64,000 nt of DNA, from positions 24,565 through 88,564 of the forward strand of contig CAVQVY010000038.1 of NCBI GenBank assembly GCA_963717185.1, in the 5' to 3' direction. The position numbers and the translations under genes were made by a program. Below, piece by piece: positions 1 through 64,000 of this stretch. The notes below the pieces were generated by a model, which saw only the letters and a program-made list of their open reading frames with translations, was not told the DNA's origin and ran no database searches. This DNA comes from Candidatus Dormiibacterota bacterium. Its GTDB lineage: Bacteria; Chloroflexota; Dormibacteria; Aeolococcales; Aeolococcaceae. How positions within the stretch are numbered: position 1 is the stretch's first letter; every line of letters begins with the position of its first letter.

Positions 1-1572
1 CGACGTGCGCGAGGCCACCGTCGGCCCGCTGTTGGGCACAACGCTGGTGTCGGGTGGTCCCATCTCCACGGCGTCGTAATCGATGCCCAGCGTCTCGGCG
101 GCAATCTGGCAAAGAATCGTGTTCGTCCCCTGGCCGAACTCTGTGCTCGACACCAGCACTCGCGGCCTGCCTTCCGCCGTTGTATCCATCGCCACCAGCG
201 AATTCAGATACTTCTCGCCCGATCCTGTGAAGCCCGATCCATGCAGGAATGCCGCGAGCCCAATTCCCTTCTTCTTCATCCCCGGTCCGGCGTTTTCGCG
301 CGCAAACCTCTCCCGCTTCGCTTCGTAGTCTGATTCAGCCATCGCGCGCCTCATCAGATGTTCCAGATCAATATCCTCTTCGATCTTCTGTCCCGTCGTG
401 GTTGTCTGCCCGGGCACCAGAAAATTCCTTCGCCTCAACTCGTCGGGTGCCATCCCCAGCGCCTCGGCAATGTGATCCATATGCCGCTCGATTGCGAACA
501 GGCTCTGCGGGGCGCCAAAGCCGCGGAACGCTCCATGAGGCGGATAATTCGTTGCGAACGCCTGCGAGCGTACCCGGATGCTGGGCCAAGAGTAAGGGCC
601 ACCAGCATGAATGGTCGCTCGCGACAGCACCGTCGACGACAGCGTTGAGTATGCGCCTCCATCCAGAGCGATCTCAATCTCCGCACCGAGCAGCTTGCCG
701 TCCCGCGCTACCGCTGTGCGATGCCGGATCCGCGACGGGTGCCGCTTCGTCGTTGCTGCCATATCCTCGGCGCGATCGTAAACAAGCTTTACCGGCTTTC
801 CCGATTTCATCGCCAGCAGCGCCGCATGCGCGCCGATCATCGACGGATAATCTTCTTTGCCACCAAACGCGCCGCCCGTCTCAACCTGCACGATCCGGAC
901 TTTGTCCTCCGGTAATCCCGTCATCTTCACCAGCGACTTGTGCACATAGAACGGGCACTGGAGCGATCCCCACACCGTCAGCCCATCCTCCGCCGAATAA
1001 ATGGCAATCGCACCATTGTTCTCGATATACAGGTGTTCCTGCGCGCCGGTGGTGTATTCGCCTTCCACGATTCGATCCGCCTGCGCCCAGACCGCGTCCA
1101 CGTCGCCCTTCTCCATAAGGAAGGACTTGAACAGGTTGTCCTCGCCCCAAATCACCGGATCGCGCCGTTGGCTCTCCTCAATCGAATGCACCGCAAACCA
1201 TTCCTCATAGTGGATCCGAACCGCCGCCACCGCTTTGGGAAGCAAATACCGATCCGGATGAGCCAGTAAGAGGATCGGTTCTTCAGGATGGTTCACAACC
1301 TCGGCCGCCAGGCACGGCCAGTCGTGATTGATCATCGCGATTTCGTTGGTTCCGGGAATATCCGTAGCCGTAACAATTACAAATTCATCCCAGGGAATTC
1401 CATCGCCAAACTCAATCTCCAGAATCCGCCCGCGCGCGATGCTGCTCCGCACGGTCGCCCCGTGCAGCATCCCCGGCATCGTCAGGTCATCGACATACTT
1501 CGCGCGGCCGCACACCTTCGCAACACCTTCCTTGCGCAACGCCGCTTTGCCGACGACCTTTTCTTGCCCCAA
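1..1572 (-). CDS. Xanthine dehydrogenase/aldehyde oxidase-family molybdopterin-binding subunit (partial; 3' end beyond window start; TTG start)
   Basis: My own minus-strand translation is open from TTG at 1572-1570 to the window edge. It reads QEKVVGKAALRKEGVAKVCGRAKYVDDLTMPGMLHGATVRS...AQEHLYIENNGAIA...VQVETGGAFGGKEDYP...GAFRGFGAPQSLFAIERHMD...STEFGQGTNT. These are typical CoxL/XdhB-type motifs. It is missing from the ORF track because no stop lies in the window. An in-frame TGA sits just upstream of the TTG. Confidence 0.8.
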   Translation of the reverse strand, partial: MGQEKVVGKAALRKEGVAKVCGRAKYVDDLTMPGMLHGATVRSSIARGRILEIEFGDGIPWDEFVIVTATDIPGTNEIAMINHDWPCLAAEVVNHPEEPILLLAHPDRYLLPKAVAAVRIHYEEWFAVHSIEESQRRDPVIWGEDNLFKSFLMEKGDVDAVWAQADRIVEGEYTTGAQEHLYIENNGAIAIYSAEDGLTVWGSLQCPFYVHKSLVKMTGLPEDKVRIVQVETGGAFGGKEDYPSMIGAHAALLAMKSGKPVKLVYDRAEDMAATTKRHPSRIRHRTAVARDGKLLGAEIEIALDGGAYSTLSSTVLSRATIHAGGPYSWPSIRVRSQAFATNYPPHGAFRGFGAPQSLFAIERHMDHIAEALGMAPDELRRRNFLVPGQTTTTGQKIEEDIDLEHLMRRAMAESDYEAKRERFARENAGPGMKKKGIGLAAFLHGSGFTGSGEKYLNSLVAMDTTAEGRPRVLVSSTEFGQGTNTILCQIAAETLGIDYDAVEMGPPDTSVVPNSGPTVASRTS

Positions 1573-1727
1573 TCGCGCTCCCTGTTGGACTCAAACCGAG
1601 TCCGGGAAAATTTCCTTATGTTACTACGGACTCCTGACTCCCCAAACAAGTAACTGCATTCCGCCCGTCACACCTTTACAAATGGAAGCCGCTCTGCGAC
1701 TCTGGTGAGCGGATTGGGGGCCTTCAC

Positions 1728-4271
1728 TTGCGCAATCAAACGTTTCACAGCGCGGCTGTGTTGCTCTTTTCTCTTTGCTGTCTTCCTGCGGTCCCTCTTC
1801 AGGCACAGGCTCCAGTTCCTGACAGCCCAGCCATCGACCAGCGCGTGGATTCGATGATCTCCAAGCTCACACTCGAGCAAAAACTCGAACTCATCGGTGG
1901 CGTCGACAGCATGTTCATCCGCGCCGAATCTTCTGCTGGCTTCCCCATGCTCAAAATGAGCGACGGTCCGGAGGGCGTGCGCACCTGGGGTCCGGACACC
2001 GCTTACGCCGGCGGCATCGCGCTCGCCGCTGCCTGGGATCCGAAGCTCGCGAATGCTATGGGCGAGTCCATCGGCAAAGACGCGCGCGCGCGTGGCGTGA
2101 ATTTCATCCTCGGCCCCGGCGTCAACATCTATCGTGCTCCCATGTGCGGCCGCAACTTCGAATACTTCGGTGAAGACCCCTACCTCGCGGGCCAGACCGC
2201 CGCTGCCTACATCCGCGGCGTCCAGAACGAAGGAGTCATCGCCACCGTCAAGCATTTCGCCGCCAACAATCAGGAGTACGACCGCCACAACGTGAGCTCC
2301 GATCTGGACGAACGCACTCTGCGCGAGATCTACCTCCCCGCCTTTGAGGCCGCTGTCCAGCAGGGTCACGTCGGCGCCGTGATGAACAGCTACAACCTGC
2401 TGAACGGAACGCACGCTACCGAAAACAAGCACCTCAATCTCGACATCCTGAAGGGGGACTGGAAATTCGATGGCGTCCTCATGTCCGACTGGGATGCGAC
2501 CTACTCCTCCGTCGGCGGCGCAAACAACGGGCTTGACCTCGAAATGCCTTCCGGCAAATTCATGAACCCCCGGAACCTGTTGTCAGCGGTCAAGAGCGGC
2601 CAGGTTTCTGAAGCCACCATCGACGAAAAGCTCCGCCGCATCTTCCGCACTGCCATCCGCTTCGGCTTCCTCGATCGAGACCAGACCGATCACTCCCTTC
2701 CGCGTTTCAGCCAGGAAGGCCGCAATGTTGCGCTCCAGGAATCTCTGGAGAGCATCACGCTGCTCAAGAACGATGGCAATCTGCTCCCGCTCGATCCGGG
2801 CACTGTTCATACCCTCGCCGTGATCGGCCCGGATGCCTGGCCGGCGGTGCCGGGCGCGGGCGGCAGCTCCCACACCGACGCCTATGCGCCGGTTAGCATC
2901 ATGACCGGTCTCGCTGATACGCTGGCCGCCAAGGTCAAGGTCCTCTACGTTGCTGGTCTGCCCAAAGCCACGGAACTCATGCAGCAAACGGAGTTTTACG
3001 ACCCTTCCGGCAAGACGCCGGATAACCCCTGGACCGGATCGCAGGTTAAAGTCGAGACCTTCGACAATCCAAATCTAGCCGGCACGCCGACGGTTTCCTA
3101 CTTTCGGAGAATCGCGTCGTATCGATCCGAAGAGTGGACTCCGCCAGCGCCTCAGCACCGCAGCATGCGCGCCACGATGAAATACATGCCGCCCAAGACG
3201 GAGGATTACCTTTTCCTCGTCGGCGCCGGCGGCTCCGATGCGTACAAACTGATGGTCGACGGCAAGCCCGTCCTCGATCAGCCTACGCGCGAAGGTCAGG
3301 CGCCGCGCTATATTGAGATCCCCCTCACAGCCGGCCAGCCTGCCTCGATCGAACTCGACTACTGGCCCGACGCGACGAGCCTGCGCATCGGCCTCGGCAT
3401 TCGCGGTGTCGAAGAACTCGTCGATCCGGAAGCGAAGAAGATCGCCTCCCTGGCCGACGCAGCCGTTGTCGTTGTTGGATTCGATCCTTCAACGGAGAGC
3501 GAAGGCTTTGACCGCAGCTTTCAGCTTCCCTTCGGTCAGGACGAGCTCATTCAGACTGTCTCCCAGGCGAACCCGCACACGATTGTCAGCATCACAGCAG
3601 GCGGCAACGTCGACATGCATCGCTGGCTGTCCGGCGTGCCCGCGCTCCTGCACAATTGGTATCCCGGACAAGAGGGCGGCCGTGCGCTCGCGCAGATCCT
3701 CACTGGCCAGCATTCTCCGGAAGGCCATTTGCCGGTCAGCTTCGAGCGCTCGTGGGACGAGAATCCCGTGCACGATAGCTATTACGCCGCACCCGTACCG
3801 AAAGGCCAGACTCCGCATGTCGCCTATAAGGAAGGTGTCTTTGTTGGCTATCGTTACTACACCACGTACGACAAGCAGCCGCTCTTTCCCTTCGGCTTTG
3901 GCCTTTCCTACACAACGTTCGCATTCTCGAACCTGAAGGTTTCGCCCGCATCCGCTACGTCCGATGGCTCGATCACCATCTCCTTCGACGTCACCAACGC
4001 CGGGCAGCGCGAAGGCGCTACCGTTGCTCAGGTCTACGTCGGTGATCCCACAGCGAAAGTCAAGCGCCCGTCAAAAGAATTGAAGGGATTCGAGAAGGTT
4101 CGCCTCGGTCCGGGCGACACCCATCACGTCAGCATCGCGCTGGATCATCGCTCACTCGCGTACTGGAGCCTTGAAAAGAACGACTGGCAGGTCGATCCTG
4201 GTAAATTCATCGTTTTCGTCGGCGATTCATCCGCTAACACGCCCTTGACCCAGGATTTCCAGGTTCAGTGA
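1728..4271 (+). CDS. Glycoside hydrolase family 3 beta-glucosidase, probably secreted
   Basis: 847-aa ORF with GH3 motifs SDGPEGVR, GRNFEYFGEDPYL, KHFAANNQE and MSDWDA. It has a hydrophobic N-terminal signal-like segment (LLFSLCCLPAVPLQAQA). Confidence 0.88.
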   Translation: MRNQTFHSAAVLLFSLCCLPAVPLQAQAPVPDSPAIDQRVDSMISKLTLEQKLELIGGVDSMFIRAESSAGFPMLKMSDGPEGVRTWGPDTAYAGGIALAAAWDPKLANAMGESIGKDARARGVNFILGPGVNIYRAPMCGRNFEYFGEDPYLAGQTAAAYIRGVQNEGVIATVKHFAANNQEYDRHNVSSDLDERTLREIYLPAFEAAVQQGHVGAVMNSYNLLNGTHATENKHLNLDILKGDWKFDGVLMSDWDATYSSVGGANNGLDLEMPSGKFMNPRNLLSAVKSGQVSEATIDEKLRRIFRTAIRFGFLDRDQTDHSLPRFSQEGRNVALQESLESITLLKNDGNLLPLDPGTVHTLAVIGPDAWPAVPGAGGSSHTDAYAPVSIMTGLADTLAAKVKVLYVAGLPKATELMQQTEFYDPSGKTPDNPWTGSQVKVETFDNPNLAGTPTVSYFRRIASYRSEEWTPPAPQHRSMRATMKYMPPKTEDYLFLVGAGGSDAYKLMVDGKPVLDQPTREGQAPRYIEIPLTAGQPASIELDYWPDATSLRIGLGIRGVEELVDPEAKKIASLADAAVVVVGFDPSTESEGFDRSFQLPFGQDELIQTVSQANPHTIVSITAGGNVDMHRWLSGVPALLHNWYPGQEGGRALAQILTGQHSPEGHLPVSFERSWDENPVHDSYYAAPVPKGQTPHVAYKEGVFVGYRYYTTYDKQPLFPFGFGLSYTTFAFSNLKVSPASATSDGSITISFDVTNAGQREGATVAQVYVGDPTAKVKRPSKELKGFEKVRLGPGDTHHVSIALDHRSLAYWSLEKNDWQVDPGKFIVFVGDSSANTPLTQDFQVQ

Positions 4272-4356
4272 ACAGACCAGGAAGAGGGTCGCGAACGGCG
4301 GCCCCTTGTTCCTGGCAAACCTCGTCTTGTGCCTGAGCCACAGTCGTACTCCCAGC

Positions 4357-5253
4357 TCAGAGATTGTTAAACAAGCTTTGCTTGCCCAGGGTCGCGATCA
4401 CCTGGATTAGCGCCGTCTGCTGCGTTTCCGAAGTACTCAGTTGCGTCGCCACTTGTGCGACATCGGCCTGCAACAGCGTCGTCTGCGAAGCCGTTAGCTG
4501 GGTTGTTTCGCTTTGGTTATAGTTCTCCGCCGCCTGCAACCGGGAGAGTGAGTTGTCGATGAGCACGCGTTGCTGACTCACATGGCTCAACGCGGTACTC
4601 AGCGCCTGTGAATCTGTCTGGGCTGCTGTCGACGCCGATCCCGATGAGAAATCTGCAATCAAGGCATTCAATGTTCCCAGAACATCGGCTCCTGCCGCGG
4701 AGAATACCTGACCGCCGGGGAGATTCAGCTGGATCTTCTGCCCATTTGGCGTCTCCAAATATTGGATACCCGTATCTCCCTGATATGTCGCCACCGCCGG
4801 ACTCGCCGTCGAATTCAGCGTGTAGGGAGCTGTACTCCCCAAACTTCCAGAGAAGACGTGTTGGCCCAGATACATCGTGTTGGCCAAAGCCATCACCTCA
4901 TCCCGTATGCCGGACAACTGATTACTGATCGACTGCAAATCGTTCGCGTTAAGCGTGCCGTTATTACCCTGGGTTGCCAACGAAACTGCCGATGTCAGCT
5001 GATTCACCACCGTGCTCAGTGCCGAATCGGTGACCTGCAGCATACTTTGCGTCGAAGATGCAGTCTGCGAGAACGTGTCATCCCGCCCGATCTGTGCGCT
5101 CAGGACAACGTTTTGGCCGACCGCGATCGGATCGTCGCTCAAGGCGTTCACGCGCGAACCGCTGCTGAGTTCCTGGGTCAGGCGTGCCTGCGTGGCCGAC
5201 GTCGAGTCGAGCGATCCCACCAAATTGTTGAGGTACAGCGGATTGACCCTCAT
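4357..5253 (-). CDS. flgL: Flagellar hook-associated protein 3 (hook-filament junction protein)
   Basis: Flagellin-like N-terminus MRVNPLYLNNLVGSLDSTSATQARLTQELSSGSRVNALSDDP. A GAAGGAGA RBS precedes the ATG at 5253, so the track ORF start at 5328 looks over-extended. The gene lies directly downstream of flgK. Confidence 0.8.
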   Translation of the reverse strand: MRVNPLYLNNLVGSLDSTSATQARLTQELSSGSRVNALSDDPIAVGQNVVLSAQIGRDDTFSQTASSTQSMLQVTDSALSTVVNQLTSAVSLATQGNNGTLNANDLQSISNQLSGIRDEVMALANTMYLGQHVFSGSLGSTAPYTLNSTASPAVATYQGDTGIQYLETPNGQKIQLNLPGGQVFSAAGADVLGTLNALIADFSSGSASTAAQTDSQALSTALSHVSQQRVLIDNSLSRLQAAENYNQSETTQLTASQTTLLQADVAQVATQLSTSETQQTALIQVIATLGKQSLFNNL

Positions 5254-5302
5254 CCTGCGTCTCCTTCTCGTGCTTCGCCGGCTTGCGCCTGCCTCCGCTT
5301 CC

Positions 5303-6727
5303 TCATGAGTAGCTCGACTGAACTCCAAGATTCAGGGAGGCGACCATCACCTGGTCGAGAATCGTGAATAACTTCGATGCTGCCTGGTACGCCTGTTCCA
5401 GCGTCTCCAGAGCTGCTGCCTCATCGTTGAGGTTGACCCCGGATATCGCTCCCATCTGATCCTGTAACTGCGTCAGCGCAGCTTGCTGGGCGGTGTTCTC
5501 CGTAGAAACCTGGGAGGTAAGACTCCCGAGAGTCGTCACCATATCGGAGAACCACGCCGTCGGCGAGATGCCGTTCACGATGCCTGCGTTCTGCTGGCTC
5601 GCCATGGTCACCGCATTGCTGTTGTCCAGCGGCCCTGCTCCCAGTGCCGCCGCCGCGATTTGTTTGGGATCCGTCATGATCACGGCAATCTGCACCGCCG
5701 ATCCCGCCGGATTCAGGGCCGTCGCTCCGGCGGGCAGGCTGAAAATCGCCCCTCCGGGATTGCCGCTCAGGTCCGAACCCTGCCCGTTCAGCGTATTCAT
5801 CTGCGTGGCCACCGAGTAGGCCAGCGTGTCCAGTGCACTGTTCACCTGTGGAATGTCCTGGTCACGCGCAGTGAGCATTCCGCCCAACTGCCCCCCTCCG
5901 CCGGTCAAATCCGCAGTGATGTCGGCACCCTGGCTGTCGAAATAGTGCGTCACTCCGCCCTTTTGGCCGGTTGTGATCGTGGCGGCGGTTCCCTGCGACA
6001 CCAGCAACGATCCATCCATCGTCGTCACGGTCAATCCGTTGTTCTCGGTGGGCACAGTGCGGATGCCGATCAGCTGCGACAGGTTCGTCAGATCCTGCTG
6101 GCGCTGATCTTCCAGCGTCCCGGCATCCTGATTCGGACCGATGGATTCGATCTGCAGATTGATCTGCGCGATGTTCTGCAGAATAGTGTTCGCCTGCTGG
6201 ATCACCGTGTTGCTCTCTGCGTTCAGGCCCTGCTGCTGCGTTTGCAACTGCGCAGCCGCTCCGTTGAAATCCTGCGCCAGGTTGGACGCCGCACTCAAAA
6301 CGTTCTGTCGTGAAGCCACATCCGAGGGATTCCCTTCCAGTGCTGCCAGCGAATTGAAGAGACCGGAGAGATCGCTGCCGATTCCGGAAGAAGAACTCGC
6401 GGTGGTTCCTGTCGCTCCGGCGAACAGAGCCTGAATCTGATTGAGCGCGCTCAGCCTCGCCGTCGAACCCGTTTGCACCTGCGTCTGCTGCTGCACTGCC
6501 TGCTCCAGCACCCGGTCCCGCTGCGATTGCGGCCCCGTCATCTGCACACCCATCCCGAATCTCGATCCGCCCAGCGATGTCGAGTCGCTCTCCACCCAAA
6601 CAGGCCTCTCCTGCGTGTATCCGGGGGTGTTCACATTGGCCGTGTTGTTCGCGATGATGTTGAGCGCCGCCTGGTCGGCCTCCAGCGCACCCGTCGCGAT
6701 GTGGAATGCTGTGCTAATCGTTGCCAT
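5303..6727 (-). CDS. flgK: Flagellar hook-associated protein 1
   Basis: 474-aa ORF. The N-terminus MATISTAFHIATGALEADQAALNIIANNTANVNTPGYTQE is the conserved FlgK/flagellar basal-body rod N-terminal motif. The C-terminal helical region matches the FlgK type. Confidence 0.85.
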   Translation of the reverse strand: MATISTAFHIATGALEADQAALNIIANNTANVNTPGYTQERPVWVESDSTSLGGSRFGMGVQMTGPQSQRDRVLEQAVQQQTQVQTGSTARLSALNQIQALFAGATGTTASSSSGIGSDLSGLFNSLAALEGNPSDVASRQNVLSAASNLAQDFNGAAAQLQTQQQGLNAESNTVIQQANTILQNIAQINLQIESIGPNQDAGTLEDQRQQDLTNLSQLIGIRTVPTENNGLTVTTMDGSLLVSQGTAATITTGQKGGVTHYFDSQGADITADLTGGGGQLGGMLTARDQDIPQVNSALDTLAYSVATQMNTLNGQGSDLSGNPGGAIFSLPAGATALNPAGSAVQIAVIMTDPKQIAAAALGAGPLDNSNAVTMASQQNAGIVNGISPTAWFSDMVTTLGSLTSQVSTENTAQQAALTQLQDQMGAISGVNLNDEAAALETLEQAYQAASKLFTILDQVMVASLNLGVQSSYS

Positions 6728-6814
6728 CGATGCCTTCTGACTCTCTCCGTTTTCGCTTCCGGACGATGCTCCCGTTTAGGGTGCGCCCCATCCGTTCCCG
6801 ACCGAGTTCGCCAA

Positions 6815-7120
6815 CTAGCTCCTGCTCTCGCCTTCGGCCGCTTTCCGCAGGACGTCCTCCGCTGCCCTGCCTCCGATTCGTCCTGGAGGCATGCCGTATT
6901 CGGCGATGCCTCGCAGCAACCGCAGATTGCGATGGGTCAACTCGAGAACCCTTCCCAGGGCCCGCAGCTTCTCCCTTGCGATCGGCTGTTCCACCCGTGC
7001 CCCCGCAGCTCCAAGTCCACGAGTTGCCTCGGCAAGCGCCTCGAGTTCACCCACGTTCGCGTGCGCCAACGCCTCGATTCCAGCTTCCAGCAGTTCTGCC
7101 GCTGATGCTCCCGCTGCCAT
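6815..7120 (-). CDS. Small helical protein in the flgN position (putative FlgK/FlgL export chaperone)
   Basis: 101-aa Ala/Leu/Glu-rich ORF between flgM and flgK. The call is positional only; I recognised no diagnostic motif. Confidence 0.35.
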   Translation of the reverse strand: MAAGASAAELLEAGIEALAHANVGELEALAEATRGLGAAGARVEQPIAREKLRALGRVLELTHRNLRLLRGIAEYGMPPGRIGGRAAEDVLRKAAEGESRS

Positions 7121-7254
7121 GCTCCCCTCAGATTTCGCACTGCTTCGTCAATGCGGCTGAATTTGCCGCCGGGTCGAGTTCTGTTTCCTCGCGCAGCGAC
7201 GCGCCGGCATTGGGCGGCTGGACGCCACCCTCCGTCGACTTCCCGTTTCGCGCA

Positions 7255-7539
7255 TCACTTTCCTAACATGTGATCCATCATCTTTCCCGCCACTTCGGTC
7301 GCGGGAACGCTGTAGGTGCCTGCGCCCAGGGCCTGCTGGATCGCCGCCACCTTCTCCATCCGCACATCCGAGTCCGGCGCCAATGCCGCAGCCACGCTCG
7401 CCGCTGAACTCAGCGTCGCCTGATCCGTCCCGGCCCTGGCCGCCGCTTCTGTCGACCCTCCCGCTTTGCCTGCCGGATGGGTCGCTTCCTGACTCGAAAA
7501 CAGCTGCTGCAATCCCTGAAGGCTGTTGTTCACGTTCAT
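7255..7539 (-). CDS. flgM: Anti-sigma-28 factor FlgM
   Basis: 94 aa counted from the internal ATG at 7539, which has an AAGGAGA RBS. The C-terminus VRMEKVAAIQQALGAGTYSVPATEVAGKMMDHML matches the FlgM C-terminal motif. Its ATG overlaps the stop of the upstream gene (ATGA). Confidence 0.7.
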   Translation of the reverse strand: MNVNNSLQGLQQLFSSQEATHPAGKAGGSTEAAARAGTDQATLSSAASVAAALAPDSDVRMEKVAAIQQALGAGTYSVPATEVAGKMMDHMLGK

Positions 7540-7823
7540 CGCCTGGTCTCCTTCACTGCGTTTATCGGCAGTTGCCCCAATACCTTGAGTCCTGACTCTC
7601 CGCTTTCGCCGCCGACCGTACCCATTTTGGGCTCCGTCTTTCCCGTTTCGAAATGTTGGATGATCTTCGTCGCAATCCCGAAGCCGCCTCTTTCCGAGAT
7701 CGCGCGCGCCAGGGCCTCCGACCCAAAACTCATCAGCGCGTTGCTGCTGCCCGTTCCGGTCACCCCGTCGCCGTCTTCGCCGAACAGCGGATCTTTCTCG
7801 AGGGGTTGCAGGAACTCCTTCAT
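7536..7823 (-). CDS. Flagellar rod-binding protein (FlgJ N-terminal-domain-like)
   Basis: 95-aa ORF. The segment EALARAISERGGFGIATKIIQHF resembles the Rod-binding family. It is translationally coupled to flgM. Confidence 0.55.
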   Translation of the reverse strand: MKEFLQPLEKDPLFGEDGDGVTGTGSSNALMSFGSEALARAISERGGFGIATKIIQHFETGKTEPKMGTVGGESGESGLKVLGQLPINAVKETRR

Positions 7824-7974
7824 CCATGAACAGACACCGACTGGCGCCCCCTCCTCGCAATGGGATGCGGCCGCTCTCCAAACGGACTCGGAAAATGTGA
7901 AGGGTTTTATCGCCGTTGGTCTGTTGCCTCCGCTCTTGTCGAGACCGCTTTTTCAGTCACTCAGAGGTTCATGG

Positions 7975-8205
7975 ATACGAGTGTCGCAGGTCCATACTCC
8001 AATGCCGAGCCAGGCAACGATCCCGCGGGGAATCACCGCAAGAGCTTTGATGCAGACACTGGAAGTCCGTCTGAAACGATGGCAGACCGACTACATCGAC
8101 CTCTACTGGGTGCACATCTGGGATGGAATCACACCAGTGGAAGAAGTCATGCGCGGCCTGGACGATATCGTTCGCCCAGGCAAGGTTCTCTACGTCGGCG
8201 CCCTG
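7975..8205 (+). pseudogene. Aldo/keto reductase internal fragment (about 75 aa, frameshifted)
   Basis: LEVRLKRWQTDYIDLYWVHIWDGITPVEEVMRGLDDIVRPGKVLYVGA is a classic AKR segment. The preceding GNHRK piece lies in another frame, with the shift near 8045. Homology stops abruptly at about 8205. Confidence 0.5.
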
Positions 8206-8386
8206 GTATTTAGTCGTCTGACTGCCTACCTTCTAAACAGAAGGGTCGAATACCGCTAGCGCCGCGCCGAAGCCTGCTCTGTCGAACGATGCCGGCGTTC
8301 CTCACCCCGCACGCGTTTCACTTCCTTGCAAGAAAGCCTGCAACTAAATGTGTTTGTTAACATCACATATCAGCGGGAGGCAGCTC

Positions 8387-8584
8387 GTGTCAGCGAAGAG
8401 CGTCCAATTTGCCGTCGCTGCGCACATCATGGCGGCTCTCGGGTTCAAATACGGTGAGGAAATTTCGTCCGCGACTCTGGCCGACAGTGTGAACACACAC
8501 CCCACCTTCGTCCGAAAGTCACGGCCTGGGAGTTTCGTCACGGGTATCGAACGATTCGTTGACAGCGGGGGAGCCCAAGTTTGA
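8387..8584 (+). pseudogene. Rrf2-family transcriptional regulator, N-terminal wHTH part only
   Basis: A GGGAGG RBS precedes a GTG start. VSAKSVQFAVAAHIMAALGFKYGEEISSATLADSVNTHPTFVRKS is Rrf2-like. The ORF ends after about 65 aa, whereas family members are about 140 aa. Confidence 0.45.
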
Positions 8585-8676
8585 AAAGTGTTTTTCATTG
8601 GCTGGACGCCGCCGTTGGAGGGTCGAAGGTTCTGGTGGGAGTCTAGAAAGTGCGGTGGCGCAGAGGAGGAATCTCG

Positions 8677-9204
8677 ATGATCGACAACTGTGGCCTTATC
8701 TCAACCGGCTGCCTCGACGGCGACCGGTATACCGGTTTAGAACGTCTGGAACGTGCCTTGAATCAGGCCGTCATCCAGGCAGAAATTAGCGAGAGCTACG
8801 AGGAATATCTTGAGATCTTCGACGCGTTTTATGCTGACGACATTGCGGTGACGAGCGACACCGTGCAGGACCCGATTCGAGGAAAGACAGGAGTCCGCGC
8901 ACTTCTGGCCAACTTTCTTATGCCGCTTCATATGATGGCCGAAGTTGGTGGTTTGCTCGTATCCATCCGACAAACTGCTGTTCCTGGAGATGTCGCTGCA
9001 GAGACCCATTCCGCTTGGACCCTTGAATTGATCGGAGTATCAGGTAACACCTGCACTCTTAGCTGGCGCGTGCTTCGGCAATGGCAAGGTTCCCAGGTCG
9101 CCCATGAGCATCACTATGACTACCAGCAGAGCGGCGGTCCACTTACATCCAACGACTTGCATCTCGATGCGGTGGGTCCTCCTGCAAAGCGGCGACCCTC
9201 ATAG
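8677..9204 (+). CDS. Hypothetical protein, possibly NTF2/SnoaL-like fold
   Basis: An AGGAGGA RBS lies 6 nt before the ATG at 8677. The ORF is 175 aa. The fold guess rests only on its size and alternating hydrophobic pattern. Confidence 0.35.
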   Translation: MIDNCGLISTGCLDGDRYTGLERLERALNQAVIQAEISESYEEYLEIFDAFYADDIAVTSDTVQDPIRGKTGVRALLANFLMPLHMMAEVGGLLVSIRQTAVPGDVAAETHSAWTLELIGVSGNTCTLSWRVLRQWQGSQVAHEHHYDYQQSGGPLTSNDLHLDAVGPPAKRRPS

Positions 9205-9255
9205 GACATAATTCGGTGGCGCTGCGACGTGCAGAGCAAGCGTGCCTGAGGAAAG

Positions 9256-9645
9256 GTGGACACAGTGATTTCAGAGGCTTCGTTCATTGATGTGGCGCTT
9301 CGAAGTTGGAAGGCCAACCTCGACCGCGCGGGTACTTTCTTTGGTGCTCTGTCGGAGGAGGAGCTTCAAAGAAAGGTTGCGCCTGGAAAAAACCGACTGA
9401 TCTACCTCTGGGGCCACCTTGCGGCGGCCAGCGATCGCATGGTGGCGGTTCTGGGATTCGCTGAGAGGCTTCATCCGGAGCTCGCTGCGATGTTTGTTTC
9501 AAATCCAGACAAGACAGTACATGGCAGCCTTGACGGAACAGCCACCACAACCGGGACGGGAAGCATGGATAGCTTGCCATCCTTCCAACCATCCGATTGT
9601 TTAGTGCTGCCTTTTCGGTTGGAACTGATCCGACTTGCAGCGTAG
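9256..9645 (+). CDS. DinB-superfamily-like protein (only the N-terminal half looks homologous)
   Basis: KANLDRAGTFFGALSEEELQRKVAPGKNRLIYLWGHLAAASDRM resembles DinB_2 helices. The C-terminal part is low-complexity, so the gene may be truncated or frameshifted. Confidence 0.35.
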   Translation: MDTVISEASFIDVALRSWKANLDRAGTFFGALSEEELQRKVAPGKNRLIYLWGHLAAASDRMVAVLGFAERLHPELAAMFVSNPDKTVHGSLDGTATTTGTGSMDSLPSFQPSDCLVLPFRLELIRLAA

Positions 9646-9862
9646 ACGACGTGCGAGGTGAAAGGTTATAGGATCGCGTTTGCTTCCGTGTCGCCCACCC
9701 GGAAGGAGGCCGGCCCAGTCAATCCAAGCGCGTTCGGGACCAATCCGGAGCCAAGCGATCTGCGGAGGTTTCCCCAGAAAGAATTCGGATCGAACGCAAA
9801 ATCGGATATCGCGACCCGTGACCAACGTGCTTCCCATCTGGGCTGTACGTCCACTGGCCCGG

Positions 9863-10151
9863 TTATTGGATCAAAGCGCTTACTGTGCGTTGAATTGTTT
9901 GGGGAGGCTGTACGAACGCCCGGACGAACGAACGCCGCATCCGCTCGCGATTTCCAAAACCGCTCTTCCTGGCAATTTCCTCGGCGGAGAAGCGGCCAGC
10001 CTCCATCATCAGCCGGGCAGATTCCACGCGCCCGTTCCGCAGCGCATTGGCTCATGGCTCTGCCTAAATCCTTTACTTGCAGGTATTTCGGTATCCCTCC
10101 CAACATGGAGTCTGTCGAAGCGTCAGCGCCAGCATGTTGGACAAGTGACAT
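9863..10151 (-). pseudogene. AraC/GlxA-type regulator, C-terminal HTH remnant with frameshift and stop
   Basis: My minus-strand translation gives RVESARLMMEAGRFSAEEIARKSGFGNRERMRRSFVRAFVQPPQTIQR followed by a stop at 9863. An in-frame TGA lies immediately upstream. The first HTH (IPKYLQVKDLGRAMS) is in another frame. Confidence 0.5.
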
Positions 10152-10407
10152 AAAGGATGGGTTGCAAATCCGCGACCAGCTTGAAGAGTAGGTCTGCGGC
10201 CATTTCTTCGTAGCCAGGCGGACGATCGATATTCGCGGTGCGCCCGTCAGGCTGCAAATCGACTCGTTCGGACTGTCACAAAATGTCCTGCCCCTCGGTC
10301 TTAAAGGTAAGGCGGTTTCCGTGGAGGCCCTGCTCGTGGAGTGGATGATTTTTAGGAGTTTTTGATCGAAAACGCGTTTTTGGGCATAGGTTGGGAGTGG
10401 TGAGACA

Positions 10408-11352
10408 ATGCGGAAGAAGGCTGATATCGGTGCTTCGGGCGGAGTACAGCCACGCGATGCAAAGGTTCCGATCCGACTGGCGACCTTCGATCAGTATCAG
10501 AGCCTGCTCTTCTCAGTTGCTTACCGCATGTTGGGAAGTATTGCCAATGCTGAGGACATGTTGCAGGAAACCTTTATCCGCTGGCAGCAGGCCGATAATG
10601 AGGAGATTCGATCGCCGAGGGCCTTCCTGGTCACCATCATCAGCCGTCTGTGCATCAACCATCTCCAGTCCGCACGTGTGCAGCGTGAGGAGTACGTGGG
10701 CCAGTGGTTGCCCGAACCGATCGTGACTGCTTCGGGCAGCGATCCGCTGGGAATCATAAAGGTCGATGAATCTCTCTCCATGGCGTTTCTTGTCATGCTG
10801 GAACGCCTGACGCCGGTTGAACGGGCGGTGTTCCTTCTCCGTGAGATCTTTGAGTACGAGTATTCTGAGATTGCCGTCGTCCTCGGTCAGCGTGAAGCCA
10901 ATTGCCGTCAGATTCTGCGACGAGCGCGTCAGCACGTCAGCGCCAGGCGTCCACGCTTCAAAGCATCGGCGCGGAAGCAAAATGACCTGCTTCAGCGGTT
11001 TCTCCACGCGATACGTAGCGGTGATTTGAGTGAACTGGTTGCCGTGCTCTCCGGTGATGTCGTGCTGCACTCCGATGGCGGCGGAAAGGCCATTGCTCTG
11101 CCGAATCTGATCCATGGTGCCGACAACGTCGCCCGCGCGATGTTGAGTGGCCTTAGAAAGATCGTGCCCCAGAACCTGGTGCGCCGCACGGCGCAGATCA
11201 ACGGGGAGCCTGGCGTGGTTAGTTATCTCAACGGAAAGCCGCACTCCGTCTTGACACTGGAGGCGATCAAGGGACGCATTCGGGCAATTTACATTCTGAC
11301 GAACCCTGACAAACTCTCTCACGTGCCTCAGCTGCCTGCAGATCCAAGTTAG
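10408..11352 (+). CDS. ECF sigma factor with NTF2-like C-terminal extension (SigJ/ECF41-like)
   Basis: 314 aa. Region 2 reads LLFSVAYRMLGSIANAEDMLQETFIRWQQ and region 4 reads ERAVFLLREIFEYEYSEIAVVLGQREANCRQILRRARQHV. The long C-terminal extension ends in IRAIYILTNPDKL. No anti-sigma gene is adjacent. Confidence 0.85.
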   Translation: MRKKADIGASGGVQPRDAKVPIRLATFDQYQSLLFSVAYRMLGSIANAEDMLQETFIRWQQADNEEIRSPRAFLVTIISRLCINHLQSARVQREEYVGQWLPEPIVTASGSDPLGIIKVDESLSMAFLVMLERLTPVERAVFLLREIFEYEYSEIAVVLGQREANCRQILRRARQHVSARRPRFKASARKQNDLLQRFLHAIRSGDLSELVAVLSGDVVLHSDGGGKAIALPNLIHGADNVARAMLSGLRKIVPQNLVRRTAQINGEPGVVSYLNGKPHSVLTLEAIKGRIRAIYILTNPDKLSHVPQLPADPS

Positions 11353-11661
11353 ACAGCCCTGTCACAGTCGTGTGGATGGAAGCCAAAACCATGGTGAGGC
11401 GAGTTAAGGCTCCCCTACGAATCTTCGTGCTAGGGGCTGTCGCCGACACGGGCCGAGCGAGTTTACTGAGACAGTTCAAATCACGCTGTCGAGATGGCGT
11501 TCAAAAGGCTTGAAGCAGAGGAGGTATAGCGTATGCAGCAGTTCCATCCAAACTCGGTCCGATTAACGGTGGGATAGGGAGCATGGCGATAGCAGCGCTC
11601 TTTCTGGAGCGTACCATGCTGGCTGGCTATCCATATATCGGTTGGCCTCCGGTCATCATCG

Positions 11662-12199
11662 TTGGCGGTTCGGGAAGCGCTGCCTTCTTGTTGGAGCCTG
11701 ACCTATCTGCCGTCCTTTGTCGCCAGATGTGTCTTGCCCGCGTTTCTGCTCACCGTCGCTGGACTCCAGGCCCACATGATTCAGGAATACCTTACCGGTT
11801 TTGCGCCAGCGATGAGCCGTCTCTTCAACATCAGTTGGACCGAGCGCTCCTTCCTTATGATCTTTGTCTTCAGCTGGGTTCCCCGTGCTATTATAGCCTG
11901 ACGGCTCTTGGGCTTTTCCGGCCAATTCCGCTCTGGCCGGCTTTCTCATGTGTTTCGTCCTGATCGGTCCGGTGTCGCGGAGTTCGTTCACTTCATATTC
12001 CCAGCCCTTCAGCCGGACGTACAGCCCACCGTTCCCGCTTCAGTTCAGGCCGTCGTCGGGCGCGGCCAACTCATGCAGAACCTGCCAAACTCTGGATGCA
12101 CGTACAGGACGTTACTACTTTCCGGGCATGTACACGGCAATTCCGCCCATGATTCCCGGCGTGTACGGCATTTTCAACTGTAGTTCGCGCGGCGCGTAG
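11662..12199 (+). pseudogene. Possible HXXEE-domain-like membrane protein broken by several frameshifts
   Basis: Hydrophobic pieces lie in three frames: LLTVAGLQAHMIQEYLTGF, then VAEFVHFIFPALQ, then YYFPGMYTAIPPMIPGVYGIF. Recognition is weak. Confidence 0.3.
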
Positions 12200-12280
12200 C
12201 GAAAACCGTTAAACGTTACTGACTCCGCAGCAGAGGACGAAGAAGCCGGTGACAAATATTCGAAGGGAGATTAAGTTGTG

Positions 12281-12908
12281 ATGAAACTGCTGATGCGAGG
12301 TGCCACCGGGGGCATTGGTCTAGAAATCGTCAGACAGGCGATTGAACACGGTCATCAGGTGACCGCATTTGTTCGCACGCAAGAGCGTCTGCAAGGAATA
12401 CGTTCACCGCATCGCGGTCATTCAAGGAGATGTGCTGAACAGTGCGGAGCTAGAGCGGGCACTCCAAGGTCAAGACGCTGTCTTATCAAGTTTCGGCGCT
12501 CGGGAACCCATATTCCAGGTCGACGCCGACCTTCTACGACGCTTTGCTGTCGCGCTGACGAGCGCAATGCTGCACGCCAAAATTCGGCGAGTGGTAGTCG
12601 TGTCCGTTGCGTTCCTGTTCAAGGACTCAATCCTCCCTCCGGCGTACCTTTTCGGCCGGTTGTTCTTCCGGGACACGGTTATCGATGCGTCTGGGATGGA
12701 GGATGTTTTCCGGAAGAGCGAACTTGACTGGACAATCGTGCGCCCACCCCAACTTACAGACAAGCCCGGCACGGGAAAATATCGAGTGCGAGAGGGCCAC
12801 CTCCCCCGTTTCGGTTTCACTATTTCGCGCGCGGATGTGGCCGAGTGTTTCATCAAGACCGTCAAAGATCGTGCGTCCGTCAGAAAGATCTTGGGGGTTA
12901 GCAATTGA
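12281..12908 (+). pseudogene. NAD(P)H-binding atypical SDR (flavin-reductase/NmrA-like), single frameshift
   Basis: MKLLMRGATGGIGLEIVRQAIEHGHQVTAFVRTQERLQ is in one frame. It continues as EYVHRIAVIQGDVLNSAELERAL...WTIVRPPQLTDKPGTGKYRV in the next frame. There is a 1-nt indel at about 12392-12400. Confidence 0.7.
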
Positions 12909-13033
12909 GATCAAGCCAGGTGCAGGAGTCCCTGACGCTCGTCCCTGAAGGAGCTACCACGAGCACCCGCTTCGCATAGGCTTCTGCCGAGGATTCGCTT
13001 GATCAGGACACGCGACCAGGCAAGCTCAGTTCT

Positions 13034-13195
13034 TATGACGTTGTCATCCTGGGTGCCGGCTACGCCGGGCTCATAGCCGCGCTGCGGCTTGGTCGAAAAA
13101 AATGGCGATTGCGCATGGCCCTCGTAAATGCTCGCGCCCGGTTCCTGGAACGAGTGAGGCTGGAAGAGAGCATCGTGGCCCCGGTCACCCCGCCG
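13034..13195 (+). pseudogene. FAD/NAD(P)-binding oxidoreductase (NDH-2-like), N-terminal remnant
   Basis: YDVVILGAGYAGLIAALRLGRKK...MALVNARARFLERVRLEE contains a GxGxxG dinucleotide-binding motif. Homology is lost after about 55 aa. Confidence 0.45.
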
Positions 13196-13254
13196 TGGCA
13201 CAAAACCTGGAACGGCCTGGTAGGAGTACGATTGATGCTCGCACCACGCAGCAC

Positions 13255-13345
13255 CCCCGGATATGCCATCAGCCTTGAAGAGTGCTTCGGATGGCTGAAG
13301 TCGATCGCCCTGTTGCGAAAGGTTCGGCATCGTGGAGTCTTCAAG
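13255..13345 (+). mobile_element. IS5-family (DDE) transposase C-terminal remnant
   Basis: LEECFGWLKSIALLRKVRHRGVFKVG matches the conserved C-terminal FGW.K......RK.R.RG motif of IS5-family transposases. It is fused in frame to the oxidoreductase remnant. Confidence 0.45.
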
Positions 13346-13366
13346 GTGGGATGTCGATCAGGATAC

Positions 13367-14290
13367 CTATCTCGGTGCTGGTCGCGAAGAGACGACGGTG
13401 ACCGACGCCGCTGCCAGAATCACCCAAGGGCAATGCGCGTAGTCTCTAATGCGCTTGATCTGCTGGCCGTCCACATCTAGGCGCACAACGGAATACGGAG
13501 TCCACGTGTCCGTGCCGCGCTGCAGTATCATGACCACGGGCTCGCCGTCCACCTCGCCCACTGCGAGTTTCCAAGGCATCGACCATCGCTCGTAATTGCT
13601 GAAGTAAGGAGCATCTGCCAGCTTCCCCGCAAATGCTTCGGCCACGGTGAGGCGAGCATCGGCGCTGATCAATTCACGCACGCCGTCCCAGTCGCGATGG
13701 TTGAAGCGGTCTACGTACAGTTGCATGATCCTGGTCAATTCGGGGTCAACCTTTCGCGATGACCGTGCCGGGCCTGGAGATGCGGCTAATTTGGCTCTGC
13801 CGCGATTAAGGGCGGCCTTGACGCCGCCTACCGTAGAATCGACAAATTCGGCGATCTCCTCCAAAGAGTAGTCGAACACGTCCTTCAAGAGAACACATGC
13901 GCGCTCCTTGGGAGGCAGACTGCTCACCAGATGCTCAACGGCACGCCCAAGGCCGAGTGCCGGCGGATCGACCGGTTTCACCCCGTCCGGGACAATTGCC
14001 CCGGTTTCGGCCTCCACTCGAACCCCGCGTTTCCTCAACAAATCGATGCAGCGATTGTGGGCGATGCGGAACAGCCACGGCTTGAGAGGCCGGCTGTCGT
14101 CAAATTTGTCGAGCTTTCGATAAGCCTCGAACAGAGCCTCTTGTACGACATCTTCGCCGTCCATCACCGAGCCCGTCATGCGGGCGCAGTAGCGGTGCAG
14201 GCTCGGACGAAGCTGCGTTACCGTCTCCAGGAACGCCAGGTAGCGTGCTTCGAATGGACCGGACGGACCGGCATACTCTGTGCTGTTCAT
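13367..14290 (-). CDS. ECF sigma factor with SnoaL/NTF2-like C-terminal extension
   Basis: From the internal ATG (MNSTEYAGPSGPFEARYLAF...). Region 2 is GEDVVQEALFEAYRKLDKFDDSRPLKPWLFRIAHNRCIDLLRKR and region 4 is ERACVLLKDVFDYSLEEIAEFVDSTVGGVKAALNRGRAKL. The C-terminal part reads YVDRFNHRDWDGVRELISADARL. Confidence 0.8.
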   Translation of the reverse strand: MNSTEYAGPSGPFEARYLAFLETVTQLRPSLHRYCARMTGSVMDGEDVVQEALFEAYRKLDKFDDSRPLKPWLFRIAHNRCIDLLRKRGVRVEAETGAIVPDGVKPVDPPALGLGRAVEHLVSSLPPKERACVLLKDVFDYSLEEIAEFVDSTVGGVKAALNRGRAKLAASPGPARSSRKVDPELTRIMQLYVDRFNHRDWDGVRELISADARLTVAEAFAGKLADAPYFSNYERWSMPWKLAVGEVDGEPVVMILQRGTDTWTPYSVVRLDVDGQQIKRIRDYAHCPWVILAAASVTVVSSRPAPR

Positions 14291-14956
14291 GGGGCACCTT
14301 TCGTCTCCGAAACACGCTACCGAACAAGCTCTGACGCCATTATTTCGCCACGGTTTTGACGGCCAGCTTATCGTCAACTGGGATTACCACAACTGCGAGC
14401 GGCGTCCCCTCGTCGTCCGTGATCTGGGGAAGCGGCGCGCCGAATTGATTTCCGCCCAGCATCGAGTTGTCATACATAAGGTGCGAAAATCATTACCTGC
14501 GGGTGCGAGGCGCCGATTCCGGGAGCAAGATCCTGGTCGGCTGACCACATGTAGGCGAAGCTGACACTGCTTCTCTCTGGGGGCTGCCCTCCGGCATAGG
14601 CGGCCTGTACGCGCTCAGCGATCTCCTCTGGAAGCGGTGAGAAGCAACAGTACTCCGCGACGAGACAATGGTTAGAAGCTGCTTGCTGTGAATTGCCCCT
14701 TAACGTCTTATTAGCACGATATCGCCTTCATTGCATGTATGCCTCAACGTGCATTTTCCCAGTTACCAGGCTCGCGGTCCCTACGCTCCATATCTGCCGC
14801 TCATTGCCCGCTATGGAAACGGTGGCAGTGACCCGTGTGGCGCGATTTCTGTGCAGTTCTCGCTCCGATCGATTTTCGGAGCTGCAAGTTCATCTCTCAT
14901 GGCGTCTTTCATCGTTCCCTTCTTTGCTGCGCCGGCTGGGGTTCGAGATGTCGTGC

Positions 14957-15769
14957 TCATGAGCAACATCCTTTCTCTTCTGCCTCGCGCCTTCGGGCGG
15001 CCGCTCCTTGAGGGTCGGTTAGTATGTCGAGCCACTTCGGGTCAGGCGAGGCCTCGGCGTCGTAGTTGTCGTGCCAGTTCCACCATTTGTACGGCTGAGT
15101 CTGGGGATAGCCCTCGGGCGAATCCTCCCAAGTCTCCTGGCGGCCGAGCGGCGTGATGTCGAGGTAGCTCCAGGGGGTCCCCATCGCCTCGTCGCCGCGG
15201 TTGTTGATGAAGTAGGTGCGGAACACCCGCTCGCCGTCGCGGAAGAACACGTTGTGGCCATGCCACTCATTCACGCCGAAGTCGGTATCGAAGCCGTCTG
15301 TGATGGTGTACCAGGGCATCTCCCAGCCCATCCGCGCCTTCAGGCGCGCGATGTCCGCCTGCGGCGCGCGCGAGGCGTACGCGAGCGTGGTGTCGCGGAC
15401 GTTCAGATGGGCCAGGTGGGCGACCTGATCGGCGGCAATAGAGCAGCCGCGGCAGGCATGCTCGGGCCAGCCGAAGACGCCGGGCTCGAAGAAGGCGCGG
15501 TAGATGATCAATTGACGGCGGCCTTCGAACAAATCGAGCAGGCTTACCCTACCCTTGGGTCCGTCAAACTCGTATTTCTTGTCCACTGCCACCCATGGCA
15601 TCCGCCGGCGTTCGGCAGCCAGCGCGTCGCGGGAGCGCATCAACGCCTTCTCCTTGACGAGCATGTCCTGGCGCGCAGCCTCCCACTCCTGCTGCGACAC
15701 GATCGGGGGTGTCTTCATCGCGAGATTTGCTTTCCCGTGTTCCTTGCCTCTCTCCATGCTCGTTGCCAT
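14957..15769 (-). CDS. DUF899 thioredoxin-fold protein
   Basis: An AAGGAGA RBS precedes the ATG at 15769. QQEWEAARQDMLVKEKALMRSRDALAAERRRMPWV...FEGRRQLIIYRAFFEPGV...CRGCS is the characteristic DUF899 pattern. Confidence 0.8.
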   Translation of the reverse strand: MATSMERGKEHGKANLAMKTPPIVSQQEWEAARQDMLVKEKALMRSRDALAAERRRMPWVAVDKKYEFDGPKGRVSLLDLFEGRRQLIIYRAFFEPGVFGWPEHACRGCSIAADQVAHLAHLNVRDTTLAYASRAPQADIARLKARMGWEMPWYTITDGFDTDFGVNEWHGHNVFFRDGERVFRTYFINNRGDEAMGTPWSYLDITPLGRQETWEDSPEGYPQTQPYKWWNWHDNYDAEASPDPKWLDILTDPQGAAARRREAEEKGCCS

Positions 15770-16022
15770 CTTATTTCTCCTTTGTTTTTTGAAATAGACC
15801 GAGACCATTCGCTCTGAAAAATTTTCTGAACTTGCCGACGCACACCGCCAGAACTCCTCCCGTGGATCCGGCTCCGGCGACCATTGCTGCTGTGTTTGCG
15901 ATGCATACCGGGCACATATGTCCTCCTTTCAACTTCTAATTCTTCCGCTTGCATTTCGCTGAACTCAATTTCCCCTCAATTCGAAGAAGAATGAAACAGA
16001 CCCTGAGGCGCGCGGCATTCCC

Positions 16023-16370
16023 TCATTGTGTCTCGTGCGTTTCTGCCTGTGGCACGGCAGCTCTCACGTGCCTGCCGTGGCGCCTCGCCCAGCGGCACAT
16101 GCCTCCCAGCGGGACGATGATGGTCGTTCCGAGCTGGGTCAAGGAATACTCCACAGCAACGGCCCTCGATCCCGTCACGCGCCTCGCGATGAGTCCCGTG
16201 GATTCCAGATTGCGAAGAGTCCGGGTCAGCATCCGCTGGGAAACGCCTCCGAGGCGCCGGCGCAACTGCCCGTGCCGGTAAGGTCTCCGCCTCAGCGAAA
16301 ACAAAATCCTGGGCGTCCACCTGCCGATGAAGATCGCTGGGGCCATTCTCAATCCTGGGATCGTCCTCAT
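16023..16370 (-). CDS. HxlR-family transcriptional regulator
   Basis: The C-terminal 115 aa of the track ORF read IGRWTPRILFSLRRRPYRHGQLRRRLGGVSQRMLTRTLRNLESTGLIARRV...VEYSLTQLG. The upstream part of the 267-aa ORF looks non-coding. The start (16370 or 16346) is uncertain. Confidence 0.75.
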   Translation of the reverse strand: MRTIPGLRMAPAIFIGRWTPRILFSLRRRPYRHGQLRRRLGGVSQRMLTRTLRNLESTGLIARRVTGSRAVAVEYSLTQLGTTIIVPLGGMCRWARRHGRHVRAAVPQAETHETQ

Positions 16371-16714
16371 GATGTCCTGTCTCCCGTAGGAACATCTCGG
16401 TGAGACGACGTGCCCAATCTGCCCCGCGGCACCGTTTCGCGGCCGGCACTGTCCCACCTTGCCAGTCCATGTGCGCCCAACGCAATTAGGTACATCCATG
16501 TGCCCGGTCTGACGGCGCTCGCCTTGGCTGGCCCTTTCATCTGCTATTACGGCTCCGGGAGACGTTGGGATACGTACATCCAAAGAAAACGCCGGAACAA
16601 CACCCGGTTCGGATCTGATTTGAAAGCGCGTCCTCAGGCGTGCAGGAAATGGGTTTGTTGTGTTCCCCAGCCAGGCACTGAAATCGCGGTGAGCGTCTAT
16701 GATTAGCAGAGTGA

Positions 16715-16926
16715 AGACGGTCCAAAATTCTGCCCTTCTGCCCGGCAAATGCCGAACTTCGGATTGCCCGTGAACTGGATTGCGGCGGACATTCTTCGCA
16801 TCAAGGACGGGATGCCGGTCGAGCAACTGGAATGTGATTCAGGATGAGGCTACCAAGCAAGAATCGAAGAGCGGACTGCCCATGTTCGGCGACAACTTTA
16901 CTGAACGAATCAACGCTGCGGCGTAA
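16715..16926 (+). pseudogene. SnoaL-like (NTF2 family) protein, C-terminal remnant with frameshift
   Basis: WIAADILRIKDGMPVEQ is in one frame and WNVIQDEATKQESKSGLPMFGDNF in the next. The family signature is ...DGK.VEHWDVIQ. The indel lies at about 16821-16830. Confidence 0.4.
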
Positions 16927-17334
16927 AGGTTGGTTGATTATGCCCGAATAGAGCGCTCAAAGGCTGGCATGCTCAATTTCGGGAATGCAGAAACGTCCAT
17001 CAGGGTCAACTCGCGAGCCGTTTTTTTCTTTCTAGCCGATAAAGAGCTGTGGGCGTTCGTCGGTGCGATGGAGGAGTTGTTCGGCGCTGAGCAGAATTGA
17101 CAGTCAGCCGTCGACTGGATCGAGGAACTGGAATTGATGGATTGGCCGGCCCGGATGGACTGTCAATTCGGATGGATGCAGGGTCTGCGGAACTTATTGG
17201 GACAGTTTGTTGTGCGGAGGCTTGATTTGAACCAACGCTCCTTTGGTTTCGCCTGCTGGCCGAATGCCAATCCACTCATTTGCCCCGAGAATTTCCTCCG
17301 CGAAAATCTTGAGCCTCTACCTAACGACGCAAAA

Positions 17335-17430
17335 GACTCGATATCCACTCGGATGCACGACAAAGCGAAGGGATCCCCCAAGTTTCGCTTCCATGCTTTG
17401 TACGACAGGGTGTACCGAGAAGACGTGTTC
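17335..17430 (+). mobile_element. Group II intron reverse transcriptase/maturase, N-terminal about 30-aa fragment
   Basis: MHDKAKGSPKFRFHALYDRVYREDV matches the conserved N-terminus of many bacterial group II intron IEPs (...AKAK..P.YRFYALYDKVYR.DVL). Homology ends at about 17430. I recognised no ribozyme domains. Confidence 0.45.
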
Positions 17431-17584
17431 GATGAGCGGGGTGTGAAGACGGAAGCACGGTCCAGCTATTGAGGCACCGACAGACGAAAGGGTCGGCCAC
17501 GGATAGGCTGCACCTAAACCACCGCGTCATACCTCGCAACGCGAACCGGTCGATTGTCGCGACTATTCGCCTGAGAAGCGGTGC

Positions 17585-18085
17585 TCAACGCGCCGCCGAT
17601 TTGGTGTCCACGTATTTCCGCGCCTCGGCGGACGTTGCCCACTCCCCAGCCACCTGTCGTGTCGGAACGTTCAGCCGGTTGAATACATTGATCAAAGCAA
17701 TTTGAACGATCAATGCCGCCAGCGCCGGTTCCTCATAGTGCCGGGCCGCTTCGTTCCAGATTTCGTCGGGCACCGGATCTGGCTTGTCGCTCAACCTCGT
17801 GACCGCCTCCGTCAGGGCCAGAGCCGCACGTTCGGCGTCGGTGAAATAGGGCGCGTCCCCCCACGCGGCAACCGCAAAGAGCCGCTCGTCGGTTTCGTTC
17901 GACTTCTTCAGCTCGCGGGCGTGCATGTCGACGCAAACGCTGCAACCATTGATCTGGCTCGCGCGTAAGTGCACCAGCTTCCGCGTGGTATAGGGCAAGT
18001 TGTTCTCTGCGGCCTTGTTAAGCGCGAGCAGCGCCGGCAAGGCGTCGGGAAGAAGCATAATGGGGTTTTTCATTCGGGCTTGCAT
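17585..18085 (-). CDS. Carboxymuconolactone decarboxylase (AhpD-like) family protein
   Basis: LVHLRASQINGCSVCVDMHARELKK...AWGDAPYFTDAERAALALTEAVT carries the CxxC-containing CMD signature. An AGGAGG RBS precedes the second ATG. Confidence 0.8.
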   Translation of the reverse strand: MQARMKNPIMLLPDALPALLALNKAAENNLPYTTRKLVHLRASQINGCSVCVDMHARELKKSNETDERLFAVAAWGDAPYFTDAERAALALTEAVTRLSDKPDPVPDEIWNEAARHYEEPALAALIVQIALINVFNRLNVPTRQVAGEWATSAEARKYVDTKSAAR

Positions 18086-18160
18086 CATCCACCTCCTGGT
18101 CACATAAACTGGGTTTCAACCGTCACTACCATGACGAAACGAAACGGCAAGATGTGACCG

Positions 18161-19045
18161 ATGACGGAGAAAAAGTTTCTGGCCGAACAGTTTGAAGCAA
18201 ACCGCGGCCGCTTACGCGGAGTGGCTTATCGCGTGCTCGGCTCATTGAATGAGGCCGATGATGCCGTCCAGGAAGCCTGGCTTCGGCTCGACCGCACAGG
18301 CTCGGAGGGAATCGAGAATTTAAGTGGATGGCTAACCACAGTTGTCGCACGCGTCTGCCTCGACATGCTGCGCTCGCGCACCTCCCGGCACGAAGAATCG
18401 CTTGATGCGCAGGCAGCGGCACCGAACGCTCGACCGGCGAGCGCAACCGATCCTGAGCAGGAAACCCTTCTTGCCGAGTCGGTGGGTCTGGCGCTTCTCG
18501 TCGTGCTTGAAACGCTCGAACCCGCCGAGCGTCTAGCCTTCGTTCTGCACGATACCTTTGCTGTCCCTTTTGAGGAGATTGCCGCCATTCTCGGACGGTC
18601 TCCGGAGGCGGCCCGGCAGCTAGCCAGCCGAGCCCGACGGCGCGTGCAGGGAGCCGACAGGACGGCTGCGCCAGATCTCAAACAGCAGAAAGAAGTGATC
18701 GACGCCTTTCTCGCAGCCCTGCGTGCCGGCGATTTCGAGGCGCTCGTGGTGCTGCTCGATCCCGATGTCGTCGTTCGTGCCGACGCGACCGCCGCCGTAG
18801 GCGGAGCAGCGCGGGAAGTTCAAGGCGCGGAAGCCTGGGCCAGGCAAGCGATTACCTTTTCGCGCGGCGCCCGCTTTGCGCAGACAGCCCTCATCGATGG
18901 CTCAGTGGGCGTTGTGATCGCGCCGCGCGGCCATCTCTTCCGAGTGCTGCGTTTCACGTTGAAGAACGGGAAGATCCTCGAAGTCGAGGTCGTAGGCGAC
19001 GGCGATCGGCTGCGGCAGCTCGACTTGGCCGTGCTGAGCAAGTGA
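18161..19045 (+). CDS. ECF sigma factor with C-terminal extension (ECF41-like), divergent from the CMD gene
   Basis: The N-terminal part is FEANRGRLRGVAYRVLGSLNEADDAVQEAWLRL and region 4 is ERLAFVLHDTFAVPFEEIAAILGRSPEAARQLASRARRRV. The C-terminal extension ends in NGKILEVEVVGDGDRLRQLDL. Confidence 0.85.
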   Translation: MTEKKFLAEQFEANRGRLRGVAYRVLGSLNEADDAVQEAWLRLDRTGSEGIENLSGWLTTVVARVCLDMLRSRTSRHEESLDAQAAAPNARPASATDPEQETLLAESVGLALLVVLETLEPAERLAFVLHDTFAVPFEEIAAILGRSPEAARQLASRARRRVQGADRTAAPDLKQQKEVIDAFLAALRAGDFEALVVLLDPDVVVRADATAAVGGAAREVQGAEAWARQAITFSRGARFAQTALIDGSVGVVIAPRGHLFRVLRFTLKNGKILEVEVVGDGDRLRQLDLAVLSK

Positions 19046-19179
19046 AGTCTCGGTGGGCTGGCCGGACGGTTGTGCCGAGCACATGGGACCGGCGACGTAT
19101 CTTCTAAAGGCAACGATTGTGAGGAAAGGAGTGCGGCCCACTAGTCGGCGGTCCTCAACGATCGTCCACGGACGCAGAA

Positions 19180-19671
19180 TCAAATTGCCCGTCGTGATCT
19201 CGTGAGGAGCCCGAAGGTAAGAAAGTGAGTGACGAGCAGCGGCGGAACGAGTGCCGTCGGAAGGTAGAACGCGGCTCCGAGTGTTTCGGGCCGTATCCCG
19301 ACATGCGGTCCTTGGTAAAACGCAAACAGTAGATCGGCCGCACCCCAAACGCTGAACACCCAAACAGCCACCATCGCCCACGATGCACGTCTCGCCAAGC
19401 CTATGGTGGCGATCACGGCTAACACTCCCGCGACGAAATCGCCGTACGCAGCGGGGACAGCAAATCGAGCGGGCAGCGCAGGTGACACCACGCCCACTAC
19501 GAGAAAGCTCAGACCAACGAAGCGAAGAAACATGTGAGGCACTACGAGCGAAACGAGCGCCTTGTACCGATCTCTGTCCCGCAGCCAAGGCCACACGTAG
19601 AACTTGGCAATCACCGCCGAACTCAAAAGGCTCATCACCACGCTCATCCCAAATATTGCTCGAACATCCAT
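19180..19671 (-). CDS. Hypothetical integral membrane protein (about 4 TM)
   Basis: A GAGGAGA RBS precedes the ATG at 19671 (MDVRAIFGMSVVMSLL...). It has four hydrophobic spans. It lies downstream of the NmrA-like gene on the same strand. Confidence 0.5.
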   Translation of the reverse strand: MDVRAIFGMSVVMSLLSSAVIAKFYVWPWLRDRDRYKALVSLVVPHMFLRFVGLSFLVVGVVSPALPARFAVPAAYGDFVAGVLAVIATIGLARRASWAMVAVWVFSVWGAADLLFAFYQGPHVGIRPETLGAAFYLPTALVPPLLVTHFLTFGLLTRSRRAI

Positions 19672-19788
19672 AGCTCGTCTCCTCAATGCCTGCTACCCAC
19701 TTGGCCTCTGCCTTCTTCCTTTAGATGGTGTTAGCTGAGAGCACCTGGCGGCAGCACAACGAAGCTCGCCAGGCCGGGAATCCTGCGG

Positions 19789-20904
19789 TCATGCGCTGTG
19801 TTGAACCAACGTCCGCTGAGCCCTCGGAATCTCCACGACCGACCGCTCGCTGAATTGAGCGCCGTGCTCGATTTTCCACCGCTCATTGGCCATGGCGTAG
19901 CTCGACACGGGTGGCTTAGGAAAGCGTAGTTCGCGGTCGAACAGCTCCAGGTTGTATCCGCGACGCAAAGGATTACGCATAAAATCAATGACGATCCGGA
20001 GCCAGTTGCCAAAATTTCTCTGGGCTTCCGGTCGGGCGGCGTAACGTCGTGCGGTGGTTTCGAAATCCTCGGCGGGATCGCCCGATACTTCCAGAACGTC
20101 ATTCGTGGGTGCGCTCAGTGCAAAGGCACCTCGCTTGTGATCTTCGACGTAATAACGCAGGTTGCTCGCCAGGAAAGCGTCGACGTTCGCCGAGCGTGCG
20201 GCCTTGAGGAACAACCACCACGGCAGGTCAATGCGACGGACTTTCCGCCTCAGCACACGGCCCAAAATCGCCGCCATGTCGTTCCCCGAAAGCAAGGCCG
20301 GTCCGGTTGGCCGATACTGTTTGCCAGCATGTTTGTCTGGATCCATGAGCGCGGCGACCACGACCCGGGCAATATCCTCATTGGAAGGTGGCGCGTCTTT
20401 GCTGTCGCCGGTGATGGTCGGGAACACACCGAGCTGAGCGGCATATGGAATCATCCGCAGGTAGTTGTCGGCAAAGTATCCCGGGTTCACCCTCACATGC
20501 GCCACGCCGGGGATCATGGAGAAAACTTGATCCGCGAGCCAGGCTTGTCGTGTTGCGAGCGAGGGATGTATCGGGCTCGCCAGCCATTGGCCCAGGCTTA
20601 CAACTGCTTCCAGCTTTGCTTCCCGCGCGGCAGCCGCGAAGGCCGCAACACTCTGGATCATGTAGGGATCGTAGGCGGGTAAATAGTAGGCGCGCGGCGT
20701 GTCGCGCATCGCGGCGAGCAGCTGATCGGGATCGAACATATCGGCGACCACTGTTTCGGCCCCTTTGCGTTCCAACGCCTCGCTACGAGCATCTTGCGAA
20801 TGGACCACGGCCCGCACCGGCACACCTTTCGCAAGAAGTTCATCCACCACCGCGCGTCCGGTCTTTCCGGTCGCACCCGTCACGAGAATCCTGGGCTGTT
20901 TCAT
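19789..20904 (-). CDS. NmrA-like NAD(P)-binding protein
   Basis: ILVTGATGKTGRAVVDELLAKGVPVRAVV is a Rossmann-type motif, and the gene is 371 aa. A GGGAGG RBS is present. Confidence 0.75.
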   Translation of the reverse strand: MKQPRILVTGATGKTGRAVVDELLAKGVPVRAVVHSQDARSEALERKGAETVVADMFDPDQLLAAMRDTPRAYYLPAYDPYMIQSVAAFAAAAREAKLEAVVSLGQWLASPIHPSLATRQAWLADQVFSMIPGVAHVRVNPGYFADNYLRMIPYAAQLGVFPTITGDSKDAPPSNEDIARVVVAALMDPDKHAGKQYRPTGPALLSGNDMAAILGRVLRRKVRRIDLPWWLFLKAARSANVDAFLASNLRYYVEDHKRGAFALSAPTNDVLEVSGDPAEDFETTARRYAARPEAQRNFGNWLRIVIDFMRNPLRRGYNLELFDRELRFPKPPVSSYAMANERWKIEHGAQFSERSVVEIPRAQRTLVQHSA

Positions 20905-20942
20905 TGATCGGCCTCCCTTAATGAAGTTTCGTTCCCTAGTAG

Positions 20943-20960
20943 TAGATGTATATACATCTA
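20943..20960. promoter_or_regulatory. Perfect 18-bp palindrome TAGATGTATATACATCTA (candidate MarR operator upstream of the NmrA-like gene)
   Basis: Read directly from the sequence. It lies between the marR stop (20977) and the NmrA-like start (20904). Its 15-nt core recurs at 21444-21458. Confidence 0.45.
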
Positions 20961-20976
20961 GTTGGTTGCAAGAAAT

Positions 20977-21438
20977 TCACGCTTCCGACGCCGCCGCGGT
21001 CACCTGCGATACCGTTTCTTTCATCCGGTTCCAACCCCCATCTCCGAGCTTTCGTCGTAGCCTTTGTTCCGCCGACTCCCAATGGGACTGAGCCTCTGCC
21101 ATTTGCCGCCTACCCGCTGCTGTGAGGCTGAACAGACGGTGTCTCTTGTCTGTGCCGCGCTTCACCTGAACCCAGCCCTGCTTCAGCAGTGGACTCAAGG
21201 TCCGGGTCAGAGTCGTGCTATCCATCGCGAAGCCCGCGCTTAGCCGTTTCTGATTCGCCTCTCCCATCTTCGCCAGCGCCGTGAGCAAGCCAAACTGCGT
21301 GATCTCCATGTCTGCCTTTCGGAGTTCTTGGTCATAGATCCGCGTGACGATGCGCGTGAGGCGTCGGAGGTTCTGACAGGCGCAGGGCAGTGGAAAGAGC
21401 GTGAGCGCGGACTCGCTTCTCTGAGGTTTTGCGTTCAT
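20977..21438 (-). CDS. MarR-family transcriptional regulator
   Basis: ITQFGLLTALAKMGEANQKRLSAGFAMDSTTLTRTLSPLLKQGWVQVKRGTDKRHRLFSLTAAGR is a MarR wHTH. I prefer the start at the internal ATG 21438. Confidence 0.8.
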   Translation of the reverse strand: MNAKPQRSESALTLFPLPCACQNLRRLTRIVTRIYDQELRKADMEITQFGLLTALAKMGEANQKRLSAGFAMDSTTLTRTLSPLLKQGWVQVKRGTDKRHRLFSLTAAGRRQMAEAQSHWESAEQRLRRKLGDGGWNRMKETVSQVTAAASEA

Positions 21439-21440
21439 AC

Positions 21441-21458
21441 TATATGTATATACATCTA
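21441..21458. promoter_or_regulatory. Second copy of the ATGTATATACATCTA core (candidate MarR autoregulatory operator)
   Basis: TATATGTATATACATCTA is read directly. It contains the 12-bp palindrome ATGTATATACAT. It sits immediately upstream of the preferred marR start. Confidence 0.4.
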
Positions 21459-21691
21459 TATGTGCCGGGCTGTCAATCAGGGCCATCGCGGGGAAGGAGC
21501 CATGCTTAAGCGGATAATCTGGTAATCAGAAAACTAGCATAACCGTCACAGAAGCTTCGCGCAATTTCGCCGACTGCGTGAACCGCGCGCTGTATCACTA
21601 GGGTGAACGTATTTCCGGGACGGGACACTAACTTCTGATTACAAATCCGAGCAGCATTTTGGCCCAACACCAGTATATCCGAGTTGAGTTA

Positions 21692-22858
21692 TCAATACGG
21701 GGCGCGACTCGAAACGCCGTACGCCTTCAGGATGTCGCGCACTTCATCGAGCGGCTGGCCGTTCCGCATCCGCGCGAGACTCGCCTCCATGCTTGCGATC
21801 GCCTCATTGAGCCAACGCATTTCCGCCGGGTCCTCCGTTCGCAGACCGATACCAAGTGATCCGACTGGTACCGCGATGGGCTGGTAACGCGGATGATAAG
21901 GCAATTCGGTGAGCTCCCGTTCCAGTTCGGACACCTGCTCTTTGAGAACCTGATTGTAGATGGAAAGTTTCTCTTCCGTCAGGCGCTCCACGTCGCCCTC
22001 CTCTCGCTGAATCCACTCCATTTCCAGGCGCAGCAATGTGTGGAGGTCGTTGTCCCGGTAGGCTGCGGTTAGCTCCTGCATGAGAACCCCCTTCGCCTGT
22101 TTCCGTCCGGCATCCGGCTCCAGGTCGGGATGCAGCACTTTCGCGAGCTGTTTGTAGACGCTCGCGATACTCTTATTGCGGAGCTGCTCGGCCTGCCGCA
22201 TGCGCTCCTCCTTCTCCAACTGGCGCTTGGTGCGGCGCGCCGGCGGGTGGAATGAACGTTCTTCCTCTTCAGCCTTCTGCTGAATCTTCTCCGCCATTTC
22301 TGCCGCCTTGGCGGCCAACTCCTCATCGCTCATGTCACGTCGCAGGTCGGACAGATCGATTCCGATACCGAATTCGTCGAACATCGCCTTCATTGCCGAC
22401 CGTACTTCATCCATCTCTTCCTGTTCGACCTGCCCGAAATCAACGCCATGAACCTGCTTGAAAAGCGCCTGGAGATCCTCATCGGTCAACGAGCCTTCCT
22501 CGCCGACGATTTCATCTATTTGTTCTCCAATGAACCTCCGCAACGTCTTTCGCTCGCTTTTTCTTAGCCGGTTGCCATCGAGAAACGGCGCGAGCGCTCG
22601 AACGAGTTCCTTGCGCAGTGCCGTCTGCCGCTGCAGCCGCGGGTGCAGGTGGCGACCGTAATAGGCCAGCGCCTCATCGAGCCGGCGGATTTCGCGATCC
22701 AGCCTAGTCCGCAGTTCTTCCACTTTGGTAACCAGCCGGTTGAAAGCACGCTGCGCTTTGGACAACGGCCGACCCGGCCGGGAGATCACGACCAGTCCGC
22801 CCACCTCAGGGGGCCTGAACAATTCGTTTCCGAACAGAGATTTTTGCTTTTCCTCCAC
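21692..22858 (-). CDS. J-domain (DnaJ-like) protein with long coiled-coil/acidic N-terminal region
   Basis: SVYKQLAKVLHPDLEPDAGRKQAKGVLMQELTAAYRDNDLHTLLRL contains the HPD tripeptide in a J-domain context. The gene is 388 aa with a GTG start. Confidence 0.7.
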   Translation of the reverse strand: MEEKQKSLFGNELFRPPEVGGLVVISRPGRPLSKAQRAFNRLVTKVEELRTRLDREIRRLDEALAYYGRHLHPRLQRQTALRKELVRALAPFLDGNRLRKSERKTLRRFIGEQIDEIVGEEGSLTDEDLQALFKQVHGVDFGQVEQEEMDEVRSAMKAMFDEFGIGIDLSDLRRDMSDEELAAKAAEMAEKIQQKAEEEERSFHPPARRTKRQLEKEERMRQAEQLRNKSIASVYKQLAKVLHPDLEPDAGRKQAKGVLMQELTAAYRDNDLHTLLRLEMEWIQREEGDVERLTEEKLSIYNQVLKEQVSELERELTELPYHPRYQPIAVPVGSLGIGLRTEDPAEMRWLNEAIASMEASLARMRNGQPLDEVRDILKAYGVSSRAPY

Positions 22859-22939
22859 TGCTTCCCCAGCGCACCCGCAAGGTGCCTTGTTTTTATTCGA
22901 GTCCGGCCGAAGCCTGTCTTCCGAGGCTAACCTACAGCC

Positions 22940-23340
22940 TCATCCATCACTGAAGCAAGAGGTTTCCTGCCCTCGCAGGGTCAAAGAACTCGAACGAGCT
23001 GAAAGCTCAGCAGTTATTTCCTCCCCACTCCGATCTGAGGCAAACAAGTTCTCAATGTTTTGAGCGCATAAAACAATTGATTTGGGCTGTGATGGCGGCG
23101 GAATAAAATCGTGACGCAAATAAAATTCCCGAGCCCGTTCATCCCTGGCCTCCACTGCAACCGCGGCGGAGGTAATTTCGCGTGTATTGAGTAGAACTGG
23201 CTTGAATGCATTGAGCAACAAGCGTTCGCCACCACCAGGCCCTCGGAAATCCTGGCTTACCGCCCCGCAGGGCGGCAAGTACGTTCGGGCTAGGGCAGGA
23301 ACTTCCTGGCCACATGAATCGATCGGAGTTCGATAGCCTA
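22940..23340 (-). pseudogene. GNAT acetyltransferase of the TacT/KacT toxin type, degraded C-terminal part
   Basis: GERLLLNAFKPVLLNTREITSAAVAVEARDERAREFYLRHDFIP...NIENLF resembles the C-terminal half of GNAT toxins. The N-terminal about 50 aa and the acetyl-CoA loop are missing or disrupted. There is no DUF1778-type antitoxin upstream; the MFS gene abuts instead. Confidence 0.35.
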
Positions 23341-23402
23341 CGCCACCACCGGATCGTTTAAGGAAAACAAATCTCCTGATGAGACCCTGCTTTCGGTGGG
23401 AG

Positions 23403-24800
23403 CTAGTGCGAAATGGATTCAAGGGCGGCGCCCCGGGTGCGCGGGCCGAAAATGCCGATGGAAAGTATCACGACGAGCATGGAAGCTGCGATGAGACCAA
23501 AAACGCCGGCTACTCCGAAGTCACGCAGAAAGAAGCCGATCATAAGGCTCGTGACGATCGCGCTCAAGCGGCTCCAGGAGTACACGAAGCCGACGGCTTG
23601 GGCGCGGATTCGGGTGGGGAATAATTCAGCCTGGTAGGCATGGAAGGCAAAAGACATCCAATTGTTGGAACAGGTCAGCATAACGCCGCAGAATATCAGC
23701 CACATGGGGGCACGCTGGCGAGCGAAAAGCAAACCAAAAGCAGCGATGCAGACGGCGCTCCAAACTATCTGCCATTTTCGCTCGAATCGATCGGCCACAC
23801 CGAGCGCTAGCAGAGGGCCGATTGGCGCCGAGGTGGCTATGACAAACGAGTATTGAAGGCTCATGGTCGTGGTGATGCCCGTCGACGTTATCAAGGTCGG
23901 GACCCACGATGCGAAACCGTAGTAGCCGATGGTCTGGAAGAAATTGAACACCATGAGCATCAGAGACCGGGACCGATAAGGCGCCTGGAAGACTTCCCAG
24001 AAATTTCCGGAGGACTCGGCAGTAGCAACAGGCGTTGGGGGCGGAAGCCGGACTCCCAATTCACTCGCAACCCGGATCTCCATGGCCGAGGTAACCCTTT
24101 CAGCCTCCGATAGGTGGCCCCTCGCGATCAGCCAACGGGGACTTTCCGGGATGCTTCTTCGAATGAACCACACGAAAATAGCACCCACCGAACCAAGCAG
24201 CACGACCCAACGCCAACCGTCGACTCCGAAAGGACTCACCGGCACGAGCAGCCAGGAGATCAGAGCCACAACCGGGACCACCGTGAACTGGATGGTTTGG
24301 TTGAGGGCGAAGGCGCGCCCACGAAGCGATTTCGGCATGAGCTCGGTTATATATGTGTCGATCGTAACCAGCTCGACGCCGATGCCGATTCCTGCAAGCA
24401 ACCGCCAGAGAACAATGGCCTCCGCACTGCGCTGCAATGCCATTACTACGGTGGCAGCCGCATACCACAAGAGCGAAAAGGTAAAAACCGTACGACGGCC
24501 GAACTGATCAGCCATAAATCCAAATAGGAGAGTTCCTAAGAAAAGTCCTGCGAACGTAGAAGACACAAAGCTAGCCAGGCCGCTAAAACCCAAGAAATGA
24601 ACCGAGGCGCTGGTGAACAGGCCGCTGCGCACGAGACCAGGGCCGATGTAGGCGGTGAAGAACAGGTCATAGAATTCGAAACATCCGCCCAACGATAGAA
24701 GCAGCACCAGCCGCCAGATATATCGAGTAGCCGGAAGCCGATCAAGACGTGCACTGATGACCGCGGCGTCCTGGCTGGCGATGGTGGCTTCAGTAGTCAT
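23403..24800 (-). CDS. MFS transporter (metabolite/sugar:H+ symporter type)
   Basis: 12-TM pattern. ADQFGRRTVF and PESPRWL are sugar-porter-like motifs. The start is ATG 24800 or GTG 24806. Confidence 0.85.
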   Translation of the reverse strand: MTTEATIASQDAAVISARLDRLPATRYIWRLVLLLSLGGCFEFYDLFFTAYIGPGLVRSGLFTSASVHFLGFSGLASFVSSTFAGLFLGTLLFGFMADQFGRRTVFTFSLLWYAAATVVMALQRSAEAIVLWRLLAGIGIGVELVTIDTYITELMPKSLRGRAFALNQTIQFTVVPVVALISWLLVPVSPFGVDGWRWVVLLGSVGAIFVWFIRRSIPESPRWLIARGHLSEAERVTSAMEIRVASELGVRLPPPTPVATAESSGNFWEVFQAPYRSRSLMLMVFNFFQTIGYYGFASWVPTLITSTGITTTMSLQYSFVIATSAPIGPLLALGVADRFERKWQIVWSAVCIAAFGLLFARQRAPMWLIFCGVMLTCSNNWMSFAFHAYQAELFPTRIRAQAVGFVYSWSRLSAIVTSLMIGFFLRDFGVAGVFGLIAASMLVVILSIGIFGPRTRGAALESISH

Positions 24801-24884
24801 GTGCACTTATGCCCGTTGATCGATTCCCGTCGGCCGCCCTCGATTTTCTGGGGGAGCAACCATGAATCTTTGCTTGATTTGCGC

Positions 24885-26383
24885 TCAGAAAATTCCGCCG
24901 ATCCCTTCGGCGAGGGTTTCCAGAGAATCGGCCACATTGAGCCGGCCCAATTGACCCGCCTGGATTCCCGAGAGATCCTCCATGGTTTCAAGAAACCTGC
25001 TCGATTCCTCCAGCGACAGAATTCCCTCCGAGAGGGTTTGGAATTTGCGCTGATAGCCGGCACGGTCCAGCGGCGCCGCACCTAGAGGGTGGGCATTAGC
25101 GACTCTGATTTCTTCTTCGATGCGTTTGCCGTCGCGCATAAAGATTTCCACGCGGCCACCGAACGCTCTTTCCCCGGGATCGGTCGAATGATATCGCCGC
25201 GTCCATTCGGGATCCTCTCGCGTTTCGATTTTATGCCAGAGGCGCACCGTCTCCGGCCGGCTTGCCCGTTCGTTACTATAACTGCGGATGTGATGCCAGT
25301 GACCGTCCTCGACAGCGACGGCAAAAATGTACATGAGCGAATGGTCCAGCGTTTCCCGGCTCGACAGCGGGTCAAGTTTCTGTGGATCGTTGGCACCCGT
25401 GCCAATGACGTGATGAGTGTGGTAACTCGTGTGGATGACAATTTTTTCGACTCGCGAGAGATCGCTGACCCGGGTGCGCATCCGGAACGCCAGATCAATG
25501 AAAGCCTGCGCCTGATACTCTGCGCTGTGTTGTTTTGTATAGCTGTCGAGAATGGCCCTTTCGGTTCTCCAGGCGCCGGCAAGCAGACCGAATAGTGACC
25601 CTCTGGGCCATCTAACATCCGTGCGATAACGCTGTCTTCGCCCTCATATATCGGCGTCGGCGAGGTCTCGCCACGCATCGCGCGATCGATGGCCTCGATG
25701 GCAAGCTTGGCAGCATGGGCCGGCGCGTAAGCCTTCCAACTGCCGATCTGACCCTTGCGCGACTGACGGGTCGTAAAACTTACGTGCACCGCTTGTTGCA
25801 CCGCCTGATAAATTATCCCGGTGGGAAGATTGAGGAGCGCGCCGATTCCGGCGGTTTGTGCCGGACACAGATGAGCGATGTGATCGATGCCGTGCTCGTG
25901 CAGGCAGATCGAGCGGATCAGATTGATTTGAACTTCGTAGGCCGCTGCAATTCCGCGGACCAGATCAATCCCCGATCTGCCCGTGCTTTGGCCCACTGCC
26001 AGAATAGGTGGGATGTTGTCGCCGGGATGTCCAAAGTCAGCGGCGAGAAACGTGTCGTGCATGTCCAGCTCGCGCACAGCCGTGCCATTGGCCCAGGCCG
26101 CCCATTCTGGAGAGAAGCGCCGGCTGCTCGACACACCGTAGACCGTAGCCCCATATTGCCGCGGATGTGCCAAGGCCATGCTGCGGGCGGAGACCACCGG
26201 AGGGCGATTGGTGGCAGCAATCGCAACTGCGGAAACGTCGATGATGCGGTTGGCGATCATCTCAGCCACATCCACTGGAACGCTGACAGGGTCCGCGGCA
26301 ACAGCGGCTATCTTCCAGGCCAACTGATTTTCTTTCGGAAGGCGCGCGGTGGACGGATAAACGCGCACATCATGCAGCTGCAT
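24885..26383 (-). pseudogene. prpD: MmgE/PrpD-family dehydratase (2-methylcitrate dehydratase-like), single frameshift
   Basis: The N-terminal 2/3 is in the 25082..26395 ORF (...GHPGDNIPPILAVGQ...) up to GEPK. It continues in the 24885..25481 frame as [24 protein letters not shown]...[16 protein letters not shown] 1-nt indel lies at about 25555-25563 (AAAGGGCC). Confidence 0.8.
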
Positions 26384-26444
26384 TAACACTCCCATACAAA
26401 TGGCAAACCGTCAGTAGCAGTGAGCGAAGCTAATTGTGGGGCCG

Positions 26445-27319
26445 TCAGGACTTTTTGATCGAGTATTTTCGCTCCAGCCCGTCGAAGAAAGGTTTCCGGA
26501 CCAGAGTCTGTCGCTCGGCAAACGTTGCTACGTTCGAAGCCGTTTCAACCAAGGAACCCCGCATCTTCAACTCTTCCAGGGCCGTTTGCATTCCTCTGAT
26601 GGCTCCCTGCAGCGCCGCGTTGGCGTAAAGCACCATGCCGGCGCCGATCGCTTGGAGTTCTTGCGCAGCAACGATAGGTGTCCTCCCGCCGATCACCATG
26701 TTAAGGACTTGCGGAACTTTCAGGCGGGAGGTGATTTGTCGCATTTCGTCGATGCTTTCGGGCGCCTCAACGAAGGTGAGATCCGCGCCGGCATCGATGA
26801 ACTGGGCGGCACGGTCGATCGCGGCATCGATTCCATGCACAGCTCTGGCATCGGTGCGCGCTAGGATCAAACAGCTCCTGTTTTCCGGGCATCGACCGCC
26901 GCTTTCACTTTTTCGACCATTTCTTGGGTTGAGATTAGCTCTTTGCCCGCGAAGTGCCCGCAACGTTTGGGGAAGATCTGGTCTTCGATCTGGACGGCAT
27001 CCGCGCCGGCGCGCTCCAGGGTGCGGACGGTATGACGCACATTCAGAGGGTTGCCAAACCCGGTATCCGCATCGACGATCAGCGGAACATCCACAACGTC
27101 GCGGATCGCGAATGTATGTTCGGCGAGTTGCGATAGGCTGATGAACCCGAGATCGGGCATGCCGAGGAAGGTATTCGTAATGCCCGCGCCGGTTATGTAG
27201 ACTGCCTCGAAGCCAAGACCAGCGCTGATTTGCGCCGCTAACGCGTTGGCTGCACCGGGGACCATCAATCCGCGACGTTCCGCCAACTTGGCGCGGAGCG
27301 TTTCGCCATTTTTGCTCAC
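26445..27319 (-). pseudogene. prpB: Isocitrate lyase/PEP mutase family (methylisocitrate lyase-like), single frameshift
   Basis: GTG start. LMVPGAANALAAQISAGLGFEAVYITGAG...IVDADTGFGN...QIEDQIFPKRCGH extends up to DARKTGA. It continues in another frame as LILARTDARAVHGIDAAIDRAAQFIDAGADLTFVEAP. The indel lies at about 26868-26885. Confidence 0.75.
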
Positions 27320-27514
27320 CGAAAAGCCTCACACCTTGCAACTACCACCCGACGCGTGATTGCCCGGTCGTCGACCCTGGGAAGGTAGGTCGAGGGCGCC
27401 CGGAGATAGCCACGGCATCTCTGGCTTAGTCTGCCTCTTGGTCCGCGTCGATTCGGAAAAACGAACCACCGGGTCTTTGGCAGGCCCGGCTTTTTGCCCG
27501 GACTCCTTCGATCG

Positions 27515-30500
27515 CTACCAAATCAGCTTGAGACTCAGCTGGATTTCCCGCGGGTCGGTTGTGACCGTATCGAGGGTCCCCGGCACCGCCAGCGGGAGCC
27601 CCGCTGCCGGTGAACAGAGCTTCGTTGTCGAGAGGTGACTGGAAATTGGCATGATTCAGGACGTTGAAGAACTCCGCTCGGAACTGAACGTTGAAGGTTT
27701 CAGACACCTTGGGAATGTAGGTGTTCTTGAAAACGGAGAAGTCCATATCAAACAATCCCGGGCCATACATCCCGTTGCGGCCGGAGTTGCCGTAGAGATT
27801 TGCGCAGTATACCTGGCCGCCCGGAGGGGGATTGGGGGTGCCGGAGAAAGTCGCGCATTGCGCCGCCAGGGAGGCCGGAGCGGTGGGCGGCGTGAAACAA
27901 TTCAAATTGACATATTGCAGCGTGGTTCTGTAATTCGGAGCGATTCGATTGCAGCCCGCGATGCGGCTCGGAATGTCAAACGGATCGGAACTCTTCTGCG
28001 GGAGAGGGTCGCCGCCCATCACCACTGAAAAAGGCGAACCCGAACTCGATGTGACGATCGCTCCCAGTTCCCAACCGCCGAGGACATAGGAGAGAGGGCT
28101 TGAACCGGCCTTCGGGCCGGGAACATCCCAGATCGCGTTTGCGACGAAATTCTGGCTGATGTTGAAGTCACAGGGAGCGAAGCGGTCCAAGTTCTCGAAG
28201 AAAATAAGAGAGGAGAACGAGTTCTGATACGGGTCGCCAATGTCGCCGCTGGAGCTGTTGTCCTCGCAGCGGCTTCAAGTGTAACTGCCTTGTAGTTGCA
28301 GACCATGGCTCATCCGTTTGATGAGTTCAGCCTGTAAGGCATTGTAGTGAGCGCCGACTGCCCAAAAAGTAGGCCGGAGCTGGCCGACGTTTGGATCGAT
28401 CTGGACGCTCGGCGCACCGGAAGCGGTTATACCCGCGGTGCATTGGCCGGCTACGATCGGTGGTCCGCAGGGCCAAAGATCGCCGACGCCGGCCACTCGG
28501 CTGACCGGTGCGACCATGTTGCTGTCATCGGTCGTGAAGGGCGAATGGAGCGTATGGGACCCGACGTAACCCAAAGTCGCGGTCAACGAACTGGTGATCT
28601 GGCGCTGAACGTTCAGGCTCCAGTTCATGGCGTAGTTGTCTTTGGGGTGCTGGTCTGGAGCATAGGCTTGGTAGCTGGTCGTGGAAGCGCTGAGTTTTGC
28701 CGCGGCGTTGGTGGGAAAGTCCCCGGGACTCAAATTGCCGGCACTAATGGTCCGGGCGAAAGGAAACGAGCCCGATTCTTGAATATTACTGACCCATGGA
28801 CCGGGAAGGACGTCGAAGATTCCGAAACTGCCGCGGACCGAAGTCTTACCGGTATGGAACGGATCCCAGGCGAAGCCCACTCTCGGTTCGAAGTTATGCA
28901 GTGTCGGATTTGACTGCCAGAGATGCTGGACGCGCGTGGGAACGCCGCCGAAGATGTTCGTTACTACGGTGAACAAATCGTGCGCCTCGGTGGGGAGGGT
29001 TCCGGGTTCGTATCGCATCCCCAGGTTGAAGGTTAGATTGGAACGGAAGCGCCAATCGTCCTGCAAGTACATTCCAAAGAATGTAATTCGATTTCCAAGT
29101 TCGATCGAGTTCGTCGGATCGCCAATGATCAAGTTGCTGGGGGCGTTTTGCAGGAACGACAGGATCGAGCCGAATCCGTAGGTTCCGTTCGGCCTCTGAA
29201 CCGACAGTTCATTGTACTGTATATGCTCGACCGAAAATCCCACCTTCAAGGCGTGAGCCGAGTGAGTGATAAACGCGTCGTCGTAGAATTGGAACGAGTT
29301 CTGGAAATGATTGTTGCGCGTCTGACTCCCGAGCGACCCCTGTGCGGTACCAAGACCCGTCACGTTGAGAATGGGGGCTGGTCGGTTTGCAACCGCGCCC
29401 AAAGTGGTGTCACCAGCAAGCGGAACAAGAGCAGTGACGGGCTCACCCACCAAACCGTTTGTGCGGTTGTATCCGACGCGGAAGGTGTTCACAAGTGTAG
29501 GGCTGAAAACGTGAGTTTCCTCTATGCCGCCCATGATTCTTTCGCTAAAGGTCTCCGTCGTGGACTCCAGATAGGCATCCGGAGTGATTTGAGGAGACTT
29601 ATCGAAGAACCAGACCACGTCTAGGCTGTCTTTATCTGAAAACTTGTGGTCGACCCGGGCGGTCACGTAGTTTTCCGTGTATTGCTGCGATGGCGAGCTG
29701 ACGAAGAATCCGGTGTCGCCGCTCCCGGTGGGCGTAAAGCCCGCGTTCGGAAGGGGATAAAAAGGAAGATATTTCAGCACCGCTGTGTCAATGCCGGTTG
29801 CCGGGTCCGGGTTAAAAGCGCCGGTCACCTGGTGAGTGCTGCAAGGGGCACCGCTCGGGGCCAACGCAGGATTGGAGCAGAGCGTGCCCTGCCGGAGAGC
29901 GGCCGAAGGCACCACGAGTTTCACGCTATTGAGCCCCTTGGTTTGGCGAATGCCTTCGTAGTCGGCGAAGAAGAAGGTTTTGTCCTTGCGAATAGGGCCG
30001 CCGAAGGACCCCCCAAATTGGTTGCGGTGGAACGGCGATTTCTTCACGTCAAAAAAGCTCTTGGCATCCAGTCCCTCGTCTCGGAGGAACCAATAGGCAC
30101 TGCCGTGAAAACCGTTGGTGCCCTGTCGCGTGATGGCGTTGATCACTCCGCCTGAGGTTCGTCCGTACTCGGCCGTGTAGTTGGAAGTGAGCACCGAGAA
30201 TTCCTGGATCGCATCCACTCCGAGCTGCGCTCCGGCAACGCTGCCGGGGGAGCCGTTCGAGTAGTCATTCACACTGATCCCGTTGACTCGATAGTTGTTT
30301 TCCGTAGGACGATGGCCGCTAACCGACAATTGGTTTCCGAAGCCACGGTTACCACGGTTGACGGTACCGGTGGTTCCGATCTGGGTACGGATGCCGAGAG
30401 TCCCGGGTTGAAGAACCGCCAGAGAACTCCAGTCGCGGCCGTTGAGAGGTAACTCTCGCACTGTGGTGGAGTCGACTTCCGCGCTGATTGCAGAGGAAGC

Positions 30501-30914
30501 AAGCTCGACTGCGGGCGCCTCCCCGGTGACTTCCACTGTCTGAGTGACCTGACCGAGCTTCAGAGAAGGATTGAGAACCTGCTGAGAGCCGACCGTCAGC
30601 GTGATGCCATTTTGAACGAGCTTGGAGAAACCTTGAGCCGAGACGGTCACTTCGTAGTTTCCAGGAGACAAATTGGGAGCATTGTAGAAACCAGCCGCGT
30701 CGGTCGTTACCGTGCGGGTGATGCCGGTTTCCGTGTTTCGAATCGCCACGCTGGCATTGGCAACTTCCGCGCCGGAGGAGTCGGTCACCGTACCGGAGAG
30801 CGTCGCGCCAGCGACTTGCGCACGAAGCAGCCAGGGGAAGATAAGGACCAGCGTCAAGGCGATGAACGCACCGTAAATTGCAAAACCATCCTTGGACAGT
30901 CTCGAGTGACGCAT
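27515..30914 (-). pseudogene. CarboxypepD_reg/TonB-dependent receptor (Acidobacteria type) with an in-frame TGA and a C-terminal frameshift
   Basis: An AAGGAGG RBS precedes the ATG at 30914. A signal peptide is followed by GTVTDSSGAEVANASVAIRNTETGITRTVTTDAAGFYNAPNLSPGNYEV. An in-frame TGA at 28277-28275 sits where the family has Trp (GSYT*S..DNSS). The frame continues to about 27600. A 1-nt shift is then needed to reach the canonical end TLDTVTTDPREIQLSLKLIW with a stop at 27515. Confidence 0.8.
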
Positions 30915-31238
30915 AGTCACCTCCTTTTAACTCACTGAGCCCTCTGGAAGCTATCTGAGGTGGGAGTGATTTCCCCGGATGGTTTCCAAATGAACATAAA
31001 ATTCAACACAATGACCGGATTCGCATAAAACTGTTAATTAGAGAAAAAAGTGCGACAAGTACAGCAAGGGTTCCCCAAGCCACAAGCACGCTGTATTTTT
31101 CCGGTTCTCGCTTGGTCGTTGTGGCGGCAACTTAGATCAGCTAGGGCGATACTTCTATTCAATAATATGCATCAATTGATTCGCTCCATTAATAAATTGA
31201 TAACAGAAGAAAGTTTCTCAATTGCGGGCAGAAAGCCT

Positions 31239-32180
31239 TTACTGAAGATGGTGGTCCGGCGAAAACAGTGTCGCACCTTTAGCCCTCACGGCTTCAACGA
31301 AGCGCTGAGCTGCCGGTGAGAGGTAGGAATTCTTTCTCCAGGTCACCCCGAGACTGCGGCGCATGGTCGTGTCCTTTAGGGGAATTTCCCTGAGTCTTGC
31401 GCCGTTGTGACCTCCGCGAAGGTTGTGTCGCGAAACGAAGCTGATCAAGTCACTCTCCCCGATCACCGAAGAGAGCAGAGAGATGACATTCGCTTCAATT
31501 TGGACCGTGGGCTTGGACAACCCGCGTAGTTCAAAGGTGCGATCCAGCCACTGGCGGCTGGCTGCCTGCCGGGTCGGGAGAACCCAGCGATAGGTAAGAG
31601 AATCCTGCAAGCGGATGCTGCGCTTTCGAAAAATCCTGTGCCGCACCCTGGCGGCGACAACGAAAACGTCCTCGACCAAAGAACACGAGCAGAAGTCGTC
31701 TCCGACCTCGGTGACCGGACCGAGTACGAGATCCAGGCTGCCGGCTTTCAGCAACCGAAGAAGTTCAGCGTTCCATCCGATCACGACCTCGGTGGTTATA
31801 TCCTTCCCTTGAGAAAGAAGCGTGCGGCAGACGGCGGGCAAGAGGCGTTCTGCGGTGATCGGCCCGGTTCCGATGAGCACGTGCCCGGAGCTTCCATGCT
31901 CGAAATCGTCCACCTGTTGAAGCGTATCTTCCGCGACCCGCCTTAAGACACGGGCGCGGTTCAACAGCAGTATTCCCACCGGAGTGAGTTGGATTCCGCG
32001 GCCCACGCGCTCAAATAAACGCGCGCTAAGAGCATCCTCCAAGCGGTGAACGCAACGGGTTAGTGCAGGCTGCGTGCGGCCCAATTTTTTCGAAGCGCGG
32101 CCAAGATGGCTGCACTCGGCAATGGTTTCAAAAAACAGGAGGTCGCGAAGTTCCAGCCGCTCCAAAAGAGGAAAATACAT
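31239..32180 (-). CDS. LysR-family transcriptional regulator
   Basis: LRDLLFFETIAECSHLGRASKKLGRTQPALTRCVHRLEDAL is a LysR HTH. The gene is divergent from the HMG-CoA lyase gene. Confidence 0.85.
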   Translation of the reverse strand: MYFPLLERLELRDLLFFETIAECSHLGRASKKLGRTQPALTRCVHRLEDALSARLFERVGRGIQLTPVGILLLNRARVLRRVAEDTLQQVDDFEHGSSGHVLIGTGPITAERLLPAVCRTLLSQGKDITTEVVIGWNAELLRLLKAGSLDLVLGPVTEVGDDFCSCSLVEDVFVVAARVRHRIFRKRSIRLQDSLTYRWVLPTRQAASRQWLDRTFELRGLSKPTVQIEANVISLLSSVIGESDLISFVSRHNLRGGHNGARLREIPLKDTTMRRSLGVTWRKNSYLSPAAQRFVEAVRAKGATLFSPDHHLQ

Positions 32181-32381
32181 TCGATGACTCCCGCGCATTG
32201 TTCGATGACAAAAAGATACTAGTTGTAATCAATTAAATATGTCAATGTTCGGCCCCCGGCGGGCGCCACCCAAGAAGTGTTTGTGTGCACCGGGCGACTG
32301 GCCTTCAAGAAAGTGGCCGGCGGACAATATCGACAGGACCGTGGCCGATAGCAAAGGACTGACAAAAGAGCCGCCAAGAAG

Positions 32382-33329
32382 ATGCCAAACGACATCGATG
32401 TTCTCGTAAGTGAGGTTGGCCCCCGCGACGGACTCCAGAGCCTGCCACGGTTCGTGCCGACACTCATCAAGCACCGATGGATTTCGGCGCTCGTCTCATC
32501 GGGACTGCGGGAAATAGAAGTGACCTCGTTTGTCCCCGCCACCTTGCTGCCGCAGTTAGCCGACGCTGACGAAGTGGTCCGGCAAGCAGCAACAATTCCA
32601 GGGTTGACGGTCGTGGCGCTGGTGCCCAACCGGGTGGGCGCGGAGCACGCCTTTGCAGCCGGAGCACACAAAATCACGATGCCTGTTTCAGCCTCCCGGA
32701 AGCACAGCATGGCTAACCTGCGGAAAAGTCCAGAACAGGCAATCAAGGAGGTTGCAGCCTCCTGCGTGCTTCGGGATAGCTTTGCCGCAGAAGGGCGCCC
32801 GCAAGTCAAGGTCGCTGTTGCCACTGCTTTTGGCTGCGCCGAAGAAGGAGTGGTATCCGAGGATTGGGTGATGGAAATTGCGTCAACCGTTGTCCGGGCC
32901 GGGGCGGATTCTGTGGTCCTGGCGGATTCCACCGGCTATGGCAATCCGGCCCAGGTGAAGCGCATGTTCACTCGGCTCCGGCGGGAGATTGGCGAGAAGG
33001 CCGATGGCGCTCATTTCCACGATACCTTTGGGCTGGGGCTGGCGAACGTCGTGGCGGCCCTGGAAGCGGGAATCAAATCATTTGATTCCTCCCTAGGCGG
33101 TTTGGGCGGCTGCCCCTACATCCCGGGGGCAACCGGAAACATCGTGACCGAGGATCTCGTCTACCTTCTCGAGTCGATCGGGCTGCGCACCGGCATCGAT
33201 CTGAACAAATTGGCCGAGGCTCGAGGAATCCTTCTCGAAGGTTTACCCGGCGAGTCCCTAGGGGGGCACATAGCCAAAGCTGGCTTGCCGAAGGGCTTTA
33301 CACTGGCGTCCAAACGTCACTCCGCATGA
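32382..33329 (+). CDS. Hydroxymethylglutaryl-CoA lyase family protein
   Basis: EVGPRDGLQS...ADSTGYGNP...HFHDTFGLGLANVVAALEAG...GLGGCPY are the HMGL-like signature motifs. Confidence 0.85.
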   Translation: MPNDIDVLVSEVGPRDGLQSLPRFVPTLIKHRWISALVSSGLREIEVTSFVPATLLPQLADADEVVRQAATIPGLTVVALVPNRVGAEHAFAAGAHKITMPVSASRKHSMANLRKSPEQAIKEVAASCVLRDSFAAEGRPQVKVAVATAFGCAEEGVVSEDWVMEIASTVVRAGADSVVLADSTGYGNPAQVKRMFTRLRREIGEKADGAHFHDTFGLGLANVVAALEAGIKSFDSSLGGLGGCPYIPGATGNIVTEDLVYLLESIGLRTGIDLNKLAEARGILLEGLPGESLGGHIAKAGLPKGFTLASKRHSA

Positions 33330-34528
33330 ACAGTACGCTGCCCTGCGAAGGAGTTCGAGTCGTCGAGTTCGCCCACATGGTGATGGGGCCGACATGCGGC
33401 CTTATCCTCGCCGATCTCGGCGCCGACGTCATCAAAGTTGAGCCAGCCAAGGGAGATAATACGCGCCGTCTGGCGGCATCCGGCGCCGGTTTCTGGCCGG
33501 CCTTTAATCGCAACAAGAGGAGTCTCGCGTTGGATGTCGGGTCACCCGAAGGACAGGAAATCATAAAGAAGCTAGTTCAGACCGCCGATGTCGTTACAGA
33601 AAACTTCCGTCCAGGAGCGATGAAACAGCTGGGCCTGGGTTACGACGATTTCAAGCCGCTAAGACCGGATATCATTTACTGTTCATTGAAAGGATTCTTG
33701 AGAGGTCCCTACGGACATCGGGTAGCGCTTGACGAAGTGGTACAGATGATGGGTGGCCTGGCATACATGACAGGGTTAGAAGGCCAGCCTCTCCGCGCAG
33801 GGGCGTCTGTGAACGACATCATGGGCGGAATGTTCGGAGTCATCGCGATCCTGGCCGCCATTATCGAGCGCAACCGGACCGGCCAGGGACAATACATCGA
33901 AGGCGCCCTCTATGAGAACAATGTGTTCTTGATGGCCCAGCACATGCTGCAGTACAGCGTTACCGGAGTGGCCGCGCCTCCCATGTCGAACCGGCTTGTG
34001 TCCTGGGGAATCTACGACGTGTTCACGTCGAGCGATGGCCAACAAGTTTTTGTTGGAGTTGTAACCGACACGCAGTGGAAAACCTTTTGCGACGCCTTCC
34101 GGATGACGAAGTTGGCTGCGGACCCGGAATTGTCGACCAACAATCAGCGGGTTCAAGCTCGCGAACGCGTTCTGCCAGTTGTTCGGGAAGCATTCAGCCG
34201 GATGACCAAAGCCGAGCTTATCGAGAAGTGTGAGCGTGTGGGATTGCCCTTCGCACCGGTGATGAAGCCACAGGAGCTATTCGATGATCCGCATCTGACC
34301 GCTTCCGGCGGCCTGGCCGAGATAACCCTCGCCGATGGGAGAAAGGCAAGAGCGCCCAAGCTCCCTTTCGAAATGGATGGCCGCCGCTTCGGGACGCGCC
34401 TGGACCTTCCGGCCGTCGGAAGCCACACCAAGAGCTTGCTGAACGAACTTGGGTACCCGGACAGCGATATACGGCGGCTCTCGGCCAAAGGTGTGATTCG
34501 GATTACCGACGAGGAAGATTGTTTGTAG
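33326..34528 (+). CDS. CoA-transferase family III (CaiB/BaiF-like)
   Basis: GVRVVEFAHMVMGPTCGLILADLGADVIKVEP...NRNKRSLALD is the family III CoA-transferase N-terminal signature. Its ATG overlaps the upstream stop (ATGA). Confidence 0.85.
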   Translation: MNSTLPCEGVRVVEFAHMVMGPTCGLILADLGADVIKVEPAKGDNTRRLAASGAGFWPAFNRNKRSLALDVGSPEGQEIIKKLVQTADVVTENFRPGAMKQLGLGYDDFKPLRPDIIYCSLKGFLRGPYGHRVALDEVVQMMGGLAYMTGLEGQPLRAGASVNDIMGGMFGVIAILAAIIERNRTGQGQYIEGALYENNVFLMAQHMLQYSVTGVAAPPMSNRLVSWGIYDVFTSSDGQQVFVGVVTDTQWKTFCDAFRMTKLAADPELSTNNQRVQARERVLPVVREAFSRMTKAELIEKCERVGLPFAPVMKPQELFDDPHLTASGGLAEITLADGRKARAPKLPFEMDGRRFGTRLDLPAVGSHTKSLLNELGYPDSDIRRLSAKGVIRITDEEDCL

Positions 34529-34577
34529 GGAGTGTTAGAAATATTTGCCTCTGTTGCCCAATAGCTAGGAGATAGAC

Positions 34578-35915
34578 ATGCTGAGGAAAGTGGAATGGCA
34601 GTTTTTCTCTTCCCTGATGTTTCTTGTGCAATTGATGGTGGCTCCTGTCAGCTTGTGGTCCCAGGCTCCTCCCGTAACCCGGACCTTGGCGATTCGCGCC
34701 GGTCACTTGTTCGATCCGAAATCGGGCGCGATCGTGTCGAATCAAATCGTGCTTATCAGTGGCGACAAGATTGTCGATGTTGGTCCCCCCGATCGAGTTC
34801 AAGTTCCAAGTGATGCAAACGTTATCGATCTCGGTCAGGCGACCTTGCTCCCCGGGCTAATCGATGGTCACGTTCACCTCACTGACGACCAAGGGGGTCT
34901 GCAGCATCAAATGTTGGTCGGGCTGAACAGCGCTACCAGGAGCCTGAATGCCGGCTACACAACCCTCGTCGCAATGGGCTCTCATGGCGGCGGTTACGCG
35001 GATGTAGAGCTTAAAAGAGGCATCGAGAGCGGCCTTGTTCGAGGACCGCGCATCATCACCGCCGGCCCGCTGCTGCAGATTACCACCCCAGGAAGCGCCG
35101 TGTTCCCTTTGGAGTTCAAACCGTTTGTCGCTGACCTGATCGCAAACGGTCCTGAAGAGATGCGGGCGGCTGTGCGAGAACTGGCTCACTATGGTGTTGA
35201 TCACGTGAAGATCATTACCACCGGCCCGTTCTATTTCAAATCCGATGGAACGATGGTCAATCAAGCACTTTTTAGTCTCGAAGAAATAAAAGCGGTCGTG
35301 GATGAAGCGCATCGCCGGGGCCTGTGGGTCGCCAGCCATTCTTACGGAGGAGACGGGCTAAAATGGCCGCTCGAAGCGGGCGTTGATAACATTCAACATG
35401 CGGTTGCCGCAGATGATGCGGACATAAAAACTTTCGTGAACAAGAAGCTTCCGCTGACCGTCACTACGTTGGATATGCGTCAGGACGAACCGGGGGACCT
35501 CAAGCGTTTCGCGCCGTACAGCCGGTTTCGACTCATGGAACAGACCTGGAAGAAGCTCTTAGCGGCGGGAGTCATCCTTGGCTTTGGGAGCGGAGCCGCG
35601 CCGCCTCCGGGGAGGGTATACAACCTGGAATGCAATTGTTCCCATGGAGTCCAAGGTGAAATGTTTCCGCTTTACGTGAAATGGGGCACCAGTCCTTTAT
35701 ATGCGCTGCGGATGGCGACCACTGTAAATGCCCAAATCCTTCATATGGAGGACAAACTCGGCACCATCGAAAAAGGAAAATTTGCGGACATCATCGCTGT
35801 CTCGGGAGATCCACTACAGGATATCAGCGAGCTGCAGCGGGTGAAGTTCGTGATGAAGGGCGGCGAAACCATCCGAAACGATTTCGCGGCGCACGGGATG
35901 ACGGCTTCGCGCTGA
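34578..35915 (+). CDS. Secreted amidohydrolase-family metallohydrolase
   Basis: A signal-like N-terminus is followed by LLPGLIDGHVHL (HxH metal motif). The C-terminal part is GKFADIIAVSGDPLQDISEL. An AGGAGA RBS is present. Confidence 0.8.
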   Translation: MLRKVEWQFFSSLMFLVQLMVAPVSLWSQAPPVTRTLAIRAGHLFDPKSGAIVSNQIVLISGDKIVDVGPPDRVQVPSDANVIDLGQATLLPGLIDGHVHLTDDQGGLQHQMLVGLNSATRSLNAGYTTLVAMGSHGGGYADVELKRGIESGLVRGPRIITAGPLLQITTPGSAVFPLEFKPFVADLIANGPEEMRAAVRELAHYGVDHVKIITTGPFYFKSDGTMVNQALFSLEEIKAVVDEAHRRGLWVASHSYGGDGLKWPLEAGVDNIQHAVAADDADIKTFVNKKLPLTVTTLDMRQDEPGDLKRFAPYSRFRLMEQTWKKLLAAGVILGFGSGAAPPPGRVYNLECNCSHGVQGEMFPLYVKWGTSPLYALRMATTVNAQILHMEDKLGTIEKGKFADIIAVSGDPLQDISELQRVKFVMKGGETIRNDFAAHGMTASR

Positions 35916-36248
35916 CGCCGGGTTTACTTTCGCCTAACCAGAGCGCCTGGTTCGGGCGACGGTGGAAAATCAAAGCTTCGGCGTCGTTTAACTGCCAAAA
36001 AACCGTTCCTCGCTTCTTAGCACTTCGACAGCGCTCGCATTGTCATAACCGTTTCTTCTCCAACTAAGCCTCGACCGTCTTCCATTGTTTCTTCGAAAGA
36101 TCAACCCACTAATTCACCATGCAAGAGGTTCGTTCTTTTTTCAAGGGAGTGCCGAGGCTGCCACCCATCGTGTTTTCGCAACCCCGTCGACGAACAGAAT
36201 CGTTTTGATCTTTGTACAGATAACTCAGCTTCGCGAACGATTTTATTA

Positions 36249-36277
36249 TTGACATTCTCCCCGATGTTCACAATACT
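36249..36277 (+). promoter_or_regulatory. Sigma70-type promoter TTGACA-17 nt-AATACT with AT-rich upstream tract (unit P1)
   Basis: Read directly: TTGACA at 36249-36254 and AATACT at 36272-36277. TTTTATTA lies upstream. An ATG follows 7 nt after the -10 element. Confidence 0.5.
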
Positions 36278-36284
36278 GCAGGCC

Positions 36285-36365
36285 ATGTCTAGCTATTGCT
36301 TTTACGCCTGTAGGTGCTGCGTGGTTTGTTGTCACCAGCAGTGTCTTTTGCCAACGGCGAGCTAG
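36285..36365 (+). CDS. Candidate leaderless Cys-rich micro-ORF P1 (26 aa): MSSYCFYACRCCVVCCHQQCLLPTAS
   Basis: My own translation. It has 7 Cys codons in 26, including two tandem pairs. There is no room for a Shine-Dalgarno sequence. It is too short for the ORF track. Confidence 0.4.
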   Translation: MSSYCFYACRCCVVCCHQQCLLPTAS

Positions 36366-36368
36366 ACG

Positions 36369-36410
36369 ACCCTGACACCTTAGTTCGAGCAGTCAGGGTT
36401 CTTCCTTTGG
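36369..36410 (+). terminator. Hairpin ACCCTGAC-N15-GTCAGGGT followed by TCTTCCTTTGG (weak intrinsic terminator or attenuator)
   Basis: An 8-bp perfect stem starts 3 nt after the P1 stop. The T tract is interrupted, so terminator strength is uncertain. Confidence 0.3.
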
Positions 36411-36547
36411 TATCCTCCTAGTTCTTCGTTGGCTCCCAGTCATTTGCTTTGATCTGCTGCTTGATCTGCATATCAGCGCTTTGGCGTCGGGGCGAATTAT
36501 CTGCTGCCCGACTCAGAGCGAATCTCACCAGGAGAGTGTATTGAGCT

Positions 36548-37360
36548 ATGAGGACTCGTTTCGCTTTTCCTAGTTTAGCCAGCAATCGCCCATGGCAAGC
36601 CGGCAGCAGTGGCATGCGGGGCGTGCGAATGGCGGTCTTATTTTTGTGCTTGCCGGCAACGGTTCTGGGTCAGTCCAAGCCAGCTTCTCAGATTCCGCGT
36701 GCTGCCGATGGTCACCCCGATCTTTCCGGGTTCTGGCAGGTGATAAGCTCCGCGGACTGGAACATTCAGGATCATTCAGCCGAAAAGGGAGTTCCCGCTG
36801 GACAAGGGATTGTAATTGGCAACGAAATTCCCTACCAGTCCTGGGCCGCTGCGAGGAAGAAGGAAAACTATGAGCACCGCGATGCAATGGACCCAAAAGC
36901 AAAATCCTATGTCCCCGGCGTCCCACGGATCACATACACATCGTTTCCTTTCCAAATCGTTCAGACGCCAAACGAAGTGGCAATTCTCTACGAGTATGTC
37001 CACGCTGTTCGTCATCTCTACACTAGCAGGCCCCAACATCCGGCCGGGCACATTGACTTCTGGCTGGGCGATTCACGGGGACATTGGGAGGCTGACACAC
37101 TGGTTGTTGACGTCACGGATTTCAATGATTCTTCGTGGTTCGATCACGCGGGCAATTTCCACAGCGACGCGCTGCACGTCGTTGAACGTTATACCTTCAT
37201 TGATCGGGATCACATCGATTACCAGGCCGCGATTGAAGACCCTAAGGTCTTTACCAAGCCTTGGAAGATCGATGTTGTTCTCTACCGCCATGTGGAGAAA
37301 AACTTCCAGCTACTCGACTATGAAGGGTATGCCTTCGACTATGAAAAATATTATCCATAG
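36548..37360 (+). CDS. Secreted hypothetical protein, paralogue A (PDLSG.W / GDSRGHWE.DTLVVDV family)
   Basis: Signal-like MAVLFLCLPATVLGQS. The motifs GHPDLSGFWQ, IPYQSWAA, GDSRGHWEADTLVVDVT and FTKPWK are shared with the next gene. The start is uncertain (36548, 36614 or 36629). Confidence 0.7.
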   Translation: MRTRFAFPSLASNRPWQAGSSGMRGVRMAVLFLCLPATVLGQSKPASQIPRAADGHPDLSGFWQVISSADWNIQDHSAEKGVPAGQGIVIGNEIPYQSWAAARKKENYEHRDAMDPKAKSYVPGVPRITYTSFPFQIVQTPNEVAILYEYVHAVRHLYTSRPQHPAGHIDFWLGDSRGHWEADTLVVDVTDFNDSSWFDHAGNFHSDALHVVERYTFIDRDHIDYQAAIEDPKVFTKPWKIDVVLYRHVEKNFQLLDYEGYAFDYEKYYP

Positions 37361-37462
37361 CCGCAAATCTTCTTCGTCGAAAAACTGAGTCAACCTGACT
37401 GAACTAGCGGTCCTTCCGGCAACGGGATCGAGCCCACAGTTGCCGCTTGGAGAGAGGATGCC

Positions 37463-38368
37463 ATGAGCGTTCGATCGATTCGCATGACAGTCGTCGGTTC
37501 CCTAGTAGCGGCGGTATTGTCTTTTGCAGTGCCTGTTATTTTCTCCCAGGAGCAAACATCATCTGCCACAGCCGAAACCCGCACTCCCGATGGCCAGCCA
37601 GATATTCAGGGAATCTGGCGGGCCAACCCTGGCGGCGACACCTATGACCTCACGGGTAATAAGCCGCGTCCGGACGTTGGGCTACAAGGCAATGGAAGGC
37701 CTCGGCCGGCGACACACCGGATTGTCGATGGGACCTCCGAAGGCAATATCCCGTACCAGTCCTGGGCCGAAGAAAAACAGAGAGATACCGAAGAACACGC
37801 TGATGACCCCATTAAACCGGAATACGTAGACACGCAGGCGCATTGCCTGCTCGAAGGACCAGGCCGCGTCTTTATCCATTCCGGCTTTCAGATACTCCAA
37901 GCCCCGGGGTATGTCCTTTTCTTTTTTGAAGAAAATGACGAGTCTCGGATCGTTCCTCTCGACGGCCGGCCGCATGTGGGTGAAGATATAAAGCTGTGGC
38001 AAGGAGACTCGCGCGGTCATTGGGAAGGCGACACACTGGTGATCGATGTCACCAATGTAAAGGCGAAATCAAGACTGGACATGGTGGGCGATTTCTACAG
38101 CCCGTCGGCTCACTTTGTCGAGCGGCTGACGCGCGTTGATGACAAAACGATCAACTATGAAGCGACGGTCACCGATCCTACTGTCTATACAAAACCCTGG
38201 AAGCTTACGGCCCGATTCGTGCGCAGATTTCCGAACGGATCTGACTACGAGATGTTTGAAGACGCGTGCCATGAAGGTGAGCGGAGTGCAGATAATCTGG
38301 TGATTCCGGAAGGCATCGCGAAGGAGAATGCTGAGAAGGCCAAGTCTGCCTCCAGGAAGCAACCATAG
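37463..38368 (+). CDS. Secreted hypothetical protein, paralogue B of the same family
   Basis: A GGAGAGAGG RBS is present, and the signal reads VGSLVAAVLSFAVPVIFSQ. Motifs are GQPDIQGIWR, IPYQSWAE, GDSRGHWEGDTLVIDVT and YTKPWK. It retains two Cys (AHCLLEG, DACHEGE) that paralogue A lacks. Confidence 0.75.
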   Translation: MSVRSIRMTVVGSLVAAVLSFAVPVIFSQEQTSSATAETRTPDGQPDIQGIWRANPGGDTYDLTGNKPRPDVGLQGNGRPRPATHRIVDGTSEGNIPYQSWAEEKQRDTEEHADDPIKPEYVDTQAHCLLEGPGRVFIHSGFQILQAPGYVLFFFEENDESRIVPLDGRPHVGEDIKLWQGDSRGHWEGDTLVIDVTNVKAKSRLDMVGDFYSPSAHFVERLTRVDDKTINYEATVTDPTVYTKPWKLTARFVRRFPNGSDYEMFEDACHEGERSADNLVIPEGIAKENAEKAKSASRKQP

Positions 38369-38613
38369 GCGTAGGGGAAAATGGGGTTCGCTTGAGTTCA
38401 TTCAGGGTTTTGCCAAGGAGCTTTCTAACTGAATCGGGCACAGCTGGCGTACGCGGACCCGTTTGCCTCCTCCGGGCAATCGCGCGCTTCGTTTTTTGGA
38501 TGGCGCGGGTAGACGCTCAGGGAGAAACCAGTGGCAGTTCGAGGCCACCAAGCGAGTGCGCCTTTCGAGTGGACCGAAAACCCAACCCCGATCAGCTTAA
38601 CAGGACATGACCG

Positions 38614-39039
38614 TCAGTTTTTATCTGACGGCGAGTCGCTACCCGTGATCTCACCTGCAGAAGTTGCAAGAAGAAAGTCTCGCCCGTCGGGCAACCTGAT
38701 ACTCGCGCCGTTTGCAGTCGGTGTGCCATTCTTAGCCCGATAGCCCTTAACGGTGACTTCGACGCCGGTCGGAAAGTCGGTTTTCCTAACCCCTTTTCTC
38801 AAGAGTGCGCCTGGTCCGCCGGTCTCAATCGCCCAAGTAACGACTTGGCTCTGTTCATTTTTCACGTCGACATAAATCCACCCATGGGGATTCACAAAGT
38901 CAAATTTCTTTAGGGTTCCTTTCAAGGTGACTGGCTGATTGATGTCGAACTCTGAGGTGAAAGAATGATGTGCGAATGCCGGCAGTGCGGCCACCAGAAT
39001 GCTCACAACAACTGGTAAGCGAGACAGCTTTCGTTTCAT
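38614..39039 (-). CDS. DUF6152-like small secreted protein
   Basis: A TAAGGAG RBS precedes the ATG at 39039. The signal peptide ends in PAFA, followed by HHSFTSEFDINQPVTLKGTLKKFDFVNPHGWIYVDV. This is the pattern I recall for DUF6152. Confidence 0.7.
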   Translation of the reverse strand: MKRKLSRLPVVVSILVAALPAFAHHSFTSEFDINQPVTLKGTLKKFDFVNPHGWIYVDVKNEQSQVVTWAIETGGPGALLRKGVRKTDFPTGVEVTVKGYRAKNGTPTANGASIRLPDGRDFLLATSAGEITGSDSPSDKN

Positions 39040-39451
39040 GGAATGCTCCTTAACTTTCATGGCCATAAGTTCTCGACTCATTACTCGAATATCTGACTCC
39101 GGGAACGAAAAGACTGCGCTGCCTTCAAACCACTGCGGGTAGCGCCGAGGGACATCGAACTATCGGTTGATTACCTCCACCGGGGTGGCCGCGGATTCTG
39201 AGCGGGCGTTCGCGTCCGCTCCTCTCGGACCGCTGATGTGACCCAGTCGGCGAATCATGCCTACCTCACCTCAAGTTGAATCGCGCCCACGCAGAATCGC
39301 CGCTACATGCCTGCTCGAAAAGATAATCGACTGTGTGCCACCGGAGATGATTCGCGCGACGTCTCGTCGACTTTCGGCCGTCACCTGGTGCCCATCACCG
39401 TCGGCGAGCTTTCCGTATTGCTGGGCCCCCCGCGAGTAATCCCATTGGCCG

Positions 39452-42400
39452 CTAGAAAACGACACGCACCGCTAACTCGCCTTGCTGTAATGGAAGCGCA
39501 GCGGTGAACGTTCCGAACGTGCCACCGGCGGTCGCCGACCCCGTAGATGCATTGGCCTGCTGTGTGGTACCAACTCCGCCATAGTTATTTGTACCGAGTA
39601 CGTTGAAGAGCTGACCGATGACTTGCAGCTTGAATCTTTCGCCGAGATCGATGTCTTTGCTGACGCGTGCGTCCAGCTGGTTGTAACGGTTGCTCTCAAT
39701 TTGTGACCGCGGGATCGGAGCCAGGCCTTTTGTAGCCCGCCACGCGTTGACGATTGCCAAAGTCTGGCCGATGTCGCGGGAGTTCTTACCCGTTCCCGGC
39801 ACGTAGTCGGTAATCGCTCCATCGTTGTTGAGGTCACCTCCAGCAAGCGCGCTGAAGGGCAATGAACTTCGCAAAGTCCAAATTGCCCCGACCGTGATCC
39901 GGTAACGCAGCAGCACCGAGCCGCTAACCACCAGGTTGTGACGACGGTCGGTGACAGCAAGTCCGTCATCTAACGAGGGATGGTAGAAGTCGGTGATGGC
40001 AGTGGTGCTGTTGTAGTTGTCAGTTTGTTTGGCCAGGGTGTACGAAACGACGTACTGGTAGCGTTTCGAGAAGCGTTTATCGAGACGAACGAAAAGTCCG
40101 CTGTAGTTGTAGTTTCCTATGGGCGCCGATTCATTGATTTGGCCGTAGGCCGGTAGAGGTCGTAGGCCGGTAAGCGGATTGGGCGTGTTGACGTTTTCGC
40201 TTACGACCAAGCCCTTCATATGCGTGAACAGGCCTTCTACGCTGAGTGCAAAGTCGGACTTGAACTGCCGCGCCACGCCGAGGTTGTAGGTAAAAACCTG
40301 TGGGTTATAAACGTTGTTAGCGTTGGTGCTGGTGTTGAGGGCTGATTGCGGATGAGCGGCGAGATATTGTTGGTAGGTTAGTCCATTATATGGATCTGGC
40401 CACGGGATAGGATTAGCGGTGGTACCTGTGATTGTGATCTGGGTTTGGCGGAGTGTTGTGATTTCGCCTTCGAATGCATTGTCTTGAAGATTTACATTAA
40501 CAATCCCAAATCCGCCCCGCACCACGGTGCGGCCGTCCTTCAAAGGGTCCCAAGCGAAGCCCATCCGCGGTGCAAGGTTATCGTAATCTCCGTGCCCCCC
40601 GAACTTAACGTAGGGCAGAGGCACTGGGTACAGCGACGCGCTCAGGTGATTCCGCCATACACCTGTTTGCAAATCGTAGCGGACGCCGAGATTGAGGGTC
40701 AGATTGGGCCGAACCTTCCACTCATCCTCGAAATAGAATCCCTGCATCAAGTTTTCGTCTTGCCAGTTGAGTTGTGGGAAGTTCGTGGTGAATTTAATTG
40801 GGGTGGCGCTGGCCACAGTCGTCCAGTTGAAGTTCGGATTTTGAGGATCAAAGGTTGGACTCGCCGCCGTTGGCTGGTAATCCTTCGCGAACGTCCATAC
40901 GCCTAGGGGAGTCGCCGGAGCATCGAGCTTTCTCGGAGTTCTCAGTTCATCCACACCGAATCTGAAGGTGTGCTGGGAGGCGGTCCTCGTCACATCGTCA
41001 CGGACCTCCTGATAGAACGGGTGAAACTCGGTGCTTTGATAGAATCCCCAAGTCAGATCCGGGAAATTGATCTGAATGCTGCCGTTGGCATATTGTGCGG
41101 GCGTGTTGAAATGGGGAGCCGTGCTGAGCTGCCAGGATTGAGCGACCTGCGCGGCGAACTGATTTACAGTCTTATCCGAAATCAACCAGCTATCGACCAG
41201 GGCGTATGTCCAGGACCTGACGCTTGAATCTCCGCTGCCGCTGAAAGCCGCAGCGTCTCCCCCATTGGCATTCTGAGCGTAGTTGGTGGCTGGGTTCTGT
41301 TCGGAAAATCGGAGAAAAGCACTGTTTTTGGGGCTGAATTGATAGTCGAGCCTTCCGAAATATTCTCGGAACAGAGCTCCGCCCCGGAAGCTGCCTTCGA
41401 GCGGCGCAAAGGCCGCAGTCACAGCGGGGCTTTTGCCGCCTCCCGGGGACACCGTGAAGTATTCCTGGTCATTTAGCTCTTCAAACGAAAACAGGAAATA
41501 AAGCCTGTCGTTCTGGATCGGGCCACCGATTTCGACACCATATTGGTTACGGCTGAAGGGTTGGATAGGGAATGCGGTTGGGTTGGAGTTATACTGCGCT
41601 TGAGTAATCGTATCCACTCGGTTGATGTAGTGGTCGCGGAAGTACTCGAAGGCCTCCCCATGTAGCTGGTTCGTACCGCCTTTCGAGGCCACCGTAACAA
41701 CGCCGGCCGCCCTTCCGCCATACTCAGCAGGGGCCTGGCCAAGAATCACCTTAAATTCCTGGACCACGGCCTCTTGCACCAGGTCGCGCGGGTCGCCATT
41801 CCCCGAGATAACGTTGCTCAGGCCATCCAGCAAATAGTTACTTCCAGCTGCATTGACTGCGCCAGCGCCAATGCTCGCCAGGGGTCTTGATACTCGTCCG
41901 ACATCGGGCGTTGTGCCTGGCTCCAAGAGGGCGAGCATCGCGACCTGGCGCTGCGTAATTGGTAAGGAATCGATCTGCTGCCGCTCCACCACCTCAGATG
42001 CCACCTCGCTGCTAGCGATCTCTACGACCGGGGCCTCGGATCGAACGGTAACCGTCTGTTCCACGCTACTAAGCTTGAGCGTGAGGTTCTGCGGAACCTC
42101 AAGGCCGATTGTGAGAACAAGGTCCTGTATCTCAACGGCTGCAAAGCCTTGTCGTTCGGCCTTCAAGTCGTAAGTGCCGGGAGGCAGCGGAGCCACGCGA
42201 TACTTTCCATCGTCTCCAGTTAGGCTTGTTCGCGTGAGCCCTGTTTCCGGATTTCTTACCGTCACGGTCACTCCTGGTTCTAGGGCGCCTTGCGCGTCGG
42301 TGATAGTTCCCAAGATGACAGCATCGGTCGACTGCGCCCCGGCCGAAACCACGCGCATAAAAATCCACACCGCTAGCACCGCAAATTGAAAGGCCGAATC

Positions 42401-42508
42401 CTCCAACAAGACGCGCCCGCGCCATGCCGCTTGCTTATAGAAACCGTCAGGCCGGTGCTGATTGAACTTTCCGAGGGTAAGTAGCTGGAAACTCTTGACT
42501 GCTGACAT
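39452..42508 (-). CDS. CarboxypepD_reg/TonB-dependent receptor (1018 aa from ATG 42508), Cys-free
   Basis: An AGGAGA RBS lies 8 nt before the ATG at 42508. The track start at 42679 lies inside an intrinsic terminator, so I reject it. GTITDAQGALEPGVTVTVRNPETGLTRTSLTGDDGKYRVAPLPPGTYDL is followed by plug and barrel. The C-terminus ends in ELAVRVVF. I found no Cys in the whole ORF. Confidence 0.85.
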   Translation of the reverse strand: MSAVKSFQLLTLGKFNQHRPDGFYKQAAWRGRVLLEDSAFQFAVLAVWIFMRVVSAGAQSTDAVILGTITDAQGALEPGVTVTVRNPETGLTRTSLTGDDGKYRVAPLPPGTYDLKAERQGFAAVEIQDLVLTIGLEVPQNLTLKLSSVEQTVTVRSEAPVVEIASSEVASEVVERQQIDSLPITQRQVAMLALLEPGTTPDVGRVSRPLASIGAGAVNAAGSNYLLDGLSNVISGNGDPRDLVQEAVVQEFKVILGQAPAEYGGRAAGVVTVASKGGTNQLHGEAFEYFRDHYINRVDTITQAQYNSNPTAFPIQPFSRNQYGVEIGGPIQNDRLYFLFSFEELNDQEYFTVSPGGGKSPAVTAAFAPLEGSFRGGALFREYFGRLDYQFSPKNSAFLRFSEQNPATNYAQNANGGDAAAFSGSGDSSVRSWTYALVDSWLISDKTVNQFAAQVAQSWQLSTAPHFNTPAQYANGSIQINFPDLTWGFYQSTEFHPFYQEVRDDVTRTASQHTFRFGVDELRTPRKLDAPATPLGVWTFAKDYQPTAASPTFDPQNPNFNWTTVASATPIKFTTNFPQLNWQDENLMQGFYFEDEWKVRPNLTLNLGVRYDLQTGVWRNHLSASLYPVPLPYVKFGGHGDYDNLAPRMGFAWDPLKDGRTVVRGGFGIVNVNLQDNAFEGEITTLRQTQITITGTTANPIPWPDPYNGLTYQQYLAAHPQSALNTSTNANNVYNPQVFTYNLGVARQFKSDFALSVEGLFTHMKGLVVSENVNTPNPLTGLRPLPAYGQINESAPIGNYNYSGLFVRLDKRFSKRYQYVVSYTLAKQTDNYNSTTAITDFYHPSLDDGLAVTDRRHNLVVSGSVLLRYRITVGAIWTLRSSLPFSALAGGDLNNDGAITDYVPGTGKNSRDIGQTLAIVNAWRATKGLAPIPRSQIESNRYNQLDARVSKDIDLGERFKLQVIGQLFNVLGTNNYGGVGTTQQANASTGSATAGGTFGTFTAALPLQQGELAVRVVF

Positions 42509-42663
42509 GAACTGATCTCCTGGCTTGAGCTGATCGGTTACCTCCAGGAGACTGGTGGGATGGCCGGAGTCGATTTTGCCTCCCCGGTCGGGGTCGGCTA
42601 GGGTGATGTCTCTGCGCTTTGTCGCCCGGCGGGTAGATAGCTCTGTGGGATTCTTGCGTCGGA

Positions 42664-42701
42664 AAAACAAAAAACCCACCTGCCGAGTGTTTGGCGGTGG
42701 G
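42664..42701 (-). terminator. Rho-independent terminator (CCCACCGCC-N8-GGCAGGTGGG then TTTTTTGTTTTT) downstream of micro-ORF P2 and upstream of the TonB receptor
   Basis: Read directly on the minus strand. The stem is 6+3 bp with one bulge, followed by an 11/12 T run. Confidence 0.7.
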
Positions 42702-42731
42702 TCCCTGGGCTACAGATCTTAAATCTAGCTG

Positions 42732-42818
42732 TTAAATTCTGCCCGCCTCAGAGAAGCCACACGCGCCGCATGTACAGCGGTTACAGGCTAGCGCGCGTCT
42801 CCGTGCGGCAAAAATCAT
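42732..42818 (-). CDS. Candidate leaderless Cys-rich micro-ORF P2 (28 aa): MIFAARRRALACNRCTCGACGFSEAGRI
   Basis: My own translation. It has 4 Cys in the pattern C-x2-C-x-C-x2-C. The ATG lies 7 nt after the -10 hexamer. The stop is 30 nt before the terminator stem. Confidence 0.45.
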   Translation of the reverse strand: MIFAARRRALACNRCTCGACGFSEAGRI

Positions 42819-42825
42819 GGAAGAG

Positions 42826-42854
42826 TTTATAGATGGACCGCGGTTGATTGTCAA
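42826..42854 (-). promoter_or_regulatory. Near-consensus sigma70 promoter TTGACA-17 nt-TATAAA (unit P2)
   Basis: Minus strand: TTGACA at 42854-42849 and TATAAA at 42831-42826. An A-rich tract (AATTTGAAAAAGG) lies upstream. Confidence 0.6.
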
Positions 42855-43026
42855 GCGCCTTTTTCAAATTCCAGTAAGGCGTACGTTGTCGCTCTGCTTC
42901 GAGCGTGCACGCAACAGCAGCTAAGCAACCTGAAGTGAATCAGCTTATGCTTCGCGCCACAAGTCGCCGGAGTCTACAAGCGGGCTTTGTCATCAACAAT
43001 CGGGAGACAAACTGAGACAAAACCTA

Positions 43027-43055
43027 TTGACTCGGAGATGGTCGTCTTGTATGGT
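43027..43055 (+). promoter_or_regulatory. Sigma70-type promoter TTGACT-17 nt-TATGGT (unit P3), divergent from P2
   Basis: Read directly. An A-rich tract lies upstream (GAGACAAACTGAGACAAAACC). An ATG follows 8 nt after the -10 element. Confidence 0.55.
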
Positions 43056-43063
43056 CGAATTCC

Positions 43064-43168
43064 ATGCGAGTCGGACTCCAAAGGATTTTACCGGGTGAGC
43101 AGTGTTGTCGCATCCCCTCGTGCGCACCGTGTTCCCTGGTTGTGGGGAGGCTAGTCCGAACGTTCTAA
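43064..43168 (+). CDS. Candidate leaderless Cys-rich micro-ORF P3 (34 aa): MRVGLQRILPGEQCCRIPSCAPCSLVVGRLVRTF (or a non-coding leader/sRNA)
   Basis: My own translation. It has 4 Cys including a tandem TGT TGT. The stop is 30 nt before the terminator stem, the same spacing as in P2. Confidence 0.4.
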   Translation: MRVGLQRILPGEQCCRIPSCAPCSLVVGRLVRTF

Positions 43169-43198
43169 GAACTTTCTTCTAGTCCAAAGGTCTCTTAG

Positions 43199-43239
43199 CC
43201 CACCGCCATAGGTTCATTGGCCGGTGGGTTTTTTCTTTT
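43199..43239 (+). terminator. Rho-independent terminator (CCCACCG-C-CCA loop TGG-C-CGGTGGG then TTTTTTCTTTT) between micro-ORF P3 and yezD
   Basis: Read directly. The 5' arm CCCACCGCC is identical to that of the P2 terminator. Confidence 0.75.
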
Positions 43240-43270
43240 ATGGCCTTGTTTTGTTTCCTTGAGGATTGGG

Positions 43271-43507
43271 ATGACGACGACCAAGTTGAATCCGAAAGTG
43301 GAGGAGCAAACAGCGCGGAACGACAAACTTCCGCCAGACGCAATTGAGTCTTTGCTCCAGAGTGACCAAGGACTTCTGTGGGAAGTGGTTCGGGCACTCA
43401 AAACGATTCAGTATGGCTCAATCGTGTTGACAATTCACAATGGCCAACTGGTCGAGGTTAGTAAAAACATCAGAATTCGCAGAAGTGAACCGAACAATGG
43501 GAAATAA
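43271..43507 (+). CDS. YezD/DUF2292-family small protein
   Basis: A GAGGA RBS precedes the ATG at 43271. ALKTIQYGSIVLTIHNGQLVEVSKNIRIR matches the YGSV.I.I.DG.VVQIE..EK.R signature of DUF2292. Confidence 0.7.
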   Translation: MTTTKLNPKVEEQTARNDKLPPDAIESLLQSDQGLLWEVVRALKTIQYGSIVLTIHNGQLVEVSKNIRIRRSEPNNGK

Positions 43508-43712
43508 TTCCATAGGGTGCTTTACCGTAGGTGGCGGATCTCTAGCAAAAACGGATTGCTTGACAGTACTTTATTCGCGCTCCGCCTTTCCATTTGTGAT
43601 CCCTTCTACTCGGTCGTGTTGTTGTCCCCCACAGCAATAGTGCTGGAGAGCGGGACGCGGGCGTGAGCAGACGACTGTAGCCGCAGGTTCTTCGAAATGT
43701 AACTTCCGCGAA

Positions 43713-43750
43713 GGCCCGTTTCCAGCATCTGGGAGCGGGCCTTTTGTTTT
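43713..43750 (+). terminator. Rho-independent terminator (GGCCCG...CGGGCC then TTTTGTTTT) between yezD and the first membrane paralogue
   Basis: Read directly. The extended imperfect stem is GGCCCGTTTCCAG/CTGGGAGCGGGCC. It lies 38 nt before the ATG at 43789. Confidence 0.65.
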
Positions 43751-43788
43751 GAGTCCATACCTACAGACTTTGGATTTCGGGCGGAACA

Positions 43789-44280
43789 ATGAACCTCATG
43801 CACTTGTGCCAATGGCTTAGCGAGACACCATTCGGAACTTCCATCCGGGAATCGCCATTTGCTTTTCCTTTCATCGAATCCGTTCATGTTCTGGGAATAA
43901 CCCTCTTGGTAGGCACCGTCGCGGTTGTAGATCTGCGTCTTCTAGGTGTGGTGATGAAAGACGAGCAGGTGTCAGAGATCGTGAGCCGAGTGTTGCCACT
44001 AACTTGGTGCGGGTTTCTCATTCAGGTTGTCAGCGGCTTGCTTCTGTTCTGGGCCAAGGCGGACGAATATTACCTTAATCCTGTGTTCCGTCTTAAATTG
44101 CTGCTGCTCCTGCTGGCTGGCCTCAACCCGCTAATCTTTCATTCCACTCTGTATCGAAGCGTTTCGGAGTGGAACGACAAGCAGACGACACCCGTTCTTG
44201 CAAAGGTCGCAGGGCTTTTCTCTTTGACGCTCTGGAGCGGCGTCATTGTCGTGGGAAGGGCCATTGCTTATTTCAAATAG
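43789..44280 (+). CDS. Small 4-TM membrane protein, paralogue 1 (possibly DUF6644)
   Basis: 163 aa. The motifs ...W(L)..TP.G..IR.S...(F)P.IE.VH.L...L.G....VDLRL.G and GRAI(A/G)(Y/F) are shared with the next gene. Confidence 0.65.
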   Translation: MNLMHLCQWLSETPFGTSIRESPFAFPFIESVHVLGITLLVGTVAVVDLRLLGVVMKDEQVSEIVSRVLPLTWCGFLIQVVSGLLLFWAKADEYYLNPVFRLKLLLLLLAGLNPLIFHSTLYRSVSEWNDKQTTPVLAKVAGLFSLTLWSGVIVVGRAIAYFK

Positions 44281-44316
44281 CTTGCCAGAGATTCTCTGCG
44301 AACAAGGCGCTTGCCG

Positions 44317-44793
44317 ATGAGTGTTATCAATTTATTTCAATGGCTCGGGCACACACCAATGGGACTGGCGATAAGGCATTTCACCTGGGGTGTCGCGATT
44401 GTGGAGATGATACACCTTCTGGCCCTCGCGGCATTGGGTGGATCAATCCTGATTGTCGATCTTCGCCTCTGGGGGATTGGACTGAGGCGTCAATCGCCTT
44501 CTCATCTGGCGAAGGAGCTGGCTCCCATCTTTCTGGGAAGCCTCATCGTGATCTTAATTTCGGGTGTGCTGATTCTCTCTGCGGAACCGATGAAGTGCTA
44601 TTACAGCGACGCTTTTCGGCTCAAGATGCTTTTGCTTTTGTTGGCTATCTCGTTCCATTTCACTCTCCACAGCAAGGCGGTGAAGTCGGCGTCGGGACAG
44701 ATTCACAGCATCTGGTCGCGATCGGCGGCGGCTTTGTCCCTGGCGTTGTGGCTGGCAGTGGGTCTCGCGGGCAGGGCGATCGGTTTTCTGTGA
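44317..44793 (+). CDS. Small 4-TM membrane protein, paralogue 2
   Basis: About 158 aa. The regions FQWLGHTPMGLAIRHF...IVEMIHLLALAALGGSILIVDLRLWG...GRAIGFL parallel the preceding gene. Confidence 0.65.
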   Translation: MSVINLFQWLGHTPMGLAIRHFTWGVAIVEMIHLLALAALGGSILIVDLRLWGIGLRRQSPSHLAKELAPIFLGSLIVILISGVLILSAEPMKCYYSDAFRLKMLLLLLAISFHFTLHSKAVKSASGQIHSIWSRSAAALSLALWLAVGLAGRAIGFL

Positions 44794-44854
44794 GAGCAAG
44801 TGGTAACCGATGTGAATCCTTTGAACTGCTGATCGATGAAGGGAGTTGCAACCT

Positions 44855-46035
44855 ATGGGAATGAGATTTTATTTTCGGTGGGCGACGATTCTTCTTACCT
44901 TGCTGGGCCTCTCAGGTTCGGTTCCTGCGCAGTCGGTGGCGGGTCTTTGGGAGGGCCATGTAAACATCGACGGATTGAGTATTCCATTTCAGCTCGAGAT
45001 TTCAGGGAACGGATCTGCCGTGAAAGGCGCATTCCTTAATGGAGACGAGAAAGTCACCTCCACTGGCGGCCGCTTTGAAAACGGTGCTGTGATTCTAGAT
45101 TTTGACGAGTACGCCGAAACCCTGCAAGCGACTCTGGAAAACGGCCAATTGACAGGCATGATCGAGGGTCGATTTGGCCCGGGGTCGCGCAAAGCGCTAC
45201 CGTTTGAGGCGAAACCTTTTGTTCACGCTCCGGAATCGGTGTCGAAAACGATCCCCTCGATTGACGGTATCTGGGAGATTGAGAACCACAGCCCCAAAGG
45301 CGAATCGGCATGGCGCTTCATTGTCCGCCAGGCCGGTGGCGATGTTTCTGCGGCAATTTTGCGGGTAGATGGCGACACGGGTACTCTGACCGGCCACTAC
45401 CACGACGGCAAATTCGCGCTGAGCCATTTCTCGGGCGAGCGCCCCTACTTGGTCGACGTAACTCCGCAAAGCGAAGGAACGATCCTGCTGACGCTTAGCG
45501 ATCGTTCCGGTAAGAAAGATCTGACCGCCTACCGCCCCGCCGCAGCGCGAGCCAAAGGACTGCCTGAACCAACCGACCCAAACCAGCACACGAAGGTTAA
45601 AGATCAAGCTCAGCCCTTCGAGTTCAAGTTTCGCGATGTCGACGGACACGTGGTTTCCAATACGGATTCCCGTTTCCGTGGAAAGGTGGTGCTGGTCAAC
45701 GTCACAGGTAGTTGGTGCCCCAATTGCCACGACGAAGCTCCATTTCTCGCGGGGCTTTATCGCAAATACCGCAATGCAGGACTGGAAATCGTGGCGCTCG
45801 ATTTTGAAGAGCCCGAGCAGCTTGAGGATCTGACGAGATTGCGGGCTTTCGTCGCGCACTATGGAATCGAATACACCGTGCTAGTGGGCGGAACCCCTGA
45901 GCAGGTCAACCAAAAGATTCCGCAACTGGCGAATCTGAACGCCTGGCCCACGACCGTCCTGGTGGGGCGGGATGGGCTCGTCAAAGGAGTTCACGTCGGA
46001 TTCGCTAGTGCCGCCAGCGGTGAGTTTAACAAAGT
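44855..46035 (+). CDS. TlpA-like thiol:disulfide oxidoreductase with large N-terminal domain; 3' end cut off at the compositional junction
   Basis: A signal-like N-terminus is followed by GKVVLVNVTGSWCPNCHDEAPFLAGLYRKYRNAGLEIVALDFEE...AWPTTVLVGRDGLV, a thioredoxin fold with CxxC. After ...ASGEFN (about 46035) the same reading frame runs into unrelated high-GC sequence. Confidence 0.7.
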
Positions 46036-46129
46036 ACGACGAAGCAGCCCGCACCCTGCCCCAACCGGAGACGCAGACCCAGGAGCGTCCGCCGTCGATC
46101 GCGGTCACGACGAACCAGCGGACGCCGGC

Positions 46130-46384
46130 GATGATCCCTTCCGGGTCACCCGGCTCATTGCCAAGCAGGGCACGGTGGGCTTCGCTTGGCGCGTGTACAG
46201 CCTCGGGCGACGCTTCGCCCACCGCGAGGTCACCATCGTGGCCGAGGACGACGTGGTGCGCTTCTATCTCGGCGATGTCCTGGTCCGAACCCACCCACGC
46301 GGCGAGCACGGAAGCTACGTCAAAGCGACCATACGAACGGAGGTGATCCGCCGAAAAACCCTGCCTCGAACAGCTGTCAATTGA
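46130..46384 (+). mobile_element. Transposase/integrase (rve-type) C-terminal fragment
   Basis: FRVTRLIAKQGTVGFAWRVYSLGRRFAHREVTIVAEDDVVRFYLGDVLVRTHPR resembles the beta-barrel C-terminal domain of IS481/IS21/IS3-type DDE transposases. No catalytic core is present. Confidence 0.45.
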
Positions 46385-46683
46385 GGGCTGTGTCAAATCT
46401 GACCCGGTACTACTTCGTCAAGCGGGTGCCGGAATCAAACACGGCCGCCACCCCATGAGCCGGCGTTATTGCGTCGGTCTCGCACCCTGTGCGCGCCGAG
46501 CCTCCCGGAGGGACCGCGAACGGTCAGCCTGACCGTGGCTTACCGCCCGACGTCGCCAGTTGCCGCCGTCGTGTCGATTTCACCGCCTGGGACGGGTTCT
46601 CGAGGGGTAAGAAAACACCAAGCTCCCCGCGAGTCGATGTAACGCGCCTCGCGAAACCCGTGTGACTTCACCCAGCGGAGGAG

Positions 46684-46903
46684 ATGGACATGCTTAGTCT
46701 GAATCGTGAGAGCCCGCCGCGGGCGCTGCTTACTGTCCGCGAGGTGGCGTCGATGCTGGGCTGCGGACGAACGCTGGTCTACGACTTTATCGGCGCTCGG
46801 GAGCTTCCGGTGGTGAAAGATGAGACACTGAACTCGCGTACCAATCGACGCCGTCGACCAGTTCATACGAGGTCACCTCAGGGAGACGGAGTGTCCGCCA
46901 TGA
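46684..46903 (+). pseudogene. xis: Excisionase/MerR-like HTH DNA-binding protein (Xis), one frameshift
   Basis: After a GGAGG RBS the ORF reads LLTVREVASMLGCGRTLVYDFIGARELPVVK. The expected continuation TRVPIDAVDQFIRGHLRETECPP with its stop is in another frame. The indel lies at about 46815-46840. Confidence 0.55.
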
Positions 46904-47185
46904 GCGCTCGCCCCGAACCGCCGCGCGTGCGAGACCTTCGAGCTCGTGCAGTTTCGCTGTCGCGAATGGTACGCAGCAGCAGGCTCCTTTCCGACGACAT
47001 CGGCTGAAGGCCGCAGAGCCACGCGCTCGTCACCGAGCGGGTGCGCCGAACTCCGGCTTGATATCAAAACTGGTATCAAAACAAGCGAACAGAGGCGAAA
47101 ATCAGCGGACTGTCGACGCCCGCGTTGACCCCGTTTTGAATACAAGACGGCCACCGGCGACCACCGGCCGGAACGGAGCCCTGTC

Positions 47186-47232
47186 TGGCTCATAACCCCA
47201 GGGTCGCAGGTTCGAATCCTGCCCCGCCCACC
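47186..47232 (+). other. 3' about 47 nt of a tRNA-Met(CAU)-like gene (anticodon loop, T arm, acceptor 3' strand); att-site remnant, not an intact tRNA
   Basis: TGGCTCATAACCCCAGGGTCGCAGGTTCGAATCCTGCCCCGCCCACC contains the loop CTCATAA, the T arm GCAGG-TTCGAAT-CCTGC and the acceptor CCCGCCC. Upstream there is no D arm and no complementary 5' acceptor strand. Confidence 0.55.
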
Positions 47233-47272
47233 CGCGCGATTCCTCACAAGGCCGCAGCCGGGAGCGGGCACT

Positions 47273-47313
47273 CACCGGCAGCGGGGCGGGACAGCTGTCC
47301 CGCCGGCTGCCGG
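47273..47313. terminator. Long GC-rich hairpin (CCGGCAGC-GG-GGCGGGACA GC TGTCCCGCC-G-GCTGCCGG)
   Basis: Near-perfect inverted repeat read directly. It lies directly downstream of the small minus-strand ORF at 47321-47476. It has no T tract, which fits an Actinobacteria-style stem-only terminator. Confidence 0.4.
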
Positions 47314-47320
47314 GGCTGGA

Positions 47321-47476
47321 TCAGCTCTGGGAGTCGCCGCTGCGGCGGCGCAGGCGGCGTGCCACGCCGCGGACCAGCCTGCTACCGCGGCGGTAGCCAC
47401 CTCGGCGGGTCGTAGCCGCGAGCATGTACTCCTGCTCGCGGATCTGAGCCATCTCATACAACTGTGTGTTCATCAT
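47321..47476 (-). CDS. Small Arg-rich protein (51 aa): MMNTQLYEMAQIREQEYMLAATTRRGGYRRGSRLVRGVARRLRRRSGDSQS
   Basis: My own translation. A GGAGG RBS lies 7 nt upstream of the ATG ATG. It is followed by the hairpin at 47273-47313 and is divergent from the CGNR gene. It is below the ORF-track size cutoff. Confidence 0.4.
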   Translation of the reverse strand: MMNTQLYEMAQIREQEYMLAATTRRGGYRRGSRLVRGVARRLRRRSGDSQS

Positions 47477-47589
47477 TTCGAGACCTCCTGCGTCACCGAC
47501 GAAACCTTGTCACTGGTGATACTATATACCCGATCCGCGTCACCTGTCAAACCGTAACAGGGGTGACGCAACACTAGGACTTTCCCGTC

Positions 47590-48220
47590 ATGGACGACCC
47601 CCCAGCAACCCGACAGCCGGCACCCGCCGCACTGGCGCTGGTGCAGGATTTCGTCAACACGGCGGAGCTCCCCGGCGGCTACGACGAGCTCGCCGACGTC
47701 GCCGCGACGGTGGACTGGCTTGGCGCCCACGGCTACCAGGTGCAGCCCGATGACACCCAGCACCGCCGCATCGTCGAGACCCGCGAGCACCTGCGGACGC
47801 TGATCGCGGTGAACTCGGGCCAGGAGCTGCCGCCCACCACCGCGGCTCGCCTGGCCAAGCTGCTCGACGCCGCGGCCGTCCACCCCGTGGTGGCCGAGGA
47901 CGGGGTTCGCCTGGCGTTCGACCGCGCGCGGCGTGGACGGGTTCCTCGCCGCGCTGCTCGCCGCGCTGGTGCAGGGCACCATCGACGGCAGCTTCCGCCG
48001 GCTCAAGGTGTGCCGCTCCGACACCTGCCAGTGGACCTTCTACGACAACTCCAAGAACGGCTGCGGCGCCTGGTGCAGCATGCGTTCGTGCGGCAGCAGG
48101 GCCAAGGCGAAGGCGTATCGCGAAAGGCTTCGCCAGGATGCCGGCGGCGGCGAGACGCCATCGCTCGACGTGACCAAGCGCCGGCAGCGGAGGCCGAGAC
48201 TGCTCAGGCGAGCGACGTAG
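47590..48220 (+). pseudogene. CGNR zinc-finger (ABATE-domain) putative regulator, one frameshift
   Basis: The N-terminus ALALVQDFVNTAELPGGYDELADVAATVDWL is in the first frame. VDGFLAALLAALVQG...RLKVCRSDTCQWTFYDNSKNGCGAWCSMRSCGSRAKAKAYRER (the CGNR motif) is in the second frame. The indel lies at about 47921-47935. Confidence 0.75.
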
Positions 48221-48956
48221 GTGCCCGCCGGCCGGGCCGCCTCGTTCGGTTCTGCCGCGGACGCGTATGAGCGGGGCCGGCCGTCGTACCCGGCGGCGGC
48301 GCTCGACTGGCTGCTGCCACGTCACGCGCGACGGGTGCTCGACCTCGGCGCCGGCACGGGCAAGCTGACCCGGCAGCTCCGTGACCTCGAGCTCGACGTG
48401 GTCGCCGTCGAGCCGTCGGCCGGCATGCGAGAGCAGCTGGCGCAAGCTGTTCCCGGCGTCGCCCTCCTGGACGGGACCGCCGAGTCGATCCCGCTCCCTG
48501 ACCACAGCGTCGACGCGGTGCTGGTGGCGCAGGCCTGGCACTGGGTGGACCCGGCGCGCGCCGTGCCCGAGGTGGCGCGAGTCCTCACACCGCGCGGCCG
48601 GCTCGGGCTCGTCTGGAACATCCGCGACGAACGCGTGGGCTGGGTCGCGGACCTGGGCCGCACCATGCACCGCCACGGCGAGGAGGACGGCGGCGATCCT
48701 GCTCCCGTCGTGGGTCCGCCGTTCGGACCGCTGCAGCGCCACCAGGTCGAGTGGGGCTACCGCCTCAGCGCCGCGGCGCTGGTCGACCTGGTCGCTTCGC
48801 GCAGCTACGTGATCACGCTCCCCTCCCCACAACGCACCGCGCTCCTTGCCGACGTGCGCCAGCTTCATCGACACACATCCGAGCCTCGCCGGCAAGCCCG
48901 AGCTGGTGCTGCCGTACGTCACTCAGTGCTACCGCGCGGACCTGGCCGCCTCGTGA
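48221..48956 (+). pseudogene. Class I SAM-dependent methyltransferase, C-terminal frameshift
   Basis: RVLDLGAGTGKLTRQL...VDAVLVAQAWHWVDPARAVPEVARVLTPRGRLGLVWN is the methyltransferase core. After LLADVRQ (about 48860-48868) the plausible end IDTHPSLAGKPELVLPYVTQCYRADLAAS with its stop (48956) is in another frame. Confidence 0.8.
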
Positions 48957-48975
48957 TCCACGAAGCAGGCGTCGC

Positions 48976-49488
48976 GTGAGCTTCTCCGTGCGGATGGTTT
49001 CCGAGGACGACTGGCGCGTGGTGCGCGACATCCGCCTGCGGGCTCTTGCCGATTCACCGTCGTCGTTCGGCAGCACCCTGGGCCGCGAGCAGGCGTTCAC
49101 GGAGCAGGCCTGGCGTGAACGCGCCCGTGGGACCGACACCACTCAACTCTTCCTGGCGTCGACAGCTGAGGCTGCGGTGGGCATCACCGGCGTGTTCGAT
49201 GAGGGTGATGGGTCGGTGCAGCTGGTCAGCGTTTGGGTGGCTCCCGAGCATCGCCGCGCCGGCGTGGCGCGCGCTCTCGCCACCGCTGCGTTGCGCTTCG
49301 CCGTCGAACGCGGCTTCAACATCGTGCGGCTCTGGGTCACCGATGGGAACGACAACGCCCGCACTCTCTATGAGCACCTCGGGTTCAAGCCGACCGGGAA
49401 AGTGCAACCGCTGCCGTCGGATCCTTCGCTGACCGAGCACGAGCTGGAGCTCCAGCATTCGCCGACGGTTGGCGCACCGGGGCCCTGA
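48976..49488 (+). CDS. GNAT-family N-acetyltransferase
   Basis: GTG start. VWVAPEHRRAGVARALATAALRFAVERGFNIVRLWVTDGNDNARTLYEHLGFKPTG corresponds to the acetyl-CoA binding motifs A and B. Confidence 0.8.
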   Translation: MSFSVRMVSEDDWRVVRDIRLRALADSPSSFGSTLGREQAFTEQAWRERARGTDTTQLFLASTAEAAVGITGVFDEGDGSVQLVSVWVAPEHRRAGVARALATAALRFAVERGFNIVRLWVTDGNDNARTLYEHLGFKPTGKVQPLPSDPSLTEHELELQHSPTVGAPGP

Positions 49489-49556
49489 GGGCGCCGCACA
49501 AATCACCCGATGGGGTGATGCGCTGACCCGCATAGGGGCTGCGACACTAGCCCGGG

Positions 49557-52500
49557 ATGAGCGAAGAGGCCGAACGTCCAGCGGCGGTCGCGGAGCACGA
49601 GGCGACCGCCGCCGGGCGCCGGGCCGCGGCCCACGGCTTCGGGGTCGGTCGAATCGCCATGCGACAGCTGCGCTCGCGCGCAGCGCTGACCGTCGCGCAG
49701 GGCGTCACCCTCGCCGCTGCAGCCACCCTGCTGGCGAGCGTCGTCCTCATCCAGAACACGTCGACAGACAACGGTCTGCGCAGCGCTGTCAGCCAGGCCA
49801 ACAGCCAGGGCTCCGACCTGGTGATCGAACGCGACGGCATCTCGGCCGCGTCCGACTTCGACGCGTTCCAGCGTGAGGCCGCGGCCCGTGTGCACACCCA
49901 GCTCGGTGCCGCGGTCACGGCCGGCGCGGAGCACGGCGGGTCGCCGACCCAGATCCTGCGGTCGATCGACGGCGTCCCGCAGGGACAACCCTACAGCGAT
50001 GTCAGCTCGGTGTCGTTCTACGCGGGACTGCGCGACCACGTGCACCTGGTCGCGGGCCAGTGGCCTGCAGACAGCCGCAGCGGGTCCGACTGGCAGCTGA
50101 CAACGTCGGCTCGAGCCACCGACACGCTCGGCACGCCACTGCAGATCCACGTCGGCAGCGAGTACTGCTTCAGTGTCGCGCTGAACCGCGTGACCGCGAG
50201 TCACACCTGGTGCGGAAGGGTGGCTGCGACCTGGCTTCCCAACGATGTGTCCGACCCGTACTGGGCGGGACACGTGCCCGAAACCGACGTGCTGACCGGG
50301 CACGACAGCTACTTCCAGGTCCTCCAGCAGTTTCCCGGTGCGGTCGACAGCGCCGTGCAGCAGTACGTGCCGGATCCCACGCACATCAGCAGCGCCAACA
50401 CCGACAGCGTGGTGGCCGGAGTCACCCAGTTGCGCGGGTACTACGGCGTGTCGAGCAACGACGTGTTCTCGTCGAACCTGGACACGACCATCACAGGGTT
50501 CCTGGCGCGTCAGAGTGCTGCTGCCGGGCCGACACTGGTGACGGCGTTCGGCCTGCTCATCGTGGCAGTGGGCGCGATGGGTTTCGCCGCGCTCCAGTTC
50601 ATCAACGGTCACCTCGCCGAGGTCGCGCTCTGGCGTGCTCGCGGGTGGTCGCGTCAGCGTGTCTGGATCCTGTACACCACGGAGTTCGCGGTGCTGGCCG
50701 TGGTGGCGGCGCCAGTCGCGATCATCGTGTCCGCGGCGATCGGCTCGACGGTTGCCGGCTCGGCGGCCGCGCACCCTGGGCTCAGCTGGCAGTCCCTTGC
50801 GGATGCGGCGATCCCGGCAGTCGTGGCCACAGGTGCGTTCCTCGTGGTCCTCGCCGGCCTGGCCGCCGCCAGGAGCGGGCCGGAGCTCACCCGGCGCAGG
50901 CCTGATCGCTCGGCGACGCAAGAGCGGACGTGGCGGCGCCGGGCCACTGACGTCGCGCTCGCTGCGGCCGGCGCAGGAATCCTGCTGTTCGTCCGGTTGG
51001 GCGCTGTCGACCCATCCGGCGACGGGCAGACCAGCGGCGTCGTGCTGGTCCTGCCCGTGGTCGCGGTGGGTCTGCTTGCCGTCGCGTCACTCCGGCTGGT
51101 GGGGGTCGCCGCTCGCGTGCTCACGCTCAGCAGGTCGCTCGGTGGCCGCCTGGCGCGCTGGCAGATCGAGCGAGACCCTGCGCAGTACGCGCGACTTTGC
51201 CTGCTGGTCACCCTCGCCGTCGTGGTGGGCGTGTTCGCGAGCACGTACATCGCGGGCGACCGTGCCAGCGCGATCGACCGCGCGGACTACATGGTGGGCG
51301 CGGACATGCGCGCCACGTTCTCCTCCGCCGCCTCTCCGCCGCAGCTGTCCGCGCTCACGGCGTCGCTGCCGCCGGCGGTGGCGGGCGCCCAGGTCTTCCG
51401 CAGCGCGGGCCGTCCGGGCCGCACCGGGACCGACGCCACGGTGGTCGGCATCCAGGGCACCGACTTCTGGAACATCGCATACTCGCGCAGCGATTTCGCC
51501 GCGCAGCCGCTGCCGGCGATGACAGCGGCGATGGCCGCCGCGGACCCGGACGGCAGCGCCGTCCCGGGCAGGCCGCGTGCGCTGTTGCTGTCAGTCCACA
51601 GCTCCGGGTTCGATGGACGCGTCGACGTTGAGGTCACCGACGCACGTGGCCGCGACGTCGTGCTCGCGCTCGGCACGCTGCAGACCCCGGGGTGGTTCGA
51701 CCTCTCCGCCTCGCTGAGCGCCGCGGGACCGATCACGTACCCGCTCCACGTGCGCGCGCTGCGACTGACACCGACCGGCAGCAACGCTGTCGGCGACGTC
51801 GCCGTGCAGAACCTGCGCACGGACTCCGGCGCGGTCATCGAAACCTTCTCACGCGCGGACGGATGGTGGCAGGAGGCGTTCGCACCCGACACGGCGGAGG
51901 CCGCGCTCGCGCCGACAGCGCAGTACACCAGGGCCGGCGAGCAGTCGGTCGACGTGCCGATCAACCTCAACGCCGTCATCCTGATGCCTCCGCCGTCGTC
52001 GCGCCCGCTGCCGGTGTTGCTGGCCAGCCCGACCATGGCCGCGCTCGGCGTCAGCCTCGGGCAGTCGTTTCCACTGCACATGGACACGGTGAATGTCGAG
52101 CTGGTGCCGGTGGGCTCCTTCGACGACTTCCCCACCCACTACCCGCAGCGCGAGGACCTCATCGTCGCGCCCATGTCGTCGTTGTTGAGCCGCCTCGGGT
52201 ACCAGGGCGCGACGAGCCCGTGGGCCAACGAGCTGTGGCTGAGGTTCCCGAGTGCCGACACCGCTGCCGTGACCAGCCGGGTGTCCGCAGACTCCACCCT
52301 GCTGGCCGCGTCCCTTCGTTCCGACGCCGAGACCGCCGCGCTCGACGACCCGCTCCGCGTTGGCCTGCATGACGAGTTGGAGCTGGGGTTCATCGTGGCA
52401 CTGGCCGTGGTGGTGGTCGGCTTCGGGCTGCACTTCCTTGCTGCGGCACGGACCCGCTCCACCCAGTTCGCGATCATGCGCGCCAACGGTGTGCCACAGG

Positions 52501-52784
52501 CGACACTGCGTCGTACGTTGATGGCAGAGCAGGTGGTCGTACTGATCAGCGGCCTGGTCGCGGGGACGGCCATCGGCCTGGCGCTCTCCTGGGCCGTCAT
52601 CCCCATCTTCCACCTCGGTACGCTTCCGGAGGACATCACGCCGCCCTCGGTCTTTGCGGTCGACCCCCTGACGCTGCTCGCGGTGGTTCTGGGCACCGGC
52701 GTGGTGGCGCTGGTCATGGGACGAGCCGTCGCCGGCAGCGGCTCACGAGTCGACGTGATGAGCACGGTGCGTTCACTCGCATGA
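49557..52784 (+). CDS. Large FtsX-like ABC transporter permease (two FtsX modules with big extracytoplasmic domains)
   Basis: 1075-aa ORF. Repeated TM bundles flank long soluble segments. The C-terminal module is FIVALAVVVVGFGLHFLAAARTRSTQFAIMRANGVPQATLRR. The start may be downstream, near MRQLRSR at about 49659. Its stop overlaps the first ATPase gene. Confidence 0.8.
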   Translation: MSEEAERPAAVAEHEATAAGRRAAAHGFGVGRIAMRQLRSRAALTVAQGVTLAAAATLLASVVLIQNTSTDNGLRSAVSQANSQGSDLVIERDGISAASDFDAFQREAAARVHTQLGAAVTAGAEHGGSPTQILRSIDGVPQGQPYSDVSSVSFYAGLRDHVHLVAGQWPADSRSGSDWQLTTSARATDTLGTPLQIHVGSEYCFSVALNRVTASHTWCGRVAATWLPNDVSDPYWAGHVPETDVLTGHDSYFQVLQQFPGAVDSAVQQYVPDPTHISSANTDSVVAGVTQLRGYYGVSSNDVFSSNLDTTITGFLARQSAAAGPTLVTAFGLLIVAVGAMGFAALQFINGHLAEVALWRARGWSRQRVWILYTTEFAVLAVVAAPVAIIVSAAIGSTVAGSAAAHPGLSWQSLADAAIPAVVATGAFLVVLAGLAAARSGPELTRRRPDRSATQERTWRRRATDVALAAAGAGILLFVRLGAVDPSGDGQTSGVVLVLPVVAVGLLAVASLRLVGVAARVLTLSRSLGGRLARWQIERDPAQYARLCLLVTLAVVVGVFASTYIAGDRASAIDRADYMVGADMRATFSSAASPPQLSALTASLPPAVAGAQVFRSAGRPGRTGTDATVVGIQGTDFWNIAYSRSDFAAQPLPAMTAAMAAADPDGSAVPGRPRALLLSVHSSGFDGRVDVEVTDARGRDVVLALGTLQTPGWFDLSASLSAAGPITYPLHVRALRLTPTGSNAVGDVAVQNLRTDSGAVIETFSRADGWWQEAFAPDTAEAALAPTAQYTRAGEQSVDVPINLNAVILMPPPSSRPLPVLLASPTMAALGVSLGQSFPLHMDTVNVELVPVGSFDDFPTHYPQREDLIVAPMSSLLSRLGYQGATSPWANELWLRFPSADTAAVTSRVSADSTLLAASLRSDAETAALDDPLRVGLHDELELGFIVALAVVVVGFGLHFLAAARTRSTQFAIMRANGVPQATLRRTLMAEQVVVLISGLVAGTAIGLALSWAVIPIFHLGTLPEDITPPSVFAVDPLTLLAVVLGTGVVALVMGRAVAGSGSRVDVMSTVRSLA

Positions 52785-53641
52785 GCGCGCCCATCGTCGA
52801 CTGCGAGGGGCTGGTGCACATCTACAGGTCCGCCACCCTGGAGGTGGTGGCCCTGCAGGGTCTCGACCTCCAGGTCGCACCCGGGGAGATGGTTGCGATC
52901 GCCGGGCGGAGCGGGAGCGGCAAGACGACCCTGATGAACATCCTCGCCGGGCTCGAGCGACCGAGTGCGGGGACGGTTCGGGTCGACGGGCACGACCTCA
53001 GCCGCCTCACCGGGTCCGAGCGGGAGCGCTACCGCCGCGAGGTGGTCGGCTACGCGCTGCAGCACGCCATGGGCAACCTTGCCCCGTACCTCACCGCGCT
53101 GGAGAACGTGCAGGCCGCGACCGTGACCGGGACGGCGCGGGCGCGCGCGTCGGCGGCCACCGACCTCCTCGACGGAATGGGCCTCGGCAAGCGGCTGTCG
53201 CGACGCCCGGCCGAGCTCGCCGGCCACGAGAACCAGCGGCTCGCCCTGTCCACCGCGCTGGCCAACGGCCCGAGCCTCCTGCTCGCCGACGAACCCACCG
53301 CCGAGCTGGACACGGCCGCCGCCGCGCAGCTGCTCAGTGACCTGACCGGCGTGCTCAGGTCGACGGGGACAGCGGCGGTCTTCGTCACCCACGATCCCCA
53401 GCTCGAGACGTTCGTCGACCGCGTGGTGATGATCCGTGACGGGCGGACCAGCAGCGAGCGCCGTTGGGTGGAACGCGAAGGCGAGCTGATCCACGACGAA
53501 CTGGCGATCATGGATCGAGCCGGGCGAATCCAGCTGCCCCAGGCGTACGTCGACAGGCTGGGGTTGAGCGGCCGCGTCCGGCTGCACCTGGAGGGCGATC
53601 GCATCTCGATCCTGCCCGCCCGGGACGATGACGGTGCCTGA
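52781..53641 (+). CDS. ABC transporter ATP-binding protein 1 (degenerate signature motif, about 60-aa C-terminal extension)
   Basis: Walker A is GRSGSGKTT, Walker B is LLLADEPTAELD and the H-loop is VTHD. The signature position reads LAGHENQR instead of LSGGQ. The extra C-terminal segment is MDRAGRIQLPQAYVDRLGLSGRVRLHLEGDRISILP. Confidence 0.85.
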   Translation: MSAPIVDCEGLVHIYRSATLEVVALQGLDLQVAPGEMVAIAGRSGSGKTTLMNILAGLERPSAGTVRVDGHDLSRLTGSERERYRREVVGYALQHAMGNLAPYLTALENVQAATVTGTARARASAATDLLDGMGLGKRLSRRPAELAGHENQRLALSTALANGPSLLLADEPTAELDTAAAAQLLSDLTGVLRSTGTAAVFVTHDPQLETFVDRVVMIRDGRTSSERRWVEREGELIHDELAIMDRAGRIQLPQAYVDRLGLSGRVRLHLEGDRISILPARDDDGA

Positions 53642-54317
53642 CGTCGTCGTCGCCCGCGGCCTGGTGCGCGAGTTTTCCGCGGGTGGGCAGCGGGTGCGCG
53701 CGGTCGATGGCGTCGACCTCACCGTCGCTGCCGGCGAGCTGCTGATGATCCTGGGCCGCTCGGGGGCGGGCAAGACCACGCTGCTCAGCCTGGTCGGCGG
53801 GCTCGACCGGCCGGACAGCGGCACTGTGACGGTCGCGTGGGAGAGGGTCGACTCCTTCGACGCGCGCCAGCGCGATCGCTTCCTCCAGGTGTCGGTCGGC
53901 TGGGTGTTCCAGACGTCCGGGCTGATCCCTCTGCTGAGCGCCAGGGAGAACATCGAGCTGTCGCTGCGGCTCGCCGGCGTGGACGACACAGAGACCGCCG
54001 CGCGCGCCGCCGCCGCGCTCGACAGCGTCGGCCTCGCCGGCCGCGGCGCCCACACCGCGGCGGAGCTCTCGGGAGGCGAACAGCAGCGTGTCGCGGTCGC
54101 CCGCGCCCTCGCCAAGCGGCCCACCGTGGTGATCGCCGACGAGCCCACCGCCCAGCTCGACAGCGAGACCGCGGCGGGCATCATGCAACTGCTCCGCGAG
54201 GTCGCCGCCGCCGGGACCGCGGTGCTGATGGCGACCCACGATCGGCTCGCGGTGGACTACGCGGATCGCGTGGTCACCATGCAGGACGGCCGGGTCAGCG
54301 GCGTCGCCGGCAGCTAG
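53628..54317 (+). CDS. ABC transporter ATP-binding protein 2 (canonical motifs)
   Basis: Walker A is GRSGAGKTT, the signature is LSGGEQQRVAVARAL, Walker B is VVIADEPTAQLD and the H-loop is ATHD. Confidence 0.85.
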   Translation: MTVPDVVVARGLVREFSAGGQRVRAVDGVDLTVAAGELLMILGRSGAGKTTLLSLVGGLDRPDSGTVTVAWERVDSFDARQRDRFLQVSVGWVFQTSGLIPLLSARENIELSLRLAGVDDTETAARAAAALDSVGLAGRGAHTAAELSGGEQQRVAVARALAKRPTVVIADEPTAQLDSETAAGIMQLLREVAAAGTAVLMATHDRLAVDYADRVVTMQDGRVSGVAGS

Positions 54318-54333
54318 GCGGCTGGAGGATCCC

Positions 54334-54807
54334 TTGCGCGGCAAGCACCACGTCAGCGTCGACCGGCCCGCACAGCTGATCTTCGACCTGATCGCCGACG
54401 GCGCCCGCAACCAGGGGTGGCGTCCCTCGGTGATCGAGGTCTGGTTGCTGAGCGGGGATGGGGGCGAGGGCACCGTGTGGCGACAGGTGGTTCGCGGTCC
54501 CGCGGGAAAGCTGGCCGACGCCGACTACCGGGTGACCACGCACGAGCCGCCGAGCGCGTACGGGTTCGAGGTCATCGCTGGGCCGGTGCGCGGCAGCGGC
54601 CTGTACACGCTCGCGCCCGGGGAGGACGGTGAGACCGTGGTGTCCCTCGAGATCACCTTGAAACCGCGCAGCGCGATGCGCCTGCTCACCGGGTTCGTCC
54701 TGCGCCAGGTCGTCGACGAGCTCGACAACCTCGAACGGCTGCGCGGGCTCCTCGAAGGAACCGGCGCCGACGGCACGAGCCAGCCTCGTCTCCGCCGCGG
54801 GCGGTGA
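54334..54807 (+). CDS. SRPBCC (polyketide cyclase/START-like) family protein
   Basis: 157 aa. VSVDRPAQLIFDLIADGARNQGWRPSVIEV...YRVTTHEPPSAYGFEVIAGPVRGSGLYTL is the typical SRPBCC pattern. Confidence 0.7.
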   Translation: MRGKHHVSVDRPAQLIFDLIADGARNQGWRPSVIEVWLLSGDGGEGTVWRQVVRGPAGKLADADYRVTTHEPPSAYGFEVIAGPVRGSGLYTLAPGEDGETVVSLEITLKPRSAMRLLTGFVLRQVVDELDNLERLRGLLEGTGADGTSQPRLRRGR

Positions 54808-54808
54808 C

Positions 54809-56046
54809 GTGGTGCGGCTGGTCCCCCCACTGCTGCGTGAGCCGACGTTCCGCCGTTACTGGACCGGACAGACCATCTCGCTGTTCGGCGACCAGGTCAG
54901 CATCCTCGCGCTGCCGCTCACCGCGATCCTCGTGCTGCATGCGGGCGCGGCCGAGACCGGGTACCTCACCGCGGCCGGACTGGCACCCAGCCTGTTGTTC
55001 TCCATCGTCGCCGGGGGCTGGGTTGACCGCAAGGGGCATCGCCGCCGCGTCATGCTGGCATCCGACGTCGCTCGCGCAGCCCTGCTCGCGAGCATTCCCA
55101 TCGCGTACGTTGCCGGCGTCCTGGGCTTCGCGCAGCTGTACGCGGTCGCGTTCCTCGTGGGTTGCGCGAGCGTGCTCTTCAACGTTGCGCAGAGCACGGT
55201 GTTCGCCTCGATCGTCGGTCCCGCCGACTACGTCGATGCCAACTCGTTGATCCACGGCAGTCGCGCGCTGTCGTTCGTCGGCGGTCAGAGCGTCAGCGGC
55301 ATCCTCGTCCAGCTGGTCACCGCTCCCGGCGCGATCGTGTTCGACGCCGTTTCGTTCCTCGGCTCCGCGCTGTTCCTGCGACGGATCCATCCGACCGAGC
55401 CGGCGACGGCGCCCGGCGGACAGGGACACCTCCTCGAGGGTGCTCGATTCATCGTCGGCTCGCGGGTGGTCAGGTCGCTGCTGGCGGCCACCGCCACCAT
55501 CAACGTCTTCGGCTTCATGACCACGGCCATCTTCGTGCTCTATGCCACCCGCGACCTGGGGGTCAGCCCGGCGCAGCTGGGGCTCGTGCTCGGCGCCGGC
55601 GCGGTCGGCGCGGTGATCGGCGCCGCGCTGACCTCGCGGGTGGCGCGACGCATCGGTGTCGGGGGCGCGTTCACCCTGAGCTGCGTCATCTTTCCGGCGC
55701 CGTTCATCCTCATCCCTGTTGCCGGTGGCATGAGCAAGCCGGTGATCCTTGCACTCCTCTTCGCTGCCGAGTTCGGCTCGGGAGTCGGCGTGGTCATGCT
55801 CGACATCACCATCGGCGCCATCCTCACCGCGACAGTGCCGGCGACCTTGCGCGCACGCGTGTCGGGCGCGTACAGCACCATCAACTACGGCCTGCGCCCG
55901 GTCGGAGCGCTGCCGGCGGCGCGCTCGGCAGCACGCTGGGGCTGCGTCCGACGTTGTGGATCGCCACCATGGCCGGGCTCGCCGGGGTGGCTTGGCTGTT
56001 GCCGTCGCCCGATACCGCGGATGCGCACCCTCCCGGACCAGGATGA
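54809..56046 (+). pseudogene. MFS transporter (MFS_3/EntS-like), frameshift near the C-terminus
   Basis: The N-terminus is FRRYWTGQTISLFGDQVSILALPLTAILVL...GGWVDRKGHRRRVML. After ...YGLRPVGAL (about 55905) the TM-like continuation AGGALGSTLGLRPTLWIATMAGLAGVAWLLPSP is in another frame and ends at 56046. Confidence 0.75.
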
Positions 56047-56102
56047 CGGGCGCGCCTCGCGTCGGCGGGGCTGCGGCAGCGTCAGTGGTGGGCGGAACGA
56101 AG

Positions 56103-56669
56103 TCAGGGCCGAGGAGCTCGTAGAGGAAGTGGTCCTCCCAGGAGCCGGCGACAAAGAGGTGACGGCGTGATCCCGATGCGGGTGAAGCCCGCATTCTCGA
56201 GCACGCGCTGGGACCGACGTTGCTCGGCATGACTCCCGCTTCGAGGCGGTGCAACCTGAGCCGTTCGAAGGCTCGACGGTGACCAGCTGGACGGCGGTGG
56301 TGGCCACGCCGCGGCCACGGAACGCGGCATCGACCATGTAGCCGACGCCGGCCGTTTGCAGCGCTCCGCGGTGGATGGCTGCAGGGAGATGTCGCCGGCG
56401 ACCACGCCGCCCACCCGGATCGTCCAGTGGGCGCGCAGACCCTGCGCGCACTCTCGGACGATGTTCCTGATGCGCGCCGCCTGGCCGGCCTCGGTGTAGG
56501 TGTCAGCCGTCTGCGGTGGGCTGACCCGTTCGAGGTCGGCACGGTTGCGCAGGTTCATCGCCGCGATCTCAGCGGCGTCGGACATCTCCAGGGGCCGGAT
56601 GGTGACGGGCTCGCCCTGGTGGCGACCCGACCCTGCTGTCGCCTGCTCCTGCTCGGAGATCCTGCTCAT
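56103..56669 (-). pseudogene. RimJ/RimL-type GNAT N-acetyltransferase broken by at least four frameshifts
   Basis: Homologous pieces jump between all three minus frames. They are VTIRPLEMSDAAEIAAMNLRNRADLE, GALQTAGVGYMVDAAFRGRGVATTAV, AFERLRLHRLEAGVMPSNV, RSQRVLENAGFTRIG and LFVAGSWEDHFLYELLGP. Confidence 0.6.
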
Positions 56670-56709
56670 CAGCCAACCGTACAGCGCTGAGCTGACGCCA
56701 CGACGCGTT

Positions 56710-57279
56710 CTACCAGACGAACGGGATGAGTCGCTTGCGCGTGCGCGCGAAACCGTCCCACGCCGGCCCCAGCCGCGAGGCCAGCGCGCGCTCCTCGACG
56801 AGGATGCGCTGCACCAGGCCCGCGAGTGCGCAGAGCGCGGCGACCACGCAGCTCAGCCAGCTGCCGAGCGCCAGCGCGAGCCCGACCACGGTCAGCAGGG
56901 CGCCTGTGTACGACGGATGGCGGAGCCTCGCATACGGGCCGTTCTCGATGATGCGGTGACCCGGCTGCACCTCCACGGCCGTGGTGAAGAAGCCGCCGAG
57001 CGTGGCCACCGACCACTGGCGCAGCGCGATGCCGGCCACTGCCAGCGCGACGCCGACGATGACCGGCGACCACCCCGGGATCCGGCCCGCGTCCAGCTGC
57101 GCCAGGCGGAGAGCGGCGCCCATGCCCGCAGCGACCAGGAGCACCACCCAGACGCGGCTGCCACGGTCGAGGTTCTCGCCGCTGCCTCCGCGGTGGCGGG
57201 TCATGATGCGCAGCTCAGAGACCATCCATGCCGCGAACGTCGCGCAGAACAGCGCGATGGCGATGGGCTCGCGATACAC
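56710..57279 (-). CDS. Isoprenylcysteine carboxyl methyltransferase (ICMT)/phospholipid methyltransferase-family membrane protein
   Basis: HRIIENGPYARLRHPSYTGALLTVVGLALALGSW is the ICMT-family signature. It has 4-5 TM spans. Confidence 0.75.
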   Translation of the reverse strand: MYREPIAIALFCATFAAWMVSELRIMTRHRGGSGENLDRGSRVWVVLLVAAGMGAALRLAQLDAGRIPGWSPVIVGVALAVAGIALRQWSVATLGGFFTTAVEVQPGHRIIENGPYARLRHPSYTGALLTVVGLALALGSWLSCVVAALCALAGLVQRILVEERALASRLGPAWDGFARTRKRLIPFVW

Positions 57280-57365
57280 CAGTGGCTGGATGGCCGAACT
57301 CCTCCAAGAGCGCGGTGGTCAGCCGCGCGTCCGCCGAGCATGACCGTCCGCGGTGCGAGCTCGGC

Positions 57366-58223
57366 TCAGCTCAGGACTGCTGGCCCTGGGCAGGTTGCGA
57401 ACTCGTCCGGCACGTCGTCGCCACCGGCCGGTGGCCTGGCAGCGCGTCCCTGGAGGTCGACGAACGGCTGCACGAGCTCGGCCGGCAGCGGAACCACCAC
57501 CACCGTCGCCTCCGCGCTGCCGACGTCGCTGAGGGCCTGGAGGAAACGGACCTGCACGTCGTGCGGCTGGTCCGCAAGGATCTTCGCGGTGGCCTCGAGC
57601 TTGCGAGCGAAATCGGTGTCAGCGGCCTCCGGGTCACGCTCGACGGGTGTGCCGCGGAGCTCCGTCTGGCGAGCCATCGCCCGCTGCATCGCCTCCGGGA
57701 GGATGACGTCCTCGATGTCCACCGAGCTGACCCGGATTCCCCACGGCTCAGTCCGCGCGTCCACGAAGCGCGCCAACGCATCGCGCGTCGTCTCACCGCT
57801 GACCAGCAGCTCGCGCAGGCCGACGCCTGCGACGACCTCGCGCAACGCGGCGTGGACCAGCTGTGCCGTGGACTGCCGGTAGTCGACCACACGGGTGACC
57901 GCCAGCAGCGGGTTGACGACCTGGAGGTGCACGGCGGCGCTGACGCGCACCGGGACCCCGTCGTGGGTGATCACCTCGCGCGCCGGCACCTCGAGGGGGG
58001 CGCTGCGAAGGTCAACCTTGGTGAGCCGGTCGATGCCCAGTGGGAGGATGTAGCGCAGGCCGGGTTCGAGCACGGGGCCACGTCGCCCGAAGCGCAGAAC
58101 CACGCCCCGCTGATAGTCCCTGACGACACGGAGACCGCTGGCAAGGACAATCAGCGCGCAACTGCCCCCCGCGATCGCCGCGATTACTCCCGGCTCCAAG
58201 GCCCCCTCCACAGCTGGCGCCAT
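57366..58223 (-). CDS. SPFH/Band-7 (stomatin-like) domain protein
   Basis: An N-terminal TM is followed by VVRDYQRGVVLRFGR...LEPGLRYILPLGIDRLTKVDLR...EVITHDGVPVRV...WGIRVSSVDIEDVILPEAMQRAMARQ. Confidence 0.85.
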   Translation of the reverse strand: MAPAVEGALEPGVIAAIAGGSCALIVLASGLRVVRDYQRGVVLRFGRRGPVLEPGLRYILPLGIDRLTKVDLRSAPLEVPAREVITHDGVPVRVSAAVHLQVVNPLLAVTRVVDYRQSTAQLVHAALREVVAGVGLRELLVSGETTRDALARFVDARTEPWGIRVSSVDIEDVILPEAMQRAMARQTELRGTPVERDPEAADTDFARKLEATAKILADQPHDVQVRFLQALSDVGSAEATVVVVPLPAELVQPFVDLQGRAARPPAGGDDVPDEFATCPGPAVLS

Positions 58224-58342
58224 TGTAGCAGCGTCCGATTCGTTTGCACAGCCCGACGCGATTGGTTCGTCCGTCCCTCCCAGCGCGCGCCCGTCGAAGG
58301 CCGGCCTCGCAGCGGACCGAGGCCCTGTGGCTCAGGCGGAGC

Positions 58343-58984
58343 TCAGCGCAGAGAGTACGTGGCGGGCCGGTCGGAGGACACCACCACGGTCGCGCCGGCG
58401 CGTTCGAGCAGACGGCGCACCTGCTGCCCGGTGACGTCGGCGCCGTCGAGCCGCTGCCGGATCGCCGCCACGGAGAGGGGCCGGCCGCTGCCGCGCAGCA
58501 CGTCGAAGACGCGGTCCTGGAGCGGGGCCGCTGACGCGTCGGTGGCGACGACACGACCGTTGCCACTGCCGTTCGCGGCCGGCGGGGCCGGCTCTGGCAC
58601 ATCCGCCCTGGTCACCTCGGCTGTGATCGGCTCAGCCGCGGCGACCGCGCCGGCGGGAGCCGGCATCGAGATGGTCGTGCGCCCCGGGGCCTCCCCGCGA
58701 AGCCGTGCCATCAGGGCCGGCAGGTCGTCGAGCACCTGCCTGACGAAGGCGGGGTTGCCCCTGACCTCGATCTCGCGCTCGCCGTCGCGGATGCGCACGC
58801 TGTGGTCTGGGGGCGGCATCTCGCCCCCACGGGTCGGCGGGCGCACGAACGGACGTGGCGCCGCGAAACCGGGACGGTCACCCGCCGGCCGGTCGCCGCG
58901 GTCGGGGCCCGGGCCCGGCGGACGGTCGTTGCGGGCCCGGTCGAACGGCGCCCCGCGGAACGGACGGCGATCGTCCGGGCTCAC
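58343..58984 (-). CDS. Hypothetical protein (Pro/Arg/Gly-rich N-terminus, possible C-terminal winged-helix)
   Basis: 213-aa ORF with a GTG start and actinobacterial codon bias. I recognised no family motif. Confidence 0.45.
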   Translation of the reverse strand: MSPDDRRPFRGAPFDRARNDRPPGPGPDRGDRPAGDRPGFAAPRPFVRPPTRGGEMPPPDHSVRIRDGEREIEVRGNPAFVRQVLDDLPALMARLRGEAPGRTTISMPAPAGAVAAAEPITAEVTRADVPEPAPPAANGSGNGRVVATDASAAPLQDRVFDVLRGSGRPLSVAAIRQRLDGADVTGQQVRRLLERAGATVVVSSDRPATYSLR

Positions 58985-59076
58985 CAGGTCAACTCTTGGC
59001 GCCTTCGCCCTTGCTCGTCACCGAACCCGACACGACGCCGTTGGAGCCGCCGCCCCCGTCGTTTCCCTGGTCCTGC

Positions 59077-59628
59077 TCATCGCGTGCGCCGGTGTCCTGC
59101 TGCGCTTCGGACTCCTCGGGCGACGACGAGGGAAGGGTGATCGAACTCAGGGAGGTCGTCGTCGAACTCGGGTGGAGCGCCGAAGAGGCGATCAGCCAGC
59201 TTGGTGCGCAGTGGCGACTTGACCAGCGCGACGATCGCCGCGGCGATGGCCCCGAACACCAGGATGCGACGGACACGGCGGCGCCGCTTGGGGCGGACCG
59301 CCACCGCGAGCGCCTCGGAGGCGTCGGCAAGGCGCTGGCGAGCCGCAACCGCGGCCTGCCCGGCCCGCTCCTCACCCGTGTCCGCGAGGCGTCCCGCCGT
59401 GTCGGCGAGGACGACGGCGGCGCGCTCCGCAGCATGGCTCAAGGTCTCAGCCGAGCGCTCGGCGGCGGTACGGAGCACCGGCGTGGCGACGCGCTGCGCG
59501 TTCTGCGCGGCCGCGACCGCGCGCTCGGCGAACTCCGACGCAGCCTCGCCAACGACCTCGGCGGCACGGCTCCCGGCGCCCGGGACCTCACGTTCGATCA
59601 CTGCCGTCTTCGACTTGCGTCCCAACAT
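59077..59628 (-). CDS. Hypothetical Ala-rich protein with one C-terminal TM segment (C-terminus possibly frameshifted)
   Basis: The start is taken at MLGRKSKTAV. Helical Ala/Glu/Arg repeats are followed by ILVFGAIAAAIVALV. An alternative acidic tail (SITLPSSSPEESEAQQDTG...KGEGAKS) in another frame ends at 58989, 4 nt before the next gene. Confidence 0.4.
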   Translation of the reverse strand: MLGRKSKTAVIEREVPGAGSRAAEVVGEAASEFAERAVAAAQNAQRVATPVLRTAAERSAETLSHAAERAAVVLADTAGRLADTGEERAGQAAVAARQRLADASEALAVAVRPKRRRRVRRILVFGAIAAAIVALVKSPLRTKLADRLFGAPPEFDDDLPEFDHPSLVVARGVRSAAGHRRTR

Positions 59629-59727
59629 CACGAACGTCCTCCGCTGCCCCCGACCGGTTTCCGAAACCACGATCATACGTGCGCTGGCCTTCCCGGCACC
59701 GCCGGCTGCGAGGCGAAAGGACCGAGT

Positions 59728-60018
59728 TCAGGCAGCCTTGGCGCGTGCAACGGCGACGAGCGACAGCCCGGTGTCGAGCGGTGCGTCGAGAAACCAGCGG
59801 ATCCGCGAGGCGACCACCGGGCCCACCACCTTGACGAGCGCCTCCTCGTCGGCGGCGTAGACGGCCGCCAGCGAAGGGAAGGCACGGGCGAGCCGCTGCG
59901 CCGACGCCGGGTCGATCCCGGCCACCGTCATGAGGTGGTGCCACCTCCGGGTGGTGAGCTCGCCTGCTGCGGACGTGTCACCCAGCGGGAGGAGCAGTTC
60001 CGTCGGGGTTGGGCTCAT
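59728..60018 (-). CDS. Small helix-hairpin-helix-like protein
   Basis: 96 aa. LMTVAGIDPASAQRLARAFPSLAAVYAADEEALVKVVGPVVASRI resembles tandem HhH motifs. Confidence 0.4.
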   Translation of the reverse strand: MSPTPTELLLPLGDTSAAGELTTRRWHHLMTVAGIDPASAQRLARAFPSLAAVYAADEEALVKVVGPVVASRIRWFLDAPLDTGLSLVAVARAKAA

Positions 60019-60105
60019 GCGCCCAAGTATAGCGAACAGATGTTCGTGAAGGCAACTGCGTCGGTCGCCCGGTGAGGGTCCAGGTGGCCCGCGCGGGCCA
60101 CCTGG

Positions 60106-60633
60106 CTACCGCTTGACGGGCGCCTGACCGAGCGCCGGCCCGAGGCGGTGGTACCGCCGCGCGAAGTACAGGAGCGGCTCTCCGTCACTCGAGCCGGCGG
60201 CGACCACCCGGCCGACGATGATGGCGTGGTCACCGTGCTCGGAGATGGATTCGACCTCACAGTCGAACCAGGCGAGAGCGCCGGTGAGCAATGGTGCGCC
60301 GGTCACGGCCGTCGTGGTCGGCGCCTCGTCGACCAGGGGCTGCAGCGAGCGCCCCCGCGTCGAGGCGCGCCGGCCGGTCGCCTCCTGTGCTGCAGACAGG
60401 ACGCTCAGGCCGACGCAGCCGCTGTCGCGCACCAGGCCGATCAGCTGGCCCGCTCGATCGAGCGCGAGCAGGACCATCGGCGGGTCGAGCGACAGCGACG
60501 CGAACGCGGTGGCGGTGATCGCGTGGCGCATGCCGCGGTGAGCGGCCGCTGCGACGGTGACGCCGCTGGCAAACCGGGCCGCCGCGTCGCGGAAGACGGT
60601 GGGATCCACCGGGGCGTGTGGCGTGGCCTTCAC
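60106..60633 (-). CDS. Flavin reductase-family protein (NAD(P)H:FMN oxidoreductase-like)
   Basis: FRDAAARFASGVTVAAAAHRGMRHAITATAFASLSLDPPMVLLAL...GDHAIIVGRVV is the flavin reductase domain pattern. Confidence 0.8.
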   Translation of the reverse strand: MKATPHAPVDPTVFRDAAARFASGVTVAAAAHRGMRHAITATAFASLSLDPPMVLLALDRAGQLIGLVRDSGCVGLSVLSAAQEATGRRASTRGRSLQPLVDEAPTTTAVTGAPLLTGALAWFDCEVESISEHGDHAIIVGRVVAAGSSDGEPLLYFARRYHRLGPALGQAPVKR

Positions 60634-60673
60634 GTCCCGAGCATACGGCTCGCCAAGGGAGCGGACGCCGCGC

Positions 60674-61339
60674 TCAGGCCGGCGCAGCTTCGAGGGCGGC
60701 GGGCGCCGGCGCCTCGAACGTCAGGTCGAGCTGCATCATGTTGTCGATGAACACCCTGCGGTGCTCGGGGTGTGGGCCATGGCTGAGGATCGCGGCGCGG
60801 TGCTCGCGCGCGCCGTAGCCCTTGTTGCTCGCCCAGTTGTAGTGCGGCGCGTCGTCGTGCATGGCGGTCATGATCGCGTCGCGGTGAACCTTCGCGACGA
60901 TGGAGGCTGCGGAGATCGCCGGGACCAGGTTGTCGCCTTTGACCAGGCAGTGGACGGTGCGCGTCGCGTTGATGCGCAGGCGCCCGTCGCAGCAGTAGCC
61001 GTCCGCGTCGACGAGGTCCACGAGCCGGCGGAAGATCTCGACGTTGGCCCAGCCCAGGCCGCGCCGGTTGATGTCTGCCGCGGAGATCTCAGCGACCACC
61101 CACGCCAGCGCCCGCCGGCGGATGACCGCGCCCACCAGCTCTCTCTGGCGCGCGCTCAGCAGCTTGCTGTCACGCAGCAGGGGATGTCGAAAGCGTGGCG
61201 GCAGCACCACCGCGGCGGCCACCAACGGCCCCGCGTAGGAGCCGCGCCCGACCTCGTCCATCCCGCACAGGCGGAAGCTCCGGGCATCTTCGACCCCGAA
61301 GGTGTCGCGCAGGTAGGTGGCAAGACGAAAGCGGGGCAT
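60674..61339 (-). CDS. rnhB: Ribonuclease HII
   Basis: CGMDEVGRGSYAGPLVAAAVVLP...RDSKLLSARQRE...ASIVAKVHRD...GYG are RNase HII catalytic motifs (DEVGRG, DSK). Confidence 0.85.
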   Translation of the reverse strand: MPRFRLATYLRDTFGVEDARSFRLCGMDEVGRGSYAGPLVAAAVVLPPRFRHPLLRDSKLLSARQRELVGAVIRRRALAWVVAEISAADINRRGLGWANVEIFRRLVDLVDADGYCCDGRLRINATRTVHCLVKGDNLVPAISAASIVAKVHRDAIMTAMHDDAPHYNWASNKGYGAREHRAAILSHGPHPEHRRVFIDNMMQLDLTFEAPAPAALEAAPA

Positions 61340-61445
61340 CGCGCGGCGCTCAGTCTAGGGCGCGACGCGAGCCGCGGGGGCCGGGGCTCGGCCGCGACGG
61401 CTCTGCTAGGGTGGCCGCAGATGCGACCGAGCGAGGACTGCGGCG

Positions 61446-62363
61446 ATGGCTGAGGTCACCTGGACAGACGTCGCGCCACGCGATGGCCTTCAGAACATCG
61501 CCGGCACTGTGTCCACCGAGGTCAAGGTGCGATTGATCGAGGGCCTCCTCGCCGCCGGCGTGCCACGGGTCGAGGCCACCTCGTTCGTGTCGCCGAGATG
61601 GGTGCCCCAGCTTGCGGACGCCGCCGACGTGCTGCGCGCGGTCGGCCCGCAGGCGCTGCCGCGGCTGCGCGTCCTCATCCCCAACCGGCGCGGTCTCGAG
61701 CTGGCCCTCGAGCATGACGTGGGCAACGTCCTGTACACCATCGGCGCCACCGACACATTCAACAGGCGCAACGTCAACCGCAGCGTCGCCGAGTCGCTCG
61801 ACGACCTCGACGGCGTGGTCGACGACGCGCGCCAGGCGGGGTGCGACGTCGACGTCGCCGTGTCGGTCAGCTTCGGGTGCCCTTTCGAAGGAGAGGTCGA
61901 CCCGCAGCGCGTCGTCGACCTCTGCGCCGAGCTGGTGGCCCGCGGCGCCGCCGAGGTCGGCGTCGCCGACACCATCGGCGTCGCCCACCCGGCCGCGGTG
62001 CGCGAGCTGTGCGCGCGGGCGGGTGCGGTCGTTCCCAGCGGGCGGCTCTCATTGCACGTGCACGACACGCGCGGGCTCGGCGTCGCCAACGTCCTGGTCG
62101 CGTACGAAGCCGGGGTCACGCGCTTCGACGGCAGCGCCGGCGGCCTCGGCGGCTGTCCGTTTGCACCCCGGTCAACCGGCAACGTCTGTAGCGAGGACGC
62201 GTTGCAGGCGGTGGCCAGCGCCGGCGCGATCCATGGCTGCGACCTGGCCGCGTACTGCGCGGTGAGCGAGACGCTCGCCGCCGATCTCGGCATGGAGCTC
62301 CCCGGCAAGCTGTACCGCGCCGGGATCTGGAGCGGCGCCGCGGTTGAGGAACCGGTGGCATGA
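61446..62363 (+). CDS. Hydroxymethylglutaryl-CoA lyase
   Basis: DVAPRDGLQN...ADTIGVAHP...HVHDTRGLGVANVLVAYEAG...GLGGCPF. It lies directly upstream of, and overlaps, a carboxyltransferase gene, which fits leucine/isovalerate catabolism. Confidence 0.85.
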   Translation: MAEVTWTDVAPRDGLQNIAGTVSTEVKVRLIEGLLAAGVPRVEATSFVSPRWVPQLADAADVLRAVGPQALPRLRVLIPNRRGLELALEHDVGNVLYTIGATDTFNRRNVNRSVAESLDDLDGVVDDARQAGCDVDVAVSVSFGCPFEGEVDPQRVVDLCAELVARGAAEVGVADTIGVAHPAAVRELCARAGAVVPSGRLSLHVHDTRGLGVANVLVAYEAGVTRFDGSAGGLGGCPFAPRSTGNVCSEDALQAVASAGAIHGCDLAAYCAVSETLAADLGMELPGKLYRAGIWSGAAVEEPVA

Positions 62364-63928
62364 CCGACGTCGCGCAGCCCCGCGACAGCAGCACCGTGCA
62401 CGACTCATCGGAGCTCGAGCAGCGGCTGGCGCGGGCGCGGGCGGGTGGGTCCGAGAAGGCTCGCGCCAAGCTGGCCGAACAGAGGAAGCTGATGGCGCGC
62501 GAGCGCATCGCCCGGCTGTTCGACGACGGCACCGCGTTTGTCGAGGACGGGTTGCTGGCCAACAACCTCGCCGGTGACCTTCCCGCCGACGGGGTGGTGA
62601 CCGGCATCGGCACGCTCGGTGGCCGGTCGTGTGCGGTCATGGCCAACGACCCGTCGGTGAAAGCCGGCAGTTGGGGGGCGCGCACGGTGGAGAAGATCGT
62701 GCGCATCCTGGAGACCGCCGAGCGCCTGCAGATCCCCTTGGTGTACCTGGTGGACTCGGCCGGTGCGCGCATCACCGACCAGGTCGCCATGTTCCCCGGG
62801 CGTCGCCATGCCGGACGGATCTTCCGCATGCAGGTGCGTCTCTCCGGGCAGGTGCCGCAGCTGTGCGTGCTGTTCGGGCCGTCCGCTGCCGGTGGCGCGT
62901 ACATCCCGGCCTTCTGCGACGCCGTGATCATGGTCGAGGGCAACGCGTCGATGTACCTCGGCTCGCCGCGCATGGCCGAGGTCGTGGTGGGCGAGAAGGT
63001 GTCACTCGAGGAGATGGGCGGCGCTCGGATGCACTGCAGCGTCAGCGGGTGCGGCGACATCCTGGTGGCAACCGAGGACGAGGCCATCGACACAGCCCGG
63101 CGGTACCTCTCGTACATGCCGTCGTCGTGGCGAGAGAACGTCGCCGCCGTGGCCGGCGGCGCTCCCGCGGCGGAGGCGCCGTCGATCGAGGCGACGATCC
63201 CGCTCGAGCCGGGTCGTGGCTACGACGTCCAGGACGTGATCCGCGGCCTGGTCGACGACGGCTCGTTCCTGGAGATCAAGCGGCTGTTCGCGCGCGAGCT
63301 GGTCACCGGCTTCGCGCGCATCGACGGGCGCGCCGTCGGCGTGATCGCGTCGCAACCGCGCTTCAAGGGTGGCGTGCTGTTCGTCGACTCCGCCGACAAG
63401 GCCGCCCGCTTCATCACCTGTTGCGACGCCTTCAACATCCCGCTCCTGTTCCTCGCCGACGTACCGGGCTTCATGATCGGCACGGCGGTGGAGCGCCAGG
63501 GAATCATCCGCCACGGCGCCAAGATGATCGCTGCGCTCACCCAGGCGAGCGTCCCCAAGATCTGCGTGATCATGCGCAAGGCGTACGGAGCGGGGTTGTA
63601 CGCGATGTGCGGGCCCGCTTTCGACCCCGACTGCACGCTGGCCCTACCGTCCGCGCAGATCGCGGTGATGGGACCGGAGGCGGCGGTGAACGCCGTGTAC
63701 TACAACCGGATCCAGGAGCTGCCCGAGGATCAGCGAGCCGGCTTCGTCACCCGCCTCCAGGAGGAGTATCGAGAGGACATCGACATCTACCGGCTCGCGG
63801 ACGAGCTGATCGTCGACGCCGTGGTCCCGCCGGCCGACCTGCGCGGCGAGCTGGTGCGGCGCTTCGCCGCATACGCCTCGCGCGCCAGGGACGACGTGGC
63901 TCGCCACCACGGCAACTTTCCTACCTAA
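62360..63928 (+). CDS. Acyl-CoA carboxylase carboxyltransferase (beta) subunit, methylcrotonyl-/propionyl-CoA carboxylase type
   Basis: 522 aa. GKLMARERIARLFDDGT...VTGIGTLGGRSCAVMANDPSVKAGSWG...GPSAAGGAYIPAFCD...FLADVPGFMIGTAVERQGIIRHGAKM is the carboxyl-transferase domain. Confidence 0.85.
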   Translation: MTDVAQPRDSSTVHDSSELEQRLARARAGGSEKARAKLAEQRKLMARERIARLFDDGTAFVEDGLLANNLAGDLPADGVVTGIGTLGGRSCAVMANDPSVKAGSWGARTVEKIVRILETAERLQIPLVYLVDSAGARITDQVAMFPGRRHAGRIFRMQVRLSGQVPQLCVLFGPSAAGGAYIPAFCDAVIMVEGNASMYLGSPRMAEVVVGEKVSLEEMGGARMHCSVSGCGDILVATEDEAIDTARRYLSYMPSSWRENVAAVAGGAPAAEAPSIEATIPLEPGRGYDVQDVIRGLVDDGSFLEIKRLFARELVTGFARIDGRAVGVIASQPRFKGGVLFVDSADKAARFITCCDAFNIPLLFLADVPGFMIGTAVERQGIIRHGAKMIAALTQASVPKICVIMRKAYGAGLYAMCGPAFDPDCTLALPSAQIAVMGPEAAVNAVYYNRIQELPEDQRAGFVTRLQEEYREDIDIYRLADELIVDAVVPPADLRGELVRRFAAYASRARDDVARHHGNFPT

Positions 63929-63933
63929 GCGAA

Positions 63934-63952
63934 GGGGGAACTTCGTTCCCCC
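63934..63952 (+). terminator. Short GC hairpin GGGGGAAC-TTC-GTTCCCCC after the carboxyltransferase gene
   Basis: An 8-bp perfect stem lies 6 nt after the stop. It has no T tract, so the call is tentative. Confidence 0.35.
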
Positions 63953-64000
63953 CTCGGGCTCCCCCCATCTGGCGGTGTCGGCTCCGGCGACGTGAAGTCG

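Follow-up and report, generated by a model that had tools for sequence, protein, structure and literature searches.

A candidate cysteine-sensing leader ORF upstream of a secreted paralogue pair in Terriglobia

Leader ORFs of the tnaC and mgtL type gate Rho-dependent termination in leaders that contain a long untranslated spacer and no intrinsic terminator, with either the position of the ribosome or the structure of the RNA controlling access of Rho to the transcript. These leaders sense tryptophan via the nascent peptide, or proline and Mg2+. For cysteine, we know of sensing by a leader ORF demonstrated through experiment only in mycobacteria. In that group, polycysteine leaderless short ORFs (Ms5788A and others) function as cysteine-responsive attenuators (Canestrari et al. 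2020, 10.1101/834739). The Cys tract of Ms5788A forms base pairs with the Shine-Dalgarno region, and control was demonstrated to act at the level of translation, while the mycobacterial polycysteine ORFs were shown not to use intrinsic terminators (10.1101/834739). Cys leader peptides have also been predicted in Actinobacteria; their short ORFs contain Cys codons in runs, no terminator hairpin is conserved, and the pyrimidine-rich tracts found between ORF and gene led to the proposal of Rho-dependent termination (Seliverstov et al. 2005, PMC1262725). In Rhodobacterales, the predicted uORFC-8-2 motif upstream of cysS has been read as ribosome-mediated attenuation (Brewer et al. 2021, PMC8632094).

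Here we describe a leader, designated P1, from a 64,000-nt stretch of acidobacterial DNA (hereafter the window), in which a Cys-rich ORF precedes two genes for secreted paralogues. Based on conservation in relatives, predicted RNA structure, and the presence of related units nearby, we propose that P1 senses cysteinyl-tRNA.

The P1 leader and its conservation

The two promoter hexamers, the ORF, the hairpin behind it, and the ATG of the next gene were all found at the coordinates given in the earlier note (Table 1). The leader comprises 263 nt, of which the untranslated spacer after the ORF accounts for 183 nt. The ORF contains seven Cys codons, two tandem pairs among them, at codons 5, 9, 11, 12, 15, 16, and 20 (starting at 36297, 36309, 36315, 36318, 36327, 36330, and 36342), and its stop codon occupies 36363-36365. 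In all nine orthologous leaders, the ATG lies 6-7 nt past the -10 element, with no room for a Shine-Dalgarno sequence, and this distance places the A of the ATG at or beside the expected transcription start. We infer that the P1 transcript begins at or within one base of the ATG, making the ORF leaderless, and that the ORF is probably translated, with ribosomes stalling at its Cys codons. Leaderless initiation is plausible in this group given that ~13% of genes in Acidobacteria are predicted to be leaderless (PMC3160421).

Table 1. Positions of the P1 leader elements, the genes that follow, and the sister units within the window.
Feature	Position	Strand	Details
P4 unit	42732..42854	-	TTGACA 42854-42849, 17 nt, TATAAA 42831-42826, 7 nt, ATG 42818
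P2 unit	43027..43240	+	promoter 43027-43055; ORF 43064-43168 (MRVGLQRILPGEQCCRIPSCAPCSLVVGRLVRTF); precedes DUF2292 (43271-43507)
P3 unit	43561..43754	+	TTGACA at 43561; GTG ORF 43596-43640 ((M)IPSTRSCCCPPQQ); precedes DUF6644 (43789-44280)
P1 -35 hexamer TTGACA	36249..36254	+	10/12 consensus matches (promoter scan)
P1 -10 hexamer AATACT	36272..36277	+	spacer to -35 of 17 nt; 7 nt to ATG
P1 sensor ORF	36285..36365	+	26 codons, MSSYCFYACRCCVVCCHQQCLLPTAS + TAG; putatively leaderless
Hairpin H0 within ORF	36313..36345	+	3' arm holds the Cys16 and Cys20 codons
Helix A, 5' strand	36350..36365	+	GCCAACGG (A1, codons 22-25) + GCTAG (A2, with stop codon); RNAalifold
Hairpin B	36369..36399	+	ACCCTGAC (36369-36376), 15-nt loop, GTCAGGGT (36392-36399); hairpin of the earlier note; position conserved
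Pyrimidine-rich, G-poor tract	36400..36480	+	candidate Rho-loading region
Helix A, 3' strand (box)	36418..36437	+	CTAG...TCGTTGGC, then TCCC; conserved core
Shine-Dalgarno AGGAGAG and ATG (36548) of gene 1	36530..36550	+	AGGAG kept in most orthologues
Gene 1	36548..37360	+	270-aa secreted protein; no Pfam family
Gene 2	37463..38368	+	301-aa paralogue of gene 1, 33% identity

The earlier note had named a lack of conservation of the ORF in relatives as refuting, and the ORF proved to be present in nine distinct orthologous leaders, that of the window and eight more from Terriglobia metagenomes. The promoter geometry (-35, 17-nt spacer, -10, 6-7 nt, ATG) is kept in all nine, as is an equally spaced TTGAC[AT]; TTGAC is invariant in the four orthologous leaders with an aligned promoter, and the -10 element of the orthologous leaders reads GATA[CGT]T or CATAGT. 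The length of 26 codons and the place of the stop are likewise shared by eight of the nine leaders, the ORF of the ninth (L175) having 34 codons. The number of Cys per ORF ranges from 3 to 7. Cys16 and Cys20 are invariant in all eight 26-codon leaders and Cys9 is present in seven, while L175 carries Cys at the columns aligned with Cys16 and Cys20. Codons 2-19 displayed no third-position bias, with 16, 15, and 14 of 18 sites variable at codon positions 1, 2, and 3, respectively, and this equal variation is more in line with a sensor than with a functional peptide. The last eight codons are almost invariant at all three codon positions.

In sister lineages, orthologues of gene 1 are preceded by unrelated Cys-rich ORFs (M..CCPNSH...GRCCE; MLQNFRCESGSVNTTACRRSCCVPAANVCC) that share the same promoter geometry. 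The scans made upstream of the more distant orthologues in Bryobacterales and Vicinamibacterales returned no such ORF; since the scan of 77 genome loci with long ORFs masked found only 4 of 77 and missed L091, it was too insensitive for a claim of absence in either group. An apparent third class, MRCC(G/A)xxC (L025, L037, L143), was rejected as these ORFs are out of frame within the 3' end of the upstream DUF6152 gene. The ORF of a further locus, L012 (MSKCGGGQGCC...), has its own Shine-Dalgarno-like GGAGAG, and its class membership is uncertain.

We also considered whether P1 might be a chance ORF behind a chance promoter match. Short ORFs are plentiful at 61% G+C, and at least three Cys were present in 5.2% of all 27,646 short ORFs in 1.3 Mb of related loci. 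The same held for 23 of the 27 distinct short ORFs that follow the strict promoter pattern, these 27 not being phylogenetically independent. P1 is the sole ATG ORF of 10-60 codons with seven Cys in the window. The promoter pattern of the earlier note matched the window twice, compared to 0.13 matches expected, and both matches open Cys-rich short ORFs. Combining this strict pattern with an ORF of 8-45 codons containing at least four Cys gave 2 observed instances compared to 0.005 per shuffle in 200 dinucleotide-preserving shuffles of the window, and a relaxed -10 followed by a Cys-rich short ORF gave 3 compared to 0.04 per shuffle. The claim that seven Cys in 26 codons exceeds chance was therefore borne out, as was the expectation that shuffled sequence would yield the promoter and Cys-rich ORF pattern at a far lower rate. 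Together with the conservation of the ORF in nine distinct leaders, the shuffle result effectively refutes the chance reading, the probability of which we consider negligible.

RNA structure and output step of P1

RNAalifold analysis of the aligned leaders indicated a long-range helix, designated helix A, in which the last six codons of the ORF pair with a box ~65 nt downstream. The 5' strand of helix A opens two codons past the last Cys codon in all nine leaders, including L175, where the stop has moved, and is nearly invariant at all three codon positions; this invariance at synonymous sites implies constraint at the RNA level. The core of the box, CCG[TC][TC]GGC, is kept in 10 of 10 aligned rows, with the first base of the window's own copy, a T, forming a G:U pair. 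Overall, 96.4% of the cells in helix A are paired, and L175 changes an A:U to a G:C pair and a G:U to a G:C pair. Nested within helix A as its inner stem is hairpin B, an 8-bp stem that begins after a 3-nt gap from the stop codon and is followed by the pyrimidine-rich tract. Four of the five core pairs of hairpin B differ on both sides between leaders, for example C:G in three sequences compared to U:A in five. A further hairpin, H0, is located within the ORF (RNAalifold columns 29-32:58-61 and 36-41:47-52, with 87.5% and 90% of cells paired) and is at its weakest in the window's own sequence. For the whole structure, 91.7% of cells are paired compared to 31-50% with slid partners. Six pairs are changed on both sides; slid controls gave 0-3 such pairs and shuffles averaged 1.6, with 0 of 500 shuffles reaching 6. 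Within the ORF, the elements available for alternative pairings are the 5' strand of helix A, hairpin H0, and possibly a candidate helix L. No competing partner for the free box was identified, RNAalifold with the 5' strand removed giving only -2.4 kcal/mol. Rfam gave no match at the gathering threshold across the whole window and none at E <= 5 within 36200-36600.

The earlier note had described hairpin B as a weak terminator. This label is probably wrong, given that neither hairpin B nor helix A is followed by a U-tract and that hairpin B is nested, as the inner stem, in a conserved structure of larger size. The terminator scan likewise called no intrinsic terminator within 36366-36547, and hairpin B was consequently ruled out as a terminator.

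For the output step, our preferred guess is that Rho causes termination or polarity within the pyrimidine-rich spacer, with helix A as the gate. In the best 78-nt stretch, the C/G ratio is 1.57 for the window and 1.75-2.7 for the orthologues; these values correspond to the top 0.2-7% of the window's 78-nt stretches, with the window's own 1.57 being modest, at the top 7%. A C-rich stretch is found at a similar place in eight of the nine leaders, the exception being L177, and is partly paired in helix A. Occlusion of the ribosome-binding site is an alternative output step, which we place behind the Rho guess. Constrained folding of six leaders, with a ribosome masked at the middle Cys codon, the last Cys codon, or the stop codon, revealed no consistent change in accessibility of the Shine-Dalgarno sequence and AUG. 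Sliding-window duplex energies against the Shine-Dalgarno sequence favored the box and the Cys20 region weakly (~2 SD), and the best ORF:Shine-Dalgarno duplexes were at different places from leader to leader, with no consistent pairing for P1. Shuffle z-scores for this pairing were near 0 for P1-type and class-2 leaders alike, indicating that the test is without power. Neither the folding nor the duplex scans uncovered a conserved structure that masks the ribosome-binding site at P1. In the sister CCPNSH leaders, RNAalifold predicts pairing between GUUGUCC, which spans the tandem Cys codons, and a GGACGAC located at the Shine-Dalgarno sequence, with no changes on both sides.

Sister units and regulated genes

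The window also contains the units P2, P3, and P4. An intrinsic terminator is located at about 43200-43240 in P2, and the predicted fold of this unit contains an antiterminator with the ribosome at Cys14/15 and none with the ribosome at the stop codon. P3 has the layout of a classical attenuator, with an antiterminator strand at 43642-43656 and a terminator at 43710-43744 followed by a T-tract, and P3-homologous ORFs (MRFSSAYVCCCPHS... and others) are present upstream of DUF6644 genes in relatives. From these predictions, P2 and P3 fold as canonical terminator/antiterminator attenuators that would be ON at low Cys. The ORF of P4, MIFAARRRALACNRCTCGACGFSEAGRI, is upstream of an operon encoding a TonB-dependent receptor and DUF6152, and Cys-rich ORFs are also found upstream of orthologous receptor genes at five loci (L008, L088, L089, L091, L178). 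The idea that P1, P2, and P3 follow the same design therefore stands for the promoter and the conserved Cys-rich short ORF, but not for the output part, as terminators are present in P2 and P3 only. The suggestion that the operons headed by Cys-rich ORFs form one regulon gained support from their adjacency, from synteny in relatives, and from the fourth unit, P4, and on these grounds a common cysteine-responsive regulon is the natural reading.

At least 7,999 homologues of gene 1 were detected at E <= 0.001 among 8,000 candidates scored. A profile search of solved structures with gene 1 returned nothing below E = 0.24, and its AlphaFold model (pLDDT 75) produced weak matches to FABP/lipocalin beta-barrels (best E 3e-3, TM 0.31/0.55). 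Most of the relatives with inspected gene tables have genes 1 and 2 side by side, and in some relatives the pair shares one operon with DUF2292, being located behind it in L168-L170 and L003. In L168, this operon, comprising DUF2292, the pair, a cupin, and a rhodanese, is headed by a P2-homologous unit with both ORF and terminator. Syntenic genes in relatives encode rhodanese, a cysteine-dioxygenase-like cupin, AhpC/TSA redoxins, an SsuA/NMT1-type ABC transporter, and DUF2292, and an SrpI-like encapsulin with an Aminotran_5 enzyme is also among the neighbors. The TonB-dependent receptor is poor in sulfur, its 1,075 residues including 6 Met and no Cys. The literature yielded no helpful information on what DUF2292 does.

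Proposed mechanism, alternatives, and related systems

Based on the comparative data presented above, P1 is probably a cis-acting, ribosome-mediated leader ORF that senses cysteinyl-tRNA and would be ON at low cysteine supply. The consensus promoter would direct a transcription start at or within a base of the ATG, and we propose that such a start lets 70S ribosomes load with no need for a Shine-Dalgarno sequence. The speed of the ribosome over the four to seven Cys codons would then provide a readout of the supply of charged tRNA-Cys. Because the last six codons of the ORF form the 5' strand of helix A, and the 3' arm of H0 includes the codons for Cys16 and Cys20, the location of the ribosome would decide which helix forms while the spacer is synthesized, and the helix chosen would in turn set expression of the two secreted paralogues. 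The 5' strand of helix A would be covered whether the ribosome is stalled at Cys20 or sits at the stop, so simple occupancy cannot separate starved from replete cells, and timing or ribosome flux must be invoked. The direction of the response, with P1-driven expression presumably rising when cysteine is scarce, is suggested by the predicted folds of P2 and P3, where stalling at the Cys codons leads to the antiterminator and a ribosome at the stop to none, and by the location of the pair behind DUF2292 in L168-L170 and L003, with the P2-type ORF and terminator heading this operon in L168.

The same sensor could also act with opposite polarity, such that translation to the stop melts hairpin B and helix A, read-through follows, and the operon is ON at plentiful cysteine, with products that dispose of excess cysteine or sulfur. 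The location of hairpin B just past the stop, where its formation would be blocked by a ribosome terminating translation, as in pyrBI-type coupling, is consistent with this possibility, as is the order of genes in relatives, where the pair is followed by the cysteine-dioxygenase-like cupin and rhodanese, which could serve cysteine catabolism. However, hairpin B is no credible terminator for want of a U-tract, and the CDO_I matches of the cupin were flagged as weak. Moreover, the same genes in L168 are behind a P2-type leader with a canonical terminator, the homologous P2 unit of the window folds as ON at low Cys, and the SsuA-type transporter, SrpI-like encapsulin, and sulfur-poor receptor point to scavenging. 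We therefore regard the opposite polarity as unlikely.

Less probable again is that the ORF encodes a functional Cys-rich micropeptide, either metal- or redox-binding or the precursor of a modified peptide, whose expression accompanies that of the secreted proteins. While the fixed length in eight of the nine leaders and the conservation of several Cys positions and of the C-terminal C-P-L-P-T-A-S would be expected of such a peptide, this C-terminus is kept at synonymous sites and its pairing with the box covaries, implying constraint on the RNA, and the codons before it (2-19) have no third-position bias. Furthermore, the orthologous genes of sister lineages carry unrelated peptides with Cys-richness as the only common trait, no maturation enzyme or exporter is adjacent, and four different operons each have a Cys-rich ORF of their own. 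We attach marginally less probability still to the region being a riboswitch or structured 5' leader with a ligand or protein as its binding partner, the ORF being incidental and untranslated. The length of the leader and its long-range structure with covariation are in keeping with this explanation, but Rfam returned no match even at E <= 5, and the frame, the ATG at the expected start, the stop, and the in-frame Cys are all kept while the surroundings diverge. The same Cys-rich ORF signature is, in addition, found in leaders of quite different structures.

With P1 read as a cysteinyl-tRNA sensor, the sister units raise a broader possibility, which we put forward tentatively: Terriglobia may possess a cysteine-starvation "ribulon" that arose from duplicated leaderless poly-Cys ORFs and employs at least two output devices, namely terminator/antiterminator pairs (DUF2292, DUF6644) and, at the secreted pair, a terminator-less helix that possibly gates Rho. 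P1 would represent a compact case, with one type of sensor and an output device unlike those of its neighbors P2 and P3. If the ribulon is real, a role in sulfur scavenging could be assigned to the very large, uncharacterized secreted beta-barrel family, DUF2292, DUF6644, DUF6152, and the sulfur-poor TonB-dependent receptor, and the signature already provides the secreted pair and these other proteins with a testable context, namely induction under cysteine scarcity. Most members of the Acidobacteriota, a little-studied phylum that is abundant in soil, are uncultured, and a signature readable from DNA could define the sulfur-limitation response in metagenomes. The same logic implemented in Acidobacteriota on unrelated sequences would imply a widespread solution, probably with more than one origin, rather than an actinobacterial peculiarity.

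Among known systems, the classical trp, his, leu, pheA, and ilv attenuators also rely on a short ORF in which codons for the amino acid being sensed are over-represented, and the site where the ribosome stands determines which of the alternative RNA pairings forms, as proposed for P1. P2 and P3 fit their terminator/antiterminator scheme, whereas P1 lacks their terminator; the classical leaders are, in addition, Shine-Dalgarno-led and control biosynthesis of the amino acid sensed. With tnaC/mgtL-type leaders, P1 has in common a leader ORF and a long spacer devoid of a terminator, Rho at P1 being a hypothesis based on composition. The uORFC-8-2 motif similarly comprises an upstream ORF whose conserved Cys codons, tandem in that motif, are embedded in a stem, but it is alphaproteobacterial, has an intrinsic terminator behind it, controls cysteinyl-tRNA synthetase, and has no description as leaderless. 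The anatomy of P1 matches that of the predicted actinobacterial Cys leaders in having an ORF with Cys codons, no terminator, and a pyrimidine-rich spacer; those leaders differ in being upstream of cys/cbs genes, with Cys runs near the stop and no conserved RNA structure reported.

Compared to the mycobacterial polycysteine ORFs, the units described here belong to Acidobacteriota (Terriglobia) rather than Actinomycetota, share no sequence similarity with them, and precede genes for uncharacterized secreted, membrane, and receptor proteins (P1-P4) instead of annotated cysteine-metabolism loci. P2 and P3 further differ in their intrinsic terminators, and P1 differs from Ms5788A in that its paired strand lies past the last Cys codon and the partner box is 100 nt upstream of the Shine-Dalgarno sequence. 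In both groups, nonetheless, the first cistron is a leaderless (here predicted) short ORF with several Cys codons, some of them consecutive, part of the ORF RNA forms one strand of a regulatory helix, and the nucleotides at non-Cys positions are under partial constraint. Moreover, in both, several operons each have their own ORF, the arrangement of a ribosome-directed regulon, or ribulon.

The P1 leader ORF and its homologues

All elements of P1, a promoter and Cys-rich short leader ORF upstream of two secreted paralogues, are present as an earlier note had read them from the sequence alone. The seven Cys codons of the ORF lie at codons 5, 9, 11, 12, 15, 16 and 20, and among the window's ATG ORFs of 10-60 codons it alone has seven. 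The promoter pattern proposed in that note has 2 matches in the window compared to 0.13 expected, both of which open Cys-rich ORFs. Dinucleotide-preserving shuffles (n = 200) contained the strict pattern ahead of an ORF of 8-45 codons with 4 or more Cys 0.005 times each on average, compared to 2 in the window; for the relaxed pattern the figures were 0.04 and 3. The possibility, raised in the earlier note, that such Cys-rich ORFs arise by chance is thus contradicted, and the P1 observation is confirmed as real.

Features of the P1 to P4 units, their genes and related leader ORFs (window positions unless a locus, L, fetched from a relative is named)
Feature	Position	Strand	Remarks
P1 -35	36249-36254	+	TTGACA, read in the sequence
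P1 -10	36272-36277	+	AATACT, 17-nt spacer after -35
P1 ORF	ATG 36285, TAG 36363-36365	+	MSSYCFYACRCCVVCCHQQCLLPTAS; ATG 7 nt past -10
Hairpin B	36369-36376, 36392-36399	+	arms ACCCTGAC, GTCAGGGT; 3 nt past TAG, pyrimidine-rich tract after
Helix A1	36350-36357, 36426-36433	+	GCCRACGG (codons 22-25) : CCGYYGGC; RNAalifold
Helix A2	stop codon, 36418-36421	+	GCTAG including stop codon : CTAG(C); RNAalifold
Gene downstream of P1	ATG 36548	+
Secreted pair	36548-38368 (36548-37360, 37463-38368)	+	1.85% and 1.99% Cys + Met
DUF6152 gene	38614-39081		in receptor operon
TonB-dependent receptor	39452-42679	-	0 Cys and 6 Met in 1,075 aa; 0.56% Cys + Met
P4 unit	42732-42854	-	TTGACA 42854-42849, 17-nt spacer, TATAAA, 7 nt, ATG 42818; ORF MIFAARRRALACNRCTCGACGFSEAGRI, 4 Cys
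P2 ORF	43064-43168	+	before DUF2292; canonical terminator
P3 promoter	43561-43598		-35 TTGACA; GCCTTT at -10 position
P3 GTG ORF	43596-43640	+	three consecutive Cys codons; before DUF6644; canonical terminator
Thioredoxin-like protein	44846-46384	+	0.98% Cys + Met
Seven other window genes			1.7-5.5% Cys + Met (six at 2.5-5.5%)
P1-type leader, L002			MFNRCCRRCRQCTACCSGHCPLPTAR
P1-type leader, L176			MLNRCCRTCRHCSACCSGQCPLPTAR
P1-type leader, L081			MLALRRHGCRSCAMPCREQCPLPTAS
P1-type leader, L180			MLMLCRRGCRSCAIPCREQCPLPTAS
P1-type leader, L087			MFMLRCRRCRHSATPCREMCPMPTAS
P1-type leader, L171			MLTLRCRTCRRSAISCREQCPLPTAS
P1-type leader, L177			MFTHRLRKSDSRATCCREYCPLPTAS
P1-type leader, L175			MHFTSSACRCLATSCRESCLVPVVRSEELASFSL; 34 codons
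Shared-motif ORF, L087	2141-2221		(S/Y)ATPCR(E/T/K)(Q/M/L)C
Shared-motif ORF, L088	4494-4405	-	same motif
Shared-motif ORF, L014	953-864	-	same motif
Shared-motif ORF, L010	1111-998	-	same motif

Loci taken from the surroundings of relatives of the 270-aa secreted protein encoded downstream of P1 yielded eight distinct leaders homologous to P1, besides the window's own. All P1-type leaders share a promoter of the form TTGAC[AT], 17-nt spacer, -10 (G/A/C)ATA(C/G/T)T, 6-7 nt and ATG; this conserved distance places the A of the ATG at the expected transcription start, with no room between the two for a Shine-Dalgarno sequence. In the eight leaders of 26 codons, variation within codons 2-19 affects 16/18 first, 15/18 second and 14/18 third positions, and the absence of a third-position bias implies that selection does not act on the peptide itself. 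All eight have Cys16 and Cys20, 7/8 have Cys9, and codons 20-27 are nearly invariant at all three codon positions.

Predicted RNA structure of the P1 leader

Consensus folding with RNAalifold, first of 7 and then of 10 leader rows, predicted a conserved structure made up of a helix A (A1 and A2) that encloses hairpin B, as well as a hairpin H0 inside the ORF that carries the Cys16 and Cys20 codons on its 3' arm. In this structure 91.7% of cells are paired, compared to 31-50% with slid partners, and 6 pairs display double-sided changes, where sliding gives 0-3 and shuffling an average of 1.6 (6 reached in 0/500 shuffles), a contrast somewhat inflated because the structure was derived from the sequences on which it was scored. 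Helix A is 96.4% paired, with A:U replaced by G:C in L175, while hairpin B has C:G in 3 sequences and U:A in 5. The 5' strand of helix A starts two codons past the last Cys codon in 9/9 leaders; the stop codon of L175 lies ten codons further on, yet the position of this strand is kept. A further long-range helix, L, is 88% paired and weakly supported; it would join ORF codons 5-7 to a GAYGGC that is conserved some 45 nt ahead of the Shine-Dalgarno sequence.

The earlier note had taken hairpin B for a weak terminator, a reading that gained no support: the terminator scan called no intrinsic terminator between the P1 ORF and the gene, neither hairpin B nor helix A is followed by a U-tract, and hairpin B is nested in helix A. 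The spacer is rich in pyrimidines and poor in G (C/G 1.57 in the window, 1.75-2.7 in orthologues), with a C-rich stretch at a similar place in 8/9 leaders. Rfam gave no match at the P1 leader, even at E <= 5.

Related leader units and the genes behind them

The idea put forward in the earlier note, that P1, P2 and P3 form one regulatory family and their operons one regulon, gained support and extends to a fourth unit, P4, upstream of the TonB-dependent receptor/DUF6152 operon. P4 escapes the NANNNT pattern because its -10 ends in A, and orthologous receptor genes in relatives are also preceded by Cys-rich ORFs. On the minus strand at 42350-42679, about 100 codons of the longest receptor ORF precede what looks like a signal peptide (…VWIFMRVVSAGAQS). 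Translation therefore probably starts further downstream, so that the leader behind the P4 ORF would exceed 52 nt by a corresponding length.

The nascent RNA of P2 and P3 was folded up to the 5' half of the terminator. At P3, a strand directly past the stop codon (43642-43656) pairs with this half unless a ribosome occupies the stop codon; at P2, an antiterminator forms with a ribosome at Cys14/15, but not with one at the stop codon. P2 and P3 thus fit classical attenuation, with read-through on ribosome stalling at Cys codons. The P3 promoter has a good -35, and its -10 is degenerate in the window, with GCCTTT where relatives have TACATT or TACCTT; expression of P3 may be weak or rely on another start. 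In L003 and L168-L170 the secreted pair comes directly after DUF2292, and in L168 a P2-type ORF and terminator precede this operon, which runs on into cupin and rhodanese genes. Cysteine limitation is therefore expected to induce the pair there and, by orthology, P1 would likewise be on under cysteine limitation.

Cys-rich ORFs unrelated to that of P1 precede the same gene elsewhere. Acidobacteriaceae orthologues have an ORF M..CCPNSH....GRCCE... behind a promoter of the P1 type, and those of a further lineage have MLQNFRCESGSVNTTACRRSCCVPAANVCC. In 1.3 Mb of fetched loci, the strict promoter pattern precedes 27 distinct short ORFs, 23 of which have 3 or more Cys, versus 5.2% of 27,646 short ORFs as background, although the 27 comprise a handful of families and the nominal p-value overstates their independence. 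In the 'CCPNSH' leaders (L009, L010, L011, L014, L089, L091), the RNAalifold consensus joins GUUGUCC, which forms the tandem Cys codons, to GGACGAC at the downstream gene's Shine-Dalgarno sequence; the layout matches that of mycobacterial Ms5788A (10.1101/834739), here as a predicted pairing without support from changes on both sides. A motif shared inside leader ORFs of different operons (see table) suggests that sensor modules have spread between operons by duplication. In Bryobacterales L025, L037 and L143 the pair directly follows DUF6152, and a third candidate class there, MRCC(G/A)xxC... (L025 3623-3721, L037 7-69, L143 4816-4914), was rejected as an out-of-frame ORF in the 3' end of this upstream gene, a false positive of naive Cys-ORF scans.

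The 270-aa protein matches no Pfam family and has at least 7,999 homologues at E <= 0.001 among 8,000 candidates scored, the closest named ones belonging to Candidatus Acidiferrales (an order of Terriglobia, Acidobacteriota); the pair belongs to a very large family without a Pfam model. An AlphaFold model (pLDDT 75, pTM 0.72) is a beta-barrel that resembles FABP/lipocalin-type ligand-binding proteins only weakly, the best Foldseek match having E 3e-3. Neighbours in relatives include a CDO_I-like cupin (weak match), rhodanese, AhpC/TSA-redoxin proteins, a convergent SsuA/NMT1-type ABC transporter, and 1-2 divergent DUF6644 genes that have a Cys-rich ORF of their own. The L175 locus has, on its minus strand (1-2425), an SrpI-like encapsulin shell gene and a long Aminotran_5 gene that probably encodes a cysteine desulfurase; both are divergent neighbours of the P1-type leader with its gene for a secreted protein and provide a further tie to sulfur metabolism. 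The low Cys and Met content of the putative regulon products provides circumstantial evidence for a response to sulfur limitation. In the thioredoxin-like protein (512 aa), residues 251-388 form an AhpC/TSA-redoxin-thioredoxin-like domain, and residues 429-486 near the C-terminus match Mu-transposase C-terminal domain 2 (E 4e-7), an odd combination; relatives have AhpC/TSA-redoxin proteins at this position, one with DsbD_N.

Possible mechanism and comparison with known systems

Based on the data presented above, we consider it likely that P1 is a cis-acting, ribosome-mediated cysteine-sensing leader ORF. A leaderless ribosome would translate the ORF, with its transit through the Cys codons set by charged tRNA-Cys. 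The ORF contributes a strand to helix A, both arms to H0 and perhaps a strand to helix L, so that ribosome position would determine the leader fold. Any particular output mechanism can be proposed only with low confidence. Tests for sequestration of the ribosome-binding site at P1 were negative or lacked power, and the anatomy is compatible with two models. In the first, steady ribosome flow to the stop codon under replete conditions would keep helix A open and expose the C-rich box to Rho or to the Shine-Dalgarno region, while under starvation ribosomes would be held at upstream Cys codons, helix A would close and the box would be hidden. In the second, helix A itself would be the negative element, its 5' strand being masked when a ribosome stalls on the final Cys codon.

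In mycobacteria, leaderless short ORFs that respond to cysteine are established (10.1101/834739), and Cys leader ORFs have been predicted in Actinobacteria (Seliverstov et al., PMC1262725) and upstream of cysS in Rhodobacterales (PMC8632094). For the terminator-less leaders of Actinobacteria, Rho was proposed on grounds similar to the P1 anatomy (PMC1262725). Approximately 13% of genes were predicted to be leaderless in three Acidobacteriota genomes (PMC3160421), making leaderless initiation plausible in this phylum, for which the literature searches turned up no Cys leader ORFs. P1 is thus of the same kind as the known cysteine leader ORFs and new in Acidobacteriota; it differs from them in phylum, shares no sequence relation with them, would control uncharacterised genes, and carries an output part unlike both the mycobacterial and the classical designs.

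Follow-up and report, generated by a model that had tools for sequence, protein, structure and literature searches.

Gene content and boundaries of the locus

The locus at positions 36249-46035 of the window (the whole stretch of DNA analysed, 64,000 nucleotides) raises the question of what unites a group of poorly known outer-membrane, periplasmic and inner-membrane proteins, and how their genes are controlled. The proteins appear to constitute a sulfur-scavenging set that is switched on at cysteine shortage; the four tiny, Cys-rich leader reading frames in front of their genes belong to a type for which only mycobacterial examples have been described to date. The host is a Terriglobia-type acidobacterium, to which a 46-kb part of the window belongs. 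The positions of the genes agree with their original placement, and a Pfam search confirmed the family assignments: DUF6152, a TonB-dependent receptor (TBDR), DUF2292, two copies of DUF6644 and a TlpA-like redoxin.

36548-37360, + strand: secreted paralogue A (270 aa; no Pfam or NCBIfam match)
37463-38368, + strand: secreted paralogue B (301 aa; no match)
38614-39039, - strand: DUF6152 (Pfam, 104 bits)
39452-42508, - strand: TonB-dependent-receptor-type outer-membrane barrel (N-terminal CarboxypepD_reg, and OMP_b-brl_4)
43271-43507, + strand: DUF2292/YezD-type small protein (78 aa; no Cys or Met after the initiator)
43789-44280, + strand: DUF6644a, four-helix inner-membrane protein
44311-44793, + strand: DUF6644b, paralogue of DUF6644a
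44846-46030, + strand: secreted TlpA/ResA-like thioredoxin-fold protein (redoxin; WCPNC motif; cut by the contig end)

At about 46030 the G+C content changes from 0.57 to 0.70, and an independent 9.9-kb assembly contig stops at the same point; the junction at 46.03 kb is therefore a contig end. The 3' end of the locus is cut there as predicted, and the redoxin itself lacks only 23 residues compared with a 411-aa orthologue. Within the window, no sulfur-handling enzyme and no inner-membrane importer are visible. The adjoining amidohydrolase does not belong to the set.

The paralogues A and B are 34% identical and share one superfamily, in line with the predicted duplication. They belong to a very large lipocalin-like family, A being a lipocalin/calycin-like barrel with a PDLSGxW motif, and a B-type partner accompanies A in 77 of 80 genome loci. 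Both family-conserved Cys residues are present in 41 of the 80 sequences and neither in the other 39; the A of the window is a member of a Cys-free subclade that has lost both. DUF6152 is modelled as a secreted OB-fold protein. Its mature form has no Cys or Met and starts with the His-His noted earlier, which is invariant, as are the HHSF..E.D of this N-terminus and an NPH motif across the family. The TBDR (1018 aa, no Cys, 5 Met) starts at ATG 42508, an alternative GTG at 42679 having been rejected.

DUF2292 has neither a signal peptide nor a transmembrane segment and is thus cytoplasmic, so the claim that every component is extracytoplasmic or membrane-bound does not hold. It represents the OscA family, which in Pseudomonas is tied to the sulfur-starvation response and to sulfate transport genes (PMC2996968); the originally proposed link between YezD and sulfate transport is hence found in the literature. 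The tandem membrane paralogues are indeed two DUF6644 proteins (33% identity), and in helix 1 of both types one His is invariant and one Glu nearly so. The redoxin possesses an unmatched N-terminal domain of about 250 aa that is conserved in orthologues of 377-411 aa; its Pfam matches include AhpC/TSA.

Cysteine-rich leader reading frames

Three transcription units had been proposed. Their gene content stands, their number does not: four promoter-proximal, Cys-rich and apparently leaderless short ORFs precede A-B, TBDR-DUF6152, DUF2292 and DUF6644a/b-redoxin. Co-transcription of the TBDR and DUF6152 is less certain than first stated because of a gap of 412 nt between them.

36249-36277, + strand: promoter-like site of unit A (TTGACA, 17 nt, AATACT, 7 nt to the short-ORF ATG)
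36285-36365, + strand: leader short ORF A, MSSYCFYACRCCVVCCHQQCLLPTAS (7 Cys in 26 residues)
36369-36400, + strand: hairpin P2 after short ORF A, with a weak T-run
36426-36433, + strand: conserved box TCGTTGGC, complementary to the 3' end of short ORF A
42826-42854, - strand: promoter-like site of the TBDR unit (TTGACA, 17 nt, TATAAA, 7 nt to ATG)
42732-42818, - strand: leader short ORF of the TBDR unit, MIFAARRRALACNRCTCGACGFSEAGRI
42664-42702, - strand: intrinsic terminator of the TBDR leader unit, ACCCACCGCC...GGCAGGTGGGT, then T6GT5
43027-43055, + strand: promoter-like site of the DUF2292 unit (TTGACT, 17 nt, TATGGT, 8 nt to ATG)
43064-43168, + strand: leader short ORF of the DUF2292 unit, MRVGLQRILPGEQCCRIPSCAPCSLVVGRLVRTF
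43197-43240, + strand: intrinsic terminator of the DUF2292 unit, CCCACCGCC...GGCCGGTGGG, then T6CT4
43560-43640, + strand: promoter and short ORF of the DUF6644 unit (TTGACA, 17 nt, poor -10 CGCCTT, 7 nt to GTG 43596), (M)IPSTRSCCCPPQQ
43641-43752, + strand: candidate antiterminator GTGCTGGAGAGCGGG and 16-bp intrinsic terminator (43710-43744 plus T-run) of the DUF6644 unit

The 46-kb acidobacterial part was scanned for a -35 box separated by 16-18 nt from a hexamer, with an ATG or GTG 5-9 nt further on that opens a short ORF containing 3 or more Cys; there are exactly four matches, all in intergenic spaces of the locus. The -10 hexamers are weak, and for the whole window the four leader-like patterns are no excess over shuffled sequences (2.4 +/- 1.6); only the location and the conservation of the leaders therefore carry weight.

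We note that the short ORFs are kept in relatives as peptides with fixed Cys positions. Orthologues of short ORF A (loci L087/88, L089, L091 and L154) likewise have 26 codons, with the Cys codons conserved and P(T/A)AS at the C-terminus. The -35 box and spacing of unit A are kept in four orthologous loci, and its transcript should be leaderless, as only 7 nt separate AATACT from the ATG. The short ORF of the TBDR unit corresponds to MMIFDAQKVTRACCTCTTGVCVSSGAGRLPV in L090, where the terminator is orthologous too; this terminator is also paralogous to that of the DUF2292 unit (21 nt, 90% complementary). Orthologues of the DUF2292-unit leader comprise 34 codons in L217 and L216, and 29 in L214. 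A CC(C)P motif is kept in leaders upstream of DUF6152/DUF6644 operons (L087-L091, L214, L216 and L217).

Behind each short ORF of the TBDR, DUF2292 and DUF6644 units stands a hairpin with a strong T-run, which points to transcription termination. In the A-B unit a terminator role of hairpin P2 is uncertain owing to its weak T-run, and across 5 orthologues the pairing of this hairpin stands at 83%, one pair being compensatory. Here the 3' end of short ORF A, GCCAACGG (36350-36357), can pair either with the 5' half of the same ORF or with the box TCGTTGGC. In folding calculations the latter helix (36350-36357/36426-36433) forms in all orthologues when a ribosome is placed on the upstream Cys codons; its 8 of 8 pairs are present in 5 of 5 sequences, one compensatory change having turned AU into GC and two changes affecting one side only. 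The candidate antiterminator strand of the DUF6644 unit starts directly 3' of the stop codon; a ribosome at the stop covers it, and one on the CCC run leaves it accessible. The terminators persist in every minimum-energy fold computed with a ribosome mask; antiterminators appear only if the 3' arm is left out, and the pattern is indistinct in the DUF2292 unit.

Sulfur content and genomic neighbourhoods

The proteins of the locus are poor in sulfur. Cys and Met together account for 0.44% of A, 0% of DUF6152 and of DUF2292, 0.49% of the TBDR and 0.82% of the redoxin, versus 2.97% in the rest of the window, a deficit that is partly family-wide (the DUF6152 of Methylocystis also has 0%, other TBDRs 0.6-1.25%). 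Secreted proteins of the window have 0-1.5%, versus about 3%.

The expected co-occurrence in other genomes was found, in the closest relatives beside sulfur genes. In L001, L087, L088, L090, L091, two JGI contigs, L214, L217 and L219 the same families adjoin an SsuA-family binding protein (161 bits), an ABC ATPase and permease, a TauD-like dioxygenase, a four-domain rhodanese, a CDO-like cupin, a redoxin and TauE; the closest relatives also have a luciferase-like monooxygenase beside them. Behind the orthologous redoxin of these relatives stand TauE and genes resembling those of cysteine synthesis. In L217, for example, the operon reads DUF6152, two DUF6644, redoxin, TauE, PALP (CysM-like), JAB (Mec-like), ThiS (CysO-like) and ThiF/rhodanese (MoeZ-like), and Cys-rich leaders precede both this operon and the luciferase-like monooxygenase. 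More distant loci repeat the arrangement in part (L005, CDO-like protein and rhodanese; L060, monooxygenase), and in 8 loci a rhodanese-like protein with an N-terminal signal-peptide-like segment (checked in L013) lies between TBDR and DUF6152.

Few of the 80 genome loci that surround A homologues contain recognisable sulfur genes; PQQ dehydrogenases, cytochromes c or propeller proteins often stand nearby. The DUF6152-A-B triad, of which a genome holds several copies, mostly with no sulfur genes nearby, may therefore have a more general role.

Proposed function and alternative explanations

Leaders, synteny, composition and the YezD/OscA literature support the original prediction of TonB-energised sulfur scavenging upon Cys shortage. 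The locus is probably part of a cysteine/sulfur-starvation regulon, in which Cys-leader control is coupled to a sulfur-poor envelope apparatus for sulfur acquisition. Each of the four transcription units would begin with a leaderless, Cys-rich short ORF. With Cys-tRNA plentiful, ribosomes would traverse it and downstream expression would be off: at the intrinsic terminator in the TBDR, DUF2292 and DUF6644 units, and, in the A-B unit, more likely via an RNA switch involving the short ORF's 3' end. With cysteine short, ribosomes would stall on the Cys codons, allowing alternative pairing and expression of an apparatus that may help to tap sulfur compounds besides free sulfate. Outer-membrane passage of a compound containing sulfur would be the task of the TonB-dependent barrel. 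In the periplasm, DUF6152 with its OB fold and the lipocalin-like A and B may bind this compound or pass it on, and the DUF6644a/b pair with the redoxin may perform a redox reaction at the inner membrane. Uptake into the cell and cysteine formation would fall to genes that adjoin the families in relatives, namely those for an SsuABC-type transporter, TauE, TauD or luciferase-like oxygenases and rhodaneses as well as CysO/CysM/Mec/MoeZ-like genes; here these genes probably lie beyond the contig end.

Alternatively, the TBDR, DUF6152 and A/B could serve general uptake unrelated to sulfur, made as low-sulfur isoforms under cysteine scarcity, which would lower the sulfur cost of keeping an abundant envelope system. 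The multicopy triad, the Cys-free subclade of A and the paucity of Cys and Met agree with such sparing, and control by Cys leaders is equally compatible with it. We nevertheless regard it as unlikely: the ancestral proteins already had just 2 Cys and 1-3 Met, so that the saving would be very small, and rhodanese-like, CDO-like and monooxygenase neighbours recur in distant lineages. A direct sulfur role also fits the close relatives, in which these genes share one operon with SsuABC-type and rhodanese genes, or with TauE and CysM/CysO-like genes.

Two further explanations both seem improbable. The DUF6644 pair and the redoxin might maintain thiols of the periplasm in reduced form, or detoxify reactive species of sulfur or oxygen, when Cys, and with it low-molecular-weight thiols, is scarce, the other proteins being accessory. 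The CxxC thioredoxin-fold protein and the membrane pair do share one operon, AhpC/TSA is among the Pfam matches and L219 has additional thioredoxins nearby, but DUF6644 has no conserved Cys for a thiol relay, and the TBDR, the lipocalin-like pair and the SsuABC-type/TauD and CysO-pathway genes of the same operons are left unexplained. Hardly probable, too, is acquisition or handling of a metal such as copper, the second original hypothesis, with DUF6152 binding the metal through His-His, DUF6644 acting like CopD and the redoxin preparing the Cys ligands of a cuproprotein. It can draw on the invariant DUF6152 motifs, the TlpA/ResA type of the redoxin, the frequent PQQ dehydrogenases and cytochromes c, and the presence of the module in MAGs of methanotrophs and methylotrophs, where a cytochrome c'-like protein comes after it. 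Beyond His-His, however, this hypothesis gained nothing: about ten neighbourhoods listed with Pfam families and the recurrent neighbour clusters checked in the 80 loci hold no copper genes (no CopA, CopC, Sco, PCuAC, multicopper oxidase or metal regulator), the DUF6644 profile has no detectable similarity to E. coli CopD (YebZ; probability 0.1%), and the DUF6152 model matches generic OB folds only, no metallochaperone. Cys-codon control and synteny with sulfur genes would remain unaccounted for.

Comparison with known systems

The redoxin resembles the TlpA/ResA/DsbE oxidoreductases in its thioredoxin fold, secretion and W-C-x-x-C active site. It differs in its extra N-terminal domain, in NCBIfam scores far below the cut-offs (ResA 70.7 vs 170, TlpA 44 vs 230) and in a vicinity that lacks CcdA/DsbD, cytochrome-maturation and Sco genes. 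With the sulfate-starvation-induced regulons of Proteobacteria (ssuEADCB, tauABCD, ats/sft, oscA-sbp-cysTWA; controlled by CysB/Cbl/SftR) the set shares a neighbourhood of SsuA-family binding protein, TauD-like dioxygenase and luciferase-like monooxygenase, a DUF2292/OscA-type small protein together with a TonB-dependent receptor, and the low sulfur content of the induced proteins. DUF6152, A/B and DUF6644 are absent from the described regulons, and cysteine synthesis in the relatives apparently proceeds via CysO-thiocarboxylate-type genes; here no LysR-type activator is evident and control seemingly lies with the leader ORFs.

As in the classical attenuation of the trp, his, leu and thr operons, a terminator comes after a short ORF rich in codons for the regulating amino acid, with alternative pairing that would be set by the position of the ribosome. 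Here, however, regulation would be by cysteine, the leaders lack a 5' untranslated region, the genes would serve uptake rather than biosynthesis, and the alternative structures are simpler (a single antiterminator strand abutting the stop codon in the DUF6644 unit).

The predicted regulation resembles the mycobacterial 'Cys ribulon', whose leaderless polycysteine short ORFs are experimentally established as cysteine-responsive attenuators (Canestrari et al., bioRxiv 10.1101/834739). The host here belongs to the Acidobacteriota instead of the Actinobacteria, control is predicted from sequence and would act mostly on uncharacterised envelope proteins, and three of the four units have a strong hairpin with T-run, whereas the mycobacterial case studied works by sequestration of the ribosome-binding site (bioRxiv 10.1101/834739). 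Both systems have unannotated short ORFs that start at or next to the predicted transcription start, carry runs of Cys codons and conserve some other residues as well, and in both several independent units per genome precede sulfur or cysteine genes, in L217 including those of CysM/CysO/Mec type.

Genes of the locus

The locus between 36.2 and 46.03 kb consists of eight genes, and Pfam and NCBIfam scoring bore out the ORFs and families given in the original prediction, including DUF6152, DUF6644 and DUF2292, which all score above their Pfam gathering thresholds:

36548-37360, +, secreted protein A; no Pfam or NCBIfam match
37463-38368, +, secreted protein B; no Pfam or NCBIfam match
38614-39039, -, DUF6152 protein; Pfam PF19649, 104.1 bits (gathering threshold 27)
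39452-42508, -, TonB-dependent receptor-type barrel (TBDR) with CarboxypepD_reg domain
43271-43507, +, DUF2292/YezD-type protein, 78 aa; Pfam, 33.6 bits (threshold 22)
43789-44280, DUF6644a; Pfam PF20349, above gathering threshold 27
44311-44793, DUF6644b; Pfam PF20349, above gathering threshold 27
from 44846, TlpA/ResA-like secreted redoxin; WCPNC site, N-terminal region of ~250 aa without match

The paralogues A and B share 34% identity, DUF6644a and DUF6644b share 33%, the latter two scoring 45.1 and 69.6 bits against PF20349. The TBDR reaches 308 bits for OMP_b-brl_4 (threshold 30) and 66.8 bits for CarboxypepD_reg (32.3), and stays below the threshold for the Plug domain (13.9 versus 23.9 bits). 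Its true start is the ATG at 42508, since a longer ORF would cross a terminator. The spacer between TBDR and DUF6152 (39040-39451) measures 412 nt, compared to 62-77 nt in close relatives; neither a Cys-rich short ORF nor an obvious promoter was seen in it. The DUF2292 protein has no signal peptide and is therefore predicted to be cytoplasmic, so that the claim of an entirely extracytoplasmic or membrane-bound set does not hold. With 30.7 bits against the NCBIfam OscA equivalog NF033785 (cut-off 85), it is, judged by its sequence, a relative of OscA and not an equivalog. The redoxin has a thioredoxin-fold domain (AhpC-TSA 51.4 bits, Redoxin 46.2 bits), stays below the curated cut-offs of ResA (70.7 versus 170) and TlpA (44 versus 230), and carries two GxW motifs in its N-terminal domain. 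It is 77% identical to an orthologue of 411 aa, of which only the last 23 residues are missing.

The window consists of two unrelated sequences joined at ~46.03 kb, with a G+C content of ~0.57 before and ~0.71 beyond this point. An independent 9.9-kb assembly contig stops at the same base as the low-G+C part; the presumed junction cutting the locus is therefore a contig end and no rearrangement. The second piece (46031-64000) is actinobacterium-like and high in G+C. The redoxin ORF continues in frame into a match to a Mu-transposase C-terminal domain (PF22483), which belongs to this second piece.

Upstream of the locus we find:

28275-30920, second CarboxypepD_reg-type TBDR
31239-32198, -, LysR-family regulator
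32382-33329, HMGL-like lyase
33326-34528, family III CoA-transferase
34578-35915, secreted amidohydrolase

No connection of these genes (28275-35915) to the sulfur set was found. The amidohydrolase was considered as a module member, as Methylocystis also has one upstream, and was rejected: the two are non-orthologous and share a short N-terminal match alone.

Cys-rich leader short ORFs

Intergenic reading and a scan give four leader units, one more than the three transcription units originally proposed. All four share a common build, namely TTGAC(A/T), a 17-nt spacer, a -10-like hexamer, 7-8 nt, and an ATG or GTG opening a Cys-rich short ORF, and all four short ORFs contain CC or CCC runs. Three units have a strong hairpin followed by a T-run; in the A-B unit the T-run is weak.

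36285-36365, +, leader short ORF, A-B unit; peptide MSSYCFYACRCCVVCCHQQCLLPTAS
42818-42732, -, leader short ORF, TBDR-DUF6152 unit; peptide MIFAARRRALACNRCTCGACGFSEAGRI
43064-43168, +, leader short ORF, DUF2292 unit; peptide MRVGLQRILPGEQCCRIPSCAPCSLVVGRLVRTF
43596-43640, +, leader short ORF, DUF6644a/b-redoxin unit; peptide (M)IPSTRSCCCPPQQ
42702-42664, -, hairpin and T-run, TBDR unit
43197-43240, +, hairpin and T-run, DUF2292 unit
43710-43752, +, hairpin and T-run, DUF6644 unit

The distance from the end of the -10 hexamer to the start codon (7-8 nt in the window, 6-7 nt in orthologues) predicts transcripts without a 5' leader. The TBDR and DUF2292 units have terminators that duplicate one another (21 nt, 90% complementary). 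A scan of both strands of the 46-kb acidobacterial part for the leader architecture returns exactly the four sites. The whole-window count of leader-like patterns (4) does not exceed that of dinucleotide shuffles (2.4 +/- 1.6), and the weight of the leaders therefore lies in their conservation and in their clustering in the intergenic regions of the locus (~2 kb), not in the bare count. An Rfam scan of 33-47 kb yielded no riboswitch, T-box or other known RNA, only one chance miRNA match.

Orthologues of the window leaders were located in loci L087-L091, L154, L214, L216 and L217 of relatives. In five loci, the orthologues of leader A span 26 codons, keep the Cys at the same positions and end in P(T/A)AS; the TBDR leader together with its terminator is orthologous in L090; L216 and L217 contain orthologues of the DUF2292 leader with 34 codons; and the CC(C)P motif of the DUF6644 leader is repeated in seven loci. 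When metagenomes were scanned for the conserved 3' end of leader A, 120 stretches came up, of which that in L154 is the sole true orthologue and the others are chance matches. L217 holds four Cys-rich leaders of the same build (leaderless-type short ORFs at 6093-6170, 8478-8558, 8708-8779 and 3148-3252), located ahead of DUF2292, a monooxygenase, a B-like gene and a long operon. As this operon ends in CysM/Mec/CysO/MoeZ-like genes, leader control appears to reach cysteine synthesis. L217 is a Candidatus Acidiferrales-type contig, and the monooxygenase preceded by one of its leaders is luciferase-like.

From the modelled pairings we infer how the leaders might act as switches. In the DUF6644 unit, the strand GUGCUGGAGAGCGGG, immediately 3' of the stop codon, would pair with the terminator 5' arm. 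It would be covered by a ribosome that has reached the stop codon and left free by one held on the CCC run. In the TBDR unit, a strand of the short ORF would pair with the terminator 5' arm around a hairpin containing the stop codon. In unit A, positions 36350-36357, which form the short ORF's 3' end, could pair with two alternative partners, the 5' half of this ORF and a conserved box at 36426-36433. When a ribosome is placed on the upstream Cys codons, the helix with the box forms in every orthologue upon folding. In all 5 sequences this helix is paired, against 47% or less in slid controls, and it shows one compensatory change (AU to GC) and two one-sided changes. Minimum-energy folds with a masked ribosome footprint dissolve no terminator, and antiterminator pairings appear solely in folds lacking the 3' arm. 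The switch models therefore build on co-transcriptional reasoning.

Homologues and gene neighbourhoods

Protein A has more than 8,000 close homologues, and a profile of A and B recovers 16,990 cluster representatives at 50% identity (E <= 1e-3), none of them covered by a Pfam model. The superfamily has no NCBIfam model either, and every source naming a member (including P0361-P0510) calls it hypothetical. We searched 80 genome loci around A homologues with the window proteins (phmmer), counting families within 10 kb. The loci belong mostly to Bryobacterales and Vicinamibacterales, as well as to Methylobacter, Methylobacillus and other Proteobacteria; Methylocystis is also represented (metagenome loci L002-L004). 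B occurs in 77 of the 80 loci, DUF6152 in 58, a TBDR of the same type in 34 and the DUF6644 pair in 7, followed in 4 of the 7 by a cytochrome c'-like protein. In many loci the DUF6152-A-B triad occurs several times. A cluster of 331-aa neighbours (30 loci) was discarded as a gene; it appears to be an antisense ORF of B, since its representative overlaps a B match in antisense and fits no Pfam model.

The closest loci (A 72-75%, DUF6152 ~70% and DUF6644b 69-84% identical to the window) show three arrangements. The first consists of DUF2292, TBDR, DUF6152, an ABC ATPase, an SsuA-family binding protein (161 bits), a permease, a four-domain rhodanese, a CDO-like cupin, B and A, with the DUF6644 pair divergent; the rhodanese and the cupin lack signal peptides. 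The second includes a TauD-like dioxygenase (L001). The third, found in L217 and L218, is an operon of DUF6152, two DUF6644 genes, the orthologue of the window's redoxin, TauE, PALP (CysM-like), JAB (Mec-like), ThiS-rhodanese, ThiS (CysO-like) and ThiF-rhodanese (MoeZ-like), near a luciferase-like monooxygenase and DUF2292. By this gene order, genes of the L217 type probably follow the cut redoxin gene of the window. In distant lineages, CDO-like and rhodanese genes occur in L005 and the monooxygenase in L060. In L214 and L217, DUF2292 is followed by a secreted Peptidase_M14 protein (878-880 aa), in L214 with a TBDR next; this neighbour may be a hint that one source is peptide-bound sulfur.

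A small Cys-less rhodanese-like protein lies between TBDR and DUF6152 in eight loci (L007, L011, L012, L013, L014, L017 and L025 of Bryobacterales, and L036, a Methylobacter MAG). The one member read, in L013, has 156 aa, a signal-peptide-like N-terminus and, it seems, a Ser where the catalytic Cys would be (VSNHAARG); the protein may be an anion-binding domain rather than catalytic.

Many triads adjoin PQQ dehydrogenases, cytochromes c or propeller proteins, and sulfur genes are not in view there. Genes for PQQ-dependent dehydrogenases lie within 10 kb of triads in 11 of the 80 genome loci (L084, L069, L013, L061, L042, L051, L077, L033, L072, L050 and L048); in L084, one such gene immediately follows a B-type gene of the same strand. 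A ~200-aa protein with a C-terminal CxxCH, weakly matching cytochrome c' (24.6 versus 26.5 bits), comes after the DUF6644 pair in L002-L004 (Methylocystis), L027, L036, L060 and L080, which are proteobacterial except for one acidobacterial locus. The cytochrome c'-like neighbour hints at a role of DUF6644 in electron transfer.

Composition and predicted folds

The mature secreted proteins of the set are very low in Cys and Met compared to the other ORFs of the acidobacterial part:

Content of Cys+Met
A, 0.44%
B, 1.47%
DUF6152, 0%
TBDR, 0.49%
DUF2292, 0%
Redoxin, 0.82% (the catalytic Cys pair plus one Met)
Other ORFs of the acidobacterial part, 2.97%

Of 80 homologues of A, 41 have both of the Cys conserved in the family and 39 have neither; the window clade lost both. 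The low content is consistent with proteins of sulfur starvation and constitutes moderate evidence, because these families are sulfur-poor in other contexts too.

The model of A (AF2, pLDDT 83) is a beta-barrel with helices, which among PDB structures comes closest, though weakly, to FABP/SAHS, avidin and nitrophorin barrels (E = 5e-3, TM 0.3-0.5). Together with the nearly invariant PDLSGxW motif of A and B, the modelled barrel suggests a lipocalin-like binder of small ligands. Profile searches with A/B and DUF6644 against PDB sequences found nothing. The model of DUF6152 (pLDDT 82) is a generic OB fold. Invariant in 53 homologues are HH at the mature N-terminus, an NPH motif and a Glu, with a nearby Asp nearly so; this arrangement looks like a putative metal or ligand site. 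In both types of DUF6644 paralogue, one His of the first helix is invariant and a Glu nearly so, Lys, Trp and Arg are invariant, and the family has no conserved Cys.

Functional interpretation

A link of the locus to sulfur or cysteine starvation is very probable, control of its units by Cys-codon leaders is likely, and a role of TBDR, A/B and DUF6152 in uptake and handling has about an even chance. The alternative of metal (copper) acquisition, raised in the original prediction, draws on just two features, the His-His N-terminus of DUF6152 and the TlpA type of the redoxin. DUF6644, examined as a possible relative of CopD, has no detectable similarity to it (hhalign of the profile versus E. 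coli YebZ, probability 0.1%). It is possible that the set comprises sulfur-sparing isoforms, or that it serves thiol maintenance.

A more specific extension of the starvation link, improbable in its entirety, joins the assimilation of zero-valent sulfur by envelope proteins with a separate, Acidobacteriota-wide Cys-codon 'ribulon' control. The previously undescribed pathway would act on hydrophobic substrates such as elemental S8 or organic polysulfanes. Lipocalin-like A and B would hold these species in the periplasm, where the N-terminal domain of the redoxin, with its two GxW motifs, may add two more barrels, and the CxxC of the redoxin would open them via thiol attack. Electrons to re-reduce the redoxin would come through a haem-type conduit made of DUF6644a/b, each subunit of which has one invariant His. 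A TauE-type channel and rhodaneses would then deliver the sulfane sulfur to a CysO-type thiocarboxylate, from which it would enter cysteine, so that sulfate reduction is bypassed. As to control, leaderless Cys-codon short ORFs would be widespread in Acidobacteriota and here coupled to intrinsic terminators.

Acidobacteria rank among the most abundant bacteria of soils, where sulfur is mostly organic or otherwise not free sulfate; to our knowledge, little has been learned of how they acquire it. The locus gives five uncharacterised families a testable physiological context of cysteine starvation: DUF6152, DUF6644, DUF2292, the TlpA-like redoxin subfamily and the A/B superfamily, whose ~17,000 representatives at 50% identity are covered by no Pfam model. 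Literature searches on DUF6152 and DUF6644 found nothing, and as far as the searched literature shows, placing these two families, the A/B superfamily and the redoxin subfamily in a cysteine-starvation regulon is new.

Comparison with known systems

The association of YezD/OscA with sulfate transport, raised in the original prediction, is borne out by Pseudomonas corrugata, where oscA adjoins sulfate transporter genes and takes part in the sulfur-starvation response (Viti et al. 2009, cited after PMC2996968). The design of the window leaders matches the 'Cys ribulon' of mycobacteria, for which cysteine-responsive, leaderless polycysteine short ORFs were shown experimentally (bioRxiv 10.1101/834739): short ORFs with consecutive Cys codons lie upstream of sulfur/cysteine genes and are conserved in relatives. 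Our literature search found Cys-codon leader short ORFs discussed as a mechanism for mycobacteria only. The locus suggests that ribosome-sensed leaders of this kind, demonstrated in mycobacteria only, arose in a second phylum, where they are combined with intrinsic terminators and several units stand side by side. The regulatory principle is thus already known from mycobacteria; in contrast to the mycobacterial ribulon, the window leaders occur in Acidobacteriota, four in one locus and coupled to intrinsic terminators, and this four-fold, terminator-coupled version is new.

Follow-up and report, generated by a model that had tools for sequence, protein, structure and literature searches.

Sulfur-poor proteins behind cysteine-rich leader reading frames suggest sulfur sparing at a soil acidobacterial locus

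The low-GC part of the window (the whole stretch of 64,000 nucleotides that was analysed) derives from a Terriglobia-type acidobacterium and contains a soil acidobacterial locus with a GC content of 57%, as against 70% in the bin that holds the window; the bin is another organism and not the source genome of this stretch. On the plus strand, the gene of paralogue A (36548..37360), a secreted protein from a large family for which Pfam has no model, is followed in the same operon by that of paralogue B (37463..38368). On the minus strand are genes for a DUF6152 protein (38614..39081; 104 bits against PF19649, for which the Pfam cut-off is 27) and a TonB-dependent receptor (39452..42508) with Pfam scores of 308 bits and 66.8 bits (CarboxypepD_reg and OMP_b-brl_4), both above the gathering score. 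Further genes on the plus strand encode a small YezD/DUF2292 protein of 78 amino acids (43271..43507; 33.6 bits against Pfam DUF2292, which passes the cut-off of 22), two DUF6644 membrane proteins (43789..44280 and 44311..44793) and a TlpA/ResA-like periplasmic thiol:disulfide oxidoreductase (44846..46032), the 3′ end of whose gene is cut by an assembly join at 46032.

Short open reading frames (sORFs) rich in cysteine codons lie among these genes. In unit P1, on the plus strand, a sigma-70-type promoter (36249..36277; TTGACA, 17 nucleotides, AATACT) stands 7 nucleotides upstream of the ATG of a leader sORF of 26 codons with seven Cys (36285..36365; MSSYCFYACRCCVVCCHQQCLLPTAS), after which come a hairpin of -15.9 kcal/mol and a U-rich tail (36368..36412), a weaker terminator than those of the other three units. 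Unit P2, on the minus strand, has a promoter (42826..42854; TTGACA, 17 nucleotides, TATAAA) 7 nucleotides upstream of the ATG, a leader sORF of 28 codons with four Cys (42732..42818; MIFAARRRALACNRCTCGACGFSEAGRI) and an intrinsic terminator (42660..42705) consisting of a hairpin of -20.2 kcal/mol and then UUUUUUGUUUUU. Unit P3, on the plus strand, has a promoter (43027..43055; TTGACT, 17 nucleotides, TATGGT) 8 nucleotides upstream of the ATG, a leader sORF of 34 codons with four Cys (43064..43168; MRVGLQRILPGEQCCRIPSCAPCSLVVGRLVRTF) and an intrinsic terminator (43197..43240) with a hairpin of -19.5 kcal/mol and then UUUUUUCUUUU. A possible fourth Cys sORF, P4 (43596..43640, plus strand), ends in ...SCCCPPQQ, has an uncertain GTG start and is followed by a strong terminator hairpin of -28.2 kcal/mol (43708..43756, plus strand). 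The putative -10 elements of P1 to P3, as read from the sequence, end 7-8 nucleotides upstream of the ATG, and in each unit the Cys-rich ORF would begin at, or immediately beside, the 5′ terminus of the transcript. Consecutive Cys codons occur as CC twice in P1, as CC in P3 and as CCC in P4, and no two of the four Cys in P2 are adjacent.

In relatives, the length of the P1 sORF (26 amino acids) and its ...C(P/L)LPTAS end are conserved, as might be expected if the Cys-rich sORFs encoded functional peptides (metal-binding or modified, for example) rather than sensors, and if the sulfur-poor composition of the proteins downstream were unrelated to them; conserved non-Cys residues, of unknown meaning, are also found in mycobacterial sORFs (Canestrari et al., 10.1101/834739). 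Such a function is very improbable, however, considering that a hairpin and U run typical of intrinsic terminators stand directly after each sORF, that Cys codons are the sole feature common to the four sORFs of the window, that the leaders of other loci are wholly different in sequence and alike in Cys richness, and that no maturation or export genes were found nearby.

In mycobacteria, polycysteine leaderless sORFs have been shown experimentally to give cysteine-responsive control (the 'Cys ribulon'; Canestrari et al. 2020, 10.1101/834739), which is translational, the stalled ribosome freeing a sequestered ribosome-binding site (10.1101/834739). The present units resemble that system in that Cys-rich sORFs, predicted to lie at the mRNA 5′ end, precede several operons of putative cysteine or sulfur metabolism, each of which would be controlled separately in response to a shared signal. 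They differ in belonging to organisms of a different phylum, in having Cys codons that are partly scattered rather than gathered in one tract, and in having an intrinsic terminator after each sORF with no sign that a ribosome-binding site is freed. Because of the terminators, transcriptional attenuation is more likely here than the translational control of mycobacteria. The regulon would consist of four short transcription units, each made up of a promoter, a Cys-rich ORF, a terminator hairpin and structural genes; when Cys-tRNA is scarce, the ribosome would probably stall in the leader and transcription would read through into the genes of A and B, of the receptor and DUF6152, of YezD, and of the two DUF6644 proteins and the TlpA-like redoxin.

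The composition of the proteins encoded downstream, which is treated here, is not addressed in Canestrari et al. 2020 (10.1101/834739). All of the Cys and Met counts reported by the first-pass annotation for the receptor, DUF6152, YezD and paralogues A and B were reproduced. The receptor has no Cys and six Met in its whole translation of 1018 amino acids, and no Cys and four Met (0.42%) in the 960 residues of the mature protein after ...SAGA. Mature DUF6152 (118 amino acids after PAFA, with the N-terminus HHSF) has no Cys and no Met, and YezD lacks Cys and has a single Met, the initiator, with no sulfur in its other 77 residues. The sole Cys of paralogue A is within the signal peptide, so that the mature protein of 228 amino acids has no Cys and one Met, and mature paralogue B (273 amino acids) has two Cys and two Met, the mean of B-type family members being 4.25 Met. 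The mature TlpA-like redoxin (368 amino acids) has a CxxC pair and one Met (0.82%). Depletion is not seen in the two DUF6644 proteins, with 2.5% and 3.8% sulfur residues. The other receptor of the window, for which about ten Cys and about ten Met had been counted, consists of two same-frame pieces on the minus strand (28275-30920 and 27426-28190) with an in-frame stop between them, which together do contain 10 Cys and 10 Met.

When the six soluble or outer-membrane products, namely the receptor, DUF6152, YezD, paralogues A and B and the TlpA-like redoxin, are pooled, they have 12 sulfur residues in 2024 amino acids (0.59%), versus 2.79% in the background, 400 kb sampled from the genome of a related member of the Acidobacteriaceae that is not the source organism. 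Of 100,000 random six-protein sets, none was as low, and the whole locus has 0.94% versus a minimum of 1.68% among 8-gene windows of the sample. It might be that low Cys and Met are simply usual for exported, beta-rich proteins and for the families in question, and that the disulfide of paralogue A was lost as a neutral, one-off event of drift. Putative secreted proteins of the background are in fact somewhat lower, at 2.35% pooled versus 2.79% overall (median 2.16%, n = 54, by a crude prediction), and short proteins are commonly sulfur-free: 7-10% of background proteins of DUF6152-like or YezD-like length likewise lack sulfur residues. Set against the 54 putative secreted proteins, A, the receptor and DUF6152 rank no higher than the 2nd percentile. 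DUF6152 belongs to a family in which 62 of 69 homologues have no Cys and 26 of 69 have no Met, and its sulfur-poor composition is a family-wide trait. Taken singly, DUF6152 and YezD are unremarkable and add little evidence.

The receptor, which the first-pass annotation had considered weak evidence if taken alone, is stronger than that, acidobacterial receptors of its type usually having 2-16 Cys. It is the fourth lowest in sulfur content among 70 receptors and lies below all 29 receptors of the related genome G001 (range 0.79-2.57%; none of the 29 is Cys-free), a result contrary to a mere trait of family or compartment, and eight S-locus receptors differ from those 29 with a Mann-Whitney p of 2e-5. 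The sulfur depletion of the receptor is real.

YezD aligns with the NCBIfam model of OscA (NF033785, 'sulfur starvation response protein') at 31.4 bits (E = 1.4e-7), below the equivalog cut-off of 85 bits, and is a relative of OscA and not its orthologue. Like OscA of Pseudomonas, which falls in DUF2292/YezD, it is a small DUF2292 protein in a sulfur-scavenging context, and oscA is counted among the sulfur-homeostasis genes of P. aeruginosa (PMC10433965).

The positions of A that correspond to the two Cys of paralogue B are S120 and G260. Both columns hold Cys in 190 of the 215 members of the A/B family, and the sulfur-free clade of A, in which both have been lost, is nested and derived within the family; the Cys pair kept by B is ancestral, and the sulfur-free state is the derived one. 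Four columns that hold Met in 72-78% of orthologues are T, L, I and V/T/L in A's clade; the exchange of these conserved Met positions accompanied that of the Cys pair. Of the 120 homologues closest to A, all 52 that lack the pair have 0-1 Met despite 25-40% divergence, versus 0-8 Met in the 68 that have it, and both patterns argue against neutral loss. The Cys pair has also been lost, outside any sulfur context, in at least four further clades of the A/B family, as drift would allow; there are such clades that have kept their Met, and Cys loss alone is therefore not diagnostic. The informative contrast is that of A with its own orthologues, rather than that of A with B, which had been put forward as the stronger point, and the depletion of A is real. 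Sulfur depletion relative to both proteome and homologues is distinctive for the receptor, paralogue A and the TlpA-like protein.

The first-pass annotation had also pointed to the known replacement of Cys-containing isoforms by Cys-free ones. A and B are 34% identical, share an operon and a leader, with 102 nucleotides between them, and stand in tandem in most loci; no Cys-containing copy of A under separate regulation was seen in the 70 kb examined. Alternative isoforms, with a sulfur-poor form replacing a sulfur-rich one, were accordingly rejected in favor of ancient co-operonic paralogues.

Six of the seven members of the sulfur-free A clade have a Cys-rich sORF upstream, versus 4 of 188 family members with the Cys pair (10 of 188 in an antisense control), counts that are phylogenetically non-independent because the clade represents one lineage or a few. 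No Cys leader was detectable ahead of the sulfur-free A orthologue of G001, and therefore leader and composition are not strictly coupled.

The pattern of sulfur depletion is repeated in nine related loci. In orthologous loci the same genes adjoin those of an SsuA-family ABC transporter, TauD, a rhodanese and a CDO_I-like protein; CDO-like and rhodanese genes follow A and B only in sulfur-free loci (L006 and L007 of 80 genome loci; L001-3 and L136-139), which also encode an SsuA-family binding protein (155 bits) and TauD. Genes for SsuABC, rhodanese and CDO are absent from the window's own locus up to the assembly break at 46032, beyond which they may lie. Across the regulon, soluble and outer-membrane proteins are depleted (A 0%, DUF6152 0%, MBL-fold protein 0.21%, CDO-like protein 0-1.7%, receptor 0.3-0.8%, SsuA-type binding protein 0.7-1%), whereas the ABC ATPase (3.5-5%), the permease (3.4-4.4%) and the DUF6644 membrane proteins (2.3-5.4%) are not, nor are the flanking genes (2.4-3.7%). 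The MBL-fold protein is nearly sulfur-free, and so is the CDO-like protein, which is apparently cytoplasmic (a signal-peptide-like N-terminus was not seen in its L003 copy); the flanking genes do not show this depletion. Compartment, family and drift are thus an unlikely cause of the depletion, already largely contradicted.

The proteins with the deepest depletion lie mostly outside the cytoplasm, a thiol:disulfide oxidoreductase is present at the locus, and a rhodanese and a CDO-like protein are present in relatives, all of which would fit an envelope system for the handling of reactive sulfur species or oxidants, from which Cys and Met were removed as protection against persulfidation or oxidation. 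There is little probability of this, given that the CDO-like protein is depleted too, that the envelope-embedded DUF6644 proteins and permease are not, that paralogue B, which shares the compartment, has retained its Cys pair, and that the Cys-codon leaders would indicate cysteine supply as the signal.

The depletion is probably best explained as sulfur sparing in a cysteine/sulfur-limitation regulon of the Terriglobia-type acidobacterium. A sulfur economy of this kind had been suggested by the first-pass annotation, and is supported by independent comparative evidence: the sulfur-gene neighbours, the OscA relative, the recurrence of depletion across protein families unrelated to one another and across nine loci, and the ancestral Cys pair. 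The genes would be induced by limitation of sulfur or cysteine; since their products would be needed exactly while Cys and Met are scarce, both residues would have been purged over evolutionary time from the abundant soluble and outer-membrane products, which would lower the sulfur cost of the response and prevent ribosomes from stalling on Cys and Met codons within the induced genes.

The Ssu, Tau and Sbp proteins of E. coli and Pseudomonas are examples of sulfur sparing. Sulfur-poor phycobiliproteins of cyanobacteria were reportedly described by Mazel and Marliere in 1989, sulfur-depleted enzymes of sulfur assimilation in E. coli and yeast are said to have been described by Baudouin-Cornu et al. 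in 2001, and yeast Pdc6 is reportedly the sulfur-sparing example of Fauchon et al. in 2002. As in those systems, proteins of a putative sulfur-acquisition response have far less Cys and Met than either the proteome or their homologues, and depletion is strongest among the abundant soluble or periplasmic components. The present case differs in that it concerns uncultured soil Acidobacteria and mostly uncharacterised families, comprises a whole clade of mature domains of about 221 amino acids with zero sulfur atoms, and reached this state through the loss of an ancestral Cys pair; a sulfur-rich counterpart under separate regulation is not found here because A and B are co-operonic. The locus is probably a new and unusually clean case of the known sulfur-poor design of sulfur-starvation proteins; Baudouin-Cornu 2001 and Gutu 2011 are among the papers that PMC4357790 cites.

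More tentatively, the purge of Cys and Met might be mainly a consequence of how the regulon switches and not of saving atoms. A widespread uptake module of receptor, DUF6152 and A-B would have been captured by Cys-codon attenuators, after which the ancestral disulfide and all Met were lost in one lineage; Cys codons in the released genes would be selected against because they would stall ribosomes too, and a coupled Met supply could bring selection against Met codons as well. If so, soil Acidobacteria would have in this module an outer-membrane route for a sulfur source that has hitherto gone unrecognised, and 'zero-sulfur' mature proteins could be a sequence-only marker of sulfur-limitation regulons in uncultured bacteria.

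Among the fragmentary contigs found in soil metagenomes and metatranscriptomes, a single metatranscriptome contig reaches the 5′ end of the paralogue A gene.

The genes of the window were taken from an ORF listing and Pfam. Paralogue A (36548-37360, + strand) and its tandem paralogue B (37463-38368, + strand; 34% identity to A) match no Pfam or NCBIfam model. Pfam identifies a DUF6152 protein (38614-39081) and a TonB-dependent receptor with CarboxypepD_reg and OMP_b-brl_4 domains (39452-42508), both on the - strand, and, on the + strand, a YezD/DUF2292 protein (43271-43507), two DUF6644 membrane proteins (a, 43789-44280; b, 44311-44793) and a TlpA/ResA-like redoxin (44846 onward). Cysteine-rich leaders precede the gene groups: P1 (36285-36365, + strand, seven Cys), P2 (42818-42732, - strand, four Cys), P3 (43064-43168, + strand, four Cys) and the candidate P4 (43596-43640, + strand, containing CCC). 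P1, P2 and P3 are each preceded by a sigma-70-like promoter ending 7-8 nt 5′ of the ATG, and every leader unit has a stable hairpin and U run behind it, with folding energies of -15.9, -20.2, -19.5 and -28.2 kcal/mol. A scan of positions 30000-47000 against Rfam (E <= 1) returned neither a riboswitch nor a known leader. The P4 frame, located between yezD and the DUF6644 genes, has three consecutive TGT codons (...SCCCPPQQ) and an uncertain start codon; together with the terminator behind it (-28.2 kcal/mol), which is stronger than any other in the locus, it spans 43596-43756 (+ strand). The gap between the receptor and DUF6152 genes (39082-39451, - strand) is 370 nt long and holds no Cys-rich frame; in L003, a close relative, it measures about 60 nt. 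It is therefore less certain in the window that DUF6152 and the receptor are co-transcribed.

First-pass annotation had proposed a genome-wide ranking of sulfur content, for which the bin cannot be used because it is not the source genome of this DNA. The assembly of 2.8 Mb has about 70% GC, while positions 1-46032 of the window (the contig's first 70.5 kb) have 54-61% GC. GC content leaps from about 55% to about 71% at 46032-46130 (contig position 70.5 kb), inside the ORF 44846-46384, in which the redoxin runs in frame into a C-terminal fragment of a Mu transposase. In the best independent DNA run, a soil-metagenome contig matches 45910-46032 exactly and then continues into unrelated sequence, and no contig bridges 46033-46114. 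The join at 46032 is most likely a chimeric assembly. The nearest relatives of the locus are found in MAGs of Acidobacteriaceae and 'Acidiferrales'. Composition statistics of a MAG window on a chimeric contig should not be set against the bin, and three substitutes were used: the low-GC stretch's own 58 genes; from G001, a related Acidobacteriaceae MAG whose orthologue of A is 69% identical, a 400-kb sample together with every receptor of the same family; and comparisons at the family level. More stretches of 50-60% GC occur in or at the ends of bin contigs C5 (57.5-80 kb), C18 (70-80 kb), C24 (165-190 kb), C31 (107-112 kb), C34 (72-80 kb) and C38, the contig of the window (280-286 kb); they reflect either multiple chimeric joins or multiple islands of foreign DNA.

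When the translations were recounted, all of the Cys and Met counts given previously were reproduced. Cys and Met together make up 0.44% of mature paralogue A (0 Cys and 1 Met in 228 aa), 1.47% of mature paralogue B (2 Cys and 2 Met in 273 aa), 0.42% of the mature receptor (0 Cys and 4 Met in 960 aa), 0.82% of the mature redoxin (1 Met and the 2 Cys of a CxxC motif in 368 aa), and 0% of both mature DUF6152 (118 aa) and YezD (77 aa), which have no Cys or Met at all. The corresponding values are 2.5% for DUF6644 a (2 Cys and 2 Met in 162 aa) and 3.8% for DUF6644 b (1 Cys and 5 Met in 159 aa). Background frequencies are 0.79% Cys and 1.88% Met in the low-GC stretch, and 0.92% Cys and 1.95% Met in the G001 sample, or 2.79% pooled once the first 40 residues are trimmed. 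The six soluble or outer-membrane products of the locus pool to 0.59%, and not one of 100,000 random six-protein sets is as low; the whole locus, at 0.94%, lies below the lowest eight-gene window of the G001 sample (1.68%). Ranked with 54 proteins that were crudely predicted to be secreted (median 2.16%), paralogue A, the receptor and DUF6152 fall at or below the 2nd percentile.

Taken one by one, these proteins differ in weight. The receptor had been considered weak evidence by itself and turns out to be strong: acidobacterial receptors of this type usually contain 2-16 Cys, and the window receptor falls below all 29 receptors of G001 (0.79-2.57% sulfur residues), none of which is Cys-free. 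It is fourth lowest in sulfur content among 70 receptors, and the eight receptors of orthologous sulfur loci (0.31-0.95%) differ from the 29 of G001 with p = 2e-5 in a Mann-Whitney test that ignores phylogeny. The sulfur content of DUF6152 is ordinary for its own family, in which 62 of 69 homologues have no Cys and 26 of 69 no Met, and YezD is too short for significance on its own. Mature DUF6152, if cleaved after ...PAFA, would start with His-His (HHSF), and an HHSF or HHAF start is also seen in L003, L005 and L051; these N-terminal residues suggest a possible metal site. The second TonB-dependent receptor of the window (27426-30920, - strand) has one in-frame stop at 28275-28277 (...GSYT*SRCEDN...), which points to pseudogenization, strain variation or an error in sequencing.

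In five related loci, depletion was found in paralogue A and DUF6152 (0% each), an MBL-fold protein of about 506 aa (0.21%), a CDO-like protein (0-1.7%), the receptor (0.3-0.8%), an SsuA-type binding protein (0.7-1.0%), the TlpA-like redoxin (1.1-1.9%) and a rhodanese (1.3-2.2%), but not in the ABC ATPase (3.5-5%), the permease (3.4-4.4%), DUF6644 (2.3-5.4%) or flanking unrelated genes (2.4-3.7%). Sulfur sparing predicts just such a split: the abundant parts, soluble or in the outer membrane, strongly depleted, and the low-copy membrane and ATPase parts not at all. The same pattern might be ascribed purely to the compartment in which these proteins reside, or purely to protection from reactive sulfur or oxidants. 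Both explanations are argued against by the recurrence of the split across unrelated protein families and by the depletion of the CDO-like protein, which is probably cytoplasmic, as its L003 copy has no signal-peptide-like N-terminus; protection may nevertheless contribute, though this is unlikely.

The A/B family is large (more than 8000 hits, 9217 representatives), and a family alignment made to ask whether the two Cys of paralogue B are ancestral found Cys at both columns (S120 and G260 in A) in 190 of 215 family members (86 loci). With three exceptions, the other members lack the two Cys together, as expected of a disulfide pair. The two Cys of B are thus ancestral. In the clade of A the pair has been replaced by S/G or N/G, and four columns that hold Met in 72-78% of the Cys-pair orthologues have changed as well, to T, L, I and V/T/L at positions 131, 173, 241 and 243. 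FastTree places this clade as derived and nested, beside low-Met relatives. Among the 120 database clusters closest to A, the 52 without the Cys pair all have 0-1 Met in the 221-aa domain, and the 68 with the pair have 0-8. Because other family clades have lost the Cys pair yet kept 3-8 Met, the joint loss of Cys and Met is a distinctive trait of the A clade, a natural experiment in which a protein has dispensed with a conserved disulfide and all Met.

A is not a Cys-free isoform that replaces B: the two genes are separated by 102 nt in which no terminator was seen, and the tandem is present in most loci. B is itself poor in Met, with 2 versus a mean of 4.25 for B-type proteins. A lipoprotein role for the Cys in the signal peptide of A was considered and rejected, FLC not being a lipobox. 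A Foldseek search of the PDB with an AlphaFold2 model of A (pLDDT 65) gave only non-significant hits to calycin/lipocalin-like beta-barrels (E >= 0.04), so no function can be assigned to A from structure. A 151-nt soil-metatranscriptome contig corresponds to 36502-36652, the 5′ end of A, with two mismatches; a near-identical strain thus seems to express A in soil, although public runs yielded only low-depth soil contigs and this one is silent on induction.

The contigs with close A orthologues share a conserved divergent locus. One arm encodes the receptor, sometimes the MBL-fold protein, a protein of about 220 aa, DUF6152, the TlpA-like redoxin, two DUF6644 proteins and an ABC transporter whose binding protein scores 155 bits against the SsuA family model; the other encodes A, B, a CDO_I-like protein and a multi-domain rhodanese, joined by TauD in one relative. 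Sulfur genes are not general neighbours of the A/B family: by family profile, the CDO-like protein and rhodanese occur in only 2 of 80 genome loci, both with a sulfur-free A, and the general neighbour is DUF6152 (52 of 80). A Cys-rich ATG-initiated small ORF lies upstream of six of seven sulfur-free A genes, versus 4 of 188 Cys-pair genes, for which the antisense control strand gave 10 of 188. G001 is the exception: upstream of its sulfur-free A no leader was found. Relatives preserve both the 26-codon length and the ...PTAS end of the P1-type peptide, and Cys-rich small ORFs also occur between the divergent arms in L136, L138 and L139 and ahead of the L005 receptor. The YezD of the window scores 31 bits, below the equivalog cut-off, against the NCBIfam model 'sulfur starvation response protein OscA'; a published list of P. 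aeruginosa genes for sulfur homeostasis includes oscA (PMC10433965). A search of the accessible literature on YezD, DUF2292, DUF6152 and DUF6644 found nothing useful. The MBL-core protein (506-508 aa; L136 4503-6023 and L137 4660-6186, both - strand, between receptor and DUF6152) contains a single Met and 0 Cys, less sulfur than any other large protein seen, and is absent from the window; its annotation as an alkylsulfatase is unsupported, the match being to the generic metallo-beta-lactamase core alone.

Sulfur sparing in proteins made during sulfur starvation is a textbook principle, reportedly set out by Mazel and Marliere in 1989, Baudouin-Cornu et al. in 2001 and Fauchon et al. in 2002. 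Part of this literature, including Baudouin-Cornu et al. 2001, is cited in PMC4357790. The composition of the locus is independent evidence, drawn from sequence alone, that the four Cys-rich leader units belong to a sulfur- or cysteine-limitation response, and it marks the products likely to be made in bulk during that response. We infer induction, an attenuation mechanism and a selective cause of the following kind: in a cysteine shortage, ribosomes would stall in the leaders, the terminators would be bypassed, and a set of sulfur-scavenging envelope proteins would be made that may have shed nearly all need for Cys and Met in the course of evolution, saving sulfur and remaining translatable under the inducing condition. 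Cysteine-responsive, Cys-rich leaderless small ORFs are known in mycobacteria, where they act on translation (10.1101/834739); in contrast, the switch here is probably transcriptional. The probable transcriptional form of the switch is new, as are the phylum, the protein families of unknown function and a large clade of mature domains without any sulfur atom. The candidate sulfur-scavenging system is a conserved, uncharacterised envelope module of Acidobacteria, a phylum that is dominant in soil and poorly represented in culture, comprising the TonB-dependent receptor, DUF6152, the A/B family (which has no Pfam model), two DUF6644 proteins and the TlpA-like redoxin.

Sulfur-poor relatives also occur elsewhere. 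In six loci of Bryobacterales MAGs (L009, L015-L018 and L035), the A orthologues have only 1-3 Met and the adjoining receptors are Cys-free with 4-9 Met; an ATG-initiated Cys leader was not found in these loci, which may represent a graded sulfur-sparing trend under different control. In a Methylobacter MAG (L051, 1300-2659), a DUF6152 gene is immediately followed by an A-type gene with 1 Met that has lost the Cys pair independently (Y/G), which suggests that the sulfur-poor state arose a second time, outside the Acidobacteria.
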